Source: an uncultured Gemmatimonadota bacterium (lineage in GTDB: Bacteria > SM23-81 > DAOVCL01). Taken from it: a stretch of DNA of 64,000 bases. Made by a program: the position numbers and the translations under genes. Shown here piece after piece: positions 1 through 64,000 of this stretch. The stretch is taken from the NCBI GenBank assembly GCA_964626665.1, contig CAZVGK010000001.1, positions 141,914-205,913 on the forward strand. Direction: 5' to 3'. The notes beneath the pieces are model-generated. The model made no database searches, had not been told where the DNA came from, and saw only the letters and a list, made by a program, of their open reading frames with translations. Position 1 is the first letter of the stretch; every line of letters starts with the position of its first letter.

Positions 1-1
1 G

Positions 2-943
2 GAGGCTTCACCTTCCCAGCTCACCCTAATCCTGCACCCCCCGCAGGGTGAGGGGGAGATGCGGTTGGATGTAAACCTCTCTCAGGTGGATTCCTTCCTG
101 AACAGGGTAGCCCTCCAATCACTTAAGGATGCCTATGGGCTGAAAGGGGGAAAGGGTGAGGTAACCGCTAAAACTGGAATGGACCCTGCTGATCAGCTTC
201 ATCTTAAACTTAGTTTAAAAAAGGGGGAAATCGTCGGGGAGATAATTACCCCCAATCCAAAGGTGAAGAGGATAGTTGAGCAAGCCTTACCTCAGGTGAA
301 AAAGATACTCAGTCATGTGGGCATTGAGATGGATGGTCTCAAGGTCTCCTCTTCCCTTGCGCAGGGCAAGTCATCTCGGCCAGCCCATTCCAAACCGGTG
401 GCCTCTAATCTTCATAGCTCTCCGGGGGAAGAGCCAAAGAACTTGAAGATAAGCTTCTCCTCTCAGCCAATAAAACTGCAGACCACCCCTATGCACCACC
501 AATCCCCAACCTCCCACCAGGTTAAGGATCTAAATAACCTCATAGAGCAGCTTATAGGAAAACTTAAGGTAAACCTGCAGCACGGGAGGTCGGAGGCTAT
601 GGTCTCCCTGAAGCCGGACTATCTGGGGCACCTGCAGATAAAGCTCACCCTGGACGGTAAAAGCATTGTAGGAAAGATACTTGTGGACAATCCCCTGGCC
701 AAGAGTCTCATCCAGAACTCCCTACCTCATCTGCGAAGTTCCCTGGTTAACCTGGGCATTCAGGTGGAACACCTTGATGTCTTCGTGGGAGAGAGGTTTC
801 CCTCCCCGCAGCAGAGGTCATCCCCTAAGGGCAAAAGATATCAACCCCGTTTCTCGCCGCAGCCTCTTCTGGGGGCAGAGGCCCTCTCACCACCGTTGGG
901 GGTGAATATGGCTGCTGGAGGGGGAGTGGACTATTTGGCTTAG
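2..943 (+). CDS. fliK: Flagellar hook-length control protein FliK, C-terminal part; reading frame is open to the window edge so the 5' end is probably outside the window
   Basis: C-terminal region (SLKPDYLGHLQIKLTLDGKSIVGKILVDNPLAKSLI) resembles the FliK Flg_hook domain; Pro/Ser-rich linker before it; no in-frame stop between position 2 and the ATG at 59; sits just upstream of flgD. Confidence 0.6.
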   Translation, partial: EASPSQLTLILHPPQGEGEMRLDVNLSQVDSFLNRVALQSLKDAYGLKGGKGEVTAKTGMDPADQLHLKLSLKKGEIVGEIITPNPKVKRIVEQALPQVKKILSHVGIEMDGLKVSSSLAQGKSSRPAHSKPVASNLHSSPGEEPKNLKISFSSQPIKLQTTPMHHQSPTSHQVKDLNNLIEQLIGKLKVNLQHGRSEAMVSLKPDYLGHLQIKLTLDGKSIVGKILVDNPLAKSLIQNSLPHLRSSLVNLGIQVEHLDVFVGERFPSPQQRSSPKGKRYQPRFSPQPLLGAEALSPPLGVNMAAGGGVDYLA

Positions 944-960
944 CCCCCCATAGAAGAGCG

Positions 961-1000
961 AAAACAATCAATTAGCAATGAACAATTATCAATGGAAAAG
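961..1000. repeat. Partial copy of the caattatcaat MITE-like repeat
   Basis: aaaacaatcaattagcaatgaacaattatcaatggaaaag matches the terminal modules of the elements at 8584-8670, 12831-12912 and 30049-30140. Confidence 0.55.
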
Positions 1001-1035
1001 GAAACTGCAGGATTTTCCCTCTTTCAAAAGAAAGA

Positions 1036-1090
1036 GGTGGTAGAACCCCGATTCTGCCACCTACCGCCGTCAGATGAGGGCATCTGACGG
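1036..1090. repeat. Pair of hairpin-forming palindromes (REP-like) in the fliK-flgD spacer
   Basis: ggtggtagaa-ccccga-ttctgccacc and ccgtcagatg-aggg-catctgacgg; same stem sequence family as 4455-4479 and 4646-4669. Confidence 0.6.
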
Positions 1091-1145
1091 CTCAGTCTAA
1101 ATTTCCATTTTCCATCACTCAGGGCTCTGCCCTAACGGCACAGGA

Positions 1146-1205
1146 AAGTTTCATTTTTAATTCTTAATTGCTTTTTTCCGTGAGCTTCCGTGGTAAACTG
1201 TTAGC
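1146..1205. repeat. Repeat that is the inverted copy of 32247-32312
   Basis: Reverse complement matches 32247-32312 closely (estimated by eye at about 90 percent, one 6-nt indel). Confidence 0.7.
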
Positions 1206-1247
1206 CCTCAACAATGAAACCCAAATTTAGAAAGGAGGTGAAAAGAG

Positions 1248-1910
1248 ATGAGCAGCGAAATCATTGCTCCCCTTAGTTCCACAGGCGATCAAACCTCTTA
1301 CTTTACGGGGGGCGCGACCCTGGGGAAGGAGGATTTCCTCAAGCTCCTGATCATACAGCTTCAATATCAGGATCCCCTAAGCCCTATGGAGAACACGGAC
1401 TTTATGGCTCAACTTGCCCAATTCAGTAGCTTGGAACAGCTCCAGAATGTAAACTCCAATCTCCAGGCGAACTTTCTCCTCACCCAATCCCTGAACAACT
1501 CCTTGGCCACTAACCTGATCGGGAAGAGGGTCATTGCCCAGGGCAACCAGGTTTACTTAGCGGGAGATGAGGGGGAGGAGATAACCTTTGCCCTGGCCGC
1601 CGACGCTGGGGTCACCGTAGAGGTCTACGATGCCGCTGGAAACCTGGTGAAGACTCTCAAGGGTGGTGCCCTCTCCTCCGGGAGAAACCAAATCCACTGG
1701 GACGGTAAGGACAGTGATGGCAACCAACTTCCCCCTGGCAACTACACCTACAAGCTTACGGCTACCGACTCCGATGGGAATTCGGTGGATGTAACCACCT
1801 ATAGCACAGGGCTGATCGGTGGGGTCAGGTTCCAGGACGGCAATGCCGTTCTCATAATGGGAGACCAGGAAATTAACCTCTCCGATATAGTGGAGATTCT
1901 TACTCCATAG
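1248..1910 (+). CDS. flgD: Flagellar hook capping/assembly protein FlgD
   Basis: N-terminal motif FLKLLIIQLQYQDPLSPMENTDFMAQLAQFSSLEQL typical of FlgD; C-terminal Ig-like region; AGGAGG RBS before the ATG. Confidence 0.85.
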   Translation: MSSEIIAPLSSTGDQTSYFTGGATLGKEDFLKLLIIQLQYQDPLSPMENTDFMAQLAQFSSLEQLQNVNSNLQANFLLTQSLNNSLATNLIGKRVIAQGNQVYLAGDEGEEITFALAADAGVTVEVYDAAGNLVKTLKGGALSSGRNQIHWDGKDSDGNQLPPGNYTYKLTATDSDGNSVDVTTYSTGLIGGVRFQDGNAVLIMGDQEINLSDIVEILTP

Positions 1911-1926
1911 GGAAGGAGGTGATGAG

Positions 1927-2313
1927 ATGGTCGATATAATCCACGGTGCTCCAGTTAACCCTTTAACTTCTCCCCCTTCACAGGGGAGGAGGCCCCAGCT
2001 ACCCAACAATTCTCAAGCCTTTCGCCAGATCCTCAGCAAAAAGATAGAAGAAGGGAACTACAATTTGAGATTCTCCTCCCATGCAATGCAGAGGCTGGTG
2101 GCCCGGGGCATAAACTTAACCTCTTATGACCTGAATAGGGTTGACGGCGCTGTGGAGAGGGCAAAAGCAAAGGGGGCCAAGGACTCGCTGGTTCTTCTTG
2201 GCGATCTGGCCTTTTTAGTGAGTGTGGAAAACAGAACAGTTATCACCGCCCTGGTGGGCTCCTCCCTGAGGGAGAAGATCTTTACCCACATTGATAGTGC
2301 GGTGATAGCTTAA
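1927..2313 (+). CDS. Small flagellar operon protein of the kind often found between flgD and flgE (TIGR02530-like), function unknown
   Basis: Position between flgD and flgE, size 128 aa, GGAGG RBS; assignment is by synteny and my memory of the family, not by a motif. Confidence 0.4.
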   Translation: MVDIIHGAPVNPLTSPPSQGRRPQLPNNSQAFRQILSKKIEEGNYNLRFSSHAMQRLVARGINLTSYDLNRVDGAVERAKAKGAKDSLVLLGDLAFLVSVENRTVITALVGSSLREKIFTHIDSAVIA

Positions 2314-2392
2314 AACTGGGCTGGACCCCCATAGGGGAAGCCCAGGGTTGCCGAACGACGGAGGCAACCCAGGAAAAAGGGGGTAATTTAAG

Positions 2393-4438
2393 ATGATGCA
2401 GTCACTCTATGCCGGTGTATCCGGATTGAAAAACCATTTAACCAGGATGGATGTCATCGGCAACAACATAGCCAATGTGAACACCATTGGCTTCAAGTCG
2501 GGAAGGGTAACCTTCAAGGAGGCAATGTCCGCCCTCCTGCGGGGGGCTACCAGGCCCTCGTTGGAGAGGGGAGGGGTCAACCCGATGCAGATTGGCTTGG
2601 GGATGGCCATAGGCTCAATTGACAACATCTTCACCCAGGGGAGCTTAGAGACCACAGGCATTATCACCGATCTGGCCCTGCAGGGCGATGGTTTCTTTGT
2701 CCTCAGGGACGGGGAAAAGAGGTATTTTACCCGAGCCGGGGCCTTCCGGGTGGACTCCTTAGGGAGAATGGTTAGCCCTGATGGTCTGATAGTTCAAGGG
2801 AAGATGGCCGATGCCTTAGGGGTGATCGGGTCGGGAACCGCAGTGGGCGATATCACCCTACCCTTTGGCCAGAAGACGGCAGCAAAGGCCACATCGGAGA
2901 TAGGCTTCACCTGTAATCTGGATTCGAGGGAGAGCCCTTTGAGCTCCATCTTTGACTCCAAATCCCTCTTGGCTATTGAGGAGGGAAGCAACGATATGAG
3001 CGGCCTCTATGCCAATGGAAATGCTAACAGCGCACTCGCCCTCACCCCGGGCGATACGGTAACGGTGCAGATAGGCGCCACATCTGTAACCTATACCTAT
3101 GTGGAAACAGACTCCGGAGCCACGGCTGATGACTTTCACACCATCAATGACCTCATAGCCGAGGTGAACAATGATTTTTCCGGCACGATTACCGCAAGCA
3201 TAGACTTGGATGGAGCCATAAACTTCACCAATGGTTCAGGTGGGGATATCACCCTCACCATCACCAGCTCCAATGCCACCCTACAGAGTAGCTTGGGAGC
3301 AGAAGGGGGAGTAAGCATTGCCAATGGGGGGTCTCACCTAAGCGATCAGTTCTCCCATACCTCGATGGGAGGTGATCTCTTGGTTAACCTCAGGGATTCC
3401 GAGGGGAATGGTCTGGAGATTGTAGCCACTGATGTGATCAACATCAGCGGCTCCATCGGGGGAACAGGGATTGGAGCCAGCAGCTTCACCGCTACCTCAT
3501 CAAGTACCCTGACCGATCTGGCTACTGCTATCGAGACTGCTTTTGACACCTCTGCCGCCGCGGGAGGTAGTGACATAGCGGAGGTAACCATCGACAGTGA
3601 TGGTTCTATCAGGGTGGGAACTGTGGCTGGAGCTCCTTCTCAGGTAACATCGGTTACCGTGAACTGCAGTGGAAAACCTGTCTTCAACACGGCGATGACC
3701 TTTATGCAGACTCAGCAGCCCACCACCGTTTCCCACTCCACCTCCATAACTGCATATGACAGCCAGGGGGGAACTCATATAATCACCTTCACCTTCACCA
3801 AGGATGCTACCGCGGAAAACATATGGGACTGGACGGCCTCGGTAGAGGAGCCAGCCACGATGATCAGCGGCTATTCGGGGAAGGTGGAATTCAATACTGA
3901 CGGCTCCCTGAAGAGCTTTAGCTATGATACGGGGAGCAGCTTCAAGTTCGCCCCAGGGACCGGTGCGGATAGCCCGGTGGAGATTAGCCTCAACCCAGGT
4001 GAGATGGGGGGTTTCACTGGCGTCACCCAGTTTGCCTCCCCCTCTACCACCATTGCCTCCAGCCAGGATGGATATGGAATGGGAACCCTGGACTCCATAT
4101 CCATAGGTGAAGATGGGACGATCACCGGCTCCTTCACCAACGGCGTGCTCCGTACCTTGGCCCAGATCTCCCTGGCTTCCTTTAAAAATCCTGAGGGGTT
4201 GAAGAAAGCAGGGGACAGCCTCTACCAGGAGACCACCAACTCCGGACTTCCTCTGATTGGATCAGCAGGAACCACCGTCCACGCCACCATCTCCTCCGGG
4301 GCCTTAGAGATGTCCAATGTGGACCTGGCTCAGGAGTTCGTCAATATGATCGTCGCTCAGAGGGGATTCCAGGCTAACGCCAGGATCATTACCACCAGCG
4401 ATGATATGCTGCGAGAGCTGGTCAACCTGAAGAGGTAA
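2393..4438 (+). CDS. flgE: Flagellar hook protein FlgE (long form with central insertion domains)
   Basis: N-terminal rod/hook domain (SLYAGVSGLKNHLTRMDVIGNNIANVNTIGFK) and C-terminal domain (DLAQEFVNMIVAQRGFQANARIITTSDDMLRELVNL); Ser/Thr/Gly-rich middle. Confidence 0.9.
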   Translation: MMQSLYAGVSGLKNHLTRMDVIGNNIANVNTIGFKSGRVTFKEAMSALLRGATRPSLERGGVNPMQIGLGMAIGSIDNIFTQGSLETTGIITDLALQGDGFFVLRDGEKRYFTRAGAFRVDSLGRMVSPDGLIVQGKMADALGVIGSGTAVGDITLPFGQKTAAKATSEIGFTCNLDSRESPLSSIFDSKSLLAIEEGSNDMSGLYANGNANSALALTPGDTVTVQIGATSVTYTYVETDSGATADDFHTINDLIAEVNNDFSGTITASIDLDGAINFTNGSGGDITLTITSSNATLQSSLGAEGGVSIANGGSHLSDQFSHTSMGGDLLVNLRDSEGNGLEIVATDVINISGSIGGTGIGASSFTATSSSTLTDLATAIETAFDTSAAAGGSDIAEVTIDSDGSIRVGTVAGAPSQVTSVTVNCSGKPVFNTAMTFMQTQQPTTVSHSTSITAYDSQGGTHIITFTFTKDATAENIWDWTASVEEPATMISGYSGKVEFNTDGSLKSFSYDTGSSFKFAPGTGADSPVEISLNPGEMGGFTGVTQFASPSTTIASSQDGYGMGTLDSISIGEDGTITGSFTNGVLRTLAQISLASFKNPEGLKKAGDSLYQETTNSGLPLIGSAGTTVHATISSGALEMSNVDLAQEFVNMIVAQRGFQANARIITTSDDMLRELVNLKR

Positions 4439-4454
4439 TAGTTAAAATGAAAGA

Positions 4455-4479
4455 GGCGGCAGAACTGGGTTCTGCCGCC
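4455..4479. repeat. Perfect palindromic hairpin immediately after the flgE stop
   Basis: ggcggcagaac-tgg-gttctgccgcc; no strong U-run, so REP-like rather than a classic terminator. Confidence 0.6.
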
Positions 4480-4645
4480 ATCCTCTCTTCCCGTCAGGTG
4501 AGGGCACCTACCTGCTCAGGGGTTAATTCTCCCCCACTGGCGGGAGGGTAGCCGCACTTTTAGATTGCGAAAGGACGCAGACTGAAGTCTGCAGCTACCG
4601 GCGGGACAATATAGTAGCTGAGCGGTCAGGTCCCCTGATTTGACC

Positions 4646-4669
4646 GTGGCAGAACAAGGGTTCTGCCAC
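4646..4669. repeat. Second copy of the GGCAGAAC / GTTCTGCC hairpin
   Basis: gtggcagaac-aagg-gttctgccac followed by ctcgttccatttt (compare ttccatttt after the 1036-1090 hairpins). Confidence 0.6.
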
Positions 4670-4727
4670 CTCGTTCCATTTTGTGCCCCCAGCAGCAAAG
4701 TCAAGCTTCGCTAAACTGTGAGGAAGG

Positions 4728-6251
4728 ATGAAGTTATTTTACATCTCCACCTTTCTATCCCTTGTCCTCTTGGTCTCATCCTGTGCCAAGAAGCCGACCA
4801 AGGAAGAGAATCATCCACCGGTAATCAGCGAGCTTAAAGCCAGCAAATTAGCCGTGGATTTCCAAACGGATGTGACCATCACCGCCCAGGTTACCGATCA
4901 GGATGAGGATGAGCTCAGTGCAACCTGGAGGGCTAACTGGGGAAACTTTAAGGCTAGCTCCCAGGATTCGGCCATCTGGACATCGCCTTCTTCCCCAGCT
5001 ATCGCCACCCTGACATTGGTGGTTTCCGATGGAAAGGGGGGAGGGGACAGGGACAGTCTGCAGATAGGGGTGAGGGACAACCCACCCCAAATAACCGGCC
5101 TCATCGCCCGTTCTCCCAACCTCACCTTGGGGGGAGAGACGGTCATCCTTTGCACTGCTTCTGATCCCGATGGGGATACACTCAGCTATGCCTGGGAAGG
5201 GTCTGGAGGGGCCTTCTCGTGGCTCCAGGGCGACTCCTGCGGCTGGGTAGCCCCCTCCCAGGAGGGAATCTATCAAATCACAGTAAAGGTTGTAGATGGG
5301 AAAGGGGGAGAGGTGGGAGACAGCCTCAGTATGAAGGTATATAGGGAGTCTGGATGTTGCTGGGTCTCCGATACCTTTCACGATCAGGTGGTGAAGGTCT
5401 CTCCGCAGGGGATAGTGCTCTTTCGGGTGACAGGCTTCTCCCAGCCCTTTGGTATGGCCGTCAACCCCTTAGAGGAAGCCTGTTGGGTGGCGGATACCTA
5501 CAATAACAGGGTGGTAAAGCTGGATTCTCAGGGAGGAAATGAGGCCATTGTAACAGGATTTCAGGCTCCAAAGGCCCTGTCCTGTTTCTATATTGAAGGG
5601 GCCTGTTGGATAACCGATTCCGGAGGAGATCAGGTGGTGAAGGTCTCTTATGATGGGCAAGAGCTGCTTAGGGTGGGAGGATTCCATTCTCCCCAATCAG
5701 TGGCCGTTGATCAGGCAAACGGAGGCTGTTGGGTGGCTGACACTGGGGGGGATCGGGTCGTTTGGCTCTCCGCAACGGCGCCCGATGGAGCATTGGTGGA
5801 TAGCCTTCCCTCTACGGATGCGCTGATTGTAGGGGGGATGGGTAGTCCGATAGCGGTCTCCGTGAGCAGATTTGATGGCTCCTGCTGGGTAGCGGAGAAG
5901 GACTCCAATAGGGTAGCGAAGATCTCCTCCCAAGGGCAGGTATTGCTGCGCATTCAGGACTTGCAGGCCCCTCAATCGGTAAGCGTAAACTCCCGGGATG
6001 GATGTTGTTGGGTGGCAGATACGGGAGCCAACCGGGTAGTTAAGTTCTCCCCTTCCGGCGATCTCCTCTTAGAGGTGAAGGATCAATTCCACCAGCCATA
6101 CTCCGTAGCGGTGAACCCTACCGATGGTTCTTGTTGGGTGGCAGACACCTATGGCTATCGGGTGGTAAAACTGTCATCTCAAGGTGATCTCCTCTACGCG
6201 ATAGGGGGTTTTACCGCTCCCCGGGCCATCTCAGTGAACCCCGGCCAATGA
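4728..6251 (+). CDS. Predicted lipoprotein: two Ig/PKD-like domains followed by a seven-bladed NHL/YVTN-type beta-propeller; function unknown
   Basis: Signal peptide with lipobox (LLVSSC); seven tandem blades each starting CW[VI][AST]D...R or Q V[VA]K; embedded between flgE and flbD-motAB with host-like codon usage. Confidence 0.7.
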   Translation: MKLFYISTFLSLVLLVSSCAKKPTKEENHPPVISELKASKLAVDFQTDVTITAQVTDQDEDELSATWRANWGNFKASSQDSAIWTSPSSPAIATLTLVVSDGKGGGDRDSLQIGVRDNPPQITGLIARSPNLTLGGETVILCTASDPDGDTLSYAWEGSGGAFSWLQGDSCGWVAPSQEGIYQITVKVVDGKGGEVGDSLSMKVYRESGCCWVSDTFHDQVVKVSPQGIVLFRVTGFSQPFGMAVNPLEEACWVADTYNNRVVKLDSQGGNEAIVTGFQAPKALSCFYIEGACWITDSGGDQVVKVSYDGQELLRVGGFHSPQSVAVDQANGGCWVADTGGDRVVWLSATAPDGALVDSLPSTDALIVGGMGSPIAVSVSRFDGSCWVAEKDSNRVAKISSQGQVLLRIQDLQAPQSVSVNSRDGCCWVADTGANRVVKFSPSGDLLLEVKDQFHQPYSVAVNPTDGSCWVADTYGYRVVKLSSQGDLLYAIGGFTAPRAISVNPGQ

Positions 6252-6448
6252 TCCATCTTAGCAGACTGAATGGAAAACCTTTGGTGATCAATGCGGAGTT
6301 GATAGAGCTCATCGAGAGAACGCCAGATACCATTCTCACCCTGACTACAGGGAGAAAGATAATGGTCAAGGAAGATGTTGCCGAGGTAGTGGAAAAGGTG
6401 AAAGAATATCTGAGGGAAGTTAGAATATGGACATTACCACCTTCATAG
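6248..6448 (+). CDS. flbD: Flagellar protein FlbD
   Basis: 66 aa; MIHLSRLNGKPLVINAELIELIERTPDTILTLTTGRKIMVKEDVAEVVEKV matches the FlbD pattern; directly upstream of motA. Confidence 0.8.
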   Translation: MIHLSRLNGKPLVINAELIELIERTPDTILTLTTGRKIMVKEDVAEVVEKVKEYLREVRIWTLPPS

Positions 6449-7221
6449 GAATCATCAGCGGGGTCTTCGTTCTGGTAGTGGCCATCTTTATGGGTGGGGG
6501 ACTGGCTATCTTTATCAACATCCCCTCTTTGATGGTGGTGGTAGGTGGAACCTTTGCCGCCACCCTGATTAATTTTCCCCTGCCGGAGATGCTCAGGTTG
6601 ATCAAGGTGGTGAAAAACGCCTTCCTGCACAAGGTGATCTCCCCGGTGGAGACGATCAATAAATTGGTTCACTTTGCGGAGATAGCGCGGAAGAACGGTA
6701 TGTTGGCCCTGGACAAAGAGCTGAAGGATATCGAGGATGCTTTCTTAAGGGAGGGGATGCAGTTGGCTGTGGATGGGATGGATCCGGAGCTGATCAGAAA
6801 TGTCTTAGAGGTGGAGAAGGCCTTTTTAGAGGAGAGACATACGGTAGGTCAGGGGATCTGTAAGGCTATAGGCAAATATGCCCCCGCTTTTGGTATGATG
6901 GGGACCCTGATCGGACTTATCCAAATGTTGAGAAGCCTTGATGATCCCTCGAAGATAGGGCCGGGGATGGCCGTGGCCCTGATCACCACCTTCTATGGGG
7001 CGATGATAGCCAACCTCCTCTTCCTCCCCTTGGCGGGAAAGCTGGAGACTCTCTCCCAGCAGGAGATGCTGCTCAAGGATTTGGCCATAGAGGGGATACT
7101 CGCCATCCAGGCCGGGGATAGCCCGCGTATAGTTGAACAGAAGCTACGGGCCTTCCTGGCCCCCCATCTGCGGGCGGGGATAAAGAGAAGAAAAGCGGGG
7201 GGGGAGGAAAGTGGCAATTAA
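6427..7221 (+). CDS. motA: Flagellar motor stator protein MotA
   Basis: MotA/TolQ/ExbB-type membrane protein (YAPAFGMMGTLIGLIQML); followed by motB. Confidence 0.85.
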   Translation: MDITTFIGIISGVFVLVVAIFMGGGLAIFINIPSLMVVVGGTFAATLINFPLPEMLRLIKVVKNAFLHKVISPVETINKLVHFAEIARKNGMLALDKELKDIEDAFLREGMQLAVDGMDPELIRNVLEVEKAFLEERHTVGQGICKAIGKYAPAFGMMGTLIGLIQMLRSLDDPSKIGPGMAVALITTFYGAMIANLLFLPLAGKLETLSQQEMLLKDLAIEGILAIQAGDSPRIVEQKLRAFLAPHLRAGIKRRKAGGEESGN

Positions 7222-7963
7222 GAGAAAGAAGAAAAAGGCAGAGGAGGGAGCACCTGAATGGATGGTCACTTATGGGGATCTGATGACCCTGTTGATGACC
7301 TTCTTCGTTCTGCTCTTCTCCTTCTCCTCCATTCAGGAGTCAAAGTTTAGAAATGCCATTGGTTCCCTGAAGGGTGCTCTTGGCGTGCTGTTAAAGAACC
7401 CCAAGGCAATGAGCCAGATAAAATCTGATTCCCATTTTCTCCCGCAGAGGGAAAAACGATTGATGGAAGCACTGAAAAAGGTGAGAAATCTTTCCCAGGA
7501 GGGAAAGTTCAAAGGGCAGATAAAGCTGATCAAAACAAAGAAGGGATGGTTGATCAGTATTTCCAATCCGGTGATGTTCGATATTGGCAAGGCCGACATA
7601 AAGCTTGGGCTCTATCCGGTCTTGGATATGATTGCCGATGTGATCAGGGCCAAACCGATGGAGGTGCGAGTAGTGGGCCATACCTGCGATCTTCCCATTC
7701 ACACCAGCCAGTTCCCTTCCAACTGGGAGCTTTCGACCACCAGGGCGGTAAATGTGGTAAAATACTTGGAATCCAAGGGTATCCCGGGGGCCAAATTCTC
7801 GGCTGAGGGAAGGTCTAAATACTCCCCCATTGTCCCTAACGACTCGGAGGAGCACAGAAGGTTAAATCGGAGGGTGGAGATATACCTCGATTCTATCAAT
7901 CCCCCGGTGGTGCCAGTAGAATCGATTAACCCTGTCCCATGGTCAGGAAAGGAGAAAAGTTAA
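7211..7963 (+). CDS. motB: Flagellar motor stator protein MotB (OmpA-like C-terminal domain), GTG start
   Basis: N-terminal TM helix, plug region, OmpA-like domain (VGHTCDLPIHTSQFPSNWELSTTRAVNVVKYL...RRVEI); GTG start with G-rich RBS. Confidence 0.85.
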   Translation: MAIKRKKKKAEEGAPEWMVTYGDLMTLLMTFFVLLFSFSSIQESKFRNAIGSLKGALGVLLKNPKAMSQIKSDSHFLPQREKRLMEALKKVRNLSQEGKFKGQIKLIKTKKGWLISISNPVMFDIGKADIKLGLYPVLDMIADVIRAKPMEVRVVGHTCDLPIHTSQFPSNWELSTTRAVNVVKYLESKGIPGAKFSAEGRSKYSPIVPNDSEEHRRLNRRVEIYLDSINPPVVPVESINPVPWSGKEKS

Positions 7964-8550
7964 TGGCAACCAAAAAGACGGAAACTGAAAAAGAGAAGAA
8001 GGGAAACTCACCTGCCGAAGTTCCTGAGGCTAAGGTAAAAAAGGGGGGAGAGGGGGACCAGCCAAAGAAGGGATTTATTCCCGGCAGAATGAAGCTAATC
8101 GCCCTTCCCCTGATTGTGGCGATTATATCCTGGGTGGTCATTACCAAGGTTATCTCCCCAAAGCTACTGGCCCAGAAGAAGGATTTAGAGAAGAAGAAGA
8201 CAGAGCTGAAAGAGGAACCACCCAAGGAGAAGCCAAAGGACGACATGGTCGGCCAGATCTACACCATTGAAAACATTATAGTTAACCCGGCAGATTCTAA
8301 CGGGGAGAGGTTCGTTAAGACTTCCATAGCCTTGGAGATGGAGCAAGCCAAACTTGCCGAAGAGCTCACCAAGAGGGATGTTCAACTACGGGACATATTG
8401 ATAGGCATCTTCACCAGCAAGACGGTAGAGGAAATCACTAACCCCGCCAAGAGGGAAAGTCTCAGACAAGAAATCAAGGGAAAGATAAACTCCCTTCTGG
8501 TAGGTGAAAAAATAAAGAATGTCTATTTCACGGATCTGGTAATCCAATAG
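7963..8550 (+). CDS. fliL: Flagellar basal-body-associated protein FliL
   Basis: Single TM helix plus C-terminal FliL-type domain (IYTIENIIVNPADSNGERFVKTSIALEM); start moved to the internal ATG at 7963, which has an AGGAAAGGAG RBS. Confidence 0.8.
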   Translation: MATKKTETEKEKKGNSPAEVPEAKVKKGGEGDQPKKGFIPGRMKLIALPLIVAIISWVVITKVISPKLLAQKKDLEKKKTELKEEPPKEKPKDDMVGQIYTIENIIVNPADSNGERFVKTSIALEMEQAKLAEELTKRDVQLRDILIGIFTSKTVEEITNPAKRESLRQEIKGKINSLLVGEKIKNVYFTDLVIQ

Positions 8551-8564
8551 GTAACACTTACCAC

Positions 8565-8710
8565 GGAATGGACCTTCATCAATGATCAATTAACAATTAG
8601 CAATGGTCAATTAGCAAGTCTTAAAGAGGGAAAATCCTGAAGTGTCAATTTCCATTGATCATTGATTATTTCTGTGCCAGTCCGTGGCTATCGGTGGTGA
8701 ACAATTATTC
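8565..8710. repeat. Composite MITE-like intergenic repeat in the fliL-fliM spacer
   Basis: ccacggaa ... caattaacaattagcaatggtcaattagcaagtcttaaagagggaaaatcctgaagtgtcaatttccattgatcattg ... tttctgtgccagtccgtggctatcggtggtg. Confidence 0.7.
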
Positions 8711-8725
8711 CAATAGGAAGGAACA

Positions 8726-9730
8726 ATGCCGGGTATCTTATCCCAGGAGGAGATAGACCAATTAGTTTCATCGGTGTCTGAGGGCAAAGGTCAGGGGAGA
8801 AGGCCCCCTGGCGCTGAAAAGGAGGCGATCCCCTATGACTTCCGCCAGCAGAACATAATTCCTAAGGGGTCTTTGCACGCCTTCCAGATAGTCCACAGCG
8901 ATTTTGCCAAATCCTTGAGTGGCTTTCTCCTGAGGAGCGTAAAGACCGAACTAATCGTGAACTTGGCCACTGTCAACACCATTCCCTTAGGGGAGTTTAT
9001 AAAATCGCGGGAGAATCCCACTTATCTAAATTTAGTAAGGCTGAAACCCTTTGAGGGCAACCTGATTATAGATTCCTCTCCTAACTTGGTCTTCCTTCTT
9101 GTTGACCTCCTCTTCGGGGGGACGGGCAGTCCTCCTTCTACAAACGGGTTAATTACCCATATGGAAAGGAAGTTCATGCGGAAACTGATGGAAGGTATGC
9201 TCGAGGAGTTCAAAACCACCTGGGAGAAGATAACCCTCTTTCATCCTAAGATCGAAGAGGAGGAAACCGACCCCTCAATTGTGGGCTCACCATCTAACCT
9301 GGAGAACGCAATGATGGTCATCTACGAATTGAGCCTGGAAAAGGGATCAGAAACCCACCACCTCCTGAGTTTTTGTTATAGCGCTAAACTCCTCAAATCC
9401 CTGGTGGCCGTTCTGGGCCAGAAGAGAGGGGGAGAGGAGAGGGAAGTCCCTCCGCAAGAGCGGGATCAATCGGGGAAATTGAGGAAGAGCTTGGGTCAAG
9501 TGGAGGTCCCGGTGGAGGCAAAGTTGGGTGAGGCCCACCTGACCATTAGGGATATGATTGACCTGCAGGCAGGGGACATCATCAGGCTGAGCAACTATGT
9601 GGGTGGAGATCTAACGGTTGAGGTGAAGGGAAAGCCAAAGTTTCTTGCCCGTCCTGGGGCTTACCGGGGCAAGGCGGCCGTAGTGGTTACCTCAACCCTG
9701 AAGGAAGGAGTGGTGAAAGATGGCGAGTAA
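8726..9730 (+). CDS. fliM: Flagellar motor switch protein FliM
   Basis: N-terminal CheY-P binding motif (ILSQEEIDQLV), middle FliM domain, C-terminal FliN-like domain. Confidence 0.9.
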   Translation: MPGILSQEEIDQLVSSVSEGKGQGRRPPGAEKEAIPYDFRQQNIIPKGSLHAFQIVHSDFAKSLSGFLLRSVKTELIVNLATVNTIPLGEFIKSRENPTYLNLVRLKPFEGNLIIDSSPNLVFLLVDLLFGGTGSPPSTNGLITHMERKFMRKLMEGMLEEFKTTWEKITLFHPKIEEEETDPSIVGSPSNLENAMMVIYELSLEKGSETHHLLSFCYSAKLLKSLVAVLGQKRGGEEREVPPQERDQSGKLRKSLGQVEVPVEAKLGEAHLTIRDMIDLQAGDIIRLSNYVGGDLTVEVKGKPKFLARPGAYRGKAAVVVTSTLKEGVVKDGE

Positions 9731-10361
9731 AAAAGAGAAAGTGAGCCCACCTCCCCCGGAGGAGAAGCAGAGTAAAGAGGAGAAGGGAATTCCAGAGGTG
9801 GACGAAAATTTAGAGGAAAAGGATAAAAGCCAGAGGGAAGAGAAAACCCCTGAGGTAGCTGAAAATTTAGCGGGAGATCAGGAGGAAACTTCTGCTGGTG
9901 GAGGGGAGCAGGGTGGGGAACCTCTGGGAGAAGAACCAGGAGATGAGAGCAAAGCCTCCGGAGAGCAACCGGATCCTGATGCCAACTTAGAATGGCCAGA
10001 GGAGGATACCTCCTCTGGTGAAGAGTCAGCCCCCCAGGAGGAGGTGGCAGTTCAGGATGTCCAATTTGACCAGATTAAGCCCCAACAATCAAGTGGCCAA
10101 CCCAACAATATAGACATCCTCCTGGATGTTGACCTTCCCATCTCCGTGCAATTAGGAAAGACAACAATGACCATCCAGGAGCTCTTGGAAGTTGGCCCCG
10201 GTTCAGTGATCGAGCTGGACAAAATGGTGGGGAACCCAGTGGAGATCCTGGCTAACAACAAGACCATAGCCCAGGGAGAGGTAGTAGTTGTTGACGAAAA
10301 CTTTGGGGTGAAAATAACCTCCCTGATCAGCGCGGAAGAGAGGATAAAAAGCCTGAGATGA
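9720..10361 (+). CDS. fliN: Flagellar motor switch protein FliN/FliY with acidic N-terminal extension
   Basis: C-terminal SpoA/FliN domain (LDVDLPISVQLGKTTMTIQELLEVGPGSVIELDKMVGNPVEILANNKTIAQGEVVVVDENFGVKI). Confidence 0.85.
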   Translation: MASKKEKVSPPPPEEKQSKEEKGIPEVDENLEEKDKSQREEKTPEVAENLAGDQEETSAGGGEQGGEPLGEEPGDESKASGEQPDPDANLEWPEEDTSSGEESAPQEEVAVQDVQFDQIKPQQSSGQPNNIDILLDVDLPISVQLGKTTMTIQELLEVGPGSVIELDKMVGNPVEILANNKTIAQGEVVVVDENFGVKITSLISAEERIKSLR

Positions 10362-10906
10362 GGTTCCTCTTCCTGATAAGCTCCGTCCTAAATCCTCAGG
10401 GGCCTCCCCTTCCTCTCTCCTATCAGGATCCAACCCCCCTCTCCTCCGTGGGTTTCTGGGGCCTGGCGGGTAAAACCATTGGTTCACTCTTCCTTGTGCT
10501 GGGTTTAATTGTTTTGCTCATCTTTTTCCTCAAAAAACTCCACTTCCACAGCCCCTTCTCCAATGCCCGCTCTGGGATGATGAAGGTTATCTCTCACCAA
10601 ACTCTCCTCCCGAAAAGGGCCCTCTACTTGGTAAAGGTGGCTGATAAGTTCTTGGTTTTAGGGGTAACATCCTCGGAGATAAGTCTGATTACCGAACTGG
10701 AGAATGGGTTGGATGCCGATTTCGGATCTTCCCATCATCCCAGCGAATTTTCCCAACAGTTGGATAGTTTCCTCTCCAAATTCAAGGGTGGGGAGCCATC
10801 CCCGAAGAGGATGATATCCCTTCAATCAGACTTTCAGGGCAATCTAAGGAAGATACAGGAAAGAATAGGGAAACTGGAGAGGTTGGTCAACTCCAATTTG
10901 CAGTAG
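10358..10906 (+). CDS. Probable FliO/FliZ-like flagellar export protein (single-pass membrane protein)
   Basis: Position between fliN and fliP; one hydrophobic helix (IGSLFLVLGLIVLLIFFL); no sharper motif, start codon uncertain. Confidence 0.4.
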   Translation: MRFLFLISSVLNPQGPPLPLSYQDPTPLSSVGFWGLAGKTIGSLFLVLGLIVLLIFFLKKLHFHSPFSNARSGMMKVISHQTLLPKRALYLVKVADKFLVLGVTSSEISLITELENGLDADFGSSHHPSEFSQQLDSFLSKFKGGEPSPKRMISLQSDFQGNLRKIQERIGKLERLVNSNLQ

Positions 10907-10980
10907 CGCGGTGGCCAACCCCTGTTCTGCTGGGATCAGATCGGGGGGCTGACCACTCTGCCATCAAGGAGGTTTAAATC

Positions 10981-11754
10981 TTGAGAGATCAAAATTCATG
11001 GAAGAAGTTTAGATCGATCCTCCTGAGGAGGTTCCTTCCGCTGATCCTCCTGCTGTTTTTTTTCTCACCCCAGGCAAAGGCCTTTTCCTTTCCTCAGCTT
11101 CCGTTAGGGGGAGGGGGGACCCCCCAGAATGTCTCCACTGCCATAGAGATACTTCTCCTCCTCACCGTCATCTCCCTGGCCCCTGCCATCCTGGTCACCT
11201 TGACCTCCTTCACCCGCATTATTGTCGTTTTCTCCCTGTTGAGACGCTCTATGGGAACTATGCAGATGCCCCCCAACCAGGTGATGATCGGCCTGGCCCT
11301 TTTTCTCACCCTATTTGTAATGGCCCCCGTCTTCAATCAGATAAATGATCAGGCACTTAAACCATTTTTAGCCGAGAAGATAAGCCAACAGGAAGCCTAT
11401 GATCGCGGGATCCAGCCGCTGAGAGATTTTATGCTCAACCAAACAAGGGAGAAGGATCTGGCCCTCTTTGCCCATTTCGCTAAAATTGAGAGACCTAAGG
11501 GACCCTCTGACGTCCCTACCTATGTTATCATTCCCGCATTCATCATCAGTGAGCTGAAGACGGCCTTTCAGATGGGGTTTCTTATCTATTTGCCTTTTCT
11601 GATCATCGATATGGTGGTGGCCAGTGTGCTTATGTCAATGGGGATGTTGATGCTCCCCCCGATAATGATCTCCTTACCCTTTAAGATCCTCCTCTTTGTG
11701 ATGGTGGATGGATGGAATTTGGTGGTGAGATCATTGATAATGAGCTTTCACTAA
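10981..11754 (+). CDS. fliP: Flagellar export apparatus protein FliP (TTG start)
   Basis: Signal-peptide-like N-terminus and conserved FliP core ([25 protein letters not shown]); AGGAGG 8 nt upstream of the TTG. Confidence 0.9.
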
Positions 11755-11765
11755 AAGGATAAGGG

Positions 11766-12035
11766 ATGAGCCCAGAGACCTTTCTCTCCCTCTTTCGGGA
11801 GACCTTAATCACCACTCTTCTGGTGTCTGCACCTATGCTCCTTTCCGGGCTTTTGGTCGGGCTTTTAGTCAGCATATTTCAGGCGGTAACCTCAATTCAC
11901 GAGATGACCCTGACCTTTATCCCCAAGATCCTGGCGGTGGCCCTAGCCTTGCTCATTTTTCTTCCCTGGATGATAGCCAAACTGTTAGATTTTGCCTCTC
12001 ATCTCTTCATTAACCTCCTTTCCTATATCGGCTAA
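11766..12035 (+). CDS. fliQ: Flagellar export apparatus protein FliQ
   Basis: 89 aa, two TM helices, between fliP and fliR. Confidence 0.85.
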   Translation: MSPETFLSLFRETLITTLLVSAPMLLSGLLVGLLVSIFQAVTSIHEMTLTFIPKILAVALALLIFLPWMIAKLLDFASHLFINLLSYIG

Positions 12036-12037
12036 AT

Positions 12038-12817
12038 ATGAACCTCTCCTCCTTGGATCACCGTTCCCTTCTGGCCTTTAGCCTACTCTTTATTAGGGTG
12101 CTAGGGTTGATATTTGCGGCCCCCTTCTTTGGCAACACGGCCATCCCCAAGAGAACGAAGGTGGGGCTCTCTCTGGTCTTGGCCGGTCTCCTCCTCCCTT
12201 TTATTCCCTTTCCACCACCGGTCCCGGATGGTCCACTGCCCATAGCCCTTGCTGTAATTAAGGAACTTCTTATTGGCGTTATTTTGGGGTTTTCCGTCTT
12301 TCTGCTCTTTGAAGCCGTAGTCTTCTTCGGCCAGGTGGTTAGCTACCAGATGGGGTTTGCTATCGTCTCCTCCATTGATCCGGAATCCCAGCAAAGGGTC
12401 CCTATCATCGGAAAGTTTGAATACCTTTTGGTCTTTCTGGTCTTCCTAGCGGTGAACGGACACCACCTCCTCCTCTCCGGCCTCTACTCCAGCCTGCGGG
12501 TTATCCCCCTGGGGGAGGCATCCCTAAACTCCTCCCTCCTCCCCTTTATGATCGGTTCTACCAAAGGGGTATTTGCCATAGCCCTCAAGTTGGGGGCTCC
12601 TGTTATAGCTGCCCTTCTCTTCAGTGATTTAATAATGGGCCTGATGGCCAGGGCTATCCCTCAAATGAATGTTTTTATCATCGGTTATCCCATCAGGATC
12701 GGGGTTGGTTTTCTGGCCCTGGCCTTTGGCATCCCCCTTCTGGTGGGCAACCTGCATCAGCTTTTTCGGGGTTTGGGGGGGGAGATCGCTACCCTGCTCA
12801 GGATTTTAGCCCCCTGA
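12038..12817 (+). CDS. fliR: Flagellar export apparatus protein FliR
   Basis: 259 aa polytopic membrane protein immediately after fliQ. Confidence 0.85.
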   Translation: MNLSSLDHRSLLAFSLLFIRVLGLIFAAPFFGNTAIPKRTKVGLSLVLAGLLLPFIPFPPPVPDGPLPIALAVIKELLIGVILGFSVFLLFEAVVFFGQVVSYQMGFAIVSSIDPESQQRVPIIGKFEYLLVFLVFLAVNGHHLLLSGLYSSLRVIPLGEASLNSSLLPFMIGSTKGVFAIALKLGAPVIAALLFSDLIMGLMARAIPQMNVFIIGYPIRIGVGFLALAFGIPLLVGNLHQLFRGLGGEIATLLRILAP

Positions 12818-12825
12818 GTAGAGGC

Positions 12826-12920
12826 TTATACAATTATCAATTAGCAAGTTAAAATGAAATGAAGACCGAAGTGTCACTTTCCATTGATAATTGATAATTG
12901 ATCATGACCATTTCTTAGCG
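12826..12920. repeat. MITE-like intergenic repeat in the fliR-flhB spacer
   Basis: caattatcaattagcaagttaaaatgaa...gtgtcactttccattgataattgataattg...accatttcttagcggtgg; terminal inverted repeats caattatcaatt / aattgataattg. Confidence 0.7.
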
Positions 12921-12945
12921 GTGGACTTGAGCGCAAAGGAGAAAT

Positions 12946-14016
12946 ATGACCGAGGACTCCTTTCAGGAAAAGACTGAGAAGGCAACCCCCCGTCGGAGAC
13001 AAAAGGCCCGGGAAAGGGGGAATGTAGCTAAGAGCACCGAGTTGAACTCTGCCCTCATCCTCTTGGCCAGTCTTGCTGCTCTGGGATTTTTGGCCGCTGG
13101 TATGAGCAGAAGATTGATGGCTCTCTCTCGCTTCTTCCTCTCCCAGGGTTTTGCTATACAACTCAACCAGGTCAATCTCTATTCCTACTTTTGCTTTGTT
13201 CTCAAGGCAATTTTTACCTTATTTGCTCCCTTTCTCTTGGTGGTCGCCATCGCCGGGGTAGCTTCTAACCTGGCTCAGGTTGGTTTTCTCTTTACCCTGG
13301 AGCCCCTGAAACCAAAGCTAAGTACCCTCAATCCGCTGTCCGGGTTCAAGAGGCTTTTCTCCCTTAAGGGGCTCTTTGAACTACCCAAGGCGGTCTTCAA
13401 GCTAATTATTATCGGAATAATCAGTTATCTCACCATTAAGGGTAAGCTAACTCAATTCTTTCTCCTCTCTCAAATGGGATTAAATGCGATGTTAAAGGTT
13501 ATTGGGAAGGTTGCTTTACTCTTGGGGGTGAGGGTCTCCCTGGCGTTTCTCGTCCTGGCGGCAATTGACTATGCCTTTCAAAAGTGGGACTATGAAAAAA
13601 AGCTAAGGATGACCAAAGATGAGGTGAAAGAGGAGAGAAAGCAGTATGAGGGTGATCCATTGATCAAGGGAAGGATAAGGAGCGTGCAGAGGGAACTGGC
13701 TCGGAGGAGGATGATGAAGGAGATTCCCAAGGCCGATGTGATCATCACTAACCCTACTACCTTGGCGGTGGCCCTCAGGTATGATCCCGAAAAGATGTCT
13801 GCTCCTCAGGTGGTGGCCAAGGGGGCGAGGCTCCTGGCCCAGAAGATTATGGAATTGGCCAGGAAACATAATGTCCCCATAGTAGAGAACAGGAGGTTGG
13901 CCAGGCTGCTCTACAGAAAGGTCAAGGTTGGAGAGGAGGTACCTGTCGCCCTCTATCAGGCAGTGGCTGAGGTTCTTTCCTACATTTATAAGTTGAAGAA
14001 TAAGGTGATAGGCTAA
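12946..14016 (+). CDS. flhB: Flagellar export switch protein FlhB
   Basis: N-terminal MTEDSFQEKTEKATPRRRQKARERGNVAKS; autocleavage-type NPTT motif; GGAG RBS. Confidence 0.9.
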   Translation: MTEDSFQEKTEKATPRRRQKARERGNVAKSTELNSALILLASLAALGFLAAGMSRRLMALSRFFLSQGFAIQLNQVNLYSYFCFVLKAIFTLFAPFLLVVAIAGVASNLAQVGFLFTLEPLKPKLSTLNPLSGFKRLFSLKGLFELPKAVFKLIIIGIISYLTIKGKLTQFFLLSQMGLNAMLKVIGKVALLLGVRVSLAFLVLAAIDYAFQKWDYEKKLRMTKDEVKEERKQYEGDPLIKGRIRSVQRELARRRMMKEIPKADVIITNPTTLAVALRYDPEKMSAPQVVAKGARLLAQKIMELARKHNVPIVENRRLARLLYRKVKVGEEVPVALYQAVAEVLSYIYKLKNKVIG

Positions 14017-14163
14017 TAAAGCTTCGAATCTGTACAGATGGGGCTGCACGCTCTTTGTGGATGTTATCATCCACAAAGAGACTCCTTGCAAGCCCATGGT
14101 TACCAGAATGAAATATCGTCTCAAAGTTTAGTCACCTTAGCGAAGATAAGGCAACAGAAACCA

Positions 14164-16245
14164 ATGAGTAAACACCTTCCAGAAAATAGTTTTGTCTCCC
14201 AGCTAGCCAAGAGGGGAGATACCATTGCAGCCATTGGGGTGATTGTGGTTATTACCCTGATTGTCATCCCTTTACCCCCTCACCTGTTGGATGTTCTCCT
14301 CACCTTCAACATCGCCTTCTCCTTGATCATCATCCTGGTTTCTATGTATACCCTAAAGCCCCTTGACTTCTCCGTATTCCCCTCCCTTTTGTTGGTGGTC
14401 ACCCTCTTTCGGTTGGGCCTCAATGTATCTACCACCAGGCTTATCCTGTTGAAGGCCTATGCCGGAGATGTGATATTGGCCTTTGGCAATTTTGTGGTGG
14501 GGGGGAATTATGTGGTGGGGATAGTTATCTTCCTGGTGATAGTGGTTATTCAGTTTGTTGTTATTACCAAAGGAGCCACCAGGATAGCAGAGGTGGCGGC
14601 CAGGTTTACTTTGGATGCTATGCCGGGAAAGCAGATGGCCATTGATGCTGACCTCAATGCCGGCCTGATCGATGATGAAGAGGCCAGGAAGAGAAGGATG
14701 GAGATAGCCAGGGAGGCCAATTTCTATGGGGCAATGGATGGGGCATCTAAGTTCGTCAGGGGGGACGCAATTGCTGGCATCATCATCACTACGATCAATA
14801 TACTTGGCGGCCTGGTTATTGGAGTGCTCCAGAGGGGGATGCCCCTACCCACTGCCCTGCATACTTATACCTTGCTCACCGTTGGTGATGGGCTGGTGGC
14901 CCAGATCCCGGCCCTGGTTGTCTCCACTGCGGCGGGTATAATCGTCACCCGAGCTGCTGCTGAGGCGGATATGGGGGCCGATATAGTCAAACAATTGTTA
15001 GTGCAGCCAAAGCCCATTGCCCTGGTGGCCATCACCCTTCTTTTTGTGGGGTTGGTCCCTGGTTTGCCCATGGTCCCGTTCTTCATCCTTTCCGCAGCAG
15101 CGGGGGGCATTGCCTACTTCTCCCGCCAGGCGCAGAGAAGGTCGGAGGAGTTGCCCCCTCCAGAGGCTGACCTCCAACCACCCAAGGGGGGGATCGAGGA
15201 TATCAAACAGCTACTCCACATAGACCCTATGGAACTGGAGATAGGTTATGGGCTAATCCCCTTAGTGGACAAGGAACAGGGTGGTGATCTTCTCGATCGG
15301 GTCTCTATGATTCGCCGCCGCTCCGCCCTGGAATTGGGAATTATCGTTCCTCCCATTAGGATAAGGGATAATGTGGCCCTGGAGCCTGACTCCTATCTAA
15401 TTAAGATTAAGGGGACGGAGGTAACCAAAGGGAAGCTAAGGGGGGGGGCTCTCTTAGCTATGAACCCTGGCCTGGCTAAAGGTGAGATAGAGGGCACGCC
15501 CACATCTGAGCCGGTTTTTGGCCTTCCCGCCTACTGGATCGAGCCTTCCCAGAAGGGGAAGGCGGAGAGGATGGGCTACACCGTTGTTGAGCCTCCGGCG
15601 GTAGTGGCTACCCACCTATCCGAGGTGATCAGATCCCATGCCGATGAGCTGCTTGGTAGGCAGGATGTGCAGAACCTGGTAGATGGGATAAAGGAGAGCC
15701 ATCCGGCCGTGGTGGAGGAGCTTATCCCTAAGGTGATGGGAATAGGAGGGGTGCAGAAGGTCCTCCAGAGGTTGTTAAAGGAGCGAATAAGCATTAGGGA
15801 CCTGGTGACTATATTGGAGACTCTGGCAGATTATGGGCCCATGGTCAGGGATATAGACCAACTGACCGAATATGTAAGGCAATCCCTTTCCCGTTCCATC
15901 TGCAAACAGTTCTCCGATGAGCAGGGGGAGATAAAGTGTCTTACCCTGGATCCTAAGTTGGAGCAGATTCTCTCTGATTCCATTAAAAGGTCGGAGACAG
16001 GGGCAACCCTGGCCTTGGAGCCGGGAATCGTCCGTAAGCTCTTCGATAGCATATCCGCTAAGCTGGAGAAGTTTGCCCCGATCAATCAGCAGCCTGTAAT
16101 CCTCTGCCCGGCAAGCATAAGGGTCCACCTCCGCAGACTAATGGAAGGAATCCTGCCCAATTTGGTTGTTCTCTCCTATAAGGAGATTGCCCCTTCCATA
16201 AAGGTAAACTCCATAGGGATGATAGGACTGGAAGATGAGAGTTAA
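14164..16245 (+). CDS. flhA: Flagellar export apparatus protein FlhA
   Basis: FHIPEP family membrane domain and cytoplasmic domain; start placed at the internal ATG (MSKHLPENSF...), the 14038 start in the ORF track looks like an upstream over-extension. Confidence 0.9.
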   Translation: MSKHLPENSFVSQLAKRGDTIAAIGVIVVITLIVIPLPPHLLDVLLTFNIAFSLIIILVSMYTLKPLDFSVFPSLLLVVTLFRLGLNVSTTRLILLKAYAGDVILAFGNFVVGGNYVVGIVIFLVIVVIQFVVITKGATRIAEVAARFTLDAMPGKQMAIDADLNAGLIDDEEARKRRMEIAREANFYGAMDGASKFVRGDAIAGIIITTINILGGLVIGVLQRGMPLPTALHTYTLLTVGDGLVAQIPALVVSTAAGIIVTRAAAEADMGADIVKQLLVQPKPIALVAITLLFVGLVPGLPMVPFFILSAAAGGIAYFSRQAQRRSEELPPPEADLQPPKGGIEDIKQLLHIDPMELEIGYGLIPLVDKEQGGDLLDRVSMIRRRSALELGIIVPPIRIRDNVALEPDSYLIKIKGTEVTKGKLRGGALLAMNPGLAKGEIEGTPTSEPVFGLPAYWIEPSQKGKAERMGYTVVEPPAVVATHLSEVIRSHADELLGRQDVQNLVDGIKESHPAVVEELIPKVMGIGGVQKVLQRLLKERISIRDLVTILETLADYGPMVRDIDQLTEYVRQSLSRSICKQFSDEQGEIKCLTLDPKLEQILSDSIKRSETGATLALEPGIVRKLFDSISAKLEKFAPINQQPVILCPASIRVHLRRLMEGILPNLVVLSYKEIAPSIKVNSIGMIGLEDES

Positions 16246-17275
16246 GGTGTTTTCCGCCCCCTCAGTGAGGGAAGCGCTGAACAGGATAAAGGACGAACTT
16301 GGCTCCCAAGCGGTTATCCTGAAAACAGAGCAAGTGAAGGGGAAAGTAGAGATAACTGCAGCCACTGATGTCGATTATCCACCCCTACAGAGGCAAAGGG
16401 GTAGGGTAGAGGGGATATACGATGTCTTAGATGAGCTCAGGGAGAAGGTTGACGTCATCTCCCAGACCTTGGTTTCCTCCCCTTTTCTCCCTCGCTCTCC
16501 CCTTTCCCAGCTCTGGTTTGTGCTCTTGGGGCGAAGGATAGGGGAGGAGACTTCCCTCCAACTAATCAAAAACCTGAAGAAAGACCTCTTTTCCGGGGGA
16601 GATGAGGAGGTGTTGTGGGATGAGCTCATCTCCCAACTGAGTTTGTTCCTCCCCTCGGAGGAGATTGGGGAAAGGCCAAAGGGGCCAGCCGTCGTCGCCC
16701 TCGTTGGACCCACCGGAGTAGGGAAGACCACAACTATCTCTAAATTAGCAGTTAACTTCTCAACTCTGCAGAGGAAGAAGGTTGCCCTTATCAGCATAGA
16801 CAACTTCCGCCCGGCAGCAGGGGAGGAATTAGCCGAGATTGCTCAGAGCTTGGGAATCCCCTTGGAGCTGGCCAAGACTCCAGGGAGTATGGGAAAACTG
16901 CTGAGGGGTTTTCGGGATAGGGATTTCGTCTTTGTAGATACCGCAGGCCATAGCTATCTGGATACCCAGCAGATTTCAGAGTTGAAATCCTTTCTCCAGC
17001 GGCTGCCCTTGCCAGAGATCCATCTCGTCCTTTCCTCTGCGACTAAGCCGGAGGACAACCTTGAGGCCTGGAGGAGATTTCACCCTATACCCATCCACAA
17101 GCTCCTCTTTACCAAGCTTGATGAGACCACCTCCCCAGGGGGGATAATGGAGACCATTTTTAAGGCAAAGAGGCCGGTCTCCTACCTGACCAATGGACAG
17201 AGGATACCAGAGGATTTATGGGAAGCAGAAAGCAGAACGTTAGCCGAGATAGTTATGGGAGAGAGGACCTTATGA
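16235..17275 (+). CDS. flhF: Flagellar biosynthesis GTPase FlhF (SRP-type)
   Basis: GTPase motifs ALVGPTGVGKTTT, DTAGHS, TKLDET. Confidence 0.85.
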   Translation: MRVKVFSAPSVREALNRIKDELGSQAVILKTEQVKGKVEITAATDVDYPPLQRQRGRVEGIYDVLDELREKVDVISQTLVSSPFLPRSPLSQLWFVLLGRRIGEETSLQLIKNLKKDLFSGGDEEVLWDELISQLSLFLPSEEIGERPKGPAVVALVGPTGVGKTTTISKLAVNFSTLQRKKVALISIDNFRPAAGEELAEIAQSLGIPLELAKTPGSMGKLLRGFRDRDFVFVDTAGHSYLDTQQISELKSFLQRLPLPEIHLVLSSATKPEDNLEAWRRFHPIPIHKLLFTKLDETTSPGGIMETIFKAKRPVSYLTNGQRIPEDLWEAESRTLAEIVMGERTL

Positions 17276-18033
17276 GAAAAATCCCTTATATGATAAGCTT
17301 TCCCAGTGGAAAAGGGGGGGTGGGGAAAACCAATTTGGTGGCCAGTTTAGCAGTAGCCCTCTCCCAAAAGGGGAAGAGGGTAATGATCTTGGATGGGGAT
17401 TTGGGTTTGGCCAATGTGGACCTCCTCTTTGGGGTGAATCCATCTTTTACTCTCCAACATGTTCTCTTGGGGAGAAAGGATTTGCCGGAAATTATTGTAG
17501 ATGGTCCCCAGGGGGTGCAGATCATTCCAGCCAGTTCGGGGGTGGATGACCTCCTTAGACTGGAGGAAAGGGAGATGAAGAGGTTGATCAAGGAGTTCCG
17601 GCTCTTAGGTCAGAGCACAGATTTTCTCCTCATAGACACCCCCCCCGGCCTGAGTCCCAATGTGCTGAATTTTGTTTTGGCCTCTGATCTGGCCATAGTC
17701 ATTACCACCCCGGAGGTTACATCCATAACGGACGCCTATGCTACCATAAAGGTCATCTCCCTGCGACAGCCCACCCCGCAACTGCCCTTAGTAGTTAATA
17801 TGGTCGGGGGAAAGAGGGAGGCATCCGAGGTGGTAGAGAGGATTGGACTGGTGGCTGCCAGGTTCCTTAAGGTTCAGGTAGAGAATTTGGGGTTTATCCC
17901 CTCTGATCAATCGGTCCCCCGATCAGTGGCTAAGCAATTGCCATTTTACCTGGCTTTCCCGCATTCTCCCGCCTCCCAGGGGGTTGCCACCCTGGCCCAG
18001 AGGTTGATAAAGCGGGAACCCTTTGGTGAATGA
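17272..18033 (+). CDS. flhG: Flagellar number regulator FlhG/FleN (MinD-type ATPase)
   Basis: Deviant Walker A SGKGGVGKT; start chosen at the ATG overlapping the flhF stop (ATGA); the ORF track start at 17218 is the alternative. Confidence 0.8.
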   Translation: MRKIPYMISFPSGKGGVGKTNLVASLAVALSQKGKRVMILDGDLGLANVDLLFGVNPSFTLQHVLLGRKDLPEIIVDGPQGVQIIPASSGVDDLLRLEEREMKRLIKEFRLLGQSTDFLLIDTPPGLSPNVLNFVLASDLAIVITTPEVTSITDAYATIKVISLRQPTPQLPLVVNMVGGKREASEVVERIGLVAARFLKVQVENLGFIPSDQSVPRSVAKQLPFYLAFPHSPASQGVATLAQRLIKREPFGE

Positions 18034-18263
18034 ACCAGATAATCAACAGATTGGCCAAAGCCGTTGCCTTCTCCTTGGCTGCGGTTACCGTCATCTGCGG
18101 CCTTATCTTTGATGTTGGGATAGTAAGGATATTGGTGCGCACCTTAGCAGTTTATCTCTTCTTTTTCTATGAAATCAGATTTTTGGGGAGGATAATAGGG
18201 AGGATGATAGTCTCCGCGCTGGCCGAAGGGGAGACAACCCCAGAGGAGGAGGTGCAGAGCTAA
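18030..18263 (+). CDS. Hypothetical small membrane protein (77 aa) between flhG and fliA
   Basis: ORF only; two hydrophobic segments; translationally coupled position. Confidence 0.3.
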   Translation: MNQIINRLAKAVAFSLAAVTVICGLIFDVGIVRILVRTLAVYLFFFYEIRFLGRIIGRMIVSALAEGETTPEEEVQS

Positions 18264-18269
18264 TAGAAG

Positions 18270-18998
18270 ATGGATAACTCTCAAAGGGAAAAGTTACTCT
18301 TGAAGTATGCCCATCTGGTTAAGTATGTGGTAAACCGGATGTTGATTAGTATCCCTCCCTGTTTGGAGAAGGATGATCTGATCAGTGCCGGAACGATTGG
18401 TCTGTTGGAAGCAATTGAGAAGTATGACTCGGGGAAGGGGATAAACTTCGAGACCTATGCCATTTACCGCATCCGAGGGGCGATATTGGATGAGCTGAGG
18501 TCTGTTAACTGGGCACCCAGAACAGTTCAGGAGAAGGCACGGGAACTGGAGAGGGCCTATCGCCATTTGGAGCAGAGGTGGGGAAGGATGGCCACAGATG
18601 AGGAGATAACCCAGGAGTTAGGGATAACCCAGGAAGAACTTTATCGCAGGTTGGATGAGGCCCGGGGGATATCTACCCTCTCTCTGGAGCAATTTCAGTA
18701 CTCCCCTAATGGAGGAGGACAAGTAACCCTCTTAGATAGTTTGAGCAGCAGCTCCCCCTCTCCTCTGGCGGATACGGAAAGGGTGGAATTGAGGGAGGCC
18801 CTGGCCAATGTCCTCGCCACATTGCCCGAAAAGGAGAGGATGGTGATGACCCTTTACTACTATGAGGAGTTAACCCTCAAGGAGATTGGGGATGTGCTTC
18901 ACCTATCCGAGTCAAGGGTTTGTCAAATCCATACTAAGGTGATCATCAAACTGCGCGTAAGGTTGAGAAAGGTTTTAGAACCAGCAGGGGCCTCTTGA
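18270..18998 (+). CDS. fliA: Flagellar sigma factor FliA (sigma-28)
   Basis: Sigma-70 family regions 2-4; region 4 HTH (LTLKEIGDVLHLSESRVCQIHTKVIIKLR); downstream of flhFG. Confidence 0.85.
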   Translation: MDNSQREKLLLKYAHLVKYVVNRMLISIPPCLEKDDLISAGTIGLLEAIEKYDSGKGINFETYAIYRIRGAILDELRSVNWAPRTVQEKARELERAYRHLEQRWGRMATDEEITQELGITQEELYRRLDEARGISTLSLEQFQYSPNGGGQVTLLDSLSSSSPSPLADTERVELREALANVLATLPEKERMVMTLYYYEELTLKEIGDVLHLSESRVCQIHTKVIIKLRVRLRKVLEPAGAS

Positions 18999-19093
18999 GA
19001 GGTGGGAAGCTGCAAATTTTAAAGTGTAAGAGCAAAAATTACCTTTGTTTCCATCCCCATTAAAGCAACATCTTTCCTTTTACTTTGCCTTTT

Positions 19094-19165
19094 TCAATTC
19101 TCAATCTCTGGCTGCAAAACTTGACACAAATTTTAAGAAGTTGCCTTATGAAACCAGCTAAAGCT
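19094..19165. repeat. Intergenic repeat downstream of fliA, related to 62758-62815
   Basis: caatctctggctgcaaaac...ttatgaaaccagcta. Confidence 0.5.
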
Positions 19166-19175
19166 TAGAAGAGAG

Positions 19176-19424
19176 ATGGCTGAATCGATAGATTTTCCTA
19201 AAGACCTTCCGGAACCGGGAAATATCAACCGGGTCCAGGGGGTAGGACACCGCCCCAACGAATCGGAGAAGAGGAAATTTGCTCAGCTCTTAGAGAAGGA
19301 TGAGGAGAAGAAAAAGAAAAAGAAGGAGCACCTTCCCCCTGCGCCGCAGGGCGAGAAGGGTGAACCCCCTAAAAAGGGTTCTTCAGCAAATGGGCGGGGG
19401 AAATTCATCGATGTGACCGTTTGA
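19176..19424 (+). CDS. Hypothetical Lys/Glu-rich protein (82 aa)
   Basis: ORF only; low-complexity charged sequence; follows fliA. Confidence 0.3.
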   Translation: MAESIDFPKDLPEPGNINRVQGVGHRPNESEKRKFAQLLEKDEEKKKKKKEHLPPAPQGEKGEPPKKGSSANGRGKFIDVTV

Positions 19425-20557
19425 TGATGAGAGCTGAGAAGCTGAGGGGCAAGCCCTTATTCTACATAGCAGAACGACCTGGTGAGGATCTCCTCGCGGG
19501 CCTAAGGCCGGGTGCGGTTCTCCGAGGGAGGGTAGTGAGGATACTTCCTCCTGATAAGGCCATAGTTAGAATAAGGGGGTTAAACCTTGTGGCCGAAAAC
19601 CACAGCGGGCTAAAGAAAGGGGATCGTTTTCGGGCCGGGGTGAAGAAGATGGGCCTCCCTTTGGCCTTGACCCTTTTGGAGGAGAATCCCCCTGATGAAA
19701 TCTCCTCCCGCCTAAAGGAAATCGGCATCCAGCCCACCCCTCTAAACAGGGCTTTGGCACAGGCCCTATTGGCCAACGATTTTCCCTTAAACAGAGAGGA
19801 AATGGAAAGTTTTCTTTCCTTATGGAAGAGCGTTTCTTCTGGGTTGGGGGAGGATTCAGTTAGGATAAAAACTGTCATCCTTTTCAAAAAGCTGCAAGCT
19901 GCACCTTCCCCTGAGATGCTTGAGGCCCTTAAGGGGGAGAAGCTTCTTATGGGGAAGAAGATAGATGAGGCCATCCGCTTTTTTCCTCAGCTTGGTGAGG
20001 CCCTAAGCCATCTTCCCGTCCTCCCTGGTGACCCCCAATTTCCCGCCAGGGTGCAGAAGCTTCCTCAGGAGGAGGATGATGTTATAAGAAAGGCTCTACC
20101 TTTGTTGCAGGTGTCCCCGGCGAAGGTTACCCCTCAATTGAAGGATTTCATCAGGGATGTGGGCTATATCAGGGATTTGCAGTTCCTATCTGATAGCTCA
20201 AAGGTTATGACCTATCGGCAGATTCCTATCCAAGAGGGGGATAGGGTGCAAACCCTGCAGTTAAAGATCGAGGGGAAAGGCCGCTCGGTGTGGTTAAGGC
20301 TTTTAGGGGAGATCAGGAAGGGAGGGCGGGTTGAGCTAGTGGTTCACTTAGATGGCCAGAGGGTCCTTTTAAAGGTCTGGGCGGAAAAGGAAAGAGCCGG
20401 TTCCCTCTTTGAGGGAAAATTGCGGGAATTAGAGGAAAAGATAAAAGGCCTGGGCCTTAAGCTGGCCACCCCCCTTATCTGGCAGCAGAAGATCTCCCTC
20501 TCCCCTCTTTCGTTTCTCATCTCCTCTGGGGAGGGGGCCGTAGATCTCAAAGGGTGA
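19421..20557 (+). CDS. Hypothetical protein (378 aa), possibly flagellum-associated by context
   Basis: ORF with start overlapping the previous stop; no motif recognised. Confidence 0.4.
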   Translation: MMMRAEKLRGKPLFYIAERPGEDLLAGLRPGAVLRGRVVRILPPDKAIVRIRGLNLVAENHSGLKKGDRFRAGVKKMGLPLALTLLEENPPDEISSRLKEIGIQPTPLNRALAQALLANDFPLNREEMESFLSLWKSVSSGLGEDSVRIKTVILFKKLQAAPSPEMLEALKGEKLLMGKKIDEAIRFFPQLGEALSHLPVLPGDPQFPARVQKLPQEEDDVIRKALPLLQVSPAKVTPQLKDFIRDVGYIRDLQFLSDSSKVMTYRQIPIQEGDRVQTLQLKIEGKGRSVWLRLLGEIRKGGRVELVVHLDGQRVLLKVWAEKERAGSLFEGKLRELEEKIKGLGLKLATPLIWQQKISLSPLSFLISSGEGAVDLKG

Positions 20558-20568
20558 GGGGAAATTTG

Positions 20569-20633
20569 CAATTATCAATTAACAATGAGCAATTAAGAAA
20601 TCCCCCCTATACAATGGAAAAAGAGCAGAAAGA
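20569..20633. repeat. Partial copy of the caattatcaat repeat upstream of the DUF342-like gene
   Basis: caattatcaattaacaatgagcaattaagaaa...acaatggaaaaag. Confidence 0.5.
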
Positions 20634-20711
20634 AGATAGCATCCTTTATAGACTGGCCGCTGAGCTTGTCTCCTATCTCTATGACCTCGATCCGGAGGAG
20701 GAGGAATAAAA

Positions 20712-21575
20712 GTGGGGCAGACGAAGGTTATCGCAGGGGACATCGATCGGATGAGCGGAGATCTCTCCTTTGAGGGTTCCCTCAGGGTGGAGGGGAGTAT
20801 CAAGCGGGGACAGCGACTGAAGATCTCCGGAGACCTTCTGGTGGAGGGGGAGATTGAGGATGCGGAGGTGGAAACCGGTGGGATGATCACCGTTCAGGGA
20901 GGGATTACGGGAGAGGGTAAGGGGGTGATCTTGGCCTCCGGAGGGGTGAGAGCGAAGTATATAAATAATCAAACTGTAATCAGCCACAGTTTAGTGGAGG
21001 TGAGTGAGGAGATCAGGCAGGCCATCATAAAGGCCGATCAAATGGTGCTGGTTACCCAGGGGAGGGGTTGGATAGTAGGGGGCACAATTACTGCGGGGAG
21101 GGAGGTAAGGGCCAGGAACATTGGCAGTCGCTATGCTACTCCCACTATCATTAAGGTGGGTTTTCTCCCCGAGGTGTGGGATAAGTTGGATGGATTGAGG
21201 AGAAAGATAGCGATGAAGGAGAGGATAAGGACCCAGATGGGGAAGGAGCTGAGCTACCTGCGAAAGCTCAAGAAGCAGGAAGGAAAACTTCCCCCCAGGA
21301 AGGAGGAGCTACTTCAAGAGATAGACTTTCTCCATGGAATCTACCGGGACCAGCTTAAGGAGATGAAGGAGGAGTGGGATTTTTTGGAGAATCACCTCCA
21401 GGAGCTAACCGTGGGTCAGGTGACAGTGGAGGAGATGATCTTCCCCGGGGTGGTCATTAATATCTTAAACTCTCAACGAAAATTAGAGGAAGTCAAAAGG
21501 GGGGTTATCTTCAAAAAGGATAAGGATGAGGTAATTGACTTACCCTGGGAAGTTGGCAATTCCAAGGGCAAGTGA
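20712..21575 (+). CDS. FapA/DUF342-like protein (beta-helical repeats plus coiled-coil tail), GTG start
   Basis: Gly-rich repeats (GDLLVEGEIEDAEVETGGMITVQGGITGEGKGVILASGGVRAKYI) followed by a charged helical region; GGAGGAGGAGG RBS. Confidence 0.4.
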   Translation: MGQTKVIAGDIDRMSGDLSFEGSLRVEGSIKRGQRLKISGDLLVEGEIEDAEVETGGMITVQGGITGEGKGVILASGGVRAKYINNQTVISHSLVEVSEEIRQAIIKADQMVLVTQGRGWIVGGTITAGREVRARNIGSRYATPTIIKVGFLPEVWDKLDGLRRKIAMKERIRTQMGKELSYLRKLKKQEGKLPPRKEELLQEIDFLHGIYRDQLKEMKEEWDFLENHLQELTVGQVTVEEMIFPGVVINILNSQRKLEEVKRGVIFKKDKDEVIDLPWEVGNSKGK

Positions 21576-21764
21576 GAAGTGAAAAAGGGCCACATTTTTA
21601 TTTTTGACTTTTCGCAAGTGAAAAGGCAGTTGATGCTTATTGTCCTCTCAGATATCGGTAAGTCCAGAGTAAAGATCCGACCCCATCTTAACCGAGTTGA
21701 TTTCCTTTCTTTGACCTTACCTGTTAGACCCCCAAAAATGGGGGACGGTGGTGCAGAGAGTGCA

Positions 21765-22310
21765 TTAGCTCTTCCATTTATTTGAGATCCTTTCCCCGAT
21801 AAGACTTATCTCTTTCTTACTTACAACCCTGTTGATACATGAAGTAGTCACCCCTAAATGACGGGCAACTTCTGCTCCACTCATCCCTAACTTCTTTAAG
21901 GCCAATTGAGCAACTATAAACCTTCTATACCTATTTTGGGCTTCCTTTGTCCCTTCTCCAAATCTGGCCAATACCTCTTCTACTCTCTGTCATGACCTTT
22001 CTATCTTCCCCATTAAGGCTGAATGACCACACCAGGGATACCGATCAAGCTCTTCTAAGTTCTTCACCAATCCTGCTCGATATGGACATATCTGGTAAGC
22101 TCTAACAAAAAAGGGGTTTCTTCACATAGAATTGATTTATATCGGTTTTGAAAGAGGTATCCCTGCCTATTATTGAAGCTTACGGCGTATCCAGTCATCA
22201 GTTTCCTCATAGCCGAAGATAGAGATGTAACCCTGTGCGAATCAGGAGATGAAAATGGTTGGGAATCAAAGCCCAAGCATATATCTGCCCCATCGTCCCC
22301 TATGCTGTCT
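21765..22310 (-). pseudogene. Degraded IS200/IS605-family or RAYT-like (Y1 HuH) transposase, broken by frameshifts and in-frame stops
   Basis: Three reading frames on the - strand give consecutive pieces: ...IYAWALIPNHFHLLIRT (HuH motif), MRKLMTGYAVSFNNRQGYLFQNRYKSIL..., VKNLEELDRYPWCGHSALMGKIE, and a C-terminal HTH-like tail; no intact ORF. Confidence 0.55.
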
Positions 22311-22456
22311 GATAAGTATCTTCAAGAATATAGACTTTCACCTTTCAGATGAAAAAAGGGGATTAAACTCAATTTTTAAAAGCTCTTTATTTTAAATATC
22401 TGGTGATAATCTTGTGAAATCTCGTGGTTTCTTAACGCATAATCTGGGTTAAAGTT

Positions 22457-23671
22457 TTATCCTCTCTCTTGAATTTCAGGGGGGATTTGGCCGGGTTTTT
22501 TTATCCTTTTAATCAGGGCAGGGATTACCTGGAAGAGATCGCCCACTATAGCATAGGTGGCCACTTTGAAGATGGGGGCCTCTGGGTCCTTGTTTATGGC
22601 CACGATCACCTTTGCTGACTGCATGCCCACCAGATGTTGGATGGCCCCTGATATGCCGCAGGCTATATAGAGTTGCGGACAGACGGTCTTTCCGGTCTGA
22701 CCAACCTGATGGGAGTAGGGGATCCAACCGGCATCAACCGCGGCCCGGGAGGCCCCTACAGCTCCCCCTAAGGCTCTGGCCAACTCCTCTATCAGGTCAA
22801 ATTTAGAGGGATCACCTAAGCCCCTTCCCCCGGAGACGATGATGTCGGCCTCGGCTATGTTGATCGTCTCCCCCTCCTCCTTGACCACCTTGAGGAGCTT
22901 GCTGCGGGAGGGAAGCTCCTTCGGTTTAAACTCCTTGCGGATTAGTTGGCCCTCCCTCTTCTGGTCAACTGATCCTGCCCTCATTACCTTAGGTCTCACC
23001 GTGGCCATCTGGGGGCGGTGATGGGGGCAGGTGATGGTGGCCATAATATTCCCCCCAAATGCAGGACGGGTCTGGAGGAGAAGGCCGTTTTCCGGGTCGA
23101 TCTCCAGTCCCGTGCAGTCCGCGGTTAGACCCGTCTTTAATTTAGTGGCCACCCGGGGGATGAGGGATCTCCCCAAGCTAGTCCCCCCTCCGAGGACTAT
23201 CTCCGGTCGGTACTCCCGGATGAGGGCGACCAAGGCCTGGGTATAGGGCTCCACCAGAAAGTCCTCCAATTGAGGTGAGTCAACCAGGTAGACCCGGTCT
23301 GCCCCCCACTGGATCAGCTCCGCAGCCTTATCCTCTACCCCCCAGCCAAGCAGGACGGCGGATAGCTCGTCCCCTCTGGCCTGGGCGAGCCTTCTGCCCT
23401 CACCCAGAAGCTCAAAGCTTACCGGATTTAATTTCCCCTCTCTTTGCTCGGCGAAGATCCAAATCCCGGAATAGCCTCTTTCAGCCGGAAGCTCGCTCTT
23501 CCCCCTAATGAGGATGGCATTGAACTTGCAGGAGTCAACACAGGCTCCACAGAGAGTGCATCCCTGGCCGATAACGGCTAAGCCCTCGACCATCTCGATG
23601 GCTCCATAGGGGCAGACCCCCACGCAGGCTCCACATCCCACACACCTTTCTTGAATGACCTCTATGTTCAT
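22457..23671 (-). CDS. etfA: Electron transfer flavoprotein alpha subunit with N-terminal 2x[4Fe-4S] ferredoxin domain
   Basis: Two CxxCxxCxxxC(P) motifs, then ETF-alpha FAD-binding C-terminus ([33 protein letters not shown]); start set at internal ATG (MNIEV...). Confidence 0.85.
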
Positions 23672-23681
23672 AATATTTAAA

Positions 23682-23711
23682 AAAATAAGGGCCTCGGCTC
23701 TGGGACCCTTA
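23682..23711 (-). terminator. Candidate intrinsic terminator hairpin downstream of the rplQ-containing transcript
   Basis: Perfect 8-bp stem (aataaggg / cccttatt) with 14-nt loop, followed by a T-run on the - strand; abuts the etfA start. Confidence 0.35.
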
Positions 23712-23847
23712 TTTTTCACCTTGTTACAGTTTACAGGGATCAGTAGTCATGCGGTTATCGGAGCCTAGTTATCAGTTGTCACAGATTTCCTCCGCTCCCC
23801 GTCAACTGCCCTCTGATCCCTTGGGGTTGATCCCCGGGACTGTTATT

Positions 23848-24171
23848 CTATCCCTTGATTGCCTTTCTTAGCTTATACCGGATTTGGTCCATCTCATCCT
23901 TGGTAATCTTTTTGTCCTTAAGGGCCTTCCTAATGTATTTTACGACCTCGCGGACCTCTTCCTTCCTTACTCTCTTTTTTTTGAGGGCGGCCCTAAACTT
24001 CCGGAAAAGGGGCTTTACCCCTGTCCTGTCATAATTGGGGGGGAGGGACTGCTCGACCTTCACCTCCAATCCCTTAAACCCGTATTCTAACAGTCTCCCC
24101 TTGAGAAGGATTACGGCCAAAAGGATTAGCAAGGCCACGCCCAAGATGGAGAGCAAACAGCCCTTCCTCAT
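23848..24171 (-). CDS. Hypothetical small membrane-anchored basic protein (107 aa)
   Basis: ORF immediately downstream of rplQ; N-terminal hydrophobic helix, Lys/Arg-rich tail. Confidence 0.35.
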   Translation of the reverse strand: MRKGCLLSILGVALLILLAVILLKGRLLEYGFKGLEVKVEQSLPPNYDRTGVKPLFRKFRAALKKKRVRKEEVREVVKYIRKALKDKKITKDEMDQIRYKLRKAIKG

Positions 24172-24575
24172 TTCTTTTCTGTTTTCCCAGCAGGTTTCTC
24201 AGGTTCAACCTTCTCCACCCCCTCCTTGACCAATTGCAGGAGGGAGAGGGAAGCGCCATCCCCAGGACGGAAGCCGAGCTTGATCCTTCTCGTGCAGCCT
24301 CCGTTCCTCTCCCCATACCTCAGAGCGATATCATCAAATAGCTTAGCTATTATTGATTTATGCGGAAGCGTCCTCAGGGCAATTCTTCGGGAATGGAGGT
24401 CACCCTTCTTGCCCAAGCTGATTAGCTTCTCGGCCAACCTCTGGGCCTCCTTTGCCTTGACACTGGTAGTAGTTATGCTCTCGTGGAGGAAGAGGGAAGA
24501 GACCAGATTCCGCAGCGTTGCCCCTCGGTGGGCAGGATTTCTGCCCAGATGGTTGCCCTTCTTTAGGTGTCTCAA
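24168..24575 (-). CDS. rplQ: 50S ribosomal protein L17
   Basis: MRHLKKGNHLGRNPAHRGATLRNLVSSLFLHESITTT; follows rpoA. Confidence 0.9.
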   Translation of the reverse strand: MRHLKKGNHLGRNPAHRGATLRNLVSSLFLHESITTTSVKAKEAQRLAEKLISLGKKGDLHSRRIALRTLPHKSIIAKLFDDIALRYGERNGGCTRRIKLGFRPGDGASLSLLQLVKEGVEKVEPEKPAGKTEKK

Positions 24576-25555
24576 GATTTCTCCCCCTCCAGATAAGGCG
24601 AGACATCCATGCCAAAGGAGAGACCAAATTCGGCTAAGACCCTCTGTAGCTCGGAGAGGGATTTACGTCCAAAATTCCTGTATTTGAGCATCTCTGACTC
24701 TGTCTTTTGTACGAGATCATTTAAGGTGACTATATTGGCTGCCCGCAGACAATTGTTTGATCTCACGGATAGCTCTAATTCCTCTACCTTCATCTTGAGC
24801 AGGTTTCTTACCCGCAAGACCTCTTTGTTTACCTTAGTCTCCTCTACCTCCTCAAACTTGGTGGGGTGAAGTATGAATAGCTCCACATGCTCCTTTAATA
24901 TCTGGGCCGCATAGCTGAGGGCCTCCCCTGGGGTGATGCTCCCGTCCGTGCGGATCTGCAGGGTAAGCTTTTCAAAGTCTACCCGGTGGCCCACCCTGGT
25001 GCTATCCACTTGATAGTTGACCTTGGTCACCGGGGTGAAGATGGAATCGAGGTAGATAGTGCCAAATGGGTGATTCTGCTTTTTGTTCTGCTCAGCGGTA
25101 ACATAGCCTCTGCCAAAGCCAACTTCTATCTCACCCTTGATTTGAGCTCCATCATTTAAGGTGGCCAACCTGTGGTCAGGGTTTAGGATGAGGAAGTTCC
25201 CCCCCCCATCGATATCACCCGCTTTAAACTCTCCCTTACCCGATTTCTCAATGCCCACCATAACCGGTTTGTCCGCTAAGAACTTTATCCTTACCTCCTT
25301 TAGATTAAGCACTATTTCTGGGATATCCTCTACTACACCGGGAATGGTGGAATATTCATGAGGGACCCCTTCGACCCGGAGGGCGGTTATCGCTGCCCCT
25401 TGCAGAGAGGAGAGGAGAACCCGGCGGAGGGAATTCCCTAAGGTGATCCCAAAACCCCTCTCTAAGGGTTCGATGATGAACTTGCTGTAAACATCTGTCG
25501 CTGATTCTTCTTCTGCTACTAAGCTTTTGGGAAGTTGCAGGCTTGTCCACTTCAT
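24572..25555 (-). CDS. rpoA: DNA-directed RNA polymerase alpha subunit
   Basis: Conserved N-terminal assembly domain (IEPLERGFGITLGNSLRRVLLSSLQGAAI) and C-terminal domain (SVRSNNCLRAANIVTLNDL). Confidence 0.95.
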   Translation of the reverse strand: MKWTSLQLPKSLVAEEESATDVYSKFIIEPLERGFGITLGNSLRRVLLSSLQGAAITALRVEGVPHEYSTIPGVVEDIPEIVLNLKEVRIKFLADKPVMVGIEKSGKGEFKAGDIDGGGNFLILNPDHRLATLNDGAQIKGEIEVGFGRGYVTAEQNKKQNHPFGTIYLDSIFTPVTKVNYQVDSTRVGHRVDFEKLTLQIRTDGSITPGEALSYAAQILKEHVELFILHPTKFEEVEETKVNKEVLRVRNLLKMKVEELELSVRSNNCLRAANIVTLNDLVQKTESEMLKYRNFGRKSLSELQRVLAEFGLSFGMDVSPYLEGEKS

Positions 25556-25575
25556 CTAAAGATACTTCCTCCTTC

Positions 25576-26205
25576 TCACTTAGAATAGAGCTCCACAATC
25601 AATTTTTCGGTGATCGGCTCAGGTATCTGCTCTCTGGTGGGGAGGTCTAGGACCTCACCCTCCAACTTGGCCTTGTCTATCCTCAGCCAGCTCAGCTTAC
25701 CAAGCCTATCTGCGGCCTTCAGAGAGTCATGGATTATGGCTAAATCCCGGCTCTTCTCCCTTACCTTTACCACATCCTTTGGCTTTACTTGGTAGGAGGG
25801 GATGTTCACCTTCCTCTCGTTCACCTGGAAGTGGCTATGCCTCACCAACTGCCTGGCTGTTTTTCGAGAGGGGGCAAAACCGAGCCGGTAGACGGTGTTG
25901 TCTAACCGGGATTCTAAGGCCCGCAGAAGGTTCTCCCCGGTGATACCCTTTTTCCTTTCAGCCTTTTGGAAGTAGTTTCTGAACTGTTTCTCCATTATTC
26001 CATAGATCCTCCGCACCTTCTGCTTCTCCCTTAATTGAAGGCCGTACTCAGACATCCGGCGACGGCGGAGGACCCCATGTTGTCCGGGAAATGATTCCTT
26101 TTTCTCCAGGGCACACTTATCCGTGTAACACCGATCGCCCTTCAGAAAGAGTTTGGTCTTCTCCCGGCGACAGAGCTTGCAAACGGGGCCCTTGTATCTA
26201 GCCAT
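25576..26205 (-). CDS. rpsD: 30S ribosomal protein S4
   Basis: [31 protein letters not shown]. Confidence 0.95.
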
Positions 26206-26208
26206 CTC

Positions 26209-26604
26209 TTATACCCTCCTTCGCTTGGGAGGACGACAACCATTATGAGGAATGGGAGTAACATCCCTTATCGCTGTAATATTCAACCCGGCAGCCTGCA
26301 GGGATCTGATGGCGGCCTCCCTCCCGGATCCTGGCCCCTTCACTCTGACCTCCAAACTCTTCATCCCTCTATCCATTGCCCCTTTAGCAGAGGCCGTAGC
26401 CGCCTGCCCGGCCGCAAATGGGGTGCTCTTCTTAGAACCTTTAAAACCCGCCCTCCCCGCCGAGGCCCAGGATATAACCTTCCCTTGGGTATCGGTAATG
26501 GTTATTATCGTGTTGTTAAAGGTTGCCTGAATGTGAGCCACCCCTGATACCTCCACCCTCCCCTTTTTTCTTTTGGGCCTTCCTTTCGCTTTCTTATCTG
26601 CCAA
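26209..26604 (-). CDS. rpsK: 30S ribosomal protein S11
   Basis: [18 protein letters not shown]...[18 protein letters not shown]. Confidence 0.95.
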
Positions 26605-26620
26605 TTTTCACACCCCCTGA

Positions 26621-26992
26621 TTACCTTTTCCTTTTGGCTCCAATAGTTTTGCGGGAGCTCCTTCTCGTGCGGGAATTGGTTTTCGTCCTCTGGCCCCTCA
26701 CCGGAAGGTTCCTCCTGTGTCTAAATCCGCGATAAGAGCCGATTTCCATCAACCTCTTTATATTCATAGTCACCTCTGCTCTCCTGCTCCCTTCCACCTT
26801 GTAATCCGACTCTATAACCGACCTCAGCTTGGAGACTTCCTCCTCGCTGAGCTTGTTCACTCTAGTATCAGGAGAGACCCCGGTTTTCTTCAATATTTTA
26901 CTTGCAGAGGAGCGGCCTATACCATAAATATAAGTAAGGGCAATCTCTATCCTCTTGTCCTTTGGCAAATCAACGCCTGCTATCCTGGCCAA
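26621..26992 (-). CDS. rpsM: 30S ribosomal protein S13
   Basis: [26 protein letters not shown]. Confidence 0.95.
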
Positions 26993-27007
26993 CCTTAAAC
27001 CTCCTTT

Positions 27008-27142
27008 TTAACCTACCCTTCTGGGCTTACCCCTTTGTCTCTGTTTGTGACGGGGGTTTGAGCAGATGACCCGGAGGACCCCCTTCCTTCTAATTACCTT
27101 ACAGTGTTTGCAGAGGGGTTTTATGGAAACTTTGACTTTCAT
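27008..27142 (-). CDS. rpmJ: 50S ribosomal protein L36 (44 aa, below the ORF-track size cutoff)
   Basis: Hand translation of the - strand gives [44 protein letters not shown] with the C-x2-C...C-x4-H zinc ribbon; lies between infA and rpsM. Confidence 0.85.
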
Positions 27143-27357
27143 TTGTACCTGTAGGTTATCCTTCCTCGATTTAGGTCATAGGGGGAGAGTTCCACAGCCA
27201 CCCTATCTCCTGGGAGTATCTTGATATAATGCATCCTCATCTTCCCGGAGATGTGGGCTAAAACCCGGTGGCCATTTTTTAACTCCACCCTGAAAGTGGC
27301 ATTGGGAAGGGGCTCAATCACTACCCCGTCAACCTTTATCGTCTCCTGTTTAGCCAT
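27139..27357 (-). CDS. infA: Translation initiation factor IF-1
   Basis: [53 protein letters not shown]; start set at MAKQE. Confidence 0.9.
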
Positions 27358-28003
27358 CCCTGGCCTCAAGCTTTTCCGTTATTTCCTCAAAGACCGCCGT
27401 GGCATCTCCATCTCCCTCTACATCTATTAAGATCCCCTGAGCTCGGTAATACTCCTGCAACTCCTTTATCTCCTTAGCATAGATGGAGAGCCTTTTCTTG
27501 ATGGTTTGCGGGCGATCGTCTTCCCTTTGATAGAGCTCCCCCCCGCAGCGATCACAGATACCATCCGATTTTGGAGGGGCGGTGATTAAGTTATAGACGG
27601 CTCCACAGGATGAACAGACCCTCCGATTGGAGAGCCGACGCAGGATAACCTCCTGAGAAACCTCTATATCAATGACCCCAGTGAGAGTCCAATCCATATC
27701 CCTGCCTATTGCCTCTAACCCTTCGGCCTGGGCCAGGTCGCGGGGAAAACCATCTAAGATGAACCCTTCTGTACAGTCTTCTCCATGGAGTCTTAGCTTG
27801 ACCAACTCCATCATAATCTCATCAGGGACAAGTTCTCCCTTATCCCAAAACCTCTTGGCTTTCTTCCCCCAAGAAGAACCATCCCTCACAGCAGACCTCA
27901 ATATCTCCCCCGTAGAGATGTGGGGTATTCCATATTCCTGGCTGAGCATCTCTGCCTCAACGCCTTTCCCTGCCCCGGGTGGTCCCAAGATTACCAATCT
28001 CAT
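27350..28003 (-). CDS. adk: Adenylate kinase (zinc-lid type)
   Basis: P-loop GPPGAGKG; lid CSSCG...CDRCG. Confidence 0.9.
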
Positions 28004-29310
28004 CTCCTCCCCTTTATCTTCCCCTTCTTCATAAATCCATCATAATGCCTCATTACCAGATGAGACTCCACCTGTTTTAGGGTATCTAAGGCCACCCCCA
28101 CGATGATCAGAACGGAGGTTCCTCCAAAGAAGAAGGAGACATCCATTGACTGCATTAGAAAAAAGGGTAGGATGGCAATCGCGGCAAAGGAGAGGGCCCC
28201 AGGGAGGGTGATGCGGGTGAGTATTCTGTCTATGTAGTCTGCCGTCCTCTTCCCTGGCCGCACACCAGGGATGAAACCGCCATACCTCTTCATATTGTCT
28301 GCCAATTCCACCGGATTGAAGACGATGGCCGTGTAGAAGTAAGCGAAGAATACTATCAAGAGGGCATAGACGATGGAGTAAACAGCAGCACCAGGTGTAA
28401 ACCAGTTAGCAATTCCAGTTAATAACTCGCTCTTAGGGAAAAAAGTGGTGATGGTGCGGGGGGCAAACATCAGGGACTGGGCGAAGATGATGGGAATTAT
28501 CCCCGCGGCGTTCATATTAAGGGGGATGTGAGTGGACTGTCCACCATAGATCTTTCTCCCCACCACCCTTTTGGCATACTGCACCGGTATCCTCCTCTGT
28601 GCCTGGGTAATGATAACAACAAAGCTTATAACGGCCACCATAATGGCCAGGACCATCAACCCCTGAAAGGGAGAACGGGTGCCAGCGGCTAACTGCCTGC
28701 CTTCGTTGAGCACCGATCCCGGAAGCCTGGCTAATATCCCCACATAGATGATTAACGAGATCCCATTGCCAATCCCCTTCTCGGTCATCTGTTCCCCAAT
28801 CCACATAAGAAAGATGGTCCCTGTGGTCAGGGTAAGCATAGTCAAAAGTCTAAAACCAATCCCCGGGTGAACTACCGCAGAGATCCCCTCTGAGGTGACG
28901 ATGCTCTCCAAAAATATGCTCGCCCCATAGGATTGAAGGATACAGATGAGGATGGTGCCATACCTGGTGTACTGGGTTATCTTTCTCCTGCCCTCCTCCC
29001 CCTCTTTGTGCAGCTTCTGAAAGTAGGGGACGACAGCCCCTAAGAGTTGCATAATGATGGAGGAGGTGATGTAGGGCATTATCCCCAGGCCAAAGATGGC
29101 AGCGTTCTTAAAGGCTCCCCCAGCAAATATGTCGTAGAGGCCAAAGAGAGTTCCCTGAGCCTGGGCAAAGAAGCTTTTTAAAACCCCCATATCTATACCC
29201 GGAGTGGGAACATGGCAGCCAATTCGGTAAACAACAAGGAGGCCAATGGTAAAGAGAATCCTTTTCCTTAATTCGGGGATTTTGAATGTGTTTTGAAATG
29301 TCTGAAACAT
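28000..29310 (-). CDS. secY: Preprotein translocase subunit SecY
   Basis: 436 aa polytopic membrane protein in the canonical position after rplO. Confidence 0.9.
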   Translation of the reverse strand: MFQTFQNTFKIPELRKRILFTIGLLVVYRIGCHVPTPGIDMGVLKSFFAQAQGTLFGLYDIFAGGAFKNAAIFGLGIMPYITSSIIMQLLGAVVPYFQKLHKEGEEGRRKITQYTRYGTILICILQSYGASIFLESIVTSEGISAVVHPGIGFRLLTMLTLTTGTIFLMWIGEQMTEKGIGNGISLIIYVGILARLPGSVLNEGRQLAAGTRSPFQGLMVLAIMVAVISFVVIITQAQRRIPVQYAKRVVGRKIYGGQSTHIPLNMNAAGIIPIIFAQSLMFAPRTITTFFPKSELLTGIANWFTPGAAVYSIVYALLIVFFAYFYTAIVFNPVELADNMKRYGGFIPGVRPGKRTADYIDRILTRITLPGALSFAAIAILPFFLMQSMDVSFFFGGTSVLIIVGVALDTLKQVESHLVMRHYDGFMKKGKIKGRR

Positions 29311-29311
29311 C

Positions 29312-29770
29312 TCAGATTACCTCCGTGGTTCCCCCACTTGCCTCTATCTTTTCCTTGGCCGATCTACTGAATGCCTGAGCCCGGATGATCAGGGCTCCTT
29401 CCACCTGACCTTCGCCTAAAACCTTTAAGGGGATGGCTGTCCTCTTGATCAAACCATCTTTCTTTAAAAGGATTGGATCAATGACCTGGGAATCGGCATA
29501 TCTGCTCAGTTGCTTGAGGTTAACCACCTGATAGCGGACCGGGAAATGGTGCATCATAACAGATTTCTTCCCCCTCTTCATTCCCCTTTTAGGTACCCTT
29601 CTCTCCAGAGGCATCTGTCCCCCCTCAAACCAGGCCTTTGACTTGGAGCCGGATCTGGATCTTTGCCCTTTCTCCCCCCGACCGCTGGTTTTCCCCAGGC
29701 CTGAGCCAGGTCCCCTACCCACCCTTTTTCTCCTCTTCTTTGCCCCTGATGGCGGTCTAATCTGCATCAT
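29312..29770 (-). CDS. rplO: 50S ribosomal protein L15
   Basis: [22 protein letters not shown]. Confidence 0.9.
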
Positions 29771-29966
29771 TACAAAACTCCTCGACGGCTACCAAATGGC
29801 TTACCTTCCTCAGCATCCCCCTTATTTGCGGGGTATCCAGATGGGTCACTGTGTGATTTAACCTTTTAATCCCCAAAGCCTTAATGGTTAATTTCTGTCT
29901 GAGTGGATACCCGATCGCACTCTTTCTCTGAGTTATCTTCAATTTTTTGGCCATCCAATCTCCCAA
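29757..29966 (-). CDS. rpmD: 50S ribosomal protein L30
   Basis: [33 protein letters not shown]. Confidence 0.85.
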
Positions 29967-29999
29967 GAAAAAAATGACGGTTCACCACTGATTACTGAT

Positions 30000-30150
30000 C
30001 CCTGTTTTTCTGTGCATAGTCCGTGGTTATCTGTGGTAAATTATTACTCAATTAACGATTAGCAAGTTAAAATGAAGCCAGAAAATCCTGAGATGCGGGC
30101 CATTTTCCATTGATAATTGTTCATTGACCATTTCTTGGTCTGTCCGTGGT
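30000..30150. repeat. Composite AT-rich intergenic repeat (MITE-like) in the rpsE-rpmD spacer
   Basis: Contains ctgtttttctgtgcatagtccgtggttatctgtggt, then caattaacgattagcaagttaaaatgaa...gaaaatcctga...ttccattgataattg...accatttcttgg...tccgtggtg; related copies at 8565-8710 and 12826-12920. Confidence 0.7.
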
Positions 30151-30155
30151 GAGAA

Positions 30156-30662
30156 TTACGAAAAAAGCTCCTGCAGGGTTATCCCCCTCAGATTGGCCAC
30201 CATCTTGCCATCCCTGAGCCGCAAAAGGCCATTCATCGTGGCCTTAACCACATTATGGGGGTTAGAGGAGCCCAAGGATTTGGTAAGCACATTCTCCACT
30301 CCAGCCACCTCTAATACCGCCCTCACCGGCCCTCCGGCTATAACCCCTGTCCCTGGGGTCGCCGGCTTCATCAGCACTCTGCCTGCTCCAAACCTGCCTA
30401 AGATGGCATGGGGGATGGTTCCCCGGACAAGGGGGATCCTGATCATAGTCTTCCGGGCTGCCTCTGTGGCCTTTTTGATGGCCGCGGCAACCTCTTTGGC
30501 TTTGCCCAACCCTACTCCCACACTTCCCTGCCCATCGCCCACCGCCACCAACGCATTGAAACCAAACCTTCTCCCTCCTTTAACCACCTTGGCCACCCGA
30601 TTTAAGTAGATGAGCTTCTCCTCAAGTTCAATGCCCTCTTCCTCTTCCCTTTTGCCCTTCAA
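30156..30662 (-). CDS. rpsE: 30S ribosomal protein S5
   Basis: [35 protein letters not shown]. Confidence 0.95.
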
Positions 30663-30676
30663 ATTTTTCTCCCTTT

Positions 30677-31057
30677 CTAAAATCTTAATCCCCCTTCCCT
30701 GGCTCCCTCAGCGAGGGCCTTTACCCTTCCATGGTATTTATAGCCCCCGCGGTCGAAGACCACCTTCTCCACCCCTTTCTCCTTTAATTGCCCCGCTAAA
30801 ACCTGACCTAATAGCTTGGCCTTGGCTACCTTACCAGCCAAACCCTTGGCCTGTGGCGAGAGGGTGGGGGAGATGGTGGAGAGGAAGAGTATGGTTTTCT
30901 GAGCTTGGTCGTCGATGATCTGGGCATAGATCTGGCGTAGGCTCCGGTGGACGCTCAATCTGGGGCGCTCGGGGGTGCCCCAGACCCTCTTCCTTACCCT
31001 TCTCTTTCTCCTCTTCCAGGAGAGGATCTTTTTCCTGCTCTTGTCCGTGATTCCCAT
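30677..31057 (-). CDS. rplR: 50S ribosomal protein L18
   Basis: [20 protein letters not shown]. Confidence 0.9.
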
Positions 31058-31062
31058 AATCC

Positions 31063-31626
31063 TTAAGCTGCTGTTTTTCCGGCTTTCCGCCGTACCTTTT
31101 CCCCTTTGTATCTAATTCCCTTGCCTTTATAGGGGTCAGGTGGTTGAAATGATCTGAGCTTGGCAGCGATTTGACCCACCAGCTCCTTGTCAATGCCTTT
31201 AACGGTAATCGTCTCCACCACATCCTCCCGCCCCGCCCTAGCCATTAGCTGTACCTCAAGGTTTATCCCCTCAGGAGGTTCAAAGAGAATGGGGTGACAG
31301 TAACCCAACTGGAAGTTGAGCTTGCGGCCGATGAGATCGGCTTTGTAACCAACCCCGATAATCTGTAAGACTTTTTCAAACCCCCGGGATACGCCCTCCA
31401 CCATATTGGCCACCAGGGTTCTGGTCAGGCCATGAAGGGAGCGGTAAAACTTGGTATCAGAAGTACATCGGATGTGGAGCTTCCCCTCCTTCTCCTCCAC
31501 CTGGAGTCCTGCATGGATGCTCCTCTTCAGGATTCCCAGAGGGCCCTTTACCTTTAATATGTCCCCTTTTATCTCTACCTCCACCCCCTGCGGAAGGGGG
31601 ATGGGAGCTTTACCGACCCGCGACAA
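31063..31626 (-). CDS. rplF: 50S ribosomal protein L6
   Basis: [31 protein letters not shown]. Confidence 0.95.
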
Positions 31627-31635
31627 TCTTCCCTC

Positions 31636-32034
31636 CTACCATATATAACAGAGAACCTCCCCCCCAACTTCCTCTTTTCTGCAGAGTTTGTCCTGCAAAA
31701 TTCCCTTAGAGGTGGAAAGGATTGCTGTTCCCAAGCCATTTTGTACCCGGGGGACCTTATCCCTTCTTACATAGATCCTTAACCCCGGTTTGCTTATTCT
31801 CTTGAGGCCAGATATTACCGGGAGACCGTCAGGGGTATACCTCAGATAGATCCGCAACTTCCCCCGCCCCTCTTCCTCTAATTTCTTATAGTCAGCTATG
31901 TACTTCTCCTCCAAGAGAATCTGGGTTAGCTTCTCCTTAATTCTCGATGAGGGAAGTTCCACCGTGGCCAATCTGGCCTGGAGGCCATTTCTGATTCTGG
32001 TCAGCATATCTGCTATGGGATCTGTCATAGTCAT
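31636..32034 (-). CDS. rpsH: 30S ribosomal protein S8
   Basis: DPIADMLTRIRNG. Confidence 0.95.
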   Translation of the reverse strand: MTMTDPIADMLTRIRNGLQARLATVELPSSRIKEKLTQILLEEKYIADYKKLEEEGRGKLRIYLRYTPDGLPVISGLKRISKPGLRIYVRRDKVPRVQNGLGTAILSTSKGILQDKLCRKEEVGGEVLCYIW

Positions 32035-32046
32035 CGGCTTATCCCT

Positions 32047-32232
32047 TTACCAACTTGCCTTGGCCACGCCAGGGATTTCCCCGCGCAGGGCCAACTCCCG
32101 GAAGCATATTCTGCAGAGCCCAAATTTCCTCATATAGGCCCGGGAACGGCCGCAACGGGGACATCTGTTGTACTTTCTCACCTTGAACTTGGGTTCTCTC
32201 TTCGCTTTTACCTTTAAGGACTTCTTGGCCAA
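32047..32232 (-). CDS. rpsN: 30S ribosomal protein S14, zinc-binding type Z (61 aa)
   Basis: [20 protein letters not shown] zinc ribbon; position between rplE and rpsH. Confidence 0.9.
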
Positions 32233-32246
32233 TCCTTCTCCTTTCG

Positions 32247-32395
32247 TAACAGTTTACCACGGAATCTCACGGAAAAAAGCAATTAAGAATTGAAAATTAA
32301 AAATGAAACTTATGCTGGCCCCTCCTGATCTCTGAAGACTGATCTCTGTTTTTCTGTGCTAGTCCGTGGTCATCCGTGGTGAAATATTCTCTCCT
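32247..32395. repeat. Intergenic repeat block in the rplE-rpsZ spacer
   Basis: 32247-32312 is the near-exact reverse complement of 1146-1205; 32345-32390 matches the ctgtttttctgtgc-tagtccgtggt block at 30000-30043. Confidence 0.7.
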
Positions 32396-32397
32396 TT

Positions 32398-32937
32398 CTA
32401 CCTTCTGAGGGGCATACCCATCGCTCCTAAAAGCTCCAAGGCCTCTTCATCCGTTTTGGCCGTGGTGGCAATGGTAATGTCCATTCCTCTCAGTTTCTCC
32501 ACCTTATCGTAGTTTATCTCTGGGAAGATGACCTGTTCCTTAATTCCCAAGGTATAATTCCCCCGGCCATCAAAGGATTTTACGGGAAGCCCCCTAAAAT
32601 CCCTGATCCGAGGTATGGCTACATTAACCAATCTGTCCCAGAATTCATACATTCTCTCTCCGCGCAGGGTCACCTTGCACCCAATGGCCATTCCCGCCCT
32701 TAGCCGGAAGTTGGAGATGGATTTTTTAGCCCTGGTGATTACCGGCCTCTGCCCGGCAATCATAGTCAGATCATCCACGGCCGCATCCAGGAGCTTCGGG
32801 TTCTGAATGGCATCCCCTACTCCCATATTTATCACTATCTTCTCTAACTTAGGGGTCTGCAAGGGGTTCTTGTAGCCGAACTTCTTGCTTAAAAGGGGAA
32901 TTACCTCTTTGTTGTAATATTCCTTTAACCTGGCCAT
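32398..32937 (-). CDS. rplE: 50S ribosomal protein L5
   Basis: [43 protein letters not shown]; start set at MARLKEYY. Confidence 0.9.
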
Positions 32938-32938
32938 A

Positions 32939-33250
32939 TTAACCCAAAAGCTCCCCACACCGTTTGCAGTATCTACCCTTGCTTCCATCAGGAAGGACCC
33001 TGATGCCCATCTTTACCCCGCGGGCACAGTTGTTGCACCAGACCAGCACATTGGAGGCATTAATGGGGCCCTCCTTCGTTAAGATTCCCCCTTGTTGCCT
33101 TGTCTGGGTGGGTTTAGTGTGTCGTTTGACGAAGTTAACCCCTTCCACAATCAAGGCTCCCTTTTTGTGAAAGACCTTGAGAACTTTGCCGGTTTTTCCC
33201 TTATACTCACCCTCAGTGACTACTACTGTGTCTCCTTTTTTGGCCTTCAT
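32939..33250 (-). CDS. rplX: 50S ribosomal protein L24 with an apparent C-terminal Cys4 zinc ribbon
   Basis: KOW region [26 protein letters not shown]; C-terminus VWCNNCARG...[10 protein letters not shown]. Confidence 0.85.
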
Positions 33251-33615
33251 ATAACCTCAGGGGCTAAAGATACGATCTTCATAAACTCCTTTTCCCGCAA
33301 CTCCCGGGCTACAGGACCAAAGATCCTGGTTCCCTTGGGCTCCCTCTGATCATCGATCAAGACAGCGGCATTATCGCCAAACCTGATGTAAGAGCCATCA
33401 TCCCTTCTCAGTTCCTTCTTTGTCCTGACCACCACTGCCTTGACCACATCCCCTTTCTTAATCGGACTGCCGGGTAGGGCACTTTTTACGGAAACGACTA
33501 TTATATCGCCAATAGAGCCAAACCTGCGGCGAGAACCCCCTAAAATTCTCAGACATTGGATCGTCCTGGCTCCGGAGTTGTCGGCCACATTTAGTTTAGT
33601 GTACTCCTGGATCAT
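33247..33615 (-). CDS. rplN: 50S ribosomal protein L14
   Basis: [27 protein letters not shown]. Confidence 0.95.
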
Positions 33616-33895
33616 CTCCCTTTGCCTCCAAAATCCTCCCCTTCTGCAGGATCTCCACCACCCGCCACCTTTTCTCCTTGCTCAGTGGCTTGGTTTCCAT
33701 AACCTTTACCAGGTCTCCCACCTGGCATAAATTCCCCTCATCATGGGCCTTAAACCTTGAGGTTTTCTTAATTGTCTTGCCATAAAGGGGATGTTTAAGC
33801 AACCTCTCCACAGCCACCACCACGGTCTTATCCATGCCATTCCGCATTACCCGGCCCACCATCGTCTTCCTTCTCCCTCGGTTACTCCCGGACAT
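33596..33895 (-). CDS. rpsQ: 30S ribosomal protein S17
   Basis: [40 protein letters not shown]; exact start uncertain. Confidence 0.85.
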
Positions 33896-34115
33896 CGCTC
33901 TTCTCCTTGCTGGCCAGTGCCCGTATGCCCAAGTGATCCTCTTGCAGGATAGTCCTCACCCGGGCCAGATCCCTTCTGGCCATCCTTAACCTAAGGGGAT
34001 TTTCCAGTTTCCCCATAAAATTCTGGATCCTCAGGTTAAAGATCTCCTCCTGTAAGTCCCTCTCCCACTGGAGGACCTCATCCTTGGTCAGCTCCCGGAT
34101 CTTCTCTGGTTTCAT
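33882..34115 (-). CDS. rpmC: 50S ribosomal protein L29
   Basis: 77 aa helical protein; position between rplP and rpsQ. Confidence 0.85.
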
Positions 34116-34528
34116 AGGACTCCCTCTTGGGTGAGAAGCCTGGTCTTAATGGGCAATTTATAGGCGGCCAATTGCAGGGCCTCCTTGGCCAGATCCTTAG
34201 GGACACCTCCCAACTCAAAGAGAATCCTCCCCGGCTTGACCACTGCCACCCAGTATTCCGGTGAGCCCTTTCCTTTGCCCATTCTGGTTTCCGCGGGTTT
34301 GACAGTAACGGGTTTATCAGGGAAGATCCTAGTCCAGACTTTTCCCCCTCTTTTCACCTTTCTGGTCATCGCCACCCTGGCTGCCTCTATCTGCCGATTG
34401 GTTATCCAGGCCGGTTCCAGGGCCTGAATGGCGTATTCGCCGAAGTTTATCTCTGAGCCCCGATAGGACTTGCCCTTCATCCGGCCCCTCTGTTGTTTTC
34501 TAAATTTTACCCTTTTGGGCATTAACAT
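34112..34528 (-). CDS. rplP: 50S ribosomal protein L16
   Basis: [19 protein letters not shown]. Confidence 0.95.
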
Positions 34529-34555
34529 CCTATTGCCTCCTGACCAACCTCTCCT

Positions 34556-35206
34556 CTATAAAGCGGGTACGGCTCCCTTTTCAGGTAAGATCTCCCCTTT
34601 GTAAATCCAGATCTTGACCCCTATGCAACCATAGGTTGTATGAGCAGTGGCTTCACCGTAGTCAATGTCTGCCCTCAAGGTATGCAAAGGGACCCTCCCC
34701 TCCTTGTACTCCTCCTTGCGGGACATCTCTGCCCCCCCTATGCGCCCCTTGCAGGCTATCCTAAATCCGGCTGCTCCCATTCTCATTGCCGAAGTCACGG
34801 CCTTTTTCATCGCTCGGCGGAAGAACACCCTTCCCTCTAATTGGCGGGCTATGTTCTCGGAGACTAGCTGGGCGTCCAGCTCCGGTCGTTTGATCTCCAG
34901 TATATTGAGCATCATTTCCCTTTTCACTAGGTGTTGGAGCTCCCCCTTCAATTTCTCTACCTCCACCCCCTTACGGCCAATGACTACTCCCGGACGGGCG
35001 GTGTGCAGGTTTATGGTAACCTTTTTTGGGGTGCGGGTAATCTCCACTGAGGAAACCTCAGCATTTTTTAGTCGTCGTTTGATGTAGGCCCTGATCATTA
35101 AGTCCTCTTGTAAAAGCTGCGGGAAATCCCTCTTGGCGAACCAATTCGACTGCCAGCTTTTAATAACTTTCAACCTGAATCCTATGGGGTGAGTCTTCTG
35201 TCCCAA
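34556..35206 (-). CDS. rpsC: 30S ribosomal protein S3
   Basis: [24 protein letters not shown]; KH domain. Confidence 0.95.
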
Positions 35207-35291
35207 ATAAGTCCTCCTTTAAGTTAACCGTAATGTAAAAATGTTGGTTTACAGGATCTTTGTTTGTCTTGTCTATAAAAAAGGTGTTTAG

Positions 35292-35642
35292 CTAATCCCT
35301 GGTATCAGAGACCACTACGGTGATGTGGCTTGTCCTTCTCCTTATCCGCACTACCCTGCCCATTGTCTGGGGGCGAAACCTCTTCATAGTTGGTCCCTCA
35401 TCGGCCGTTGCCTTCTTAATAAACAGATCCTCAACGCTCAACTTTGAACTGCCCTCTATGTTGATGGCATTGGCTACAGCGGACTTTATCACCTTCTCCA
35501 AAAACCTGGAGGGCCGTTTTGGGGTAAACTGCAATATCTGGAGGGCGGAATTCACATCCTTCCCCCTGACCAGGTTTGTATACCTGCGGAGTTTATGGGG
35601 GGAAATTCTCTGATATTTTGCTACTGCAGTTGCTTCCATCAC
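35292..35642 (-). CDS. rplV: 50S ribosomal protein L22
   Basis: [38 protein letters not shown]. Confidence 0.9.
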
Positions 35643-35926
35643 CTTGGTGCCGTCGATCGTTCCGTTATCCTCCCACTGTGTCCCCGGAAGATTCGAGTGG
35701 GAGCGAACTCACCTAACTTGTGGCCCACCAAATTCTCGGAGATGTATACCGGCATAAATTTGTTGCCGTTGTGGATGGCTAAGGTGTGGCCGACGAAATC
35801 TGGGGTTATTGTTGAGCGTCGCGACCAGGTTTTGATTACCTTCTTCTGCCCGGTCTCATTGAGAAGTTTGATCTTCTTTAAGAGTTTAGCGTCAACATAG
35901 GGGCCCTTTTTCACCGATCTGGGCAT
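35639..35926 (-). CDS. rpsS: 30S ribosomal protein S19
   Basis: [19 protein letters not shown]. Confidence 0.95.
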
Positions 35927-35928
35927 TT

Positions 35929-36750
35929 TTAACCTCTCCTTCTGACTATGAGCTTATCCGAGGCCTTCTTCTTCCTTGTTTTATATCCCTTAGTGGCCAC
36001 TCCCCAGGGGGTGGTGGGATGCCTTCCTCCCGAGCTTTTCCCCTCACCTCCACCCATAGGGTGGTCAACGGGGTTCATGGCAACACCTCTGACTTTTGGG
36101 CGACGGCCCAGCCAACGGGTCTTTCCTGCCGTGCCAAAGGAGATCTTTTCGTGGTCTGGATTGCCTACCGTCCCAATGGTGGCTCCACATTGAGAGGGAA
36201 AGTTCCTTACTTCCCCGGAGGGAAGCCGCAACTGCACCCGTCTCCCTTCCTTGGCGACCACCTGGGCCCCCGCGCCTGCCCCCCGGACAATTTGCCCTCC
36301 CTTCCCTGGTTTGAGCTCCACATTGTGCACTATGGTGCCTAGGGGAACTCTTATTAGGGGAAGAAAATTGCCCACTCTGATCTCGGCCTGGGGTCCGGAG
36401 CTGATGCTGTCTCCTGGCTTGAGCCCTAGGGGGGCAATTATGTATCTCTTCTCCCCGTCCGCATAATTGAGCAAGGCTATCCTTGCCGAGCGGTTGGGAT
36501 CATACTCAATGGAGGCCACCTTGGCTGGGATACCGAACTTGTCCCTTCTGAAGTCGATGATCCGATAGCGCCTCTTGTGCCCTCCCCCGCGATGTCGCAT
36601 GGTTATCCTTCCCCTGTTGTTCCTCCCTCCCTTTTTCTTCAGGGGACGGAGAAGCGGCTTCTCCGGTTGGGTCCTGGTCAACTCCTCAAATGTGGGGGAG
36701 GTCTTAAACCTCATCCCTGAGGTGATTGGATTTAGCTTCTTAATGGCCAT
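35929..36750 (-). CDS. rplB: 50S ribosomal protein L2
   Basis: [25 protein letters not shown]...; conserved C-terminal GGGEGK. Confidence 0.95.
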
Positions 36751-36839
36751 AACTTCTTTCTCAATTTAAGCGTTTCGCTAAAGCCTTAAACACGAATTCC
36801 ACAAATATACAAATAGCACGAACTACAATTCTTGTAAAT

Positions 36840-36900
36840 TCCCAGGGGATCTGTTTTTAGGGATCCTCACTCTTAATTCACATTTCTGTTTTTCTCTGAG
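36840..36900. repeat. Short AT-rich repeat in the rplB upstream spacer, shared with 43105-43150
   Basis: aggatcctcactcttaattcacatttctgtttttctctgagggatcc here versus aggatcctcattcttaattcaaaattcttaattgcc at 43110-43146. Confidence 0.5.
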
Positions 36901-37025
36901 GGATCCCACTAATCAGCAGTCAGCTCCCCCCAATTTCCAATTTTCGCCCTTACGAGTATCGACTCTTCTATTCATGTAGATTCGTTTATTCGTGTCATTT
37001 GTGTTCTAAAGCTTCTACTTTGGCC

Positions 37026-40000
37026 TTATTTGAGTAACACCATTTTTCTGGTAAGCGAGAAATCTCCTGCTTGAAAACGGCAAAAATAGATACCACTTGT
37101 CACCTCTTTTCCACTCCGATCCTTGCCATCCCAGTAAGTTTTGTAATACCCACTTGACTTATCCTCATCCACCAGAGTTTTCACTAATTGCCCTTTTATA
37201 TTATAGATCTTGAGGGTCACATAGGTGTTTCCCGCGAGTCCGTAATTGATCTCCGTGATTAGGTTAAAAGGATTAGGGTAGTTCTGGGAGAGGGTAAACA
37301 CAGATGGCACTGGAGATTCGTTGCACGAGGGTACGGACTTTTTATCCTCTCGAACATAATGGCCGGTGGTGACCAGGACGAAATCCCTCTCATAATCACT
37401 CAACTGCTTGGGGGCAGAAAAGGCCAGCCTCACCTCTTGCCCAGGAATCAACTCGGCATAGACTCCATCTGGCTGCAAAAGGGACTTCAGGACAGAACCA
37501 TTTGCTGAGTGAAGGGCCTTAGCCAGTGGACAACTCCGAATCTTTAAGGACACATCTTCAGCCCCAACCAGCCCAATAAAATCTAAATCATAAGGTATCT
37601 GCCAAAGGAGACGCACCTCTACCTCTCTCCCCTCAGATACTCTCCATGGCAACTCTACCAACTCCGTATACTTGTTCTCCCTATAACTGATTCCCAATAC
37701 TGTCTGAGATTTGGGGAAATCATCTCCAATAATCAACATAGGTTCCGCTTTGGGACGCCTTTTGCTCTGGTCTTTAGCAACCGTTCCACCTATGACCAAG
37801 GCCACTTTCCTAATCCCTTTAACCTGGCCGAAATTAACCGTGAGCTCATCCCCTCCTCTCCCCCTGAAAACCAGACCATCCGCCGCTGAAACATATTTTG
37901 AGAATTCTCCACCCAAAGAATCAACAGCAGATATTGGGCCAGTCAGCTTCTTGTAACCCAATATCTTTCCCGATGTGCTAACTGCAACCTTAACTTCAGA
38001 TGGATGCTCCACCGCCATAAGCTGTAGCTGATCGATCCAGGAGTGTTCATTTTCAAATTCGCGAAGCTCAAGATAGTAGTTTCCGTCTTCAGGGACAAGG
38101 GGTTGTTGAAGCTGGTAGTAATCGCTTATGTCCTTACCCTCATTCTCCAGCAGTTCAGCAAGAGGTAGAAGGTTATTGTCCTCTACACTCTTCTCTCCAT
38201 CCCAGGTAAACACATAGGGACAACCATTGTAGGGCGAATGATGATGATAAAAAGCTCCCATATCTGCCCTTGTCCCATCAGGATCCTTTGGACTAAGGGG
38301 ATAACCTGTATCTATGCAAGGTGAACCCGCTTGTAGGTGATAATCACCATTGGCAGAATTTAAGAACATTGGATCAGCAGATATATCTTCTCTACCTACT
38401 GCACAACCCTGGTAGTTAACGCCATTACCCCATAGGTCATTGTAAGATATGTTTGGGAAAAGATCAACATCACTATAAATACCATAATCGCTATTACTGG
38501 TGATTATGGTATTTGTAATAGTCAGATAGCAGTTATCAATGCATCGAATACCCGTGTTATTACCAGGGATCGTGTTGTTGATAATATTTGGACAGCATTG
38601 TAGTGTGCATTGAACAGCAATATTATTATTAGTGAGCAAATTCCTCTCAATATCGGGGGAGGCAGAAAACATACAACCTATCCCAAAATGTGACATATCG
38701 GTAATGGTATTACTACGGATTTTGCAGAGATGAGATGATGACCCCCAGCAGAGGATACCATAGGTATCATCACCGTTGCCAAGGATTGAGTTGTTACTAA
38801 TAGTTAGATAGTTAGAAGTAGGTGAGCAGGCTAATCCCTCGTTTTCAACAGTAATCTTATTGTGGGAAATCTCCCCCCACCCATTAGCGACAACAGCATA
38901 TTGACAGTGACTTATCTCGCTGTTGCTTATGGTGGCAAATGAATTGAACCAGACCCCTTGATAGGCGTCTTTTATGGCGCAAAAATTTAAAGTTAAATTA
39001 CCACCATCGCCAATATGGGTGGATATCCCTCCCCAATCTGAGATAGAAGGGGCCGAAGTATTTGATGAACAAAAGGTAATTTCGTAGTCATCTACCCCGA
39101 TAGCCCTTAATGCCCCATCCACCAAAAGCTCACATTTATCTGGATAAAGCCCTATATTTTGGACATCACTATTTGCCGAGAAGTAAACAGTAACCCCAGG
39201 GTCTATAGTGAGGAGGGCTCCATCATCCACAGTTACATCGCCATATACATAGATGTCCCCTGACCAGGTGGTGTTTTCAGTAATATGTCCATGAACTCCA
39301 CATGCAAGTTCGGTTTCATAAGGTATGTTGTTGTGTTTAGTAACTGTAACCTTCAACTCATCATAGGTGGAAAAAGAGGTGTTGAAGGTCGCCTCTCCGT
39401 TAGCATCGGTATATTGGATTTCGTGATAGTCCTCACTCTCTTTCCATAGACATACCAAGGCATCCGGAACACCAGCATTGATAGTAATACTGCTGGGGCC
39501 GATCTGATAGAAGCAGGGATGGGAGACGGCAAGAGGTTGAGGCACCCCTGTCCAGATCCGCAGGGCCGGATCCCCAAGGACATGGAAATCCTCGAACTCA
39601 ACCCTGGTTACCTCGGGGGTAGGTGCCCATTTTGAAGGATATCCTGCCCCACCTGTGAGGACATATTTGTCGAACATCCAGAACTTGCCGTAGTTCAGGA
39701 TCGCACCCAACCGGTCTGTCGGGCTACCGATCTGTGTGCCGCAGTACCCGGGGTCGAAGTCGTCCCAGATGGCGTCGTAGAACCCCTTGCAAAGCTCATC
39801 GTTATACCCGCTGTAGCTGATCCTGGTCGAGCCGATGAAGCCCACAACCCCCTTCCCCTGGGCCTTCAACAGTGCCTCTCCCAGGCAATCCGTGATCAGA
39901 TAATCGGGGGAGTCCAGATCGGTCTCCCCATCGAACCATCCGGTCCGGCAATTAATGCTGAACATCACCGGGAGCTTATCACCGTTACCCAGGCTGGGAA

Positions 40001-41471
40001 TATCCTCGGTGACGAACCACGGCTTATTCCAACCATTGTAGCCACCAGATGGGGCATTATAGGAGTCTCCGTGATCCCGATGATTGACTAAGAAACATCC
40101 CTGGTTGATCGCATCGATCACGTCCTGGGTGGTGCCATCGAAGGTCAGATGCCCCGGGATGGGATCTCCATTGTGGTAGTACTGAGGGGTTGACCCTATT
40201 GAGCAGGTGTAAACCCTCTGACGGTCATACCCCTCGCCCTCTAAGAAATCCTGGACCACCTCAGAGGTGTAAATGAAAAACCTGTCCTCCCGGCCATCAG
40301 GTTTGAAGTCCTCGAAATGGCCCGCCAACAGAACCCGGTTGAACCACTCCGAGCTTGTTGTATACGGATCCCGCTCATACCCCAGGATCTTGTCCACGAC
40401 TATCCCGATATCCGACTCATCCACCGGCAACCTCCCCACCAGGATATCGGGGAAATCGACCAACTGAGTGTCAGGTGGGTCGTTCTCTGTATCGACTGTG
40501 GCGTAGTAGAGATCAGTCCCGACCTTTTCGTCTCCAAATGGATGAGGATACTTGTAATGGACTGGTAGAAGATCTGCATCGCCGACCAGAAGGAGAAAAG
40601 ATGGGGCCGGATCCCAGGTGTCATAGGCAACCTGGACATAATCGGCGATCTGGTCAGCCGTGGGATCACCCCCTAACTCCGAGAGCTTGACGACTCTGGT
40701 CTTGAGTCCTGTCCGCTGCCTCCATTCAGCTAAAGGCAGGATCTCATCGTAAAGGTCGTCATGCACCATGATCAGGTAGTCCGCCCCGTCGCCACCCTTC
40801 CCCTTCCCCCCACCCACTGGTTCGTAGTTGAGGGCCAGCCTGTTGAGCATAGACCGAAAATGGGGGGAATCCTTGGGGCTGGCCACGGATCCGGCACCAC
40901 TCACGCTCACCCTGAGCTCGGGATAGACCCTCAACTGCCCGGTAACAGGATTGTGCTGCACCGGGTAGAGGATGACCAGGACAAGCCTATGACCCCGAAG
41001 TACCCTGGGAAAGCTGAGGGCGACTATGTTCTTCGGGTAAAAGCCGTCCTCGGAATATAGGGAGTCATCCCTGACGAACTCGGTCGTGTCGTCCCACTCG
41101 ATCCGTGGCTCCTGGGCCGGATAGACCAGATACCCATCCAGGATCTGACTGGTCGAGTCGATGATGGTGACCGTGGGCTCGACCCCGGGCTCGATCTCCA
41201 TCAGTATGGCCACGGTGGGGAGCTCTGGCCGGCCGATCTCGGCGATATGCCCGCCGCCGGAAAACCTCAGCAGTTGATAGGTATCCCCCTCGGCCTCCAT
41301 GTCGTGGCTGATCAGACCATATGTCTCCAGCTCGATGATTTCCGAGCCAGAAAGGGTAATCTGCGGCCTGGTCGGAGTGGTCGCATCCCCAAAGGAGACC
41401 CACATTCCGTAACCAGCGCTGGGGACAAATCCCAGCAAGGCCACCACTATAAGAAAACGAATCGCCTTCAT
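37026..41471 (-). CDS. Secreted multidomain gingipain-like cysteine peptidase (family C25 fold) with parallel beta-helix repeats and a Por/T9SS-type C-terminal sorting domain
   Basis: Signal peptide; His region VNHRDHGDS and Cys region LPVMFSINCRTGWFDG with ...LGDPALRIWTGVP, resembling the gingipain catalytic domain; Asn/Gly/Ile-rich beta-helix repeats; C-terminus LSQNYPNPFN...IYNIKGQLVKTLVD...GIYFCRFQAGDFSLTRKMVLLK. Confidence 0.75.
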   Translation of the reverse strand: MKAIRFLIVVALLGFVPSAGYGMWVSFGDATTPTRPQITLSGSEIIELETYGLISHDMEAEGDTYQLLRFSGGGHIAEIGRPELPTVAILMEIEPGVEPTVTIIDSTSQILDGYLVYPAQEPRIEWDDTTEFVRDDSLYSEDGFYPKNIVALSFPRVLRGHRLVLVILYPVQHNPVTGQLRVYPELRVSVSGAGSVASPKDSPHFRSMLNRLALNYEPVGGGKGKGGDGADYLIMVHDDLYDEILPLAEWRQRTGLKTRVVKLSELGGDPTADQIADYVQVAYDTWDPAPSFLLLVGDADLLPVHYKYPHPFGDEKVGTDLYYATVDTENDPPDTQLVDFPDILVGRLPVDESDIGIVVDKILGYERDPYTTSSEWFNRVLLAGHFEDFKPDGREDRFFIYTSEVVQDFLEGEGYDRQRVYTCSIGSTPQYYHNGDPIPGHLTFDGTTQDVIDAINQGCFLVNHRDHGDSYNAPSGGYNGWNKPWFVTEDIPSLGNGDKLPVMFSINCRTGWFDGETDLDSPDYLITDCLGEALLKAQGKGVVGFIGSTRISYSGYNDELCKGFYDAIWDDFDPGYCGTQIGSPTDRLGAILNYGKFWMFDKYVLTGGAGYPSKWAPTPEVTRVEFEDFHVLGDPALRIWTGVPQPLAVSHPCFYQIGPSSITINAGVPDALVCLWKESEDYHEIQYTDANGEATFNTSFSTYDELKVTVTKHNNIPYETELACGVHGHITENTTWSGDIYVYGDVTVDDGALLTIDPGVTVYFSANSDVQNIGLYPDKCELLVDGALRAIGVDDYEITFCSSNTSAPSISDWGGISTHIGDGGNLTLNFCAIKDAYQGVWFNSFATISNSEISHCQYAVVANGWGEISHNKITVENEGLACSPTSNYLTISNNSILGNGDDTYGILCWGSSSHLCKIRSNTITDMSHFGIGCMFSASPDIERNLLTNNNIAVQCTLQCCPNIINNTIPGNNTGIRCIDNCYLTITNTIITSNSDYGIYSDVDLFPNISYNDLWGNGVNYQGCAVGREDISADPMFLNSANGDYHLQAGSPCIDTGYPLSPKDPDGTRADMGAFYHHHSPYNGCPYVFTWDGEKSVEDNNLLPLAELLENEGKDISDYYQLQQPLVPEDGNYYLELREFENEHSWIDQLQLMAVEHPSEVKVAVSTSGKILGYKKLTGPISAVDSLGGEFSKYVSAADGLVFRGRGGDELTVNFGQVKGIRKVALVIGGTVAKDQSKRRPKAEPMLIIGDDFPKSQTVLGISYRENKYTELVELPWRVSEGREVEVRLLWQIPYDLDFIGLVGAEDVSLKIRSCPLAKALHSANGSVLKSLLQPDGVYAELIPGQEVRLAFSAPKQLSDYERDFVLVTTGHYVREDKKSVPSCNESPVPSVFTLSQNYPNPFNLITEINYGLAGNTYVTLKIYNIKGQLVKTLVDEDKSSGYYKTYWDGKDRSGKEVTSGIYFCRFQAGDFSLTRKMVLLK

Positions 41472-41488
41472 CCTAACCTCCTTGACTT

Positions 41489-42703
41489 TTATCTCACCAA
41501 CATCAACTTCCTCACATTGGTGAGGGCTCTCCCTCTTCTGTTCTCAGCCCGCAACAGGCAAAGATATATCCCACTTGGTACTTCCTTCCCTCCCCCATCC
41601 CTCCCATCCCAGATCACCCGATGCTCTCCAGGTGGCTGTGGGCCATCCACCAGTGTCCGCACCACCTGTCCCAAGATGTTGTAGACCCTCAAGGTGGTTG
41701 GAACTGACCACTGACCACTGACCACTGGGGAAGGGAGGTGGTAGGGGATGACGGTACCCGAATTGAACGGGTTCGGATAGTTCTGGCCCAGGGCGAAAAA
41801 CCCTGGAACGATGGCCTTATCCTCAGATGGAACCCAATTGTGTGGCCTTGACCTGGGGTTTCTGACCCCATCGACCTCCCCAAATTGAGGACCTGTCGGC
41901 TCCGTGGAGGTGGTGGTGCAATCACCGTCGCCGATCGTGTCCACAGGAAAGCCAAGGGTGGTGTCGATATTCCCCTCACACTGCAGGTAGTTGCCGTCCA
42001 GGAAGCCCCCTCCCATGATGGTGTGGGATCCAAAGTTCCAACCGATGGTGAATATAATGTCGTTCTCCAACAACAAAGGATTGCTCGGTTCCAACCCAAA
42101 GAGCGCTCCTCCTCCTCCCGACCTCAAAAAGCAATATTCGATCACTGGAAAGGAAGAACTGTCACAGGCGACCAAAAACCCCCCCGTCTCAACCTGACTG
42201 CTCGTCCACATCAGCTTGCAGTGGGAGATGGTGGGAGAGGCGTTAGATATCTGGATCATTATACCCTCGGCACTGCTGGTGTGCTCCACCACACAGTACC
42301 TAAGAATGCACTCCGAATCCACACAGGTATCGTTAAATTTTATCCCCCCCCAGGCAGTCCAAGGCCACTCTTCACCATCGTCGGTGAAGCTAATCATCAC
42401 ATCTGGCTTCCCGCAGGCCTCTAAGGCCCCGTTGATGGTCAACCCAATAGCCTCCTCGAACTTCAACACCATCCCCGGATCTATGACCAGCTTGTCGTTG
42501 GCCGAGATGGTTAGGTTCCCACTTATCAGATAATACCCCTCATCCCGCCAGGTGACATCATCGGTAAGCTCGTCCACCATCTGCATGGTGTAAACCGTCC
42601 CATCCCCAGGGGAAACCCAATCGGCCCAGGCCAAAAGGGGGAAACACCAGATGATGCTGATAAAGACGATTAAACTCCTCCATTCTCTCATCCTCACCTC
42701 CAA
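41489..42703 (-). CDS. Secreted protein with Por/T9SS-type C-terminal sorting domain; central domain not assigned
   Basis: Signal peptide; C-terminus ALGQNYPNPFN...LRVYNILGQVVRTLVDGPQPPGEHRVIWDGRDGGGKEVPSGIYLC. Confidence 0.65.
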   Translation of the reverse strand: MEVRMREWRSLIVFISIIWCFPLLAWADWVSPGDGTVYTMQMVDELTDDVTWRDEGYYLISGNLTISANDKLVIDPGMVLKFEEAIGLTINGALEACGKPDVMISFTDDGEEWPWTAWGGIKFNDTCVDSECILRYCVVEHTSSAEGIMIQISNASPTISHCKLMWTSSQVETGGFLVACDSSSFPVIEYCFLRSGGGGALFGLEPSNPLLLENDIIFTIGWNFGSHTIMGGGFLDGNYLQCEGNIDTTLGFPVDTIGDGDCTTTSTEPTGPQFGEVDGVRNPRSRPHNWVPSEDKAIVPGFFALGQNYPNPFNSGTVIPYHLPSPVVSGQWSVPTTLRVYNILGQVVRTLVDGPQPPGEHRVIWDGRDGGGKEVPSGIYLCLLRAENRRGRALTNVRKLMLVR

Positions 42704-42790
42704 TTCCTTACCTCACCAATATCAACTTCCTCACGTTGGTGAGAGCTCTTCCTCTTCTGTAATATAGGGACACTTCCCAATAATTGTTAA
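42704..42790. repeat. Duplicate of the 404-aa gene 3' end plus junction (ghost of a CTD gene 3' end)
   Basis: 42691-42790 aligns with 41461-41560 (…ctcaccaaYatcaacttcctcacRttggtgagRgctctYcctcttctg…); on the - strand it would encode ...RALTNVRKLILVR-stop. Confidence 0.6.
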
Positions 42791-42935
42791 GTCCTCAAGC
42801 ACTATCGTCCCCTCTGTCTCCCTCGCTTATCTTTTCACCTTTGTACCAAATCTCTATAAGCCTTTGTCTTTCGTATTTTCGATCTCTGAATTCTTTTTGC
42901 CCACTCCTGTAGATTCTTTTATCCGCGTCACCTGT

Positions 42936-42959
42936 CCCGCACTTATGCATAAGTGCGGG
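42936..42959. repeat. Perfect 24-nt palindrome in the rplW-CTD gene spacer
   Basis: cccgcacttatgca|tgcataagtgcggg. Confidence 0.5.
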
Positions 42960-43104
42960 GTGAATATTCCAAAGCTCTACAGGTCAAGGGTTCTTAGGGC
43001 TTAAGCTCCTTCGCCGGACTTGGATAGAAGGGGCCTCAAAAGGCCCTTAACCTTGCACTAAAGTGCGGCAGAATGGACATTCCTCTAAGTTCCCAAAGGT
43101 CAGA

Positions 43105-43150
43105 GATCGGTCTTTAAGGATCCTCATTCTTAATTCAAAATTCTTAATTG
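43105..43150. repeat. Short AT-rich repeat downstream of rplW, shared with 36840-36900
   Basis: aggatcctcattcttaattcaaaattcttaattgcc; the ttcttaattg module also occurs at 1160-1180 and, inverted, at 32275-32295. Confidence 0.5.
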
Positions 43151-43153
43151 CCT

Positions 43154-43444
43154 TTACCCCCCCTCAAAGATGCTGATGATGTCTCCTTCCTTTAGTTTGA
43201 CAATAGCCTTCTTCCAATTTGACCGCCTGCCCTCGTATCTTCCCATTCTCTTCGGTTTCCCCTTCATGAGCATAGTCTTTACATCCAGGACATTCACCCG
43301 AAAGAGCTTCTCCACTGCCCACTTCACCTCTATCTTGTTAGCCCTTCTATCGACCACAAAGGCATATTGATTGCTCGCTTCCTTGAGATTGTTGCTCTTC
43401 TCCGTGATATAAGGCCTTTTGATGATTGTGCGGGGGTCTCTCAT
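43154..43444 (-). CDS. rplW: 50S ribosomal protein L23
   Basis: IIKRPYITEKSNNLKEASNQYAFVVDRRANKIEVKWAVEKLFRVNV. Confidence 0.9.
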   Translation of the reverse strand: MRDPRTIIKRPYITEKSNNLKEASNQYAFVVDRRANKIEVKWAVEKLFRVNVLDVKTMLMKGKPKRMGRYEGRRSNWKKAIVKLKEGDIISIFEGG

Positions 43445-44067
43445 GATAAAGCCTCCTTAAGGGTCGAAATGGCCTCTGGGGTGATAAGGAGGAAATCTGA
43501 ATTTAATATCTCATAGGCATTGGTATTCATAGCCGTTCGTAACTTTAAGCCCGCGAGGTTAGAGGTTGCCCGGAGAAGGTTGTGGTCAGCAGAGACCACC
43601 AGCAAAAGGCCCTTCTTCCCCTTTAACCCTAATCTTTCCAAGAAGGAGGCGAAGGCCTTTGTCTTTGGCGACTCCAGTTTTACCTCATCTAATCCCCAGA
43701 CTGCACCCCTTTGGGCCAGGGAGGAAAGGGCGGATTTGAGGGCTAACCGCCTCATTTTTTTGGGAATTTCCTTGTGCCTGGGGTGAGGAGAAGGACCAAA
43801 GGTTTTGCCCCCACCCACCCAGAGGGGAGAGTTGGAGCTTCCTGCCCTTGCCCTTCCGGTGCCCTTCTGTCTCCAGGGCTTGGCCCCTCCCCCCTTCATT
43901 TGGGAGCGGCCTTTAGCCATTGCTGTCCCCTGGCCCTGGTTATAGGAGTAGGCCTTAAGGTAGGCATAAAGGGCCCCTTGGTTAGGGGCGATCTCAAAGA
44001 CCTCTTTGGGGAGCTTCAAACTACCTATCTCTTCCCCGTTAAGGGAGTAGTGGGGGATCTCTTTCAT
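43441..44067 (-). CDS. rplD: 50S ribosomal protein L4
   Basis: GGGAKPWRQKGTGRARAGSSNSPLWVGGGKTFGP. Confidence 0.95.
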   Translation of the reverse strand: MKEIPHYSLNGEEIGSLKLPKEVFEIAPNQGALYAYLKAYSYNQGQGTAMAKGRSQMKGGGAKPWRQKGTGRARAGSSNSPLWVGGGKTFGPSPHPRHKEIPKKMRRLALKSALSSLAQRGAVWGLDEVKLESPKTKAFASFLERLGLKGKKGLLLVVSADHNLLRATSNLAGLKLRTAMNTNAYEILNSDFLLITPEAISTLKEALS

Positions 44068-44687
44068 CCTTGAACCTTTCTGACAATGAGGTAGCTCTGG
44101 GGTGGCCCGGGAAGAGATCCCTTGATGGCCAATAGATTCTTTTCAGGGATGAGCTTAACTAAGACTGAATTGCGCACAGTTACCCTTCTCCCTCCAGTCT
44201 TCCCCGCCATCTTTGTCCCCTTATAGACCCGGGAGGGACTGGAGGAGGCACCGATGGAACCTGGCGCCCGATGCCTGTCTGACTGCCCATGAGTCTTTGG
44301 CCCTCCCCGAAAGCCATATTTTTTCACTACGCCCATAAACCCCTTCCCCTTGGATATTCCCACCACATCCACGGTCTCCCCTGGGGAAAAGATATCCGCT
44401 TTTATCTCGGTTCCCACTTTCATCTCCTCCCCCCAGTCCTTAAATTCCCGCAATATCCGATAGCTGGTTACCCCGGCCCCTTTGAAATGGCCCAAGAGGG
44501 GTTTGGTTACCTTCTTCTCCTTGATGGGCTCAAAGCCCAATTGCAGGGCGCTGTAGTCGTCCCTCTCCGGGGTCTTTACCTGCACGACTTGGCAGGGGCC
44601 AGCCTCGACCAAGGTCACTGGTAGGGATTTTCCGTCCTCTCCGAAGATGGTGGTCATCCCCAATTTTTTGCCGATTATTCCCCTCAT
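44064..44687 (-). CDS. rplC: 50S ribosomal protein L3
   Basis: MRGIIGKKLGMTTIFGEDG...; FRGGPKTHGQSDRHRAPGSIG. Confidence 0.95.
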   Translation of the reverse strand: MRGIIGKKLGMTTIFGEDGKSLPVTLVEAGPCQVVQVKTPERDDYSALQLGFEPIKEKKVTKPLLGHFKGAGVTSYRILREFKDWGEEMKVGTEIKADIFSPGETVDVVGISKGKGFMGVVKKYGFRGGPKTHGQSDRHRAPGSIGASSSPSRVYKGTKMAGKTGGRRVTVRNSVLVKLIPEKNLLAIKGSLPGPPQSYLIVRKVQG

Positions 44688-44690
44688 CGC

Positions 44691-44999
44691 TCAGACTCTT
44701 ATCTCCACATCCACTCCGGCAGGAAGGTCTAACCTCATCAAGGAGTCTACCGTCTGAGGAGTGGTATCTTCAATGTCTATAAGCCTTTTGTGGATTCTGG
44801 TCTCAAATTGCTCCCGGGATTTTTTGTCCACATGGGGGGAGCGTAAAACAGTATAGATGGACCGCTTGGTGGGTAGAGGTATGGGACCTAAGACCTTGGC
44901 CCCTGCCCTCTTAGCTGCCCTGACGATCTCACCGGTTGAGCGGTCAAGCATCACATGATCATAGGCTTTTAGCCTAATTCTTATCTTCTGGCCTGGCAC
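44691..44999 (-). CDS. rpsJ: 30S ribosomal protein S10 (GTG start)
   Basis: [43 protein letters not shown]; GGAGG RBS. Confidence 0.95.
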
Positions 45000-45041
45000 C
45001 TATTAACCTCCTCTTTCTTGAGACTGAAACTCATCAAGATA

Positions 45042-46934
45042 CTATTTGAGAAGCGCCATCTTTTTAGCAACTTTAACATCCCCAGCTTGGATTTTATAAA
45101 AATAAACCCCACTTGCCACCTCTTGCCCATTGTCGTCTCTTCCTCCCCAACAGATATTATACCGGCCGGCTCTTTGTCTCTCATCTACTAAGGTTTTAAC
45201 CTTCTGTCCTAAGAGATTGTAAACAACCAAACTCACCTGGGCATCCATCGGAAGTTCATAGCCTATCTCGGTCTCCGGGTTGAAAGGATTGGGGAAATTC
45301 TGGGCCACAAAAAACTCCTTTGGCAATTTTTCGTCTTCATTGGGTTCTACAAACACTTCGACTGAGTAAGACGCCTCCATAACCCCCCAGATGTTATAGA
45401 CCTCGATGGTTATTGTGCTGTCCCAAACTTCATCCATAGGATCTTCGTAACTAAAGGTGAAGCCTGTCACTTGGTCATTAGGCGGATAACCTCCAAAGTC
45501 AGTTGGATGAATGGTTATCCCATTATGTGTGGGGTTGTCGTCCCCACAGTTGTGTTGGTCATCATAGTCCACATACTTATCATAACTCCATCCTCCTGTG
45601 CCCGAGCCGTATACCCGCACCCTATTCAGATCAAGTTCGTTCCCAGGCACTGTCACCCAAAAAGAGGCTCTCGGCGAATGGGAGCTAACACCCCATATGG
45701 TCATATTTTCAGTATCTGTATGGGGCAAAACATTCATCGGGTTCCTTAAGTAAGAAAAGGCGGTTCCACCCAGGTAATCCTCAGCATGTAAGTGATCAAG
45801 CCCAATATGCCTAATCCCTCCAATTCTGGTCAGTCCAGCAAAAACACTATCTCCAAAATTTACACTGGGATTTACATGCACATATTCCATACGCTGATTT
45901 GGAATCACAGCATCTCTAATCCTAACCGACTGGCTGCCTATGTGATCAACAACACCGGTAAAAACAGCGTAAACATCATCCTCTGTCGCAGGATTATCAT
46001 CATCATCAATGTCAAGTCCGCCATGCCAATCAAAGGTAGTGTCATTCCCAGAGATTAGGATTCTCGGCCCAAAGGGACTGGTTAAACTATGAAGGGGTGT
46101 GGTGTTTCGAGACAAAGGCCAGTAATAATTCTCCGTTCTAATTCTCAGAATAACATCGTCAACAAATGCGCCTTTATGTGTCTGAGTGCCATCGCTTTCG
46201 AAAGCAAACGCTATCCAAACTTGAGGGTGACCACAAACATTACCTATGTCAGGGACATTGGTCAGATCGAAGTTTTCAAAGCGCCAGACATCCCCTCCAT
46301 CGCCATAGGCCGCATAACCTGAGAAATTTGTGCCATCGATTGATGCAAGTCGAGAGAACATATCAGCTTCGTACATCGTACGACACCAATAATAAAAGTG
46401 CAGCTCCGCATCGGTGACGTTGCCAACACTAAGGTCGCAAGGACCCCAAATCATAAAGGTGAGAACATTATTGGCATAATCATCAAACTCTGGATCAAGG
46501 CCATTTACCCCATCCCGGCAACACCATGCACTATATTTTCCTGAATGAGGATTATAGTCATCTTTACCCCATAAATGACCGGTGGGATTGCCTGTGTGCC
46601 CAACATCTCGGCGGCTCCAAGCATATCTGGGAAAAGACGATTCGAAATCTTCGGTCATAATGTTAACCCAATGTGGCAGAAGGAGGGCATCATTCCCATC
46701 TTTGATGTTTCCATTCTGGCTGTTTCCCATATGTATAATGCGTACACTTTCTGAAAGTTCTGAATTTTTGCCACAAGAAACCAATGCTTTATCTCCATCC
46801 AGCAATTGATAGTGAATCTTCTGCGAGCTGACAAATTCCCCGATTTCAACTTTAGCTAAAGCAACGGTAGCACCTATTAGAGGAAACCCTATTATAAAAG
46901 AAGCACATATTCCTAATTTCCAATGAACCTGCAT
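45042..46934 (-). CDS. Secreted protein with a possible M23-like metallopeptidase region and a Por/T9SS-type C-terminal sorting domain
   Basis: Signal peptide; HGGLDI and LDHLHAE resemble the M23 HxxxD and HxH motifs (tentative); C-terminus FFVAQNFPNPFN...VYNLLGQKVKTLVD...GVYFYKIQAGDVKVAKKMALLK; AT-rich third codon positions. Confidence 0.6.
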   Translation of the reverse strand: MQVHWKLGICASFIIGFPLIGATVALAKVEIGEFVSSQKIHYQLLDGDKALVSCGKNSELSESVRIIHMGNSQNGNIKDGNDALLLPHWVNIMTEDFESSFPRYAWSRRDVGHTGNPTGHLWGKDDYNPHSGKYSAWCCRDGVNGLDPEFDDYANNVLTFMIWGPCDLSVGNVTDAELHFYYWCRTMYEADMFSRLASIDGTNFSGYAAYGDGGDVWRFENFDLTNVPDIGNVCGHPQVWIAFAFESDGTQTHKGAFVDDVILRIRTENYYWPLSRNTTPLHSLTSPFGPRILISGNDTTFDWHGGLDIDDDDNPATEDDVYAVFTGVVDHIGSQSVRIRDAVIPNQRMEYVHVNPSVNFGDSVFAGLTRIGGIRHIGLDHLHAEDYLGGTAFSYLRNPMNVLPHTDTENMTIWGVSSHSPRASFWVTVPGNELDLNRVRVYGSGTGGWSYDKYVDYDDQHNCGDDNPTHNGITIHPTDFGGYPPNDQVTGFTFSYEDPMDEVWDSTITIEVYNIWGVMEASYSVEVFVEPNEDEKLPKEFFVAQNFPNPFNPETEIGYELPMDAQVSLVVYNLLGQKVKTLVDERQRAGRYNICWGGRDDNGQEVASGVYFYKIQAGDVKVAKKMALLK

Positions 46935-46952
46935 AACTCCCCCTACTCTAAG

Positions 46953-48353
46953 TCAAAGACTAGCCTTAACTTTTTGAACCACTTTTCTTCCCCTATCCAA
47001 AATGATGAAAGACCTCATCCCATTTTCGTAACTCATCATAGGGAGGATGCGAACTGTGTCATAAGACTTCTTGCATATTTCACCTGTTTCTAAACTAAAG
47101 ATAACGGCAACCTCCTCAAATTTTAAGCTAACTCTCTCCCTTCTGCGCATCGTAGTAACAAAGCTCTTGTTAATGGTAGATGCGCAACATTGATGCCAAT
47201 AACTATTCCAGTCTTTCCCTAAAACTTTTCTCCATCTTCTTTTTCCAGTAAGAAGATCAAAGATATCTATCGTAGATGGAGGCCCACTTTCGGCAAGGAG
47301 ACTCTTAGAGTCGTCAATAAAACAGAACCAGTTTAATCCTCCTACTTTTTCTATCCGCCTTTCGGGCCCCATTGCTGCCTCTATCGTCACAAAGTCTTTG
47401 CTGTTCCACAATATATCCCCTTCATTGCTTAATACTACCAGTCTCCTCTCCCCGCCGCTTCTCTCTTCACCCGGAAGATTGGAATAGTCCACCGCAATGG
47501 CCATAAACTTCCCACTTTCACTCACCTCAAGTTGCGGTATTTCTGTTGGATTAAAAAACAATCTAAAGTGAAGGGGATCTCCTAATCTTTCACCAATATC
47601 AATTTCCCACTTCGTTTTTAAATTCTTTACATTAAAAAGAAGCAACTTGACATAAGGCCTTTCCAGGTTGTATCCCTTGAAATAGACGACTTCGCTGTCA
47701 TTTAAAAATGTGGCCACCCAATTAAATTCCGTGCGTATAATTTTAGAACCTCTCTCAATGGATTCCTTCCCTTTGTCCCACCATAACTCCTCACCAGTTC
47801 TATTATCAAAAACCCTGAAATATCCACCCCACCTTTCGACACCGCTTTTGTGAGTTGTTATGGCATAGTCACCTTTGGGCGATAAGGTGAGTCCTGGTGC
47901 AAAAAGAGGAGTCTCCCACTTGAGATTGCCATCCTTGTCGTAACTCTTCGTAATCACCCACTCACATCCGGCACGAGAATTTATGATTACTTCTCCCCCT
48001 TCCGCTGAGATCGACACATTATCCACTCCACCATAATATTCGCCACGTTCATCTGGCTTCAGGTCAAATCTCTTCTCCCACAAAATATTTCCATTAGGCC
48101 CCAAATAGTAAACAACACTGCAAAGGCCTTCCCTCTTATCAAAAATATCTGTCAGAACAACTATGTTCTCATTGCCAACCTGGATGTCTCGTATCTTGCC
48201 TCCAAATTCCCTTTCCCAAATCAGCTTTGAGTTGGGGAATAAGCCCTTTGCCGGCGATTCCGCTATGGCACTGCCTACCCACATCATCAACAACGCCAAT
48301 ACAGAGAGAGCCAGAACCCTCAGGATTCCTTTTCTCAACACTTGCTTCCCCAT
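46953..48353 (-). CDS. Hypothetical secreted or membrane-anchored protein (466 aa), possibly beta-propeller-like
   Basis: N-terminal signal/anchor (LRVLALSVLALLMMWVGSAIA); Trp/Gly-rich repeats; AT-rich codon usage like the neighbouring 630-aa gene; 18 bp upstream of it. Confidence 0.55.
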   Translation of the reverse strand: MGKQVLRKGILRVLALSVLALLMMWVGSAIAESPAKGLFPNSKLIWEREFGGKIRDIQVGNENIVVLTDIFDKREGLCSVVYYLGPNGNILWEKRFDLKPDERGEYYGGVDNVSISAEGGEVIINSRAGCEWVITKSYDKDGNLKWETPLFAPGLTLSPKGDYAITTHKSGVERWGGYFRVFDNRTGEELWWDKGKESIERGSKIIRTEFNWVATFLNDSEVVYFKGYNLERPYVKLLLFNVKNLKTKWEIDIGERLGDPLHFRLFFNPTEIPQLEVSESGKFMAIAVDYSNLPGEERSGGERRLVVLSNEGDILWNSKDFVTIEAAMGPERRIEKVGGLNWFCFIDDSKSLLAESGPPSTIDIFDLLTGKRRWRKVLGKDWNSYWHQCCASTINKSFVTTMRRRERVSLKFEEVAVIFSLETGEICKKSYDTVRILPMMSYENGMRSFIILDRGRKVVQKVKASL

Positions 48354-48449
48354 TTTAAAGCCTCCAAATTAGAGATATACCCTCCCATAGTAACCACCAA
48401 AATTTCTCCTAAACCTCACCCCTTTCCTTTGAGGAAAACAGAAATACTC

Positions 48450-49655
48450 CTATTTTATAACCTCTGCTACGACCCCTGCTCCCACGGTTCTTCCCCCCTC
48501 CCTGATGGCAAACCGTAGCTCCTTCTCCATCGCTATCGGCGTGATTAGCTCCCCCTCTATGGTCACATTATCCCCGGGCATGACCATCTCTACCCCCTCC
48601 GGTAGCTTTACCACCCCAGTCACATCCGTGGTGCGAAAATAAAACTGCGGCCTATACCCACCGAAGAAAGGTGTATGCCTACCCCCTTCCTCCTTCGTCA
48701 ATACATAGACCTCACCCTTAAACTTGGTATGCGGGGTGATCGACCCCGGGGCTGCTATTACCATCCCCCTCTCTAACTCATCCCTGTTTACCCCCCGCAA
48801 CAGCAAACCCACATTGTCCCCAGCCTCTGCCCGATCCAGGATCTTCCGAAACATCTCTACCCCAGTCACTACCGTCTTCTTCGTTTCCCTGATCCCTACC
48901 CTCTCCACCGCATTCCCTACCTTCACCGTCCCCCTCTCTACCCTCCCTGTCCCTACTGTCCCTCGCCCAGTAATGGAAAATACATCCTCCACAGACAGCA
49001 AGAAGGGCTTATCCAAATCCCTCTTCGGCTGAGGTATATACTTGTCCACCGCATCCATTAGCTCATAGATGCTCTTGAAGGCCTCACTCTCCTTCACCTC
49101 AGGGTTGGCTGCTGCCTCCATCGCCCGCAGGGCACTTCCCCTGATCACCGGCACCTCATCCCCCGGGAAGCTATACTCCGTGAGCAACTCCCTGACCTCT
49201 AACTCTACCAAATCCAATAGCTCAGGATCATCTACCTGATCTACCTTGTTCATATAGACTACTATATAGGGCACCCCTACCTGCCTGGCCAAAAGGATGT
49301 GCTCCCTGGTCTGGGGCATCGGCCCATCAGCAGCGGATACCACCAGGATGGCCCCATCCATCTGCGCCGCCCCGGTGATCATATTCTTCACATAATCGGC
49401 ATGCCCCGGACAGTCTATGTGCGCATAATGCCTGGCGGCGGTCTCATACTCCACATGGGCTATCGCTATGGTTAACCCCCGCTCCTTCTCCTCAGGAGCA
49501 TTGTCTATAGAATCAAATGTCCGGGCCTCCGCCAGGCCCTTCCTATGCAAGATCATGGTAATCGCCGCGGTCAAAGTGGTCTTCCCATGATCCACATGCC
49601 CAATAGTCCCTATGTTTATGTGCGGCTTCGTGCGCTCAAACTTCTTCTTCGCCAT
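48450..49655 (-). CDS. tuf: Elongation factor Tu
   Basis: [15 protein letters not shown]...DCPGHADY... Confidence 0.97.
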
Positions 49656-49671
49656 CTATCTATTCCTCCTT

Positions 49672-51765
49672 TTAAAACCTTCTTCCCCTTAGCCGGGAGA
49701 TGATCTCCTCGGCTATAGGTTTGGGAACCTTGGCATAACGGGAAAAATGCATTGAATGTAATGCCCTCCCCTGGGTAAGTGACCTGAGATCCGTGGCATA
49801 GCCAAACATCTCGGAAAGGGGAAGGCTGGCCTCTATCACTCGATTCTCCCCCCTAGTGGTAATTCCCTCTATCTTTCCCCTCTTGGAATTTAAATTCCCC
49901 ATTACATTGCCCAGATAGCTCTCCGGCACCACTACCTCCAAGGAGACGATGGGCTCTAAGAGAACAGGGGAGGCCCGCAAGGCTGCCTGGCGAAAGGCCA
50001 TAGAGGCCGCTATCCTAAAGGCAAGCTCTGAGGAGTCCACATCATGATAGGAACCTCCAATCAGCTCAACCTCAACATCCTCTACTGGATAGCCGGCTAG
50101 AACCCCGTTGCGCATGGTTTCCTTCAATCCTTTCTCTGTGGCCTTAATGTATTCCTTGGGGATGAAAACCCCCTGGAGGGCAGTCTGAAAGGAAAATCCT
50201 TCCCCAGATTCCCGCGGGGAGAGCCTAATGATGACATGCCCATATTGGCCTCTTCCCCCGGTCTGTCTGATGAACTTCCCTTCCCCTTCCCCCACTTGGA
50301 TAATGGTCTCCCGGTAAGCCACCTGTGGATTTCCCACCCTGGCCCGCACCTTGAACTCCCTGAGCATCCGTTCGGTGATCACCTCCAAATGCAACTCCCC
50401 CATACCCGAAATTATGGTCTGCCCCGTCTCCTTGTTCATCTCAACCGTAAAGGTGGGATCCTCCTCGCTTAACCTTCTGAGGGCCAAATCGAGCTGATCC
50501 TGATCGGCTTTTGTGCGAGGCTCTATGGCCACGGAGATGACCGGCTTGGGAAATTCCATCTTCTCCAGGAGGATGGGGCGCTCCACAGCGGAGAGGGTGT
50601 CTCCGGTAGTGACCTTTTTGAGGCCTACTAAGGCGGCAATCTCTCCGGCGACAAGCTCCTGGCGGTCCTGACTTCGATTTGCATGCATCAGGAGAATCCT
50701 TCCTACCCTCTCTCGTTTACCAGTGGAGACATTGAGAACCACTGAACCGGCTTTTAACCTCCCCGAATATGACCGCACAAAGGCCAACTTCCCCGCCTGG
50801 GTGCCTGCCATTATCTTAAAGACTAAAGCGGAAAAGGGCTCATTTGGGGAGGCCTTCCTTTGCTCTTCCTCTTCCGTGTAGGGGTTTGTCCCGGTTACCG
50901 GCGGCATATCAAGGGGGGAGGGAAGATAATCAACTATACCATCCAAGAGCCTCTGTACCCCTTGATTTCTGAAAGCTGCCCCACAGAGCACGGGAATGAT
51001 CTCCCCCTTTAAAGTGGCCTTCCTCAGAGGAGAGATGATTTCGTTGGCCTTGATTTCCTCCCCCTCTAGGAATTTCTCCAAGAGCCGATCATCGTATTCG
51101 GAGAGGGCTTCCAGCAGGTTTTCCCGTGATTGGACCGCGGCTTCCCTTAGCTCGGGGGGAATGGGAAGATCATCGTAGGTGGCCCCCAAATTCTCCTGGT
51201 GATAAAAGCGGGCGGTCATCGTGACCAAATCCACCATTCCCCGAAAGGAATCTCCCTGGCCTATGGGAATTTGGGTGGGAATCGCATTAGCCCTAAGTCT
51301 TTCCCTGATCATCTCCACTGCCTTTTCGAAGTCTGTCCCCACCCTGTCTAACTTGTTGATAAAGACGATGCGAGGGACCTTGTACTTGTTGGCCTGCCTC
51401 CAAACGGTCTCCGACTGGGGCTCCACTCCGGCCACACCACAGAAGATGATTATTGCTCCATCTAGAATTCTCAGAGAACGTTCTACTTCAACTGTAAAAT
51501 CAACATGCCCAGGCGTGTCGATAATGTTTATCCGATGGCCATTCCAGAAGCAGGTGGTGGCTGCAGAGGTAATAGTAATTCCCCGCTGTTTCTCCTGTTC
51601 CATCCAATCCATAGTGGCCGCCCCATCGTCTACCTCCCCCATCCTGTGCACTTTCCCGGTGTAGTAGAGGATCCTCTCGGTGGTCGTCGTCTTCCCCGCA
51701 TCTATATGGGCCATCAATCCTATATTGCGTGTCTTTTCTAAGGGGTAATTCCTTATCTGCTCCAT
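49672..51765 (-). CDS. fusA: Elongation factor G
   Basis: [26 protein letters not shown]...DTPGHVDF. Confidence 0.97.
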
Positions 51766-51799
51766 AAATTGCCTCGAAAATCAGGGCGCCCTCCATTCC

Positions 51800-52270
51800 T
51801 TACCACCTGTAATGGGCAAAGGCCCTATTAGCCTCAGCCATTTTGTGAGTAACCTCTTTTTTCTTGATGGCTCCTCCCTCCCCGCGGAAGGCGGCCACCA
51901 ACTCTGCAGCCAACTTCTCAGCCATGCTCTTCCCCGGACGCTCCTGGGCATAGGAGATCAGCCATCTAATGGCCAACGCCGTCCGCCGTTGGGGCCTTAC
52001 TTCGATGGGGACCTGATAGGTGGCCCCACCAACCCGGCGGGACTTTACCTCTAAAACCGGTTTGACATTGTTCAAGGCCTTATTAAAGATGTCCAATCCC
52101 CTTTCCCCCCCCTTCTCCTGAGCCAGATCCAATGCCCGATAGAGTATCCTCTCCGCCAATCCCCGCTTCCCTCCCTCCATCAGACAGTTGATGAACTTGT
52201 TGACCAAAGAGTTGTTGTATTTGGGATCGGGAGCTATCTCCCTCTTGGTTACCTTTCTCCTTCTGGGCAT
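51800..52270 (-). CDS. rpsG: 30S ribosomal protein S7
   Basis: [31 protein letters not shown]. Confidence 0.95.
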
Positions 52271-52276
52271 GGCAGT

Positions 52277-52648
52277 TTATTTTCCCCTCTTTGTCCCGTA
52301 TTTAGATCTTCCCTGTTTTCTATCCTCTACCCCACTGGTGTCCAGGGTACCCCGGATAATATGGTACCTGATGCCGGGTAGATCCTTGACCCTTCCTCCC
52401 CTTACCAGGACAATGGAGTGTTCTTGGAGGTTATGCCCTTCACCCGGTATATAAGCGGTTACCTCCACCCCTGAGGTTAGCCTAACCCTGGCTACCTTTC
52501 GTAGGGCGGAGTTTGGCTTTTTGGGGGTAGAGGTATAGACCCTGGTACAAACTCCTCTTCGCTGAGGGGAACCCTTGAGACCAGGCATGACCCCCTTTGT
52601 CCGGCTCCTCGCTCTGCCTTTTCTAATCATTTGGTTGATAGTGGGCAC
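52277..52648 (-). CDS. rpsL: 30S ribosomal protein S12
   Basis: [13 protein letters not shown]...[11 protein letters not shown]. Confidence 0.97.
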
Positions 52649-52713
52649 ATCTCCTCCTTAAGAATTTAAAAATGGGGTATAAAAGTTTCAATGTAATAAT
52701 AAAATTTTCGGAG

Positions 52714-55700
52714 TCAAGCTTTTTCTACCAACTCCAAATTATTTTCCTCCCCTTTCTCCCTTCTTTGATTCACCCGGAGCTTTCTGTATCTCTCCAGCCC
52801 GGTCCCTGCAGGGATGAGATGGCCCATAATGACATTCTCCTTAAGGCCTAAAAGCTCGTCCCTTTTCCCCATAATTGCCGCTTTAGAGAGGACCCTGGTC
52901 GTCTCCTGAAAGGAGGCAGCGGAGACGAAGCTATCTGTGCTTAAGGCTGCCTTTGTTATCCCTAAGAGGAGGGGTTGGAAGGTCGCCGGTTCCCCACCTT
53001 CCTTCATTACCCGAGCGTTCTCCTCCTGGAACCTGAACTTGTCCACCTGTTCCCCCTCCAAGAATTCGGTATCCCCTGGATCCTCCACCTTAATCTTACG
53101 GAGCATCTGTCTCACGATGACCTCCACATGCTTGTCATTTATTCTCACCCCTTGCAGCCTGTACACCTCCTGGACCTCATTGACCAGGTATTCTTGCACC
53201 GCCTTTGATCCCTTTATTCTGAGGATATCTCGGGGATCGATGGGGCCCTCGCAGAGCTTCTCACCGGCCTTAACCCGGTCCCCCTCATGCACCCGGAAGT
53301 GTTTCCCTAGGGGGATTAGATACTCCTTCACCTCCTCATTCTCTCCCTCTACCAGCACCTGTCTGGCTCCCCTGATGAGCTTGCCAAACTTTACTCTTCC
53401 ATCAATCTCACTGACCACTGCTGGGTTCTTGGGGTGGCGGGCCTCGAAGAGCTCGGCCACCCGGGGGAGGCCGCCGGTAATGTCCCTGGTCTTGCTGATC
53501 TCCTTGGGGATCTTGACCAGAGGGTCCCCGGCTCCCACCATACCCTCATCGTTGACCATCAGATGGGACCCCGTGGGAACAGAATAGCTGGCTATGCTCT
53601 TTCCGCTCTTGTCTAAGATGGCGATATAGGGGTGTAACAGCTTTTCCCTGTCCTCGACCACCACCTTTTGGCGGAGGCCAGTGGTCTCATCCAGCTCTTC
53701 CTTGACGGTAATGCCCCGCACCAGGTCGGAGAAGGAGACCTTTCCTCCCTTTTCGACGAGGATAGAGATAGAATATGGATCCCATTCAAAGAGGGTGTCT
53801 CCCCTCTTTACCCTTTCTCCATCCTTAACCCGTAAGATGGCTCCATAGGGGAGGGAATATTTGCCCCTTTCCCTGCCCTCCTCGTCCAGGAGATATATCT
53901 CCCCCTGACGGTTAAGGACGACCAGTCCCCCTTCCCTCTCCACTAAGTCAAGGTTTTTAAATCTAATTTGGGCGTCCAGTTTGGCCGACATCTTGGACTG
54001 GGCCGCTATTCTCCCGGCAGTTCCCCCTATATGAAATGTTCTCAAGGTGAGCTGGGTTCCAGGCTCGCCAATGCTCTGGGCAGCCATTACCCCCACTGCT
54101 TCGCCCAATTCCGCCATTCTCCCCGTGGCTAAGTTGCGACCGTAACATTTGGCACACACCCCCTTGTGGGCCTCACAGGTGAGGACCGACCTGATCATCA
54201 GCGATTCTATGCCGTTCTCCTCGATGATGGTTGCCTTTTCCTCGTCGATTTCCTCTCCAGCCTTTACTAAGAGCTCGTCGGTCAGTGGACTGTAGACATC
54301 CTCCAGGGCTACTCTCCCCAATATCCTATCCTTTAAGGATTCGATTACCTCCTCCGCCTCCTTCAGGGCGGAGATCTCTAAGCCCAAGATGGTGCCACAG
54401 TCCTCCTCGGTGATGATTACATCCTGGGCCACATCGACCAGCCTTCTGGTGAGATAGCCGGCATCAGCGGTTTTCAGGGCCGTATCTGCCAATCCCTTCC
54501 GGGCGCCATGGGTGGAGACGAAGAACTCCAATACAGAGAGCCCCTCCTTGAAGTTTGAGGTTATAGGTGACTCGATTATCTCCCCCACGCCACCGGTGAT
54601 CTTCCTCTGGGGTTTGGTCATCAGACCCCTCATTCCGGAGAGCTGCCTAATCTGATCCTGGCTGCCCCGGGCCCCGGATTCGGCCATCATAAAGATGGGG
54701 TTAAAGCCACCTTGGTCCTTTTCCATCTCCTTGAGCATGACCGCGGCCACCTCATTGGTGGTGCGCGTCCAGATATCGATGACCTTGTTATACCTTTCCC
54801 CATCCGTAATTATCCCCTTTTCATACTGCTTTTGGATTTGCTCCACCTTCTGGAAGGCCTGAGCAACCAACTCCTTCTTCTGGGGGGGAATGACGAAGTC
54901 ATCGATCCCCACGGTGAGACCGCTGCGGGTGGCGTAATCGAAGCCCATCTGTTTCACTTTGTCCAGGAAACCAGTAGTTTTCTTGTTTCCCAATAACCTA
55001 TGGATCTGATAGACGATCTCCTCCATCTCCTTTTTATTCAAACACTTGTTAATATAACCCAACTCGGGGGGAACTATCTCATTGAAGATCACCCTTCCAG
55101 GGGTGGTCTCTATTATTTGAGAATCTATCCTTAGCTTGATCTTTGTGTGTAACCCTAACTGGCCGGCATCGAGGGCCACCAAAGCCTCGTCCGGATTGGA
55201 GAAGGCTCTTGGCTTCACCTGCTCATTAGGACTCTCTTTGGTCAGGTAGTGCAGGCCTAAAACCATATCCTGGCTAGGGATGGCCAGGGGCCTTCCATTG
55301 GCGGGGGAAAGGATGTTGTTTACCGAATTCATCAGCACAGCCGCCTCCAATTGGGCCTCAAAGCTCAGGGGTACATGGACGGCCATTTGATCCCCATCGA
55401 AATCGGCATTAAATGCTGCGCAGACCAAGGGGTGGAGCTTGATGGCCTTCCCCTCCACCAGCACGGGTTGAAACCCTTGAATGCCCAAGCGATGTAAGGT
55501 GGGAGCCCGATTTAGCAGGATGGGGTGATTCTCGATGATCTCCTCTAATGTATCCCAAACCTGGGGATGTTCCCTCTCCACCAGCCTCTTGGCGCTCTTA
55601 ATGGTTTGGACCAGTCCCTTCTCCTCTAATTTGCTGATGATGAATGGTTTAAACAGCTCTAAGGCCATCGTTTTGGGTAATCCGCACTGGTGGAGCTTTA

Positions 55701-56769
55701 GTTTAGGGCCGATGACGATCACCGAACGACCGGAGTAGTCAACCCTTTTGCCCAACAGGTTTTGGCGGAACCTCCCCCTCTTTCCCTTTAAAAGATCGGA
55801 GAGGGAACGCAAAGGCCTCTTAGATCTTCCCCTTACTGATGATGCCCGCCTGCCGTTATCTAAGAGGGCATCCACCGCTTCCTGTAACATCCTCTTCTCA
55901 TTCTTCAGGATCACCGAAGGGGCCCTCATCTCGATCAATTTCTTTAGCCGGTTATTCCTGTTGATCACCCGGCGATAAAGATCGTTGAGGTCGCTGGTGG
56001 CAAACCTTCCTCCCTCCAAGGGGACAAGGGGCCTCAAGTCAGGCGGAATGACCGGAAGGACCTCCAGCATCATCCATTCAGGCCGATTAACCGATTGCCT
56101 GAAGGCCTCCACAACCCGTAATCTTTTTAGAAGGGATTTCTTCTGCTGTTCAGAGGTCTCTACCTTTAGCTTGGCCCGTAGCTCCGCAGAGAGCTCCACC
56201 ACATCAATTTTGCTTAAGAGGTCCTTTATAGCTTCCCCTCCCATCTTGGCTACACACTCTTTCCCCTCCTCCTGCAACTCCACCCATTCTGCCTCTGAAA
56301 GGAGCTCCTTTGGCTTGGCACCACTGTCTCCTGGCTCAATGACTACATAGGACTCGTAATAAAGCACCCTCTCCAATTCCCTAATGGACATATCCAGGAG
56401 ATGGCCTATATAACTGGGCACGGACTTGAAATACCAGATATGGGAAACGGGCACGGCCAGCTCTATATGCCCCATCCTCTCCCTTCTCACCTTGGAGAGG
56501 GTTACCTCCACTCCGCAGCGATCGCAGATTACCCCCTTGTATCTGGCCCGCTTATATTTGCCACAATGGCACTCAAAATCCTTCACCGGGCCGAATATCC
56601 GCTCGCAGAAGAGACCATCCCTCTCCGGCTTGAAGGTGCGATAGTTTATCGTCTCCGGACTGGTTACCTCCCCATAGGACCAGCTTCTTATCGTCTCCGG
56701 GGAGGCCAAGCCTATCCTGATGGCCGAAAAGTCCGTGGGTTTCTTGGGCTCTGGCTGGGCAAATTCCAC
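52714..56769 (-). CDS. rpoC: DNA-directed RNA polymerase beta' subunit
   Basis: Zinc-binding CHCGKYKR...CDRCGV; catalytic NADFDGD. Confidence 0.97.
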
Positions 56770-56781
56770 TAAGCTCGCCTC

Positions 56782-59700
56782 CTAATTTTCCTCCTCTAAC
56801 TTGACATCCAAGCAGAGGCTCTGAAGTTCTTTGACCAATACATTAAAGGACTCCGGTATCCCTGGCTCAGAGGCATTTTCCCCCTTGACAATGGCCTCGT
56901 AGATCCGGGAACGGCCGGTAACATCGTCTGATTTGATGGTGAGCATCTCCTGCAGGCTGTAAGCCGCCCCATAGGCCTCCAAGGCCCAAACCTCCATCTC
57001 CCCAAACCTCTGACCACCAAACTGTGCCTTTCCCCCTAAGGGTTGTTGGGTAACCAGGGAGTAGGGACCTATGGAGCGTGCATGGATCTTGTCATCAACT
57101 AGGTGCCAAAGCTTCATCATATACATATAACCCACTGTAATCTTAGAGGAGAAGGACTCACCGGTGAGGCCGTTGTAGAGGGTCGTCTTTCCATCTGAGG
57201 GAAGACCTGCCTCCTTTAAGGCATCCTTTACCTCTTCTATCTCTGCCCCAGCGAAGACCGGGTTTTCTACCCAAAAGCCCTGTTTCCCGGCAGCCCACCC
57301 CAGGTGGGTTTCCATAACCTGACCCACATTCATCCGGGAGGGAACCCCTAAGGGATTGAGCACCATATCCACTGGGGTTCCATCCGCCAGATAAGGCATA
57401 TCCTCCACAGGGAGGATCTTGGCCACCACCCCCTTATTCCCATGCCGGCCAGCCATCTTGTCTCCCATGGAGAGCCTCCTTTTGGTGGCCACCCAAACCT
57501 TTACCAGCTTGAGCACACCGGGGGGGAGCTCATCCCCCCGGAGTATCTTCTCGAGCTCCGTCTCCAGCCTGTTCCGGTTAAATTCGATAAAGCGAGCACC
57601 AGTGCGCAGGATGTCTCCTGCCTTTCTGTTTCTCTCCTGGTTGCTGGTCAAGGGGAGATCAAAGGGGATGAGGTCGAAGCAGACCCTCTCCAAGTCCTTG
57701 TTCTTGTATCTTGTCCCCTTTTTGATCACCGCCTGGCCATCCTTCCCCGGAAAGTCACTCACGGCGACCCCTCCAGAAAGGAGAGGTATTAACCTTTCAT
57801 CCCTTCTTCTTTTTATATCGGATATGAGCCAATCAAACCTTGACTTAACCTCCTTGCTCTCCTTTTCCTCCTTACTCCTGGCCTCCGGAGTGTGTTCTTT
57901 GCGGGAGAAGACCTTTGTGGCGGTGACTATCCCTTTCATTCCCGGGGGAGTCTTAAGGGAGGCATCCCGCACATCGCCCGCCTTCTCCCCAAATATGGCC
58001 CGCAGTAGCCTTTCCTCCGGGGAAATCTCCGTCTCGCCTTTGGGGGTTATCTTTCCCACCAGGATGTCCCCGGCATCCACCTCTGATCCCACAACTATTA
58101 TCCCTTCCGTGTCGAGGTTTCGCAAGGCATCCTCACCCACATTGGGTATCTCCCTGGTCAGCTCCTCTGGGCCTCTCTTGGTATCCCTCACCTGGAGCTC
58201 AAACTCCTGGATATGTACCGAGGTGTAGGTGTCCTTCCCCAATAGCCTCTCACTCACCACCACCGCATCCTCATAGTTGTATCCCTCCCAGGGCAGAAAG
58301 GCCACCAAAACATTGGATCCCAGGGCAAGTTCCCCCCGGTCGGTGGCCATCCCATCGGCGATGACCTCCCCCTTTTCCACCCACTCCCCCTTTTGCACCA
58401 ATGGCCTCTGATTTATGCAGGTATCTTGATTTGATCTATTGAATTTTCTTAGCTTATATTCGGTTATCCCAAAGAGACCCGCTTCCCCCAGCAGATCTCC
58501 CTCCGGCCGGATTACTATTCTATCCGCACTTACGGACTCCACCCAACCGCTTTCCTTAGCCACAATTGCCCTTCCGCTGTCGCGAGCAACTTTTCCCTCC
58601 ACTCCCGTTCCTACCAGCGGAGCCTGTGGAAAGAGCAAAGGAACCGCCTGCCTCTGCATATTGGAGCCCATTAGGGCTCGGTTGGCATCGTCGTGTTCTA
58701 AGAAGGGGATGAGGGAGGCGGAGACGCTCACTAGTTGGGCCGGGGAGACATCCATATAGTCTATCTCCTCCGGGCTGACCAGGGAAAATTCCCCCTTCTT
58801 CCTGGCCTTGATTTTGGAAGTAAGGAACTCCCTCTGGGGTGATAATTTGGCATTTGCCTGAGCTATGGTATACCTGTCCTCCTCCTCGGCGCTGAGGTAT
58901 TCTACCTTATCGGTCACCCTCCCCTTCTCCACCTTCCAGTAAGGGGTAACCAGGAAGCCATATTCGTCCACCTGAGCATAGGTGGTCAAGGAGGTGATCA
59001 GTCCGATGTTTGGACCCTCTGGGGTCTCAATTGGACAGATGCGGCCATAATGGGTGCGGTGCACATCCCGTACCTCGAACCCCGCCCTTTCCCGGGATAG
59101 TCCACCAGGCCCCAAGGCGCTCAACCGGCGCTTGTTGGTTAATTCGGCCAAGGGGTTGGTCTGATCCAGGAACTGGGAGAGCTGAGAGGTGCCGAAGAAG
59201 GCCTCCACAACTGAGGAAACCGTCTTGGCATTTACCAGGTCTCGGGGGGTAATCGCCTCCGCCTCCCGCCGGCTCATCCTCTCCCTAATTGCCCTAGCCA
59301 TTCTGGTGAGTCCGATGCTAAAGGTGTTGGCTAGCTGTTCACCCACCCCTTTCAGCCTGCGGTTCCCTAAATGGTCTATATCGTCAAAGTGGCCATTGCC
59401 CAACTTCGCTTCCATCAGTGCTCTGACCATACAGACCACGTCATCTGGATGGAGCCCGATGTGATCCAAAGGAAGGTCTAATCCCAGCCTATTATTCATC
59501 CTGTATCTGCCCACCAACCCCAAGTTAAACCTCTGGGGGCTAAAACAGAGCCTCTCTAAAAAGGATTTTGCCGTCTCTATATTCGGCGCCTCCCCTCCCC
59601 GCATAAAGCTATAAATGTAGTAAAGGGCCTCTTCGGTGGACTTCGTCTGATCCCTCTTCATGGTGTTTCTGATGGGATCTGCTTCCCTCTTCTCTCGCAG

Positions 59701-60546
59701 CGATAAGACCTCCACTTCACCTATCCCCGCATCCGGCAATCTCGCCCCATCCTCCTCCTTAATCCTTTGGCCAGTCTCTAAGAGGATTTCCCCCGTATCC
59801 TGGTTGATCACATCCTGCGCGCAGATCTTTCCGAGGAGCGCATCCTTCTTGGCCAACTTTAGCTTCTTGGTTGAGTAGAAGAGCTTGAATATCTCCTCAT
59901 CCCTGGAATAACCAATGGCCCGGAGAAATGTGGTTACAGGTATCTTCCTTCTGTGGTTGATGTAGACATAAAGGGTGTCATTTATGTCCAAGAGAAACTC
60001 CATCCAGGACCCCTGATAGGGGATGATGCGGGAGGAGAACATCCTCTTGCCATTTGGGTGAACAATGGACTCGAAGAATGGGCCCGGTGAGCGGTGCAGT
60101 TGGCTAACCACGACCCTCTCTGCCCCGTTGACGATGAATGTTCCCTTTTCGGTCATCAAAGGGAGCTCCCCTAAATAGACCTCCTGTTCGATTACCTCCC
60201 TTACTGGCCTTTCCTTTGTGGTTGGATCCTTTACCAGGAGCCGCAGCACCGCCTTAAGGGGAGCACCATAGGTCACATTCCTTTCCTTACACTCATCCAC
60301 CGTATGTTTCGGTTCTCCTGTCCCATATCTGACAAACTCCAGGCTGTAGATATGGTGGATGTCTTGGATGGGAAAGATATTGCGGAAGACTCCTTCCAAT
60401 CCCTTCTTCTCCCTCTTTCCCGGGGGGAGATTGGCCTGGAGGAAGGATTCGAAGGAGGCAAGCTGAAGCTGCAAAAAATGGAGCATCGGAGCTGCACCCG
60501 GCAGTTTGTTGTAGCTACGGCGATTAATCCTTTCTTTCCTGGGCAC
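56782..60546 (-). CDS. rpoB: DNA-directed RNA polymerase beta subunit
   Basis: 1254 aa; conserved beta-subunit blocks; position between rplL and rpoC. Confidence 0.97.
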   Translation of the reverse strand: MPRKERINRRSYNKLPGAAPMLHFLQLQLASFESFLQANLPPGKREKKGLEGVFRNIFPIQDIHHIYSLEFVRYGTGEPKHTVDECKERNVTYGAPLKAVLRLLVKDPTTKERPVREVIEQEVYLGELPLMTEKGTFIVNGAERVVVSQLHRSPGPFFESIVHPNGKRMFSSRIIPYQGSWMEFLLDINDTLYVYINHRRKIPVTTFLRAIGYSRDEEIFKLFYSTKKLKLAKKDALLGKICAQDVINQDTGEILLETGQRIKEEDGARLPDAGIGEVEVLSLREKREADPIRNTMKRDQTKSTEEALYYIYSFMRGGEAPNIETAKSFLERLCFSPQRFNLGLVGRYRMNNRLGLDLPLDHIGLHPDDVVCMVRALMEAKLGNGHFDDIDHLGNRRLKGVGEQLANTFSIGLTRMARAIRERMSRREAEAITPRDLVNAKTVSSVVEAFFGTSQLSQFLDQTNPLAELTNKRRLSALGPGGLSRERAGFEVRDVHRTHYGRICPIETPEGPNIGLITSLTTYAQVDEYGFLVTPYWKVEKGRVTDKVEYLSAEEEDRYTIAQANAKLSPQREFLTSKIKARKKGEFSLVSPEEIDYMDVSPAQLVSVSASLIPFLEHDDANRALMGSNMQRQAVPLLFPQAPLVGTGVEGKVARDSGRAIVAKESGWVESVSADRIVIRPEGDLLGEAGLFGITEYKLRKFNRSNQDTCINQRPLVQKGEWVEKGEVIADGMATDRGELALGSNVLVAFLPWEGYNYEDAVVVSERLLGKDTYTSVHIQEFELQVRDTKRGPEELTREIPNVGEDALRNLDTEGIIVVGSEVDAGDILVGKITPKGETEISPEERLLRAIFGEKAGDVRDASLKTPPGMKGIVTATKVFSRKEHTPEARSKEEKESKEVKSRFDWLISDIKRRRDERLIPLLSGGVAVSDFPGKDGQAVIKKGTRYKNKDLERVCFDLIPFDLPLTSNQERNRKAGDILRTGARFIEFNRNRLETELEKILRGDELPPGVLKLVKVWVATKRRLSMGDKMAGRHGNKGVVAKILPVEDMPYLADGTPVDMVLNPLGVPSRMNVGQVMETHLGWAAGKQGFWVENPVFAGAEIEEVKDALKEAGLPSDGKTTLYNGLTGESFSSKITVGYMYMMKLWHLVDDKIHARSIGPYSLVTQQPLGGKAQFGGQRFGEMEVWALEAYGAAYSLQEMLTIKSDDVTGRSRIYEAIVKGENASEPGIPESFNVLVKELQSLCLDVKLEEEN

Positions 60547-60562
60547 TTACTGGGACCTCCTT

Positions 60563-60994
60563 TTACTTAAGCTCTACTGAGGCTCCCACCTCCTCAAGCT
60601 TCGCCTTTAGTTCCTTGGCCTCCTCCTTGGTAACCCCCTCCTTGACCGGTTTGGGGGCCTTGTCCACCAGTTCCTTGGCCTCTTTAAGCCCCAGCCCAGT
60701 AGAGGCGCGCACCACCTTTATTACCTGGATTTTCTTATCGCCAATGGAGGAGAGCACCACATCGAATTCTGTTTTCTCCTCGGGGGCCTCCTCCGCGGCT
60801 AGGCCTTGGGCTGGGCCTGCAGCCTGCGCCACCGGAGGAGCGGCAGTAACCCCAAATTTCTCCTGGAGCTTATCCACCAGGTCAGATAGCTCCAATACAG
60901 TCAGCTTCTCAATTGCTTCTAAAACCGCCCCGATCGGGTCCTTCTTCTTGGACGACTTCTTTACCGGAGCCTTTTTGGCAACAGCTTCAGCCAT
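60563..60994 (-). CDS. rplL: 50S ribosomal protein L7/L12 with a Lys-rich N-terminal extension
   Basis: C-terminal domain [56 protein letters not shown]; AGGAGGG RBS before the ATG at 60994. Confidence 0.9.
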
Positions 60995-61514
60995 TTTTAC
61001 CCTCCTTTAGAGACTGAATAGCCACTAATGTCCCCACCAAATTGCGGATTATCCCCTGTAGGGTTCCAGTCAATCCGGCAATGGGAGAACCGATCGTCGA
61101 GAGCAGCCTACTCAGGAGGATATCCCTGGGTGGCAACCCTTGCACCCTCTCTGCTAAGGAGGGGCCACCAATTTCCCCTTCAAAGAGAATGCCCTTTATT
61201 TTCGGTTTCTCCTTCTCCCGGGCGAATTCCGCCAATGCCCTGGCCGGCTCAATGGAGTCTGCACTGCTGGTTACCAGGGCAGTTGGCCCCTGCAGATAAG
61301 TCAGTAGGCCCTCCAATTCAGCCTGGCGGACGGCAATTCTGGCCAGGGTGTTCTTCACCACTCTGAAATTGACCGCTCTTGCCCTTAAATTCCGCCGTAG
61401 TTGGTTCATATCATCGACCTTTAGGCCGCTAAAATCTGCCAGAACCACAGACTGGCTAGCGGAGAGCATGCCGGTCAAATCATCTACTATAGCTTTTTTC
61501 TCCTTTTTGGCCAT
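60987..61514 (-). CDS. rplJ: 50S ribosomal protein L10
   Basis: 175 aa; position between rplA and rplL. Confidence 0.9.
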
Positions 61515-62221
61515 TAGGCCTCCCGCAAAACTATCCTTATATCCGCCACATCTACCTTAATTCCTATCCCCATTGTAGAGGAGACAGTTGCTGTTTTCAA
61601 ATACTGGCCTTTAGCCGCTGGGGGTCGCGCTCCCATCACCGAGGCCAACAGGGCTTTGACATTCTCCAGCAGCGCCTCCTGGGAAAAGGAGGCTTTGCCA
61701 ATGGGGGCATGGAGATTCCCGGCTTTGTCCACCCGGTATTCTATCTTCCCCCCCTTGGCATCCTTTACTGCCTTGGCCACATCAAGGGTAACGGTTCCTG
61801 ACTTGGGGTTGGGCATCAGACCCCTGGGGCCTAATATCCTTCCTAATTTGCCCACAGTTCCCATCATATCTGGTGTAGCGATAATCACGTCGACATCCGT
61901 CCATCCTCCGGCCAACTTCTCGATATACTCATCTGAGCCCACCCAATCTGTCCCTGCCGCTTCCGCCTCCTTCTCCTTCTCCCCTCTGGTGAGGACCAGA
62001 ACCCTTACCTCCCTACCTGTTCCGTTGGGTAGAACCACGGTCCCGCGCACCATCTGATCGGCCTTTCGCGGGTCAACGCCTAACCTGAGGGCAACCTCTA
62101 CCGTCTCATCAAAACGGGAGTTGGCGGTATCCTTTACCATTTGCAAGGCCTGCCCCAAGGGAATTTTTTGATCCTTTTCCACCTTCTCTCGGGAGGCCTG
62201 ATATCTTTTACCCCTCTTCAT
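61514..62221 (-). CDS. rplA: 50S ribosomal protein L1
   Basis: [29 protein letters not shown]... Confidence 0.95.
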
Positions 62222-62645
62222 CTACAACCTCCAAGCCCATACTTCTTGCTGTCCCCTCTACCTGTCTCATTGCCGCCTCTATTTCGGTGGCATTCAGATC
62301 CACGAGTTTTAGCTCTGCTATTTCTTTAACCTGCTTGCGGCTGACTTTCCCTACCTTGTTGCGATTGGGCTCCGGGGATCCTTTCTCTATCCCTGCTGCC
62401 TTAGCCAGCAGGACCGCAGCGGGAGGGGTTTTGGTAATGAAGGTAAATGTTCTGTCGGCATAGATGGTTAAAACCACAGGGATGATCAACCCCTCTTGTT
62501 TCGCTGTTTGGGAGTTAAATGCCTTGCAGAACTCCATGATGTTTACCCCATACTGTCCCAAGGCTGGCCCCACAGGGGGGGCAGGATTGGCTTTGCCCGC
62601 GGGTATCTGTAGCTTAACTGTACCTAATATCTTCTTCTTGGCCAA
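62208..62645 (-). CDS. rplK: 50S ribosomal protein L11
   Basis: [34 protein letters not shown]. Confidence 0.95.
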
Positions 62646-62757
62646 TATCTTCCCCTTTACGAAGCTGCGCCTTCCCGTTTAGGGTAAACTTGCTGACGAT
62701 TGGAAGAACTAGGTTGGGCGAAGCTTAAAATTGTAAATTGCAAAAGTCAAAACTATC

Positions 62758-62815
62758 TTATTTTTCAATGGCTGGCTGCAAACATTCGGCCTTCCGATGA
62801 AACCAGCTAGATACT
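62758..62815. repeat. Intergenic repeat in the nusG-rplK spacer, related to 19094-19165
   Basis: Shared blocks caatggctggctgcaaaca / caatctctggctgcaaaac and gatgaaaccagcta / tatgaaaccagcta on the same strand. Confidence 0.5.
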
Positions 62816-63334
62816 TTGCACTTGGAGGAAGTCGAGCTCCACAGGAGTGGAACGGCCAAATATGCTGACCAGCACCTTGACCCTTCCCCTCTCCGGATTC
62901 ACCTCGCTGACCACCCCGGAGAAATCGGTAAAGGGACCATCCGTAACCTTGATGGCATCGCCCACCTTAAAGGGAACCTCTATCTTTTCCCCTTGCTGGT
63001 GGCTGACCTGCTCAAAGATCCTTTCTACCTCCACTTGAGGTAAGGGTTGGGGCTTACCCTTGGCCCCCACGAAGTTAGTAATCCCTGGAGTGCTGACTAC
63101 TAAATGGCTGGTCTCCTTGTCTAAGTCCATCTCCACGAGGACATAACTGGGGAGGAACTTCTTCGTAGTTACCATCCTTTTCCCCTTCTTCATCTCCACC
63201 ACCTGTTCGGTGGGGACTAAAACCTTCCCTATCCTTTCCTGGAGCCCCTGCGCGGCAATTGCCTTTTCCAAGCTCTTCTTCACCCTCTGTTCATGTCCAG
63301 AAAGGGTATGGACAACATACCACATCTTCTTCAT
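62807..63334 (-). CDS. nusG: Transcription termination/antitermination factor NusG
   Basis: MWYVVHTLSGHEQRVKKSLE (NGN domain) and C-terminal KOW. Confidence 0.95.
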   Translation of the reverse strand: MKKMWYVVHTLSGHEQRVKKSLEKAIAAQGLQERIGKVLVPTEQVVEMKKGKRMVTTKKFLPSYVLVEMDLDKETSHLVVSTPGITNFVGAKGKPQPLPQVEVERIFEQVSHQQGEKIEVPFKVGDAIKVTDGPFTDFSGVVSEVNPERGRVKVLVSIFGRSTPVELDFLQVQSI

Positions 63335-63519
63335 CTGCCCAAGACAAGATTGGCCAGGTTGGAGAGACCGAGATCTACCGCCCCAATGAAGATGGCCAGG
63401 AGTAAGGAGACGACAACTACCACGATGGTGGAGGTGATCACCTCCTCCCTGGTGGACCAGGTGATTTTCCCCATCTCCAGCTTGACCTCTTTTAGGAATT
63501 TCCTGATTTTCTCTATCAT
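63331..63519 (-). CDS. secE: Preprotein translocase subunit SecE
   Basis: Short single-TM protein (KITWSTREEVITSTIVVVVVSLLLAIFIGAVD); start set at MIEKIR so it does not overlap the tRNA. Confidence 0.8.
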   Translation of the reverse strand: MIEKIRKFLKEVKLEMGKITWSTREEVITSTIVVVVVSLLLAIFIGAVDLGLSNLANLVLGR

Positions 63520-63525
63520 AATAGC

Positions 63526-63602
63526 TGGCAGGCCTGGAGGGATTCGAACCCCCAACTTCCGGTTTTGGAGACCGGCGCTCTAGCCGTTAGAGCTACAGGC
63601 CT
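63526..63602 (-). tRNA. tRNA-Trp (anticodon CCA), CCA end encoded
   Basis: Hand-folded cloverleaf: acceptor AGGCCTG/CAGGCCT, D-stem GCTC/GAGC, anticodon stem CCGGT/ACCGG with loop CTCCAAA, T-arm GGGGG-TTCGAAT-CCCTC. Confidence 0.9.
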
Positions 63603-63608
63603 GCGATT

Positions 63609-63758
63609 TTACCTTGTCTCCCGGTGAATGGTATGTTTCTTACAGAACTTGCAATATTTTTTAAAGCTTAGCCTATCCGGATGTTTCCTCTTGTTCTTCG
63701 TAGTGGTATAATTTCTCCGCTTACACTCCGTGCAGGCCAAGGTAACTATTTCTCTCAT
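63609..63758 (-). CDS. rpmG: 50S ribosomal protein L33 (49 aa, below the ORF-track size cutoff)
   Basis: Hand translation: [49 protein letters not shown] with C-x2-C...C-x2-C zinc ribbon; start ATG overlaps the tuf copy 2 stop (ATGA). Confidence 0.85.
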
Positions 63759-64000
63759 TTTATGACCTCAGCTACGACCCCTGCTCCCACGGTTCTTCCC
63801 CCCTCCCTGATGGCAAACCGCAACTCTTTTTCCATGGCGATGGGCGTGATCAGCTCCCCCTCTATGGTCACATTATCCCCAGGCATGACCATCTCTACCC
63901 CCTCCGGTAGCTTTACCACCCCAGTCACATCCGTGGTGCGAAAATAAAACTGCGGCCTATACCCACCGAAGAAAGGTGTATGCCTACCCCCTTCCTCCTT
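63755..64000 (-). CDS. tuf: Elongation factor Tu, second copy (3' portion only; continues beyond the window)
   Basis: 63766-64000 is nearly identical to the 3' end of tuf at 48451-48690, with a few synonymous differences and a different stop codon. Confidence 0.9.

What the first reader, a model, noticed from the sequence alone, without database searches (positions are those of the whole stretch)
37026..41471. The 1481-aa peptidase gene looks like a compositional chimera
The N-terminal half of the protein (propeptide and C25-like catalytic region, roughly 39500-41471) is rich in G/C-ending codons (GAC, GTC, CTC, GGC). The C-terminal half (beta-helix repeats and sorting domain, roughly 37026-39500) is dominated by A/T-ending codons (AAT, GAT, TAT, GGT, ATT). 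Such a sharp within-gene switch suggests the gene was built by recombination between modules of different origin.
Basis: seen in the sequence. Interest (0 to 1): 0.55.

Follow-up and report, generated by a model that had tools for sequence, protein, structure and literature searches.

The report
Mosaic secreted protease in ribosomal operon
The codon-usage switch inside this 1481-aa secreted protease gene is real and marks a gene stitched together from parts with different histories; more unusually, the gene sits in a 6.3-kb insertion that splits one of the most conserved ribosomal-protein operons in bacteria.

Summary
GC3 falls from 0.70 to 0.43 at about codon 660 (window ~39491; support codons 598-664). 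The LLR is 55, against at most 9.3 in permutations and at most 7.6 in long host genes. Amino-acid composition predicts equal GC3 in both halves, and 17 of 18 amino acids shift the same way. The identical protein is on about 20 separately assembled contigs, so it is not a mis-assembly.

The gene has three composition classes. The signal peptide, propeptide and C25 catalytic domain are host-like. Segments 601-722 and 1078-1481 are intermediate (GC3 ~0.49). The beta-helix (723-1077) is lowest (0.36).

Homology agrees. One relative (P0087) is 22% identical in the catalytic domain but 64% in the tail, and lacks the beta-helix. No database protein combines these modules.

The gene and a 404-aa partner form a 6.27-kb island flanked by direct repeats, inserted between rplW and rplB. 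The island is absent from close relatives, and 149 of 149 other bacterial loci have no such gap.

One caveat: neighbouring low-GC3 genes keep low GC3 in relatives, so low GC3 alone does not prove recent foreign origin.

This is a well-supported mosaic of a known kind with an unusual location.

The parts
37026..41471 (-). Whole gene: 1481-aa C25 (gingipain-like) peptidase with a T9SS sorting domain; compositional mosaic
   Evidence: ORF; domain hits; GC3 profile and change-point; identical protein on about 20 contigs
41406..41471 (-). Signal peptide, codons 1-22 (MKAIRFLIVVALLGFVPSAGYG)
   Evidence: Read from the sequence; no predictor was run
40893..41297 (-). C25 propeptide (codons 59-193); GC3 0.75 over codons 1-231
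   Evidence: PF08126, 69 bits; matches gingipain pro-domains 4ief_A and 5mun_A; GC3
39555..40778 (-). C25 catalytic domain (codons 232-639); His467 (40071-40073) and Cys508 (39948-39950) align to the RgpB catalytic dyad; GC3 0.67; host-like codon usage
   Evidence: PF01364, 214 bits; alignment to 1cvr_A places H467 on H211 and C508 on C244; codon-usage z = +1.2 for codons 2-600
39480..39680 (-). Main compositional breakpoint (support interval codons 598-664); spans the conserved end of the catalytic domain including LGDPALRIWT (codons 632-641)
   Evidence: Change-point LLR 55 and support interval; 30-codon GC3 drops from 0.87 (561-590) to 0.47 (601-630); the motif is conserved in P0001 and P0087
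39306..39542 (-). C25 Ig-like domain (codons 644-722); GC3 0.49 over codons 640-722, same class as codons 1078-1481
   Evidence: PF03785; GC3; stratified z against X and CTD within 0.5
38241..39305 (-). Right-handed beta-helix cassette (codons 723-1077); lowest GC3 (0.36); absent from the P0087 architecture
   Evidence: PF13229 and PF05048; codon-usage z = -5.4; z = -2.5 to -2.9 against flanking segments; P0087 joins Ig directly to residue 1078; P0088 is 50% identical and 72.6% at nucleotide level across the beta-helix end plus the start of X
37302..38240 (-). Un-named ~310-aa double beta-sandwich domain 'X' (codons 1078-1390), CBM-like; GC3 0.48
37029..37301 (-). T9SS type-A C-terminal sorting domain (codons 1391-1481); GC3 0.49
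   Evidence: TIGR04183 34 bits (cut-off 23), PF18962 29.7 bits (cut-off 27), PF13860
41489..42703 (-). Partner gene: 404-aa small beta-helix protein with CTD; GC3 0.67 and host-like; 17 nt upstream of the peptidase
   Evidence: ORF; codon-usage z = +0.1; 36% identical (E 4e-39) to the proteins preceding C25 peptidases in L006
36849..43122 (-). 6.27-kb island inserted into the rplW-rplB spacer
   Evidence: L170 positions 6456 and 6459 map to window 43123 and 36848; L170, L171 and L172 have a ~130-nt spacer and no insert
43105..43144 (.). Left copy of the spacer-derived direct repeat flanking the island
   Evidence: Repeat family D4, 85% identity; alignment with relatives' spacers
36848..36887 (.). 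Right copy of the spacer-derived direct repeat
   Evidence: Repeat family D4; alignment A1
42708..42760 (-). Scar: 53-nt copy (91%) of the 3' end of the 404-aa gene, encoding ...RRGRALTNVRKLILVR*, lying just upstream of that gene
   Evidence: Repeat family D1; translation
43154..43444 (-). rplW (L23), upstream flank of the island
   Evidence: PF00276 in the gene table; ORF
35929..36750 (-). rplB (L2), downstream flank of the island
   Evidence: PF00181 and PF03947; ORF

Best explanation
The gene is a genuine mosaic with three parts.

(a) The first ~1.8 kb (signal peptide, C25 propeptide, catalytic domain to about codon 600) and the upstream 404-aa gene have host-like codon usage. Together they form a conserved 'small beta-helix protein + C25 peptidase' cassette.

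(b) The tail (end of the catalytic domain, Ig-like domain, CBM-like double beta-sandwich 'X', T9SS CTD) was replaced. The likely route is homologous recombination in the conserved end of the catalytic domain with a different C25 gene of the P0087 type, with GC3 about 0.49.

(c) A beta-helix cassette with still lower GC3 (0.36), of the kind found fused to X in P0088, lies between Ig and X.

The product is most likely an active cysteine peptidase. It would be exported through Sec and the type IX secretion system and held at or released from the cell surface. The beta-helix and X would serve as substrate- or glycan-binding modules.

The two-gene cassette sits in a 6.27-kb island, flanked by direct repeats, that entered the rplW-rplB spacer after this lineage split from relatives with 86-89% identical L2.

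Shown: the composition classes, the discordant homology, the absence of the island from relatives, the flanking repeats and the intact catalytic dyad.

Inferred: the recombination mechanism, the order of events, where the assembly happened, the secretion route and the binding function.
For: Composition. The change-point LLR is 55, against at most 9.3 in permutations and at most 7.6 in host genes. Amino-acid composition predicts no difference. Codon-usage z is +1.2 for the N-part and +0.1 for the 404-aa gene, but -5.4 for the beta-helix and -4.3 for X; flagellar and ribosomal genes score the same, so it is not an expression effect. Segments 601-722, X and CTD are mutually indistinguishable (|z| at most 0.5), and the beta-helix is lower than each (z -2.5 to -2.9).

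Homology. The hit sets of the two halves are disjoint, and no retrieved homologue combines the catalytic domain with the beta-helix or X, apart from the P0087 fragment. P0087/L002 is 22% identical in the catalytic domain, 40% in Ig and 64% in X+CTD, with Ig joined directly to X. Nucleotide identity is 75.6% to L002 and 72.6% to L003, confined to the tail. Identical codons at identical residues number 157 against 99 expected by chance. Relatives' genes have uniform GC3: L002 0.50, L003 0.33, L006 0.27, L173 0.48.

Cassette. The 404-aa protein is 36% identical to the proteins that precede C25 genes twice in L006.

Not an artefact. The identical 1481-aa protein occurs on about 20 contigs of 20 kb to 1 Mb, always in the same context.

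Island. It is absent from L170, L171 and L172. It is flanked by direct repeats and carries a scar.

Function. PF08126, PF01364 and PF03785 match; H467 and C508 align to RgpB H211 and C244; the CTD scores above its cut-offs; X has a CBM-like fold.
Against: No donor was found. The closest tail relatives are only 50-64% identical, so timing and source remain open.

Low GC3 is not a reliable marker of recent import in this lineage. The 630- and 466-aa genes next to rpsJ have GC3 of 0.41-0.44 here and 0.42-0.43 in relatives that differ by about 20% at nucleotide level.

The beta-helix versus Ig/X/CTD difference is only nominally significant (z about -2.5 to -2.9). The three-segment model improves on the two-segment model by only ~4.9 log-likelihood units.

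The Ig-like domain is about equally similar to N-type (P0001) and tail-type (P0087) relatives, so homology does not fix the exact junction.

The whole island is absent from close relatives, so a 'host-like' N-part cannot simply be vertically inherited at this site.

No formal phylogenetic incongruence or recombination test was run. Nothing here demonstrates secretion, activity or binding.
Confidence: 0.75

Rival explanations
1. The mosaic was assembled in another organism, and the finished gene arrived with the island. On this view the resemblance of the N-part and the 404-aa gene to host codon usage reflects a donor of similar composition, not residence in this genome.
For: The whole 6.27-kb island is absent from relatives with 86-89% identical L2. 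It is flanked by direct repeats, as imported islands often are. The scar at 42708-42760 suggests it was cut from a tandem array elsewhere.
Against: The N-part and the 404-aa gene are indistinguishable from 38 host genes in synonymous codon choice (z +1.2 and +0.1), so the donor would need to be a close compositional match. There are no mobility genes in the island (gene table) and no match to plasmid, phage or viral collections. This rival still accepts that the gene is a recombinant mosaic; it differs only on where and when it formed.
Confidence: 0.15
2. There was no recombination. The tail has low GC3 because of a local, persistent selective or mutational regime acting on certain accessory or secreted genes, the same regime that keeps the 630- and 466-aa genes low.
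For: Orthologues of the 630- and 466-aa genes keep GC3 of 0.42-0.43 in relatives whose ribosomal genes are at 0.56-0.70. The tail's codon usage fits a model built from those two genes better than it fits the host model.
Against: A regime of that kind would have to switch on in the middle of one ORF, within about 60 codons. The 404-aa gene is also a CTD-bearing cargo gene in the same transcription unit, and it is uniformly host-like, including its CTD. Homologous genes elsewhere are uniform. Most importantly, this rival does not explain the 22% versus 64% identity to the same relative, or the beta-helix insertion relative to P0087.
Confidence: 0.06
3. Assembly chimera: two organisms' reads were joined inside the gene.
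For: The source is a metagenome. Short-read contigs of the same strain break at window 37005, 21 nt past the ORF's end (37026), and at 36516 inside rplB.
Against: The identical 1481-aa protein is on about 20 contigs of 20 kb to 1 Mb from separate samples, with the same neighbours. The low-GC3 segment is internal, with host-like ribosomal genes on both sides, so two precise in-frame mis-joins would be needed. The ORF is intact, and its domains continue across both junctions.
Confidence: 0.02

Closest known systems
Gingipains RgpA/Kgp and HagA of Porphyromonas gingivalis (MEROPS family C25)
   Same: The layout is the same: propeptide, C25 catalytic domain with a His/Cys dyad, Ig-like domain, then C-terminal binding (adhesin) domains and a T9SS CTD. 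In P. gingivalis, domain rearrangement and allelic exchange of catalytic-domain and adhesin-domain variants produce mosaics unrelated to strain phylogeny (PMC5266723).
   Different: Sequence similarity is remote (E about 1e-11 to RgpB). The tail modules here are a right-handed beta-helix and a CBM-like double beta-sandwich, not haemagglutinin/cleaved-adhesin domains. The exchange here joins parts of clearly different base composition, whereas the gingipain case involves near-identical paralogues within one species. The host is an uncultured environmental lineage.
~800-aa C25 peptidases of uncultured bacteria and archaeal MAGs (P0001-P0016; named examples include Zixibacteria and an 'Archaeoglobus sp.' MAG)
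   Same: They are the best relatives of the N-part: 40-48% identity over 95-100% of codons 1-660 and on through the Ig-like domain. In L006 each is preceded by a homologue of the 404-aa protein.
   Different: They end shortly after the Ig-like domain, or carry dockerin or PKD tails. None has the beta-helix or X. Their genes are compositionally uniform.
P0087 (Logan SRR25383461 contig L002): C25 peptidase with an Ig-X-CTD tail
   Same: It has the same tail apart from the beta-helix: Ig 40%, X+CTD 64% identical at amino-acid level and 75.6% at nucleotide level. Its gene's GC3 of 0.50 matches the 0.48-0.49 of these segments here.
   Different: Its catalytic domain is only 22% identical. It has no beta-helix. 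The contig is short, and the gene is split by a frameshift or sequencing error.
P0088 ('Altiarchaeales archaeon WOR_SM1_79' bin, L003/L004): beta-helix protein ending in the start of X
   Same: The beta-helix end runs continuously into X. It is 50% identical over residues 880-1202 and 72.6% at nucleotide level, and the gene has low GC3 (0.33).
   Different: It has no peptidase domain. Its N-terminus differs (fn3, DUF1565). X is truncated after about 125 residues.
PorU, the C25-like T9SS sortase
   Same: It shares the C25 fold family and the T9SS context.
   Different: NF033707 scores 86.9 bits against a cut-off of 420. The gene here has a gingipain-type propeptide and its own CTD, so it is cargo, not the sortase.

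Membership tests
MEROPS C25 / gingipain-like cysteine peptidase | Peptidase_C25 catalytic domain above the Pfam gathering score | tested here: met
   PF01364 scores 213.7 bits (cut-off 23) over residues 232-639, full-length profile match
MEROPS C25 / gingipain-like cysteine peptidase | Catalytic His/Cys dyad conserved | tested here: met
   H467 (HRDHGD) aligns with RgpB H211 and C508 (SINCRTG) with C244 in 1cvr_A
MEROPS C25 / gingipain-like cysteine peptidase | N-terminal inhibitory propeptide and C-terminal Ig-like domain | tested here: met
   PF08126 scores 69.2 bits and PF03785 scores 27.6 bits, both above their cut-offs; matches gingipain pro-domain chains 4ief_A and 5mun_A
MEROPS C25 / gingipain-like cysteine peptidase | Proteolytic activity and cleavage specificity | not testable with these tools
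   Needs expression and an enzyme assay
Type IX secretion system cargo (type A CTD) | C-terminal sorting domain above curated cut-offs | tested here: met
   TIGR04183 scores 34 bits (cut-off 23); PF18962 scores 29.7 bits (cut-off 27); residues 1398-1478
Type IX secretion system cargo (type A CTD) | N-terminal Sec signal peptide | tested here: inconclusive
   A hydrophobic N-terminus, MKAIRFLIVVALLGFVPSAGYG, is visible in the sequence; no signal-peptide predictor was available
Type IX secretion system cargo (type A CTD) | T9SS machinery (PorK/L/M/N, Sov, PorU/V) encoded in the genome | not tested
   Only the 64-kb window was available. Three other CTD-bearing genes lie in the window
PorU T9SS sortase | Equivalog model NF033707 at or above its cut-off | tested here: not met
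   86.9 bits against a cut-off of 420; PorU2 model 19 bits against 450
Right-handed parallel beta-helix repeat proteins | Beta_helix / NosD repeats above the gathering score | tested here: met
   PF13229 scores 55.2 bits (cut-off 25.9); PF05048 scores 40.8 bits (cut-off 23.6)
Carbohydrate-binding modules (CBM6/32/35-type jelly-roll), for domain X | Beta-jelly-roll fold resembling solved CBMs | tested here: inconclusive
Carbohydrate-binding modules (CBM6/32/35-type jelly-roll), for domain X | Ligand-binding residues and demonstrated glycan binding | not testable with these tools
   Needs binding assays or a structure of a complex
Horizontally acquired genomic island | Present here and absent from the same site in close relatives | tested here: met
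   L170, L171 and L172 (L2 86-89% identical) have a ~130-nt rplW-rplB spacer. The flanks align on both sides of window 36849-43122
Horizontally acquired genomic island | Flanking direct repeats | tested here: met
   36848-36887 versus 43105-43144, 85% identical, derived from the ancestral spacer
Horizontally acquired genomic island | Mobility genes (integrase, transposase, relaxase) | tested here: not met
   The island holds only the two cargo genes. No similarity to plasmid, phage or viral collections
Horizontally acquired genomic island | Atypical composition across the island | tested here: not met
   Only the 3' ~2.6 kb is atypical. The 404-aa gene and the first 600 codons of the peptidase are host-like

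The most novel reading that the evidence does not exclude
The rplW-rplB spacer of this lineage has captured a secreted-protease cassette that is now transcribed as part of the S10 ribosomal-protein operon. That would couple a T9SS protease to growth-rate-controlled ribosomal-protein transcription. The new long-range RNA structure formed between the island's 3' end and the ancestral spacer (z = -5.3, absent from uninterrupted spacers) would act as a processing or insulation element that keeps rplB and the downstream genes correctly expressed. The ~60-nt duplicated spacer would mark an integrase-independent, Campbell-type insertion route into an essential operon.
Probability: 0.2. Interest if true: 0.6.

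Novelty: new variant of a known kind. Interest (0 to 1): 0.42.

Why it matters
The gene is a clean, well-delimited example of how secreted multi-domain proteases are rebuilt by swapping tails. The junction lies inside conserved coding sequence, and a second cassette is nested in the tail. Composition and homology tell the same story.

The domain combination (C25 catalytic domain + beta-helix + an un-named CBM-like domain + T9SS CTD) was not found in any other protein among about 5.8 billion.

The analysis also exposes a widespread domain that no family library describes (1,784 cluster representatives).

The context matters more than the chimerism. The S10 operon is among the most conserved gene arrangements in bacteria, yet here a 6.3-kb non-ribosomal island splits rplW from rplB. 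That raises testable questions about how an essential operon tolerates such an insertion and whether it exploits it.

There is also a methodological caution: in this lineage low GC3 persists in resident genes, so composition alone is a poor clock for gene transfer.

Tried and rejected
(1) A genome-contig scan with L4 to find relatives gave nothing above 41% identity, so no taxon could be assigned. The L2 search shows a gap from 86-90% straight down to 72-74% across mixed phyla.

I reused those loci as a background sample for rplW-rplB spacing.

I reached equivalent relatives through the search for homologous proteins.

(4) An exact look-up of S19 found only the same strain.

(5) P0184 first looked like 'Ig + beta-helix + CTD'. 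Its 'Ig' match is only the edge of a long gapped beta-helix alignment, so it is not a C25 protein.

(6) The 630-aa neighbour as a possible donor of the tail: it shares only the CTD, at 49%. The 404-aa neighbour as a donor: the beta-helix cap is 28% and the CTD 43% identical. Both rejected.

(7) The gene upstream of the L173 peptidase is not a homologue of the 404-aa protein.

(8) Rfam on 35800-49800 found nothing credible.

(9) The consensus scan found a promoter-like site upstream of the 404-aa gene (42790-42761) and no terminator-like site on the coding strand between the peptidase and rplB. Site counts were no higher than in shuffled sequence, so this is weak evidence.

(10) The island DNA against plasmid and phage records, and the tail protein against viral contigs, gave no match.

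(11) Amino-acid composition and expression level (flagellar versus ribosomal genes) were both rejected as explanations of the GC3 switch.

Full report
**Observation.** The 1481-aa ORF at 37026-41471 (- strand) exists as described. GC3 in 100-codon windows is 0.60-0.82 up to about codon 650 and 0.31-0.56 afterwards.
- A single change-point model places the switch after codon 660 (window 39491). GC3 is 0.698 before it and 0.428 after it. The LLR is 55.2, against a maximum of 9.3 in 500 permutations.
- The 2-log-likelihood support interval is codons 598-664.
- In 30-codon windows the drop is abrupt: 0.87 at codons 561-590 and 0.47 at 601-630.
- Five host genes of 680-1350 codons in the same window have change-point LLRs of only 1.1-7.6.

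**Trivial explanations excluded.**
- Amino-acid composition: with pooled synonymous usage it predicts GC3 of 0.550 and 0.547 for the two halves. The G/C-ending fraction falls in 17 of 18 amino acids.
- Expression level: 38 host genes have GC3 of 0.623 +/- 0.033, and flagellar genes score the same as ribosomal and RNA-polymerase genes in a codon-usage likelihood test (0.138 vs 0.139).
- Mis-assembly: the identical protein is on about 20 contigs of 20 kb to 1 Mb with the same neighbours. The odd segment is internal to an intact ORF, with host-like genes on both sides.

**Anatomy of the protein**.

| Residues | Feature |
|---|---|
| 1-22 | Signal peptide (read from the sequence) |
| 59-193 | C25 propeptide |
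| 232-639 | C25 catalytic domain; H467 and C508 align with RgpB H211 and C244 |
| 644-722 | C25 Ig-like domain |
| ~723-1077 | Right-handed beta-helix |
| 1078-1390 | Domain 'X', no family match |
| 1391-1481 | T9SS type-A CTD, above curated cut-offs |

It is not PorU: 86.9 bits against a cut-off of 420.

**A three-class mosaic.**

| Segment | GC3 | Codon-usage z vs host genes |
|---|---|---|
| Codons 1-231 (signal peptide, propeptide) | 0.75 | +1.2 (codons 2-600) |
| Catalytic domain (232-639) | 0.67 | +1.2 (codons 2-600) |
| Ig-like domain (640-722) | 0.49 | -2.6 (codons 601-722) |
| Beta-helix (723-1077) | 0.36 | -5.4 |
| X (1078-1390) | 0.48 | -4.3 |
| CTD (1391-1481) | 0.49 | -2.7 |

Tests stratified by amino acid show that 601-722, X and CTD are mutually indistinguishable (|z| <= 0.5). 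The N-part is higher than all of them (z 4.4-10.3), and the beta-helix is lower than each of its neighbours (z -2.5 to -2.9). The 404-aa gene scores z = +0.1.

**Homology gives the same picture independently.**
- The N-half finds ~800-aa C25 peptidases at 48% identity or less, with dockerin, PKD or no tails.
- The C-half finds beta-helix and CTD proteins.
- Among the 206 retrieved proteins, none combines the catalytic domain with the beta-helix or X, except the P0087 fragment.
- P0087/L002 is decisive. Its catalytic domain is 22% identical to ours, its Ig-like domain 40% and its X+CTD 64% (75.6% at nucleotide level). Its Ig-like domain runs straight into the residue matching our 1078, so it is the same tail without the beta-helix.
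- P0088/L003 shows the alternative junction: the beta-helix end is continuous with X, at 50% amino-acid and 72.6% nucleotide identity.
- The relatives' genes are compositionally uniform. Their GC3 values resemble the matching segments here: L002 0.50 against 0.48-0.49, and L003 0.33 against 0.36. This rests on single relatives and may be coincidence.
- Synonymous sites against L002 are not saturated: 157 identical codons at identical residues against 99 expected.

**Genomic context.** The gene and the 404-aa gene 17 nt upstream of it lie between rplW (L23) and rplB (L2), on the same strand.
- In three relatives with 86-89% identical L2 (about 80% nucleotide identity), the rplW-rplB spacer is ~130 nt with no insert. 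The flanks align on either side of window 36849-43122.
- The island is bracketed by an imperfect direct repeat of ~40-65 nt of the ancestral spacer.
- Just upstream of the 404-aa gene lies a 53-nt scar, 91% identical to that gene's own 3' end.
- The body of the 404-aa protein is 36% identical (E 4e-39) to the small beta-helix proteins that precede C25 peptidases twice in L006. The gene pair is therefore a conserved cassette, which matches the shared host-like composition of the 404-aa gene and the N-part.
- Across 149 loci from other bacteria, the L23-to-L2 gap is 4-178 nt. Here it is 6,403 nt.

**Caveat on 'origin'.** The 630- and 466-aa genes between tuf and rpsJ are also low in GC3 (0.41 and 0.44). 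Their orthologues at the same place in the relatives are low too (0.42-0.43), while the relatives' ribosomal genes are at 0.56-0.70. So a low-GC3 gene class persists in this lineage, and composition alone neither dates nor proves import. The claim of different histories rests mainly on the discordant homology and architecture. No donor was identified, and the hits are mostly unnamed, so 'different lineages' is not demonstrated.

**Most likely history and function (inferred).**
1. A host-like cassette existed: the 404-aa beta-helix protein plus a C25 peptidase.
2. Its 3' end was replaced by recombination within the conserved end of the catalytic domain (around VLTGG...LGDPALRIWT, codons ~600-641) with a P0087-type C25 gene.
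3. A beta-helix cassette of the P0088 type lies between Ig and X.
4. The cassette sits in an island that entered the rplW-rplB spacer.

The order of these events, and whether the assembly happened in this genome, are open. The product is predicted to be an active, T9SS-exported, gingipain-like protease whose beta-helix and CBM-like X domain target it to substrates or surfaces.

**Comparison with what is known.** The closest precedent is P. gingivalis, where gingipain catalytic-domain and adhesin-domain variants are shuffled by domain rearrangement and allelic exchange (PMC5266723). The gene here is a C25 family member by every sequence criterion tested. It differs in its tail modules, in the compositional contrast of the joined parts, and in its location.

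**Verdict.** This is a new variant of a known kind, namely a mosaic multi-domain secreted protease. As a chimera its interest is moderate. The insertion into the S10 operon and the un-named X domain add some value.

Noticed in passing
window 36849-43122 (between rplW 43154-43444 and rplB 35929-36750): The S10 ribosomal-protein operon is split by a 6.27-kb two-gene island. The L23-to-L2 gap is 6,403 nt here, 4-178 nt in 149 of 149 other bacterial loci, and ~130 nt in three close relatives that lack the island.
   Followed up: yes
window 45042-46934 and 46953-48353 (between tuf 48450-49655 and rpsJ 44691-44999): Two further non-ribosomal genes lie between tuf and rpsJ: a 630-aa CTD protein and a 466-aa protein with a weak PQQ_2/BamB-like hit. 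Their GC3 is 0.41 and 0.44. Orthologues sit at the same place in relatives L170 and L171 and are also low in GC3, so this composition class is persistent. Their function is unknown.
   Followed up: partly
window 37030-36751 (- strand): The RNA between the peptidase stop and the rplB start folds unusually well (z = -5.3). A segment just after the stop (~37013-36975) pairs with the ancestral spacer just upstream of rplB (~36832-36785). Uninterrupted spacers in L170, L171 and L172 are unstructured (z +0.35 to +1.95). It could be a processing or insulation element; this was not tested.
   Followed up: partly
window 42708-42760; also 42936-42959 and 43030-43046: The island's 5' non-coding region holds a 53-nt remnant of a CTD 3' end (...RRGRALTNVRKLILVR*) and two strong hairpins: CCCGCACTTATGCATAAGTGCGGG and GGGCCTTTTGAGGCCCC. 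A promoter-like site lies at 42790-42761.
   Followed up: partly
window 37302-38240 (peptidase residues 1078-1390): A widespread ~295-aa domain is absent from Pfam and NCBIfam. It occurs in 1,784 cluster representatives, mostly at or near the C-terminus of secreted proteases and PKD/PPC proteins. It is predicted to be a double beta-sandwich with CBM-like structural neighbours, and it is a candidate for a new domain family.
   Followed up: yes
window 37005 and 36516 (ends of contigs L169 and L168): Short-read contigs of the same strain, 100% identical to the window, end 21 nt past the peptidase ORF's end (L169, seen in 15 samples) and inside rplB (L168). The full-length peptidase is not recorded from Logan assemblies. 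This may reflect strain polymorphism at the island's edge.
   Followed up: no
window ~1149-1203, ~29988-30045, ~32332-32388: A short (~55-58 nt) repeat is dispersed across several sites, with copies 86-94% identical. It was seen only as secondary BLAST hits and may be a REP- or MITE-like element.
   Followed up: no
L170:6426-6556, L172:1200-1328 and the window flanks 43123-43153 and 36751-36847: Even without the island, the rplW-rplB spacer of this lineage is long (~130 nt, against a median of about 22 nt elsewhere). It is conserved in sequence among relatives, but it is not predicted to be structured and has no Rfam match.
   Followed up: partly
L006 (NCBI GCA_017656505.1, labelled an Archaeoglobus sp. 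MAG): This contig carries a tandem array of (small beta-helix protein + C25 peptidase) x2 with GC3 ~0.27. Several of the best N-half hits are labelled as archaeal MAGs (Archaeoglobus, Thermoplasmatota, Promethearchaeota). This could be mis-binning or real inter-domain spread of the cassette.
   Followed up: no

What the first reader, a model, noticed from the sequence alone, without database searches (positions are those of the whole stretch)
41461..42790. About 90 bp junction (CTD 3' end plus RBS and start) duplicated upstream of both adjacent CTD genes
41461-41560 (the 3' end of the 404-aa gene through the start of the 1481-aa gene) aligns closely with 42691-42790, upstream of the 404-aa gene. 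The upstream copy still encodes ...RALTNVRKLILVR-stop in frame but has no gene body behind it. The shared sequence contains an inverted repeat (ctcaccaa...ttggtgag). This looks like the ghost of a third tandem CTD gene or a conserved recombination joint used to shuffle CTD-protein cassettes.
Basis: seen in the sequence. Interest (0 to 1): 0.55.

Follow-up and report, generated by a model that had tools for sequence, protein, structure and literature searches.

The report
Leftover tail of a lost gene
The repeated junction is real but ordinary: the upstream copy is the last 53 bases of a third secreted-protein gene, left behind when its two neighbour genes were moved into the middle of a ribosomal-protein operon.

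Summary
All genes here are on the minus strand. The duplication is real but shorter than reported. A 53-nt ungapped core (41489-41541 vs 42708-42760) is 91% identical, followed by a Shine-Dalgarno/ATG block, about 72 nt in all. There are two copies in 64 kb and none are expected by chance.

The upstream copy is the 3' remnant (16 codons plus stop) of a third CTD gene. In a related MAG (L002, GCA_030670005.1) an intact 296-aa CTD gene, P0001, lies directly upstream of the 400-aa gene's homolog. Window 42760->42246 aligns colinearly with it at 84%, and homology stops exactly at 42760/42761. All five ghost-versus-tail differences are third-codon positions, so the parent gene was under coding selection. 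The two copies resemble each other because neighbouring CTDs are paralogs (78% aa).

The hairpin is not conserved in a more distant ortholog pair (L089). The motif is absent from the other two CTD gene ends, so a recombination joint is not supported.

The more unusual finding is the context. Ghost, 400-aa gene and 1481-aa C25 peptidase form a 6.2-kb insertion between rplW and rplB inside the S10 operon. It is flanked by ~50-nt duplicates of the spacer and is absent from the four relatives whose spacer could be read.

The parts
42708..42760 (-). Ghost: 3'-terminal remnant (16 codons RRGRALTNVRKLILVR plus TAA, plus 2 nt of a 17th codon) of a lost P0001-like CTD gene
   Evidence: 91% identical to 41489-41541. 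Colinear with the L002 P0001 tail 9604-9656 inside one 521-nt HSP. No ORF body upstream.
41489..41541 (-). Homologous 3' end (RRGRALTNVRKLMLVR plus TAA) of the intact 400-aa CTD gene; the reference copy of the repeat
42689..42707 (-). Spacer with Shine-Dalgarno GGAGGTGA and the ATG start of the 400-aa gene
   Evidence: Start confirmed by homolog N-termini and by the public gene call of 400 aa.
41469..41488 (-). Spacer AAGTCAAGGAGGTTAGG plus the ATG start of the 1481-aa gene. This junction is old, being conserved as AGTCAAGGAGGTTA in L089.
42712..42743 (-). Hairpin CTCACCAA-N16-TTGGTGAG in the ghost
   Evidence: -13.9 to -15.2 kcal/mol, z about -2
41493..41524 (-). The same hairpin inside the coding 3' end of the 400-aa gene
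   Evidence: -16.7 kcal/mol, z -2.6
41489..42691 (-).
   Evidence: Pfam PF13860 39.6 bits. TIGR04183 19.7 bits, below its cut-off of 23.
37026..41471 (-). 1481-aa C25-family peptidase with propeptide, beta-helix and a T9SS type A sorting domain
42761..42790 (-). Promoter-like site TTAACA-18-TATATT that ends exactly at the ghost breakpoint (consensus match only)
   Evidence: 10 of 12 matches; 11 sites found vs 7.4 expected in the region
43086..43136 (-). Left copy of the ~50-nt spacer segment duplicated on both sides of the 6.2-kb insertion
   Evidence: L085 1204-1253 matches both flanks. Repeat D4, 85% over 40 nt.
36828..36878 (-). Right copy of the duplicated spacer segment, continuous with the ancestral spacer up to rplB
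43154..43444 (-). rplW (L23), last S10-operon gene before the insertion
35929..36750 (-). rplB (L2), first S10-operon gene after the insertion

Best explanation
The upstream copy is a gene remnant. The lineage once had three adjacent secreted-protein genes with paralogous C-terminal sorting domains: a P0001-like 296-aa gene, the 400-aa gene and the C25 peptidase. A segment starting 53 nt before the stop codon of the first gene and running through the other two now sits in the rplW-rplB spacer of the S10 ribosomal-protein operon. The truncated tail came along as the left end of that segment. It resembles the 3' end of the 400-aa gene because the CTDs of the neighbouring genes are tandem paralogs, not because the sequence is a dedicated site. 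The shared Shine-Dalgarno/ATG block is a generic translation-start signal. The hairpin is a by-product of the codons Leu-Thr-Asn...Leu-Val-Arg. Shown: homology, colinearity with the intact gene in a relative, the sharp breakpoint, the codon-position pattern, and absence of the insertion from relatives. Inferred: the direction of the move, that the remnant is now neutral or serves only as 5' leader of the 400-aa gene, and the insertion mechanism. For the mechanism, recombination that duplicated ~50 nt of the spacer is the simplest fit.
For: P0001 is the only close homolog of the 400-aa protein's CTD (78% aa). It ends in ...GIYLCLLRAENGRRRVLTNVRKLMLVK. In L002 and L003 it lies directly upstream of a homolog of the 400-aa gene. 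One blastn HSP joins window 42760-42246 to L002 9604-10121 (84%, 521 columns). No similarity exists upstream of 42760, either to L002 or to the region upstream of P0001 (Smith-Waterman score 19 vs shuffle mean 18.6). The five ghost-vs-tail differences are all third-codon positions, four synonymous and one Met->Ile. By my own calculation the chance of that is about (1/3)^5 = 0.004. The CTDs of the 400-aa gene and P0001 are 75-88% identical at nucleotide level in every 17-codon block, so the tail is not exceptionally conserved. Another pair of adjacent CTD genes in L084 also has near-identical 3' tails. Relatives L084, L085, L086 and L088 have rplW followed directly by rplB. The same arrangement as in the window is found on 21 contigs that carry the identical 1481-aa protein, so it is not a single misassembly.
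Against: At protein level the ghost matches the window's own 400-aa tail (15 of 16 residues) better than the L002 P0001 tail (12 of 16). Its SD-ATG block resembles the 400->1481 junction rather than the L002 orthologous spacer. So some gene conversion, or origin from a duplicate of the 400-aa gene's own tail, cannot be excluded. The 3' end of the 400-aa homolog in L002's genome was not recovered because the contig ends. The rest of the window's genome could not be searched for further copies or for an intact P0001 ortholog: the motif scan of metagenome contigs returned nothing, not even the window itself. The flank structure is more complex than a single insertion. A second short repeat, D6, lies in the opposite order relative to the L086/L088 spacer.
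Confidence: 0.85

Rival explanations
1. The ghost descends from the 400-aa gene's own 3' end, not from a P0001 ortholog. Either the 400-aa gene with its downstream junction was tandemly duplicated and the upstream copy was mostly deleted, or the ghost was overwritten by gene conversion from the 400->1481 junction.
For: Ghost and 400-aa tail are 15/16 identical at protein level, against 12/16 for the L002 P0001 tail. GGAGGT(G/T)AGGATGA is shared between the two window junctions but absent from the orthologous spacer in L002.
Against: The 7 nt right after the stop codons differ (GGAATT vs AAGTCAA), interrupting any conversion tract. Ghost-L002 identity (45/53) equals that of the adjacent colinear gene (84%). 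Five synonymous-type differences argue against a recent copy. Either way, the result is still a ghost of a third tandem CTD gene.
Confidence: 0.12
2. The repeated element is a functional RNA leader. The hairpin plus Shine-Dalgarno sequence is kept upstream of both genes to stabilise the transcript or to tune translation initiation or coupling, and the ghost is retained by selection as the 5' UTR of the 400-aa gene.
For: The hairpin folds in both copies and in L002 (z -1.6 to -2.6). A promoter-like TTAACA-18-TATATT ends exactly at the ghost boundary, so a transcript could start inside the ghost. The 5' arm CUCACC could alternatively pair with GGUGAG in the SD of the 400-aa gene (read from the sequence).
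Against: The hairpin is absent in the orthologous 402-aa->C25 junction of L089 (z +0.8). There are no compensatory changes, because all copies are close relatives. Differences follow codon structure, not stem structure. No Rfam match was found. Promoter-like sites are not enriched in the region (11 vs 7.4 expected).
Confidence: 0.1
3. The sequence is a recombination joint (att/attC-like site) at which CTD-gene cassettes are exchanged.
For: It sits at two cassette boundaries and contains an inverted repeat. The left end of the translocated segment falls at the edge of this sequence. CTD genes occupy different positions of the ribosomal cluster in related genomes.
Against: The motif is missing at the 3' ends of the 1481-aa and 630-aa CTD genes. 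It is found only at orthologous positions in 90 loci. The 6.2-kb insert contains only the two CTD genes, with no integrase or transposase ORF. The breakpoint is at the outer edge of the 53 nt, not within the hairpin. The codon-position pattern shows coding constraint.
Confidence: 0.03

Closest known systems
Truncated gene remnants (3' pseudogene fragments) left by deletion or translocation next to tandem paralogs
   Same: In-frame homology to the end of a functional gene, no gene body, and an intact syntenic ortholog in a relative.
   Different: The remnant is very short (16 codons) and shows no decay yet. It now lies inside a ribosomal-protein operon.
T9SS type A C-terminal sorting domains (TIGR04183 / PF18962, with FlgD_ig PF13860-like fold) of secreted cargo proteins
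   Same: The 1481-aa and 630-aa proteins pass the curated cut-offs. The 400-aa protein and P0001 have the same ...NYPNPFN...GIY...K(L/M)xL(V/L)(K/R) architecture.
   Different: The 400-aa protein and P0001 reach only 19.7-19.8 bits on TIGR04183 (cut-off 23) and are called only by FlgD_ig. Whether this organism has a T9SS was not tested.
[quoted passage not shown]
   Same: A small number of unrelated genes is inserted between conserved cluster genes. The str-S10 boundary (tuf-rpsJ here) is a documented insertion point.
   Different: The insertion studied here lies inside the S10 operon, between rplW and rplB. It carries secreted-protease genes and is flanked by ~50-nt duplicates of the spacer.
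Integron attC sites, shufflon sites and other cassette recombination sites
   Same: An imperfect inverted repeat at a cassette boundary.
   Different: There is no recombinase and no recurrence at other cassettes. The repeat lies within coding sequence and evolves as codons.

Membership tests
Gene remnant / pseudogene fragment | Sequence homology to part of a functional gene | tested here: met
   48/53 nt to the 400-aa gene tail and 45/53 to the L002 P0001 tail.
Gene remnant / pseudogene fragment | No complete ORF or gene body | tested here: met
   An in-frame stop lies 21 codons upstream. tblastn with P0001 finds no other piece in the window.
Gene remnant / pseudogene fragment | Intact gene at the syntenic position in a relative | tested here: met
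   P0001 lies directly upstream of the 400-aa homolog in L002 and L003. A single colinear HSP covers the region.
T9SS type A sorting domain (TIGR04183 / PF18962) | Score above the curated cut-off, 1481-aa and 630-aa proteins | tested here: met
   TIGR04183 34.0 and 33.2 bits (cut-off 23). PF18962 29.7 bits for the 1481-aa protein (cut-off 27).
T9SS type A sorting domain (TIGR04183 / PF18962) | Score above the curated cut-off, 400-aa protein and P0001 | tested here: not met
   TIGR04183 19.7 and 19.8 bits, below 23. Both pass PF13860 FlgD_ig instead, at 39.6 and 39.2 bits (cut-off 27).
T9SS type A sorting domain (TIGR04183 / PF18962) | T9SS machinery (PorK/L/M/N, SprA, PorU/V) present in the genome | not tested
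   Only 64 kb of the genome is available, and no such genes were looked for outside the window.
Site-specific recombination joint (att/attC-like) | Recurs at the boundaries of several independent cassettes | tested here: not met
   Two copies in the window. Absent after the 1481-aa and 630-aa genes. Found only at orthologous positions in 90 loci.
Site-specific recombination joint (att/attC-like) | Cognate recombinase encoded nearby | tested here: not met
   The insert holds only the two CTD genes and its neighbours are ribosomal-protein genes.
Site-specific recombination joint (att/attC-like) | Structure conserved independently of the coding sequence | tested here: not met
   The hairpin is lost in L089 (z +0.8). 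Differences are confined to third-codon positions.
Intrinsic terminator | GC-rich stem followed by a U-run on the sense strand | tested here: not met
   No terminator-like site on the minus strand at 41493-41524 or 42712-42743. The hairpin is followed by (A/G)TAA and a purine-rich SD.
DDE-transposon or IS-mediated insertion | Transposase, terminal inverted repeats and a short (2-15 bp) target duplication | tested here: not met
   No transposase ORF. No inverted repeat joins the insert ends. The flanking duplication is ~50 nt.
Described RNA families (Rfam 15) | Covariance-model match | tested here: not met
   Only one chance-level hit in 36000-49000 at E <= 1, and none at the junctions.

The most novel reading that the evidence does not exclude
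In this uncultured lineage, modules of secreted CTD-cargo genes (including large C25 peptidases) may repeatedly relocate into the ribosomal-protein supercluster, by a process that duplicates tens of bases of the target spacer. They lie at tuf/rpsJ and rplW/rplB in this genome and after rplX in relative L084. The ghost would then mark the left end of such a module. It would have been kept because, with the adjacent promoter-like site and hairpin, it provides the leader that couples or insulates expression of the cargo genes from the surrounding essential operon.
Probability: 0.12. Interest if true: 0.55.

Novelty: new member of a known kind. Interest (0 to 1): 0.27.

Why it matters
The duplicated junction itself matters little. 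It is a scar that records a lost third gene and shows that adjacent CTD genes arise by tandem duplication. Its practical use is as a marker, because it fixes the left breakpoint of a 6.2-kb segment carried into the S10 operon. That operon's gene order is among the most conserved in bacteria. Two or three independent interruptions of the ribosomal cluster by secreted-protein genes in one small clade would be worth a comparative study. Such a study could ask whether cargo genes exploit strong ribosomal promoters and how an essential operon tolerates a 6-kb insert. The result is also a caution for annotation: short in-frame CTD tails upstream of CTD genes should not be called as small ORFs or regulatory motifs without synteny evidence.

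Tried and rejected
1. The metagenome-contig scan with a codon-degenerate tail pattern returned 0 hits, not even the window's own contig, so that collection cannot answer whether the motif occurs elsewhere in the genome.

2. The search for related loci with the N-terminal 300 aa of the 400-aa protein in metagenome contigs found nothing.

3. The genome-contig scan with L23 gave a best hit of 62% identity and no close relatives. It did not help with synteny or taxonomy.

4. The listing of cluster members returned no organism names, so the taxonomy is unresolved. The CTD hits point to the FCB-group candidate phyla (Zixibacteria, Marinimicrobia, Eisenbacteria).

5. The Rfam scan of 36-49 kb found nothing relevant.

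6. I tested whether the ghost arose by an internal deletion that kept the P0001 promoter. The spacer 42761-43153 has no similarity to the region upstream of P0001 in L002, so this is rejected.

7. I tested whether the tail is unusually conserved at nucleotide level, which would hint at an RNA or DNA function. Block-wise identity between the paralogous CTDs is similar along the whole domain (38-45 of 51 nt per block, 44 in the tail), so this is rejected.

8. I considered a terminator or attenuator role for the hairpin. It has no U-run, so this is rejected.

9. I tried to derive a single-step insertion model from the flank repeats. The ~50-nt 'D4' duplicate fits a simple target duplication relative to L085. 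The 'D6' pieces lie in the opposite order relative to L086/L088, so the history has more than one step and remains unresolved.

10. The L084 large protein shares only the beta-helix region with the 1481-aa protein (34% identity). The cargo genes at the two insertion sites are therefore not orthologs.
Full report
Observation. All genes in this part of the window are on the minus strand. The repeat finder reports a 53-nt ungapped direct repeat, 41489-41541 versus 42708-42760, at 91% identity. With one gap the alignment continues through GGAGGT(G/T)AGGATGA. The two similar stretches are therefore 41469-41541 and 42689-42760, about 72 nt. This is less than the ~90-100 nt reported, and the true offset is 1219-1220 rather than 1230. 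A 32-nt core pattern occurs exactly twice in 64 kb, with none in 100 shuffles. The downstream copy is the end of the 400-aa gene (...RRGRALTNVRKLMLVR*), followed by the SD and ATG of the 1481-aa gene. The upstream copy reads RRGRALTNVRKLILVR* in frame, followed by the SD and ATG of the 400-aa gene. It has a stop 21 codons upstream and no CTD-like sequence before it. The inverted repeat CTCACCAA-N16-TTGGTGAG exists in both copies and folds moderately well (-14 to -17 kcal/mol, z -1.8 to -2.6).

What the genes are. The 400-aa protein has a signal-peptide-like N-terminus and a C-terminal FlgD_ig-type domain. The 1481-aa protein is a C25-family peptidase with propeptide, beta-helix and a T9SS type A sorting domain. 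A third CTD protein (630 aa) lies at 45042-46934. Its 3' end and that of the 1481-aa gene do not carry the motif.

Origin of the upstream copy. The only close homolog of the 400-aa protein's CTD is P0001 (78% over the CTD), a 296-aa protein from two NCBI MAGs. It ends in ...GIYLCLLRAENGRRRVLTNVRKLMLVK. In L002 (GCA_030670005.1) and L003 (GCA_030629745.1), P0001 is followed after 22 nt by a homolog of the 400-aa gene, starting MRSKLIIVFISIIWCFPLLAWADWVSPGDG.... A single blastn HSP joins window 42760->42246 to L002 9604-10121 (84%, 521 columns). It covers the last 53 nt of P0001, the spacer and the first 148 codons of the downstream gene. Homology stops exactly at 42760/42761. The 393 nt between there and rplW have no similarity to P0001, to its upstream region, or to anything else in L002. 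The ghost is therefore the orthologous 3' remnant of a P0001-like gene.

Why the two copies are alike. The CTDs of the 400-aa gene and P0001 are paralogs, 77.5% identical over 338 nt, with similar identity in every 17-codon block (38-45 of 51 nt). The five differences between the ghost and the 400-aa tail are all third-codon positions: GGA/GGG, GCT/GCC, AAC/AAT, ATA/ATG and AGG/AGA. Four are synonymous and one is Met/Ile. By my own calculation the chance of that pattern is about 0.004. The two tails therefore diverged while both were translated, and the truncation is comparatively recent. Adjacent CTD genes with near-identical tails also occur in L084, so this is a normal by-product of tandem duplication.

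Hairpin and RBS. The more distant ortholog pair in L089 (402-aa gene plus C25 peptidase, 66% nt identity, non-ribosomal context, own TTGACA-17-TAAAAT promoter) keeps the junction spacer AGTCAAGGAGGTTA. It does not keep the hairpin (z +0.8) and has no ghost. The orthologous P0001-to-400 spacer in L002 (GTTTGTGTTTTTTGGGTAGACC) is unrelated to the window's GGAATTGGAGGTGAGG. The SD/ATG similarity between the two window junctions is therefore best explained by the generic GGAGGT-N5-ATG signal. Limited gene conversion cannot be excluded, because the ghost matches the window's own 400-aa tail at 15/16 residues against 12/16 for the L002 P0001 tail. There is no U-run after the hairpin and no Rfam match. 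A promoter-like TTAACA-18-TATATT ends exactly at the breakpoint (42790-42761). This is a consensus match only, but it would make the ghost the 5' leader of the 400-aa gene.

Context. Upstream of the ghost lie rpsJ, rplC, rplD and rplW. Downstream of the 1481-aa gene lie rplB, rpsS, rplV and rpsC. The ghost and the two CTD genes thus form a 6.2-kb insertion inside the S10 operon. Relatives with L23 at 80-91% identity (L084, L085, L086, L088) have rplW followed directly by rplB, with spacers of roughly 130-230 nt. L085 positions 1204-1253 match both window 43136-43086 and 36878-36828. About 50 nt of the ancestral spacer is therefore duplicated on the two sides of the insert. A second short repeat, 'D6' (42867-42935 and 36967-37006), is homologous to the L086/L087/L088 spacer but lies in the opposite order. 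The history therefore has more than one step, and I could not reconstruct it.

The same arrangement is present on 21 contigs carrying the identical 1481-aa protein, which argues against misassembly. The 466-aa and 630-aa genes between tuf and rpsJ are also absent from L084 and L086-L088. L084 instead carries three CTD genes after rplX. Its large protein shares only a beta-helix region with the 1481-aa protein. Whether rplE resumes downstream in L084 was not seen, and that stretch contains a scaffold gap. Insertions between operons of this cluster, including str/S10, are documented (PMC8046335). An insertion within the S10 operon by secreted-protease genes is less usual.

Limits. The rest of this genome could not be searched. 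Both metagenome scans returned nothing, not even the window's own contig. The genome scan with L23 found only distant relatives. Taxonomy is unresolved. The 3' end of the 400-aa homolog and the C25 gene of L002's genome are missing because the contig ends.

Verdict. The duplication is real but shorter than stated. The 'ghost of a third tandem CTD gene' reading is right, with direct syntenic evidence. The 'recombination joint' reading is not supported. The feature is an ordinary gene remnant and deserves low interest. The surrounding insertion of CTD-cargo genes into the ribosomal-protein operon is the more noteworthy, though only partly explored, observation.

Noticed in passing
window 36828-43136 (-): The ghost, the 400-aa gene and the 1481-aa C25 peptidase form a 6.2-kb insertion between rplW and rplB inside the S10 operon. 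It is flanked by ~50-nt direct duplicates of the ancestral spacer (43086-43136 and 36828-36878) and is absent from relatives L084, L085, L086 and L088.
   Followed up: yes
window 45042-48353 (-): A second insertion lies between tuf and rpsJ. It holds a 466-aa protein (weak beta-propeller/PQQ match) and a 630-aa T9SS-CTD protein. In L084 and L086-L088, tuf is followed directly by rpsJ.
   Followed up: partly
L084 6079-11927 (GCA_029932675.1): A relative has three CTD genes directly after rplX (L24): two tandem BNR paralogs with near-identical 3' tails and a protein of over 1333 aa with C25/FG-GAP/beta-helix domains. This is a different position in the ribosomal cluster from the window's insertions. 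The stretch contains a scaffold gap of Ns (7593-7691), and rplE downstream was not seen.
   Followed up: partly
window 42867-42935 and 36967-37006 (-): A second short repeat ('D6') is shared between the two spacers flanking the insert. It is homologous to the rplW-rplB spacer of L086/L087/L088, but the pieces lie in an order that a single simple insertion cannot explain.
   Followed up: partly
window 42936-42960 (-) and 43025-43046 (-): Two perfect or near-perfect hairpins lie in the spacer between rplW and the ghost: CCCCGCACTTATGCATAAGTGCGGG and GGGCCTTTTGAGGCCC. Neither is followed by a U-run. The whole 450-nt spacer folds better than shuffles (z -2.7).
   Followed up: no
window 971-1176, 8575-8670, 12826-12899, 20564-20596, 30044-30125, 32275-32307: A family of AT-rich intergenic repeats of about 90 nt with internal dyad symmetry (CAATTATCAATTAGCAAGTTAAAATGAA ... 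TTTCCATTGATAATTGATAATTGA). It occurs in spacers of both the flagellar and the ribosomal gene clusters. A 39-nt piece near 1035-1073 also matches L002 1508-1546 at 92%.
   Followed up: no
window 48447-48695 and 63752-64000: A 249-nt direct repeat at 95% identity. It is the 3' end of tuf and of a second tuf copy at the window's edge.
   Followed up: no
window 1-21600 (+): A large flagellar gene cluster, inferred from ORF termini only (FlgE-like, MotA/B-like, FliM/N-like, FlhB/FlhA-like and FliA-like ends). The FlgD gene at about 1248-1910 is hit by the FlgD_ig-type CTD of P0001 in tblastn (38%).
   Followed up: no

Follow-up and report, generated by a model that had tools for sequence, protein, structure and literature searches.

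The window, by which we mean the whole 64,000-nt stretch of DNA analysed here, contains an S10 operon in which rpsJ, rplC, rplD and rplW are followed, in the direction of the operon, by a first spacer (spacer A), a 400-amino-acid (400-aa) gene, a 1481-aa gene, a second spacer (spacer B) and then rplB, rpsS and rplV. The last native gene before the interruption is rplW (L23; 43154-43444, minus strand; Pfam PF00276, E 1e-34), and the first native gene after it is rplB (L2; 35929-36750, minus strand; PF00181 and PF03947). Between them lie spacer A (42692-43153), a gene for a 400-aa secreted protein with a FlgD_ig-type C-terminal sorting domain (CTD; 41489-42691, minus strand; PF13860), a gene for a 1481-aa C25 (gingipain-family) peptidase with a beta-helix and a CTD (37026-41471, minus strand; PF01364, E 6e-63) and spacer B (36751-37025). 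The larger protein joins the C25 peptidase and its propeptide to a beta-helix region and a CTD of the same type as that of the 400-aa protein, with further Pfam matches to PF08126, PF13229, PF13860 and PF18962. The gene order of the S10 operon is among the most conserved in bacteria. From the gene order and the Pfam domains we conclude that the operon is broken between rplW and rplB by two secreted-protein genes, an insert of 6.2 kb within an rplW-rplB interval that spans 6.4 kb in the window. The two inserted proteins carry no transposase or integrase domain (their Pfam matches are FlgD_ig, Peptidase_C25, Propeptide_C25, Beta_helix, NosD and Por_Secre_tail only), no recombinase gene lies between rplW and rplB, and a tRNA and tmRNA scan for an att-type target found a single gene, a tRNA-Trp at 63526-63602, distant from the insertion.

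The 400-aa gene starts at an ATG at 42691 served by a GGAGG Shine-Dalgarno sequence; the list of open reading frames begins it at a TTG at 42703 (404 aa). Spacer A measures 462 nt to the ATG and 450 nt to the TTG, in line with the length of about 450 bp given in a preliminary description of this DNA, which started the spacer at 42791 and so omitted its last ~90 nt. A perfect palindrome and a hairpin reported there are likewise present. The palindrome occupies 42936-42959 as 12 + 12 nt with arms CCCGCACTTATG and CATAAGTGCGGG that are 100% complementary; no other perfect palindrome in the 64 kb has arms of at least 9 nt, and shuffled sequence yields a mean of 0.05 for 10-nt arms. It forms the core of a long imperfect palindrome (42906-42983; outer arms CCTGTAGA and TCTACAGG) that folds into a hairpin of -33.3 kcal/mol (z -4.5; none of 200 shuffles was as stable); the 3′ arm of this hairpin is the module that we call D6a below. 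Two short hairpins follow one another at 43031-43069 on the minus strand, GCAC-N4-GUGC at 43050-43069 and GGGCC-N6-GGCCC at about 43031-43047, the latter with the loop TCAAAA and matching the hairpin described earlier near 43030; their fold energy is -17.1 kcal/mol (z -1.5). No intrinsic terminator is called on the minus strand in spacer A, and a U-run is absent after the palindrome and, on either strand, after both short hairpins. The palindrome and the first short hairpin have a common motif, CCGCACTT..AGTGC(GG), in which GCACT/AGTGC half-sites stand at two spacings, with no third copy in the window.

Spacers A and B share two segments. Segment 1 pairs 43105-43144 with 36848-36887 at 85% identity over 40 nt, and a gapped alignment with one 6-nt gap extends it to 43079-43144 against 36828-36887 (49/66 identical, 74%; pairwise E 2e-9). 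Segment 2 pairs 42905-42935 with 36972-37002 (25/31 identical, 81%; E 1e-4). Motifs for the two segments are GGATCCTCAYTCTTAATTCA and GAACACRAATGNCNCGAATAAACGAATCT, and with at most 3 mismatches each consensus pattern matches these two sites only in the window, a pair of matches seen in 0 of 100 shuffles. Each segment thus has two copies in the window, with no further copy there and, outside rplW-rplB spacers, none in ~2 Mb of fetched loci. The claim that the two spacers share sequence, which could have come down to short AT-rich words, is borne out well beyond such words by the direct alignment of one spacer against the other. The moderate identity of 74-85% is the one feature that would suit a chance likeness of AT-rich sequence, and we regard that explanation as negligible in view of the pairwise E values, the shuffles and the independent homology of each segment to the spacers of relatives. 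All repeats of segments 1 and 2 are direct, and their order along the operon is nested: segment 1, segment 2, the genes, segment 2, segment 1. This nesting was not mentioned in the preliminary description.

The rplW-rplB junction in relatives

A search with L4 recovered a small clade at 93, 78, 73, 71 and 68% identity, followed by matches at ~50% from Zixibacteria and others; Zixibacteria are the nearest named ribosomal-protein matches of the clade. In six relatives (protein identity 68-93% for L4 or 87-94% for L2), counting every relative with a contig that covers the junction, rplB comes directly after rplW across a non-coding spacer of 104-178 nt. The spacer measures 143 nt in L172 (93% L4), 122 nt in L178, 178 nt in the sister species represented by L176/L177, 129 nt in L168, 104 nt in L169/L170 and 158 nt in L167 (68% L4). 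The insertion is derived. The flanking ribosomal genes of the window are closest to those of L172 and L178, at 87-90% nucleotide identity that is equal on both sides of the insertion, which indicates that the flanks were inherited vertically and excludes a horizontal replacement of one of them. Twenty-three contigs of the window's own population, recognized by an identical L23, have both spacers 100% identical, so that they offer neither variation within the species nor an intermediate state.

Across 78 diverse genomes scanned with L2, the gap between rplW and rplB is about 24 nt at the median and at most 326 nt, and an insertion on the kilobase scale is therefore exceptional. The best matches of this genome-collection scan reach at most 71% identity, with no near relatives among them, and the scan served to give the distribution of gap lengths; among the matches listed in a metagenome scan with L23 were distant ones of at most 60% identity. 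A literature search for rplW-rplB insertions returned nothing relevant.

Leader modules and their copies

The short native spacers (L172, L178, L168 and L169; type I) consist of two parts, a 5′ part, A1, that reads AGGCAATTAAGAAT..GAGGATCCC..GGGAACTTAC.AGAAT and an rplB-proximal part, A2, that reads TTGTAATTCGTG..CCATTTGTGGGATTCGTGTT..GCTTAAA.TGAGAA.G.AGTT and is followed by the ATG. Both parts are found in the window, A1 twice. The first copy, A1a (43079-43153, minus strand), comprises the 75 nt that begin with the first base past the rplW stop codon, contains segment 1 at 43079-43144 and corresponds to the 5′ half of the native spacer (L169 1-36, 92%; L168 5-61, 79%, E 2e-10; L172 2-73, 71%, E 8e-8). 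The second copy, A1b (36828-36887, minus strand), runs straight into A2 (36751-36827, minus strand), the native rplB-proximal leader, which matches a profile of the relatives' sequences with an nhmmer E of 3e-21. A1b and A2 together align continuously with the relatives up to the rplB ATG, and positions 5-129 of the L168 spacer match positions 148-275 of spacer B at 78% identity (E 1e-24). From the alignment of A1a and of A1b plus A2 with native spacers we conclude that segment 1 is a duplicated 5′ half of the native leader. A1a and A1b are 85% identical over 59 aligned columns, apart from a 6-nt indel, a divergence comparable to that between species of the clade.

Segment 2 (42905-42935) belongs to a different native module. 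It falls within D6a plus W (42858-42955, minus strand), W being about 60 nt downstream of D6a, and this region has its homolog in the native L176/L177 spacer at positions 13-118 (blastn against L176, 71/106 identical, E 7e-10). A second copy, D6b (36967-37006, minus strand), lies 19 nt past the stop codon of the 1481-aa gene and is 85% identical (34/40) to positions 31-70 of the L176 spacer. Since both segments match native spacers, they are leader modules that derive from the target and do not represent the termini of the insert. D6 in turn repeats A2 in inverted orientation (local score 34-35 against 13 +/- 2.3 in shuffles, reached in 0 of 2000, z about 9). The L176 spacer holds D6 and A2 as arms of 27 nt with 81% complementarity, so that D6 pairs there with sequence just upstream of rplB, and a D6:A2 stem is part of the minimum-energy fold of the L176 spacer as well as of that of spacer B (z -4.4 against shuffles). 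A1 is absent entirely from L176, and D6 is absent from L172, L178, L168 and L169.

The spacer as a whole is unstable in the clade, with three architectures. In L180 only the last 53 nt before rplB can be recognized, and the 187 nt upstream of the conserved stretch consist of an unrelated set of GC-rich hairpins, at which the contig ends. The last ~55 nt before rplB (36751-36805 in the window), reading ..GGRATTCGTGTT..GCTTAAA.TGAGAA.G.A.TT ATG, are conserved in L172, L178, L168, L169, L176 and L180, and they may be a clade-specific rplB leader element.

An alternative is that the shared segments act in cis as regulatory sites, for example as an operator, a site of processing or a promoter element, and that selection has kept them on both sides so as to co-regulate the inserted genes and rplB, in which case they would not be passive relics of a duplication. 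In addition to the ~55 nt conserved next to rplB in every relative, this reading draws on the better conservation of A1a, which is 98% identical to L169 against 89% for A1b, on the D6:A2 stem that is native in L176 and occurs again in spacer B, and on the pairing partner that D6a has of its own within the very stable hairpin (z -4.5). The native spacers, however, fold no better than expected (z -0.5 to +1.3), with no excess stability, and their consensus structure has compensatory changes in 0 of 21 predicted pairs and thus no covariation. With Rfam 15, the whole window at gathering score gives only a tRNA, and both spacers at E <= 10 give best scores of 12-19 bits against gathering thresholds of 40-55, so that there is no Rfam match to cite in its favour, and the promoter-like spacing varies among relatives. 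The lack of A1 in L176 and of D6 in L172, L178, L168 and L169 further shows that neither module is indispensable. We consider selection for co-regulation an unlikely origin of the shared segments.

The remaining stretches of the two spacers have no recognizable counterpart. In spacer A these are the ~120 nt after A1a (within 42906-43078), which hold the short hairpins and the left arm of the palindrome and have no detectable relative, and Y′ (42761-42857, minus strand), ~97 nt that precede a CTD tail described below and for which no homolog was found. In spacer B the 79 nt of Z (36888-36966, minus strand) match neither the relatives nor spacer A. Altogether the stretches without a homolog come to 79 nt in spacer B and ~215 nt in spacer A, the latter made up of 42761-42857 and of 43020-43078 with its flanks. 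Alignments of the unmatched parts of spacer A (X and Y′) as a degenerate copy of A2, or as a match to Z, were not significant. The best sigma-70-like match of the region, TTAACA-18-TATATT at 42761-42790 (10/12 positions), lies directly upstream of the CTD tail, and the inserted genes are probably transcribed either from this promoter-like site or by read-through of the operon.

Probable source and possible routes of the inserted block

The left edge of the inserted block is marked by the 3′ end of another CTD gene. This 53-nt remnant (42708-42760, minus strand) encodes ..RRGRALTNVRKLILVR*, a canonical CTD end with its stop codon, and stops 16 nt short of the start codon (ATG) of the 400-aa gene, whose own tail (41489-41541) it matches at 91% identity. 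It is also 86.5% identical to the tail of P0001, an intact 296-aa CTD gene on contig L085 of the metagenome-assembled genome GCA_030670005.1, which surfaced in a homolog search with the 400-aa protein whose matches were nearly all to the CTD only. On L085, P0001 is followed after 22 nt by an ortholog of the 400-aa gene (84% nucleotide identity), beside genes with GWxTD domains; the contig ends before any peptidase gene. From 42760 down to 42246 the window runs colinearly with L085 9604-10121 (84% identity), and at 42760/42761 the homology ends abruptly. From the P0001-like tail and this abrupt end we place the left border of the translocated module within the 3′ part of a P0001-like gene, the remainder of which is gone. 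The same assembly, GCA_030670005.1, has an uninterrupted S10 operon (L176) and, on another contig (L085), the locus with P0001 and the 400-aa ortholog. A more distant metagenomic contig, L175, carries a pair formed by a 402-aa gene and a C25-peptidase gene that is colinear with the window at 66% nucleotide identity and adjoins RadC- and TrmB-type genes, a non-ribosomal context. The inserted genes thus have orthologs at other loci, their left breakpoint lies in a CTD gene, and native leader modules bracket them.

Neither segment 1 nor segment 2 flanks the orthologous genes in L085 or L175. This absence bears on whether the segments could be terminal repeats belonging to a mobile element with both CTD genes as cargo, which their position near both boundaries of the 6.2-kb insertion would fit. 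The same two segments occur in the uninterrupted spacers of relatives that do not have the genes, they are direct rather than inverted with a mutual identity of only 81-85%, and no transposase or integrase accompanies them, so that we hold an origin as terminal repeats to be highly improbable. The preliminary description had read the related sequence at both boundaries as the ends of one inserted or rearranged element; it marks an insertion or rearrangement indeed, as the six relatives with adjacent rplW and rplB attest, and what it consists of is copies of the target spacer, not the inserted element's ends.

The other suggestion made at that stage was decay of former genes. In favour of such a protein-coding origin for the shared segments, and for spacer A beyond them, stand the CTD tail at 42708-42760, a true remnant that had not been singled out before, and a weak stretch resembling the N terminus of L23. 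Outside the tail, translated searches of both spacers gave nothing above noise (tblastn with P0001, both inserted proteins, the 466-aa and 630-aa open reading frames (ORF466/630), L2, L3, L4, L23, S10 and S19), and the shared segments match non-coding spacers of relatives. Only 42708-42760 qualifies as a pseudogene or gene remnant, and a coding origin of the shared segments seems to us very unlikely. The L23-like stretch lies at 42752-42802 (minus strand), where it abuts the CTD-tail remnant, and its frame VLEDLTIIGKCPYITEE resembles the L23 N terminus VRDPRTIIRRPYITEK. The match has an E of about 0.03 and a DNA z of about 3, no better than several spurious matches in the same searches; if real, it would represent a second, truncated rplW 5′ end at the junction.

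A junction composed of CTD tail, Shine-Dalgarno sequence, signal peptide and WVS.GD.T precedes both inserted genes (42597-42760 and 41380-41541). The two copies are in register at a spacing of 1217-1219 nt, and the gene bodies are unrelated. The junction is conserved between genes and could promote recombination between arrays of CTD genes. We also tried a simple tandem duplication of the 400-aa gene with the 5′ end of the 1481-aa gene and rejected it, as only the junction of tail, Shine-Dalgarno sequence and signal peptide is common to the two units and not the gene bodies.

Taken together, we favour, at a probability of roughly 75%, the reading in which the native rplW-rplB leader received a lineage-specific insertion, with spacer A as its left scar and spacer B as its right scar together with the working rplB leader. 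The repeats have the properties of a flanking duplication derived from the target: they are homologous to the uninterrupted target, and the inserted genes occur elsewhere in relatives whose target is empty. In such an event a block made up of the 53-nt CTD tail, the 400-aa gene and the 1481-aa gene would have moved from a non-ribosomal, P0001-type locus into the leader, the move would have cut off the upstream CTD gene, and leader sequence would have been duplicated during the move or before it. Candidate routes are a single-crossover (Campbell-type) integration of a circular intermediate with homology to the leader, recombination between diverged leader variants, and template switching during replication. 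The outcome would be an operon in which native context is kept both after rplW (A1a) and before rplB (D6b-A1b-A2, with the D6:A2 stem), and an insertion into an essential operon was plausibly tolerated because this context was kept on both sides.

Several aspects of the sequence count against this insertion reading. The nested order of the repeats (A1, D6 ... D6, A1) is not what a single simple target duplication or tandem duplication would produce, so that two or more events, or a mosaic origin, would be needed. D6-W is missing from L172 and L178, the two closest relatives in which the region was recovered, which implies that it was lost there or was exchanged between lineages or leader variants. 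The stretches of both spacers that have no homolog likewise fall outside this account.

The locus presents a recent 6.2-kb secreted-protease insertion for which a sister species provides both the empty site and the probable source locus. As such it is an unusually clear natural example of an essential operon that absorbs foreign genes by way of an expanded leader, with leader sequence left on both sides, and it will confuse synteny-based annotation and the extraction of phylogenomic markers in this lineage.

CTD genes also occur elsewhere in the ribosomal-protein block of the clade. A second lineage-specific insertion lies at 45042-48353 (minus strand) in the window, between tuf (48450-49655) and rpsJ (44691-44999), and encodes a 466-aa protein with a signal-peptide-like N terminus and no Pfam match on record, together with a 630-aa FlgD_ig/Por_Secre_tail CTD protein; in L167, L169 and L176, rpsJ follows tuf after only about 10-13 nt. 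In L167 (GCA_029932675.1), positions 6079-11643 hold three CTD-protein genes directly after rplX, at the place occupied by rplE in L176, with products of 454 aa, 239 aa and 1333 aa, the last of which has weak C25 peptidase, beta-helix and FG-GAP matches. CTD-protein genes are thus present at three sites of the block, tuf|rpsJ and rplW|rplB in the window and after rplX in L167, and this wider pattern is more interesting than the scar. Very tentatively, the str/S10/spc block could be a recurrent landing pad for CTD-tagged (T9SS-type) secreted-protein genes, with the long modular rplW-rplB leader and its D6:A2 stem acting as an insulating or processing element, a possibility to which we give limited weight. 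If so, foreign genes would ride on ribosomal-protein transcription and leave the expression of rplB undisturbed.

Comparison with known systems

The interval differs from an insertion sequence or transposon in that it has no transposase, and in place of terminal inverted repeats with a target duplication of 2-15 bp it has direct repeats of 31-66 nt that are 74-85% identical. It also differs from an integrase-mediated genomic island, which has a tyrosine or serine recombinase at one end and identical att cores, in having no recombinase gene between rplW and rplB and repeats that have diverged. MITE and REP elements resemble the shared segments in being short, non-coding, partly palindromic and repeated, but the copies found here are confined to rplW-rplB spacers (in the 64-kb window and about 2 Mb of fetched loci). 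Leader RNAs of ribosomal operons, such as the L4-binding S10 leader of E. coli, are similar in presenting a conserved non-coding stretch upstream of a ribosomal-protein gene, in some cases with a long stem. Unlike S10-type leaders, the element described here lies inside the operon between rplW and rplB, has no Rfam match and no covariation, shows no excess stability in its short native forms and varies greatly in module content between species.

Products of template switching (FoSTeS/MMBIR) are alike in having short direct and inverted copies of nearby sequence at their junctions, as D6 is an inverted A2; against this parallel, the inverted D6:A2 pair is native in the insertion-free L176, and the inverted copy therefore predates the insertion or is independent of it. 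Integration scars, among them islands bounded by attL and attR, Campbell-type integrations and the products of homology-facilitated illegitimate recombination, share with this locus the target-derived direct repeats that bracket an insert in a conserved locus and the preserved native context of both flanking genes. The rplW-rplB interval differs from them in that no integrase or recombinase is present in or beside the insert, the repeats are about 60-75 nt long and 81-85% identical, a second repeat pair is nested within the first, and the cargo is two secreted-protein genes with a truncated tail. Set against these systems, the repeats are a rearrangement scar of an ordinary kind in an unusual place, and not a new element or mechanism.

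Follow-up and report, generated by a model that had tools for sequence, protein, structure and literature searches.

The region described here lies in a 64,000-nt stretch of DNA, referred to as the window. The feature under study occupies positions 45000-48449, between tuf and rpsJ, and all cassette genes are on the minus strand. An earlier note on this DNA had placed genes for a 466-aa and a 630-aa protein between tuf and rpsJ, and both open reading frames are found there. The features are as follows.

48450..49655, minus strand: tufA (EF-Tu, 401 aa; translation), which ends the str block and anchors the cassette on its left
48354..48449, minus strand: left junction, 96 nt, between tuf and the 466-aa gene
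46953..48353, minus strand: 466-aa gene, encoding a signal peptide and a predicted beta-propeller
46935..46952, minus strand: spacer of 18 nt between the 466-aa and 630-aa genes, with a GGGGGAG ribosome-binding site
45042..46934, minus strand: 630-aa gene, encoding a secreted multidomain protein; stop codon TAG at 45042-45044
46134..46670, minus strand: MAM-like (InhA-like MAM type) domain, aa 89-267
45720..46121, minus strand: predicted divergent M23 metallopeptidase domain, aa 272-405, with H304xxxD308, H353 and H381-L-H383
45345..45704, minus strand: conserved beta-rich domain, aa 411-530
45045..45296, minus strand: T9SS type-A C-terminal sorting domain (CTD), aa 547-630, TIGR04183
45000..45041, minus strand: right junction, 42 nt, from the 630-aa stop codon to the rpsJ GTG
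44691..44999, minus strand: rpsJ (S10, starting with GTG), which opens the S10 block and is the right anchor
63755..64000, minus strand: 3' end of tufB, the second tuf copy; alternative cassette site, vacant in the window
63609-63758, minus strand: rpmG, whose ATG is overlapped by the tufB TGA

At the left junction, the tuf stop codon TAG is followed by GAGT, which matches the empty sites described below, then by cassette-specific sequence that includes GGAGG as the ribosome-binding site of the 466-aa gene. At the right junction, AGGAGG is located 7 nt upstream of the GTG and forms the rpsJ ribosome-binding site. The earlier observation that the 630-aa gene ends 42 bp before the rpsJ start and its ribosome-binding site is therefore correct. 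The right junction is homologous to the one in another organism (L006) and differs from the 10-nt spacer of the empty sites. The rpsJ proteins are 93-99% identical across the clade. The vacant tufB/rpmG site contains a 19-nt core, AAATGAGAGAAATAGTTAC.

No significant RNA structure was found at the left junction (z -0.13) or the right junction (z -0.53). No convincing terminator is present in the left junction, and none was detected in the cassette with the tools used. Scanning the cassette with sigma-70 and Bacteroidetes-type promoter models, both of which may not fit Zixibacteria promoters, gave no convincing match, and an internal promoter may still exist. Two weak sigma-70-like matches are located near the 3' end of the 630-aa gene, in its final 140 nt.

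Domains of the two cassette proteins

The 630-aa protein starts with a signal peptide, as the earlier note had claimed. Read by eye, it consists of MQVHWK and the hydrophobic stretch LGICASFIIGFPLIGATVALA, with KV after the cleavage site. The MAM-like domain is of a type common to other secreted hydrolases. This region is 41% identical over 211 aa to P0006. Homologous regions give weak matches to PF20773, and their partner proteins are M10, lipase and papain-type enzymes.

The following domain contains the motifs expected of an M23 metallopeptidase. The HxxxD motif (H304-G-G-L-D308) is invariant in all six family members and is paired by hhalign with HRGVD in MepM. H353 (YVH) and H381-L-H383 in the window protein align to YMH and HLH. 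H353 and H381 are also invariant in the six aligned members, and H383 is replaced by Asp in four of them. An acidic insert follows HxxxD. The Pfam M23 model (PF01551) scores 12.9 bits (E 0.13), below its gathering threshold of 28.7, and the full-length 630-aa protein has no Pfam M23 match at E<0.1; the best family member reaches E 0.0048. Profile alignment by hhalign (91.4%, E 8.9e-7, 108 columns) connects the domain to MepM, NlpD, lysostaphin and LytM, with the motifs in register. A profile search of 1.84 billion proteins produced 250 matches at E<=1e-3. Ten top matches were scanned and eight carry PF01551 above threshold, at 41-145 bits. A PHROG endolysin family is also matched (E 1.8e-5). 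The AlphaFold pLDDT is low, 32.5 for the full-length protein and 45.0 for the M23-like domain, and Foldseek gave no meaningful result. Judged by the profile alignments, the window copy has an M23-related domain with a complete set of zinc-binding and catalytic residues. The M23-like motifs reported earlier are thus upheld: HxxxD and HxH are located in a domain that profiles link to M23, although this domain fails Pfam's own threshold.

The beta-rich domain (MTIWGVSS...YNIWGVMEASYSV) is near-invariant in the family alignment and has no Pfam match. The C-terminal sorting domain claimed in the earlier note is well supported, with TIGR04183 scoring 33.2 bits against a cutoff of 23 over aa 547-626. 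The same C-terminus matches FlgD_ig (35.9 bits, cutoff 27) and, just below cutoff, PF18962 Por_Secre_tail (26.5 bits, cutoff 27). Profile searches, which that note had suggested for both regions, place the sorting domain above its cutoff and reveal the M23 relation through hhalign and the database search.

The 466-aa protein also carries a signal peptide (MGKQ...GSAIA, cleaved before ES), which agrees with its earlier description as secreted. Since it has a signal peptide and no sorting domain, it is predicted to be periplasmic. Alone, the window protein scores 21 bits against PQQ_2 (cutoff 27.6). The model is matched by eight of nine propeller family members, with a best E of 4.5e-11, and the PDB profile matches of the family are beta-propellers without exception. 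By homology, the protein is a PQQ_2/BamB-like beta-propeller. The dN/dS ratio is 0.26-0.35 for the 466-aa gene and 0.17 for the 630-aa gene compared with its L005 orthologue. With ratios of 0.17-0.35, both cassette genes are considered functional.

The two genes are strictly paired in one direction. Every peptidase gene is directly preceded by a co-oriented propeller gene, and propeller genes outnumber peptidase genes across the family. One genome (L010) has an orphan propeller of 476 aa, and a frameshifted propeller is reproduced in three assemblies (L006/L021/L027). The gene order and copy-number pattern suggest that the propeller is possibly an immunity protein for the 630-aa peptidase.

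Insertion and probable exchange of the cassette

The window belongs to the lineage Candidatus Zixiibacteriota. Comparison with Zixibacteria relatives identified six empty sites, in which tuf and rpsJ are separated by 10-11 nt. These spacers indicate that the window carries a real insertion. The synteny check proposed in the earlier note thus yielded empty sites; its statement that tuf is normally followed directly by rpsJ is valid for these relatives but is not a bacterial rule, as the two genes are 16.9 kb apart in E. coli.

JGI and Logan samples yielded 23 contigs, the longest of 220 kb, that encode the exact 630-aa protein, and its context is identical on every one with sufficient flank. 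Four other organisms have homologous cassettes at a junction of this type. A binning or assembly chimera, in which unrelated AT-rich DNA was fused to the ribosomal operon, would agree with a jump in composition that coincides exactly with the gene borders. However, the JGI and Logan assemblies are independent and reproduce the same junctions, and the equivalent junctions in four other organisms also argue against it. The assembly error that the earlier note had raised against its own reading is refuted by these assemblies, and its probability is negligible.

Both genes have a distinct composition. GC3 is 0.443 for the 466-aa gene (z -4.2) and 0.410 for the 630-aa gene (z -5.0), relative to the other 58 window genes (mean 0.616, sd 0.041, range 0.54-0.71). 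GC1 and GC2 are ordinary. The codon adaptation index of both genes is 3-4 sd under that of non-translation genes. In the window, GC3 is equal in translation genes (0.615) and other genes (0.622), so expression-linked codon bias does not explain the cassette values. The excess of A/T-ending codons, which had been noticed by eye, is confirmed quantitatively, and both genes are outliers in GC3 and codon adaptation. Cassette GC3 is low at every locus (0.39-0.47), compared to 0.48-0.73 in the flanks.

The cassette occupies two different sites. It is located at tuf-rpsJ in the window and in the L006 organism, and after the other tuf copy, before rpmG, in three related genomes. In the four genomes where both junctions are visible, exactly one is occupied. 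The same 401-aa EF-Tu is encoded twice on one contig. The two genes are identical at 1193 of 1206 nt, with all 13 differences in the last 127 nt. In three genomes, the tuf copies are identical over 1079 nt, and their divergence is confined to the very end of the 3' side.

At the DNA level, identity is 88-96% for cassette genes, in genome pairs with about 78-84% identity in their core genes. For the same genome pairs, dS is 0.09-0.38 in cassette genes and 0.59 to >1.3 in adjacent core genes, a difference of 2 to 14 times; these NG86 values can be biased by composition, and raw nucleotide identity agrees in direction. This low divergence compared to the core indicates exchange between lineages. 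The similarity is organised in sharp-edged blocks, 92-99% identical between L005 and L010 and 83-96% between the window and L005. The module comprises the two ORFs and their 18-nt spacer, and its similarity to the orthologous module in another genome extends from near the start of the first ORF to the stop codon of the second. The type of right junction follows the site, not the module, which fits module swapping through homologous recombination.

These data point to exchange of the cassette between lineages. The alternative is that the operon has long contained these genes and passed them on vertically. Their A/T-ending codons would then be kept by selection, for example to dampen translation within an operon that is transcribed very strongly, and would not be a mark of foreign origin. 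It would account for the restriction of the cassette to one clade, and for a GC3 that is low in all lineages despite 12-25% divergence of core proteins, which is not expected from simple amelioration. It is improbable, because cassette dS is far below core dS in the same genome pairs, close relatives have empty sites, the occupied site varies by genome and the mosaic blocks are sharply bounded. Similarity is also incongruent: the L005 and L010 propellers are 94% identical, compared to 84% for the rpoB proteins. The foreign origin proposed earlier from codon usage thus gains support beyond composition, from the empty and occupied sites, the two junctions and the low dS, but no donor was found outside the small Zixibacteria clade, in which about five lineages carry the family.

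In L010 and L005, 19 nt from the start of rpmG recur as a direct repeat around modules. In L005, the repeat is located between and after its two modules, and the crossover point (...GTTAC followed by TCTTCC) is identical. The window's own rpsJ site has no flanking repeat; 125 of 500 shuffles score equally well. The repeats raise the possibility that, for the mobility step only, the cassette is a remnant site-specific integrative (CIME-like) element that targets the tuf-stop junction with a tyrosine or serine recombinase provided in trans. The exact repeat around the L010 cassette and the L005 pattern, as expected of serial integration at an att core, are in its favor, and integrative and conjugative elements in streptococci are documented to integrate into the ends of rpmG, rplL and rpsI (PMC4701971). 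However, no recombinase gene is found in or next to any cassette, the neighbors being tuf, rpsJ and rpmG at every locus. Viral contigs contain no cassette relatives, the rpsJ-site junctions have no repeat, and the right-junction type goes with the site, as in swapping by homologous recombination. We consider such an element possible, but it is the less likely route.

Proposed expression and function

We propose that a two-gene cassette with no detectable promoter or terminator has been inserted into the tuf-rpsJ junction of the Zixibacteria str-S10 super-operon. Since the cassette is co-oriented with the operon and provides ribosome-binding sites for its own genes and rpsJ, transcription from the upstream super-operon promoters is most likely. 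The cassette genes are then most likely expressed by read-through, and rpsJ and the later genes are most likely transcribed through the cassette. With a foreign 3.4-kb insert in a 10-nt spacer, the S10 genes apparently depend on transcription across the insert. The family follows one or the other of the two concerted tuf copies, expands into tandem arrays and swaps gene-sized blocks between genomes. This probably occurs by homologous recombination at the highly conserved flanks and the conserved CTD-coding end, or an enzyme with its gene outside the cassette may act on the 19-nt rpmG-start core by site-specific recombination.

The 630-aa protein would be exported by Sec, fold in the periplasm and be routed to the T9SS by its type-A CTD, with the cell surface or the exterior as its final location. 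The window encodes three CTD proteins, which makes it likely that the genome has T9SS machinery (PorU/PorV/SprA and others). Two of these proteins, of 404 aa and 1481 aa, interrupt rplW-rplB in the window. The 1481-aa gene encodes a C25 (gingipain-family) peptidase with a CTD of the same type. Since relatives that carry the cassette do not have the rplW-rplB insertion, the two interruptions are independent, in agreement with the earlier note.

The M23 domain most likely cleaves glycine-rich peptides or the cross-bridges of peptidoglycan, and target binding would fall to the MAM-like domain. The propeller may be a partner dedicated to this enzyme. Its most likely role is that of an inhibitor or immunity protein, or else of a chaperone, and it would guard the producer's cell wall. 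Excess propeller genes, and orphan or decaying copies that persist, would be expected of immunity genes. The cassette product is thus probably a secreted lytic peptidase with a periplasmic partner.

The 630-aa protein might instead be a surface protease or adhesin that serves nutrient acquisition, or be catalytically inactive. The propeller would then take part in substrate binding or assembly, not in inhibition. Elastin is also degraded by some M23 enzymes, such as pseudoalterin (PDB 6ik4). In the neighboring insertion there is a gene for a gingipain-like, CTD-bearing C25 protease, and relatives have other CTD proteins in ribosomal-protein operons, which suggests that T9SS cargo generally tends to be placed in such operons. 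The MAM-like domain is common to degradative enzymes of the M10, lipase and papain types, and HxD replaces HxH in most family members. On the other side, the nearest characterized profile relatives are peptidoglycan hydrolases and a phage endolysin family, and a nutritional role leaves the strict propeller pairing and the orphan propeller copies unexplained. We regard this alternative as conceivable but less probable than a lytic function. Taken as a whole, a promoterless read-through cassette, exchanged between lineages and encoding a secreted lytic M23 peptidase with a periplasmic partner, is our preferred explanation, with a probability of roughly 0.7 on the sequence data. A more specific version is rather doubtful, namely an undescribed small mobile cassette at tuf 3' junctions that lacks a promoter and a recombinase, is expressed by the ribosomal super-operon, spreads between lineages through conserved recombination handles (tuf, rpsJ, rpmG-tRNA-Trp or the 19-nt core) and encodes a T9SS-delivered M23 effector with propeller immunity.

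The str-S10 junction is one of the most conserved bacterial gene adjacencies. In Salmonella, breaking the contiguity of such an operon lowers fitness (PMC6735719). If confirmed, our proposal would mean that accessory genes in uncultured phyla can use ultra-conserved, highly transcribed junctions both as landing pads and as platforms for expression. It also puts forward a specific candidate pair for antagonism that depends on the T9SS: a lytic M23 enzyme that is secreted and a periplasmic partner. If true, this would be the first effector-immunity system linked to type IX secretion that we are aware of. Concatenated ribosomal-protein markers and synteny-based binning presume that the block is unbroken.

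Comparison with known systems

Like the E. coli region, with its 16.9 kb of non-ribosomal genes (a secreted hydrolase and a secretion system) between tuf and rpsJ, the window has accessory genes at this position. Insertions of this kind are small at first and placed at operon junctions. In E. coli, however, str and S10 form two distinct transcription units, rpsJ lies behind a gap of 237 nt, and the opposite strand carries most of the gsp genes. In the window, the ancestral spacer is 10 nt, and the insert is co-oriented, has no terminator or promoter that we could see and provides the rpsJ ribosome-binding site. The cassette is also polymorphic across two tuf junctions and appears to have been exchanged recently between lineages.

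The 630-aa protein shares with M23 enzymes (LytM/lysostaphin-type and phage endolysins) the HxxxD motif, the Y-x-H histidine and HxH in register, as well as secretion. It differs in its sub-threshold Pfam score, the acidic insert, HxD in most family members and the fusion to a MAM-like domain, a novel conserved beta domain and a T9SS CTD. An N-terminal signal peptide combined with a C-terminal TIGR04183 domain is typical of T9SS type-A cargo such as gingipains; here the host is a Zixibacterium and the cargo gene is located inside a ribosomal operon.

As in effector-immunity systems, a gene for a predicted periplasmic partner is directly upstream of each putative cell-wall hydrolase gene, and orphan or decaying partner copies exist. 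Delivery would differ in being by T9SS. We know of no effector-immunity pairs delivered by T9SS. The variable arrays, and the predicted expression from an external promoter, are similar to those of integrons, but the cassette has no attC-like structure or intI gene.

Similar to ICE, IME and CIME elements (Ambroset et al. 2016, PMC4701971), the cassette targets one end of a gene for a ribosomal protein and regenerates that end, it has copies of the target on its flanks as direct repeats at the rpmG site, and its modules accrete in tandem. In contrast to those elements, the cassette has no integrase, excisionase or transfer gene and measures only 3.4-8 kb, the 5' end of rpmG is used instead of the 3' end, and the rpsJ site has no repeats.

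Concerted evolution of tufA and tufB by gene conversion is known (PMC5485169, PMC6735719). The tuf copies described here, identical over 1079 nt and differing at the extreme 3' end, follow this pattern. The difference is that the variable DNA behind the tract is a cassette, which can be located behind either copy, and tuf conversion may be causally linked to cassette placement.

The tuf-rpsJ junction

Two genes, encoding proteins of 466 and 630 residues, lie between tuf and rpsJ, as described in the earlier note. The gene order on the minus strand is tufB(3' end)-rpmG-tRNA-Trp-secE-nusG-rplKAJL-rpoBC-rpsL-rpsG-fusA-tuf, continuing after tuf with [466 aa]-[630 aa]-rpsJ-rplC-rplD-rplW-[404 aa]-[1481 aa]-rplB... 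The features at the two tuf junctions are as follows.

63755-64000, minus strand: tufB 3' end, running off the window end
63609-63758, minus strand: rpmG, its ATG overlapped by the tufB TGA (ATGA)
48450-49655, minus strand: tuf (tufA)
46953-48353, minus strand: 466-aa gene
45042-46934, minus strand: 630-aa gene
44691-44999, minus strand: rpsJ, GTG start

The spacers tuf/466, 466/630 and 630/rpsJ measure 96, 18 and 42 nt, respectively. The 630-aa gene thus ends 42 nt before the rpsJ start, as noted before, and AGGAGG is located 7 nt 5' of the GTG. The exact 630-aa protein is found on 23 contigs of up to 220 kb from independent JGI and Logan assemblies, with identical context wherever the flank is long enough. 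This excludes an assembly error, and the observation as a whole is confirmed.

Relatives were grouped by their rpsJ protein. A tight group shares 93-99% identity, and the next matches, at 85% or below, are clearly apart. In six loci of this group (L022, L023, L024, L025, L026 and L029) the gap between tuf and rpsJ is only 10-11 nt, for example ...ATAAAATAG GAGTGGAGAG GTGCCAGG... This indicates that tuf and rpsJ belong to one tightly packed transcription unit in the clade. In the window, the tuf stop is followed by GAGT, the first four spacer bases of the empty sites, and then by 3.4 kb. The rpsJ ribosome-binding site comes from a 42-nt sequence unlike the empty-site spacer. The cassette formed by the two genes is a derived insertion inside the tuf-rpsJ unit.

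At the empty sites, the 10-11 nt behind tuf leave too little room for an rpsJ promoter. An Rfam scan found no ribosomal leader and no RNA except tRNA-Trp. Sigma-70 consensus promoters and terminators are as frequent as in shuffled sequence, no Bacteroidetes-type -33/-7 promoter motif is found within the cassette, and the spacer folds are not significant (z -0.1 to -0.5). A terminator, attenuator or promoter in the cassette spacers is therefore unsupported by these scans. The parsimonious reading is that the cassette would be transcribed by read-through from upstream, and the S10 genes through the cassette. The single match to TTTG-N17-23-TAnnTTTG (Bacteroidetes-type) in the whole window, at ~62748-62782 (minus strand) in the nusG/rplK gap, sits just upstream of rplK, the expected place of an rplK promoter. 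This is a hint of possible FCB-type promoter use in the organism.

The encoded proteins

The 630-aa protein is composed of the following elements.

N-terminus: signal peptide
aa 89-267: MAM-like domain, 41% identical to a domain of secreted M10, lipase and papain-type enzymes
aa 272-405 (45720-46121, minus strand): M23-like domain
aa 411-530: strongly conserved beta-rich domain with no assigned function
C-terminal: type-A T9SS sorting domain (TIGR04183, 33.2 bits, cutoff 23)

Some of the enzymes sharing the MAM-like domain give weak InhA-like MAM matches. The sorting domain, suspected in the earlier note, is borne out by its profile score. The Pfam M23 model reaches 12.9 bits, below its cutoff of 28.7, but no other family appears and the match is in the correct register. 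When the domain was compared, profile against profile, with aligned E. coli MepM and NlpD, lysostaphin and LytM, the probability was 91.4% (E 8.9e-7). H304xxxD308, Y-x-H353 and H381-x-H383 align to zinc-ligand and catalytic positions. A profile of the domain matched 250 of 1.84 billion proteins at E<=1e-3; of the 10 best matches that were scanned, 8 exceed the Pfam M23 threshold where the profile aligns. An endolysin family in PHROGs also matched (E 1.8e-5). These data place aa 272-405 among divergent relatives of M23, with no residue of the catalytic set missing from the window copy. The motifs read by eye thus stand, as a domain that falls short of the Pfam cutoff.

PDB sequence-profile searches with the family returned only FlgD-like matches to the sorting domain and chance matches. 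AlphaFold2 produced low-confidence models, with pLDDT 32.5 for the full protein (5-sequence alignment) and 45 for the M23 region alone, and when the latter was compared with the PDB by Foldseek, nothing above noise emerged. We therefore make no structural claim for this protein.

At the N-terminus, members of the 630-aa family fall into two types, one (type A) carrying the MAM-like domain and the other (type B) a different domain that looks P-domain-like by eye. The M23 active site comes in two variants, HxH and HxD; HxD replaces HxH in four of the six relatives. In L006, a locus of a related organism, the protein joins a type-B N-terminus to an M23 insert resembling that of type A, which indicates that recombination also occurs within genes.

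The 466-aa protein belongs to a PQQ_2/BamB-like beta-propeller family. In line with the secretion proposed earlier, it has a signal peptide; it has no sorting domain. Every peptidase gene is directly preceded by a propeller gene. The propeller is of the 466 type ahead of type-A peptidases and of the 413/415/421 type ahead of type-B ones. Surplus propellers exist; the orphan, of 476 aa in L010, has no type-A peptidase partner. One propeller is frameshifted into overlapping ORFs of 270 and 166 aa (L006 20-1329, L021 36-1345, L027 20-1329). The same frameshift occurs in three independent assemblies, one from ENA and two from JGI samples, so it is not a sequencing error, and the gene is either a true pseudogene or subject to programmed frameshifting.

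With moderate confidence, the pattern of pairing and orphans suggests that the 630-aa protein may be a lytic peptidase exported via T9SS, and the 466-aa protein a periplasmic partner that inhibits it or confers immunity. The leading rival reading takes the pair as a nutritional protease or adhesin plus an assembly partner. A PADLOC scan gave no defence matches, and no literature was found on Zixibacteria together with type IX secretion.

Two insertion sites and exchange between lineages

Across ~5.8 billion proteins, GTDB species genomes, JGI metagenomes and IMG/VR, members of the 630-aa and 466-aa families turned up in about five lineages. Viral contigs in IMG/VR contain no relatives, and a phage origin was rejected on this ground. 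Three related genomes show the reverse arrangement, in which tuf-rpsJ is empty and the cassette precedes rpmG-tRNA-Trp-secE-nusG (GCA_029932675.1, loci L005 and L026; GCA_030670005.1, L010 and L022; GCA_030629745.1, L007 and L025). In the window, the tufB/rpmG junction is empty. In L005 and L010, the two rpmG-site genomes with the upstream side visible, the cassette directly follows a tuf gene. The arrays (protein lengths in aa) are [431][413][629][470][630] in L005 and [476][421][627] in L010. A fifth organism (L006, L020, L021, L027) has [270/166 frameshifted][415][625] before rpsJ. L015 represents a sixth organism, more distant, in which [468][598] are followed by nuo genes and the upstream side lies out of view. 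All cassette genes share the operon orientation.

The two tuf genes of the window organism encode an identical protein. They are identical at 1193 of 1206 nt, including all of the first 1079, and the 13 differences are confined to the last 127 nt; two related genomes are alike in this. As judged from sequence, the pattern is the gene-conversion signature of classical concerted evolution. The idea that the tuf 3' end travels with the cassette was dropped, as the window tufB is an outlier relative to all other copies, occupied or empty. The cassette-linked tuf in L010 matches tufA at 8 of the 13 sites differing between the window copies. The spacer from tuf to the first propeller gene is 340 nt in L005 (75-414) versus 96-105 nt elsewhere; it resembles the window spacer only in its first ~22 and last ~30 nt, with ~240 nt extra.

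The earlier note proposed a foreign origin from a preference for A/T-ending codons, which the codon statistics substantiate. GC3 is 0.443 (z -4.2) for the 466-aa gene and 0.410 (z -5.0) for the 630-aa gene, relative to the other 58 window genes (mean 0.616, sd 0.041, minimum 0.537), and the CAI of both is 3-4 sd low. Translation genes (0.615) are similar in GC3 to the remainder, flagellar genes included (0.622), and at the first two codon positions both cassette genes have ordinary values (GC1 and GC2). What is anomalous is therefore synonymous-codon choice, not expression level or amino-acid content. Across all loci, GC3 is 0.39-0.47 in every cassette gene versus 0.48-0.73 in neighbours.

Evidence independent of composition points to the same origin. 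Between the window and L005, dS is 0.34-0.38 for cassette genes versus 0.93 to >2 for adjacent core genes; between the window and L010, 0.30 versus 0.59-0.93; and between L005 and L010, 0.09 for the propeller versus 0.89-1.34. By core genes, the window is nearest to L010, and by the propeller, L005 is nearest to L010, with 94% amino-acid identity versus 84% for rpoB. Sliding-window alignment showed that L005 and L010 share a sharp-edged 1.5-kb block, 92-99% identical, extending from a 19-nt core sequence to ~40 nt before the propeller stop. By the same method, the whole window module (propeller gene and following peptidase gene) is 83-96% identical to the second module of L005; the similarity begins around the start of the 466-aa gene, reaches the stop codon of the 630-aa gene and collapses at both edges. 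Core genes of the compared genomes are ~78-84% identical in DNA. Cassette proteins evolve faster than core proteins; their dN/dS of 0.17-0.35 reflects purifying selection and indicates that the genes are functional. Exchange took place with related Zixibacteria; the searched proteins, GTDB genomes, JGI metagenomes and IMG/VR yielded no donor from outside. The account of insertion, inter-lineage exchange and two alternative tuf junctions is well supported, and the overall interpretation in the earlier note is upheld.

Two kinds of recombination may have moved the modules. The start of rpmG, AAATGAGGGAGATCGTTAC (19-nt core), recurs as a direct repeat that bounds the rpmG-site cassettes. In L010, the core occurs right at the tuf stop, with 2 mismatches, and again without mismatch at the beginning of the real rpmG. 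In L005, exact copies are located between modules 1 and 2 and at rpmG. The crossover point is the same in both, between ...GTTAC and TCTTCCAAGG. The window has a single core copy, at its empty tufB/rpmG junction. Repeats of this kind would be expected after serial site-specific insertion or after unequal recombination at a short core. A repeat search at the window's junctions found no relevant flanking repeats at the rpsJ site; one picked by eye, CTCAAAGGAAAGG... and CTCAAGAAAGAGG..., is not significant (125 of 500 shuffles equal its score). Recombinase genes are absent from every locus examined. The right-junction sequence tracks the site rather than the module type: it is of the rpsJ type in the window and L006 and of the rpmG type in L005, L010 and L007. 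This indicates that modules were swapped within established sites. The simplest route would be homologous recombination, with tuf as the left handle and the conserved CTD-coding (sorting-domain) end or downstream core genes as the right. We infer the moving process, homologous or site-specific, from these sequence traces.

Other interruptions and known systems

The super-operon is interrupted at another place too, as the earlier note implied. At 37026-42703 (minus strand), between rplW and rplB, lie genes for a 404-aa protein with a sorting domain and a 1481-aa C25 (gingipain-family) peptidase with a beta-helix and a sorting domain, with spacers of 450, 17 and 275 nt. The rplW-rplB distance is 6.4 kb versus 117-203 nt in L006, L022, L023, L024 and L026. 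In the 1481-aa gene (37026-41471, minus strand), GC3 is 0.65-0.75 over codons 1-600 (propeptide and C25 domain) and 0.37-0.46 over codons 600-1200 (beta-helix region), AT-rich like the tuf-rpsJ cassette. This suggests a compositional chimera, possibly a fusion of native and foreign parts. In L026 (6079-8393, GCA_029932675.1), two other genes with T9SS sorting domains follow rplX, where the window has rplE; they encode 454 aa with BNR repeats and 239 aa, the latter running off the locus end. The clade seems to place T9SS cargo in ribosomal-protein operons repeatedly, at positions varying by genome.

The earlier expectation that tuf directly precedes rpsJ holds in this clade but not in E. coli K-12, where 16.9 kb (chiA, bfd, bfr, gsp) separate tufA and rpsJ. 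Insertions between translation-supercluster operons are documented in Proteobacteria (PMC6735719). An interrupted tuf-rpsJ junction is therefore not new in itself, and E. coli also sets a precedent for a secreted hydrolase immediately behind tufA. Streptococcal ICEs with integrases integrate at the ends of rpmG, rplL and rpsI (PMC4701971), and tuf gene conversion is well known. A Patescibacteria genetics paper is no precedent for tuf-rpsJ as a neutral insertion site, since it uses only the tuf and rpsJ promoters. In kind, the locus resembles what is already known: genomic islets at conserved junctions, and T9SS cargo with a divergent M23 domain. Unlike the known cases, the cassette is co-oriented, lacks detectable transcription signals and occupies a 10-nt spacer within what appears to be one transcription unit, and its position alternates between two junctions, each behind one of the concerted tuf copies. 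An att-like repeat of 19 nt, accretion in tandem and mosaic exchange of gene-sized blocks come together here with no recombinase gene, and the AT-rich codon signature is persistent.
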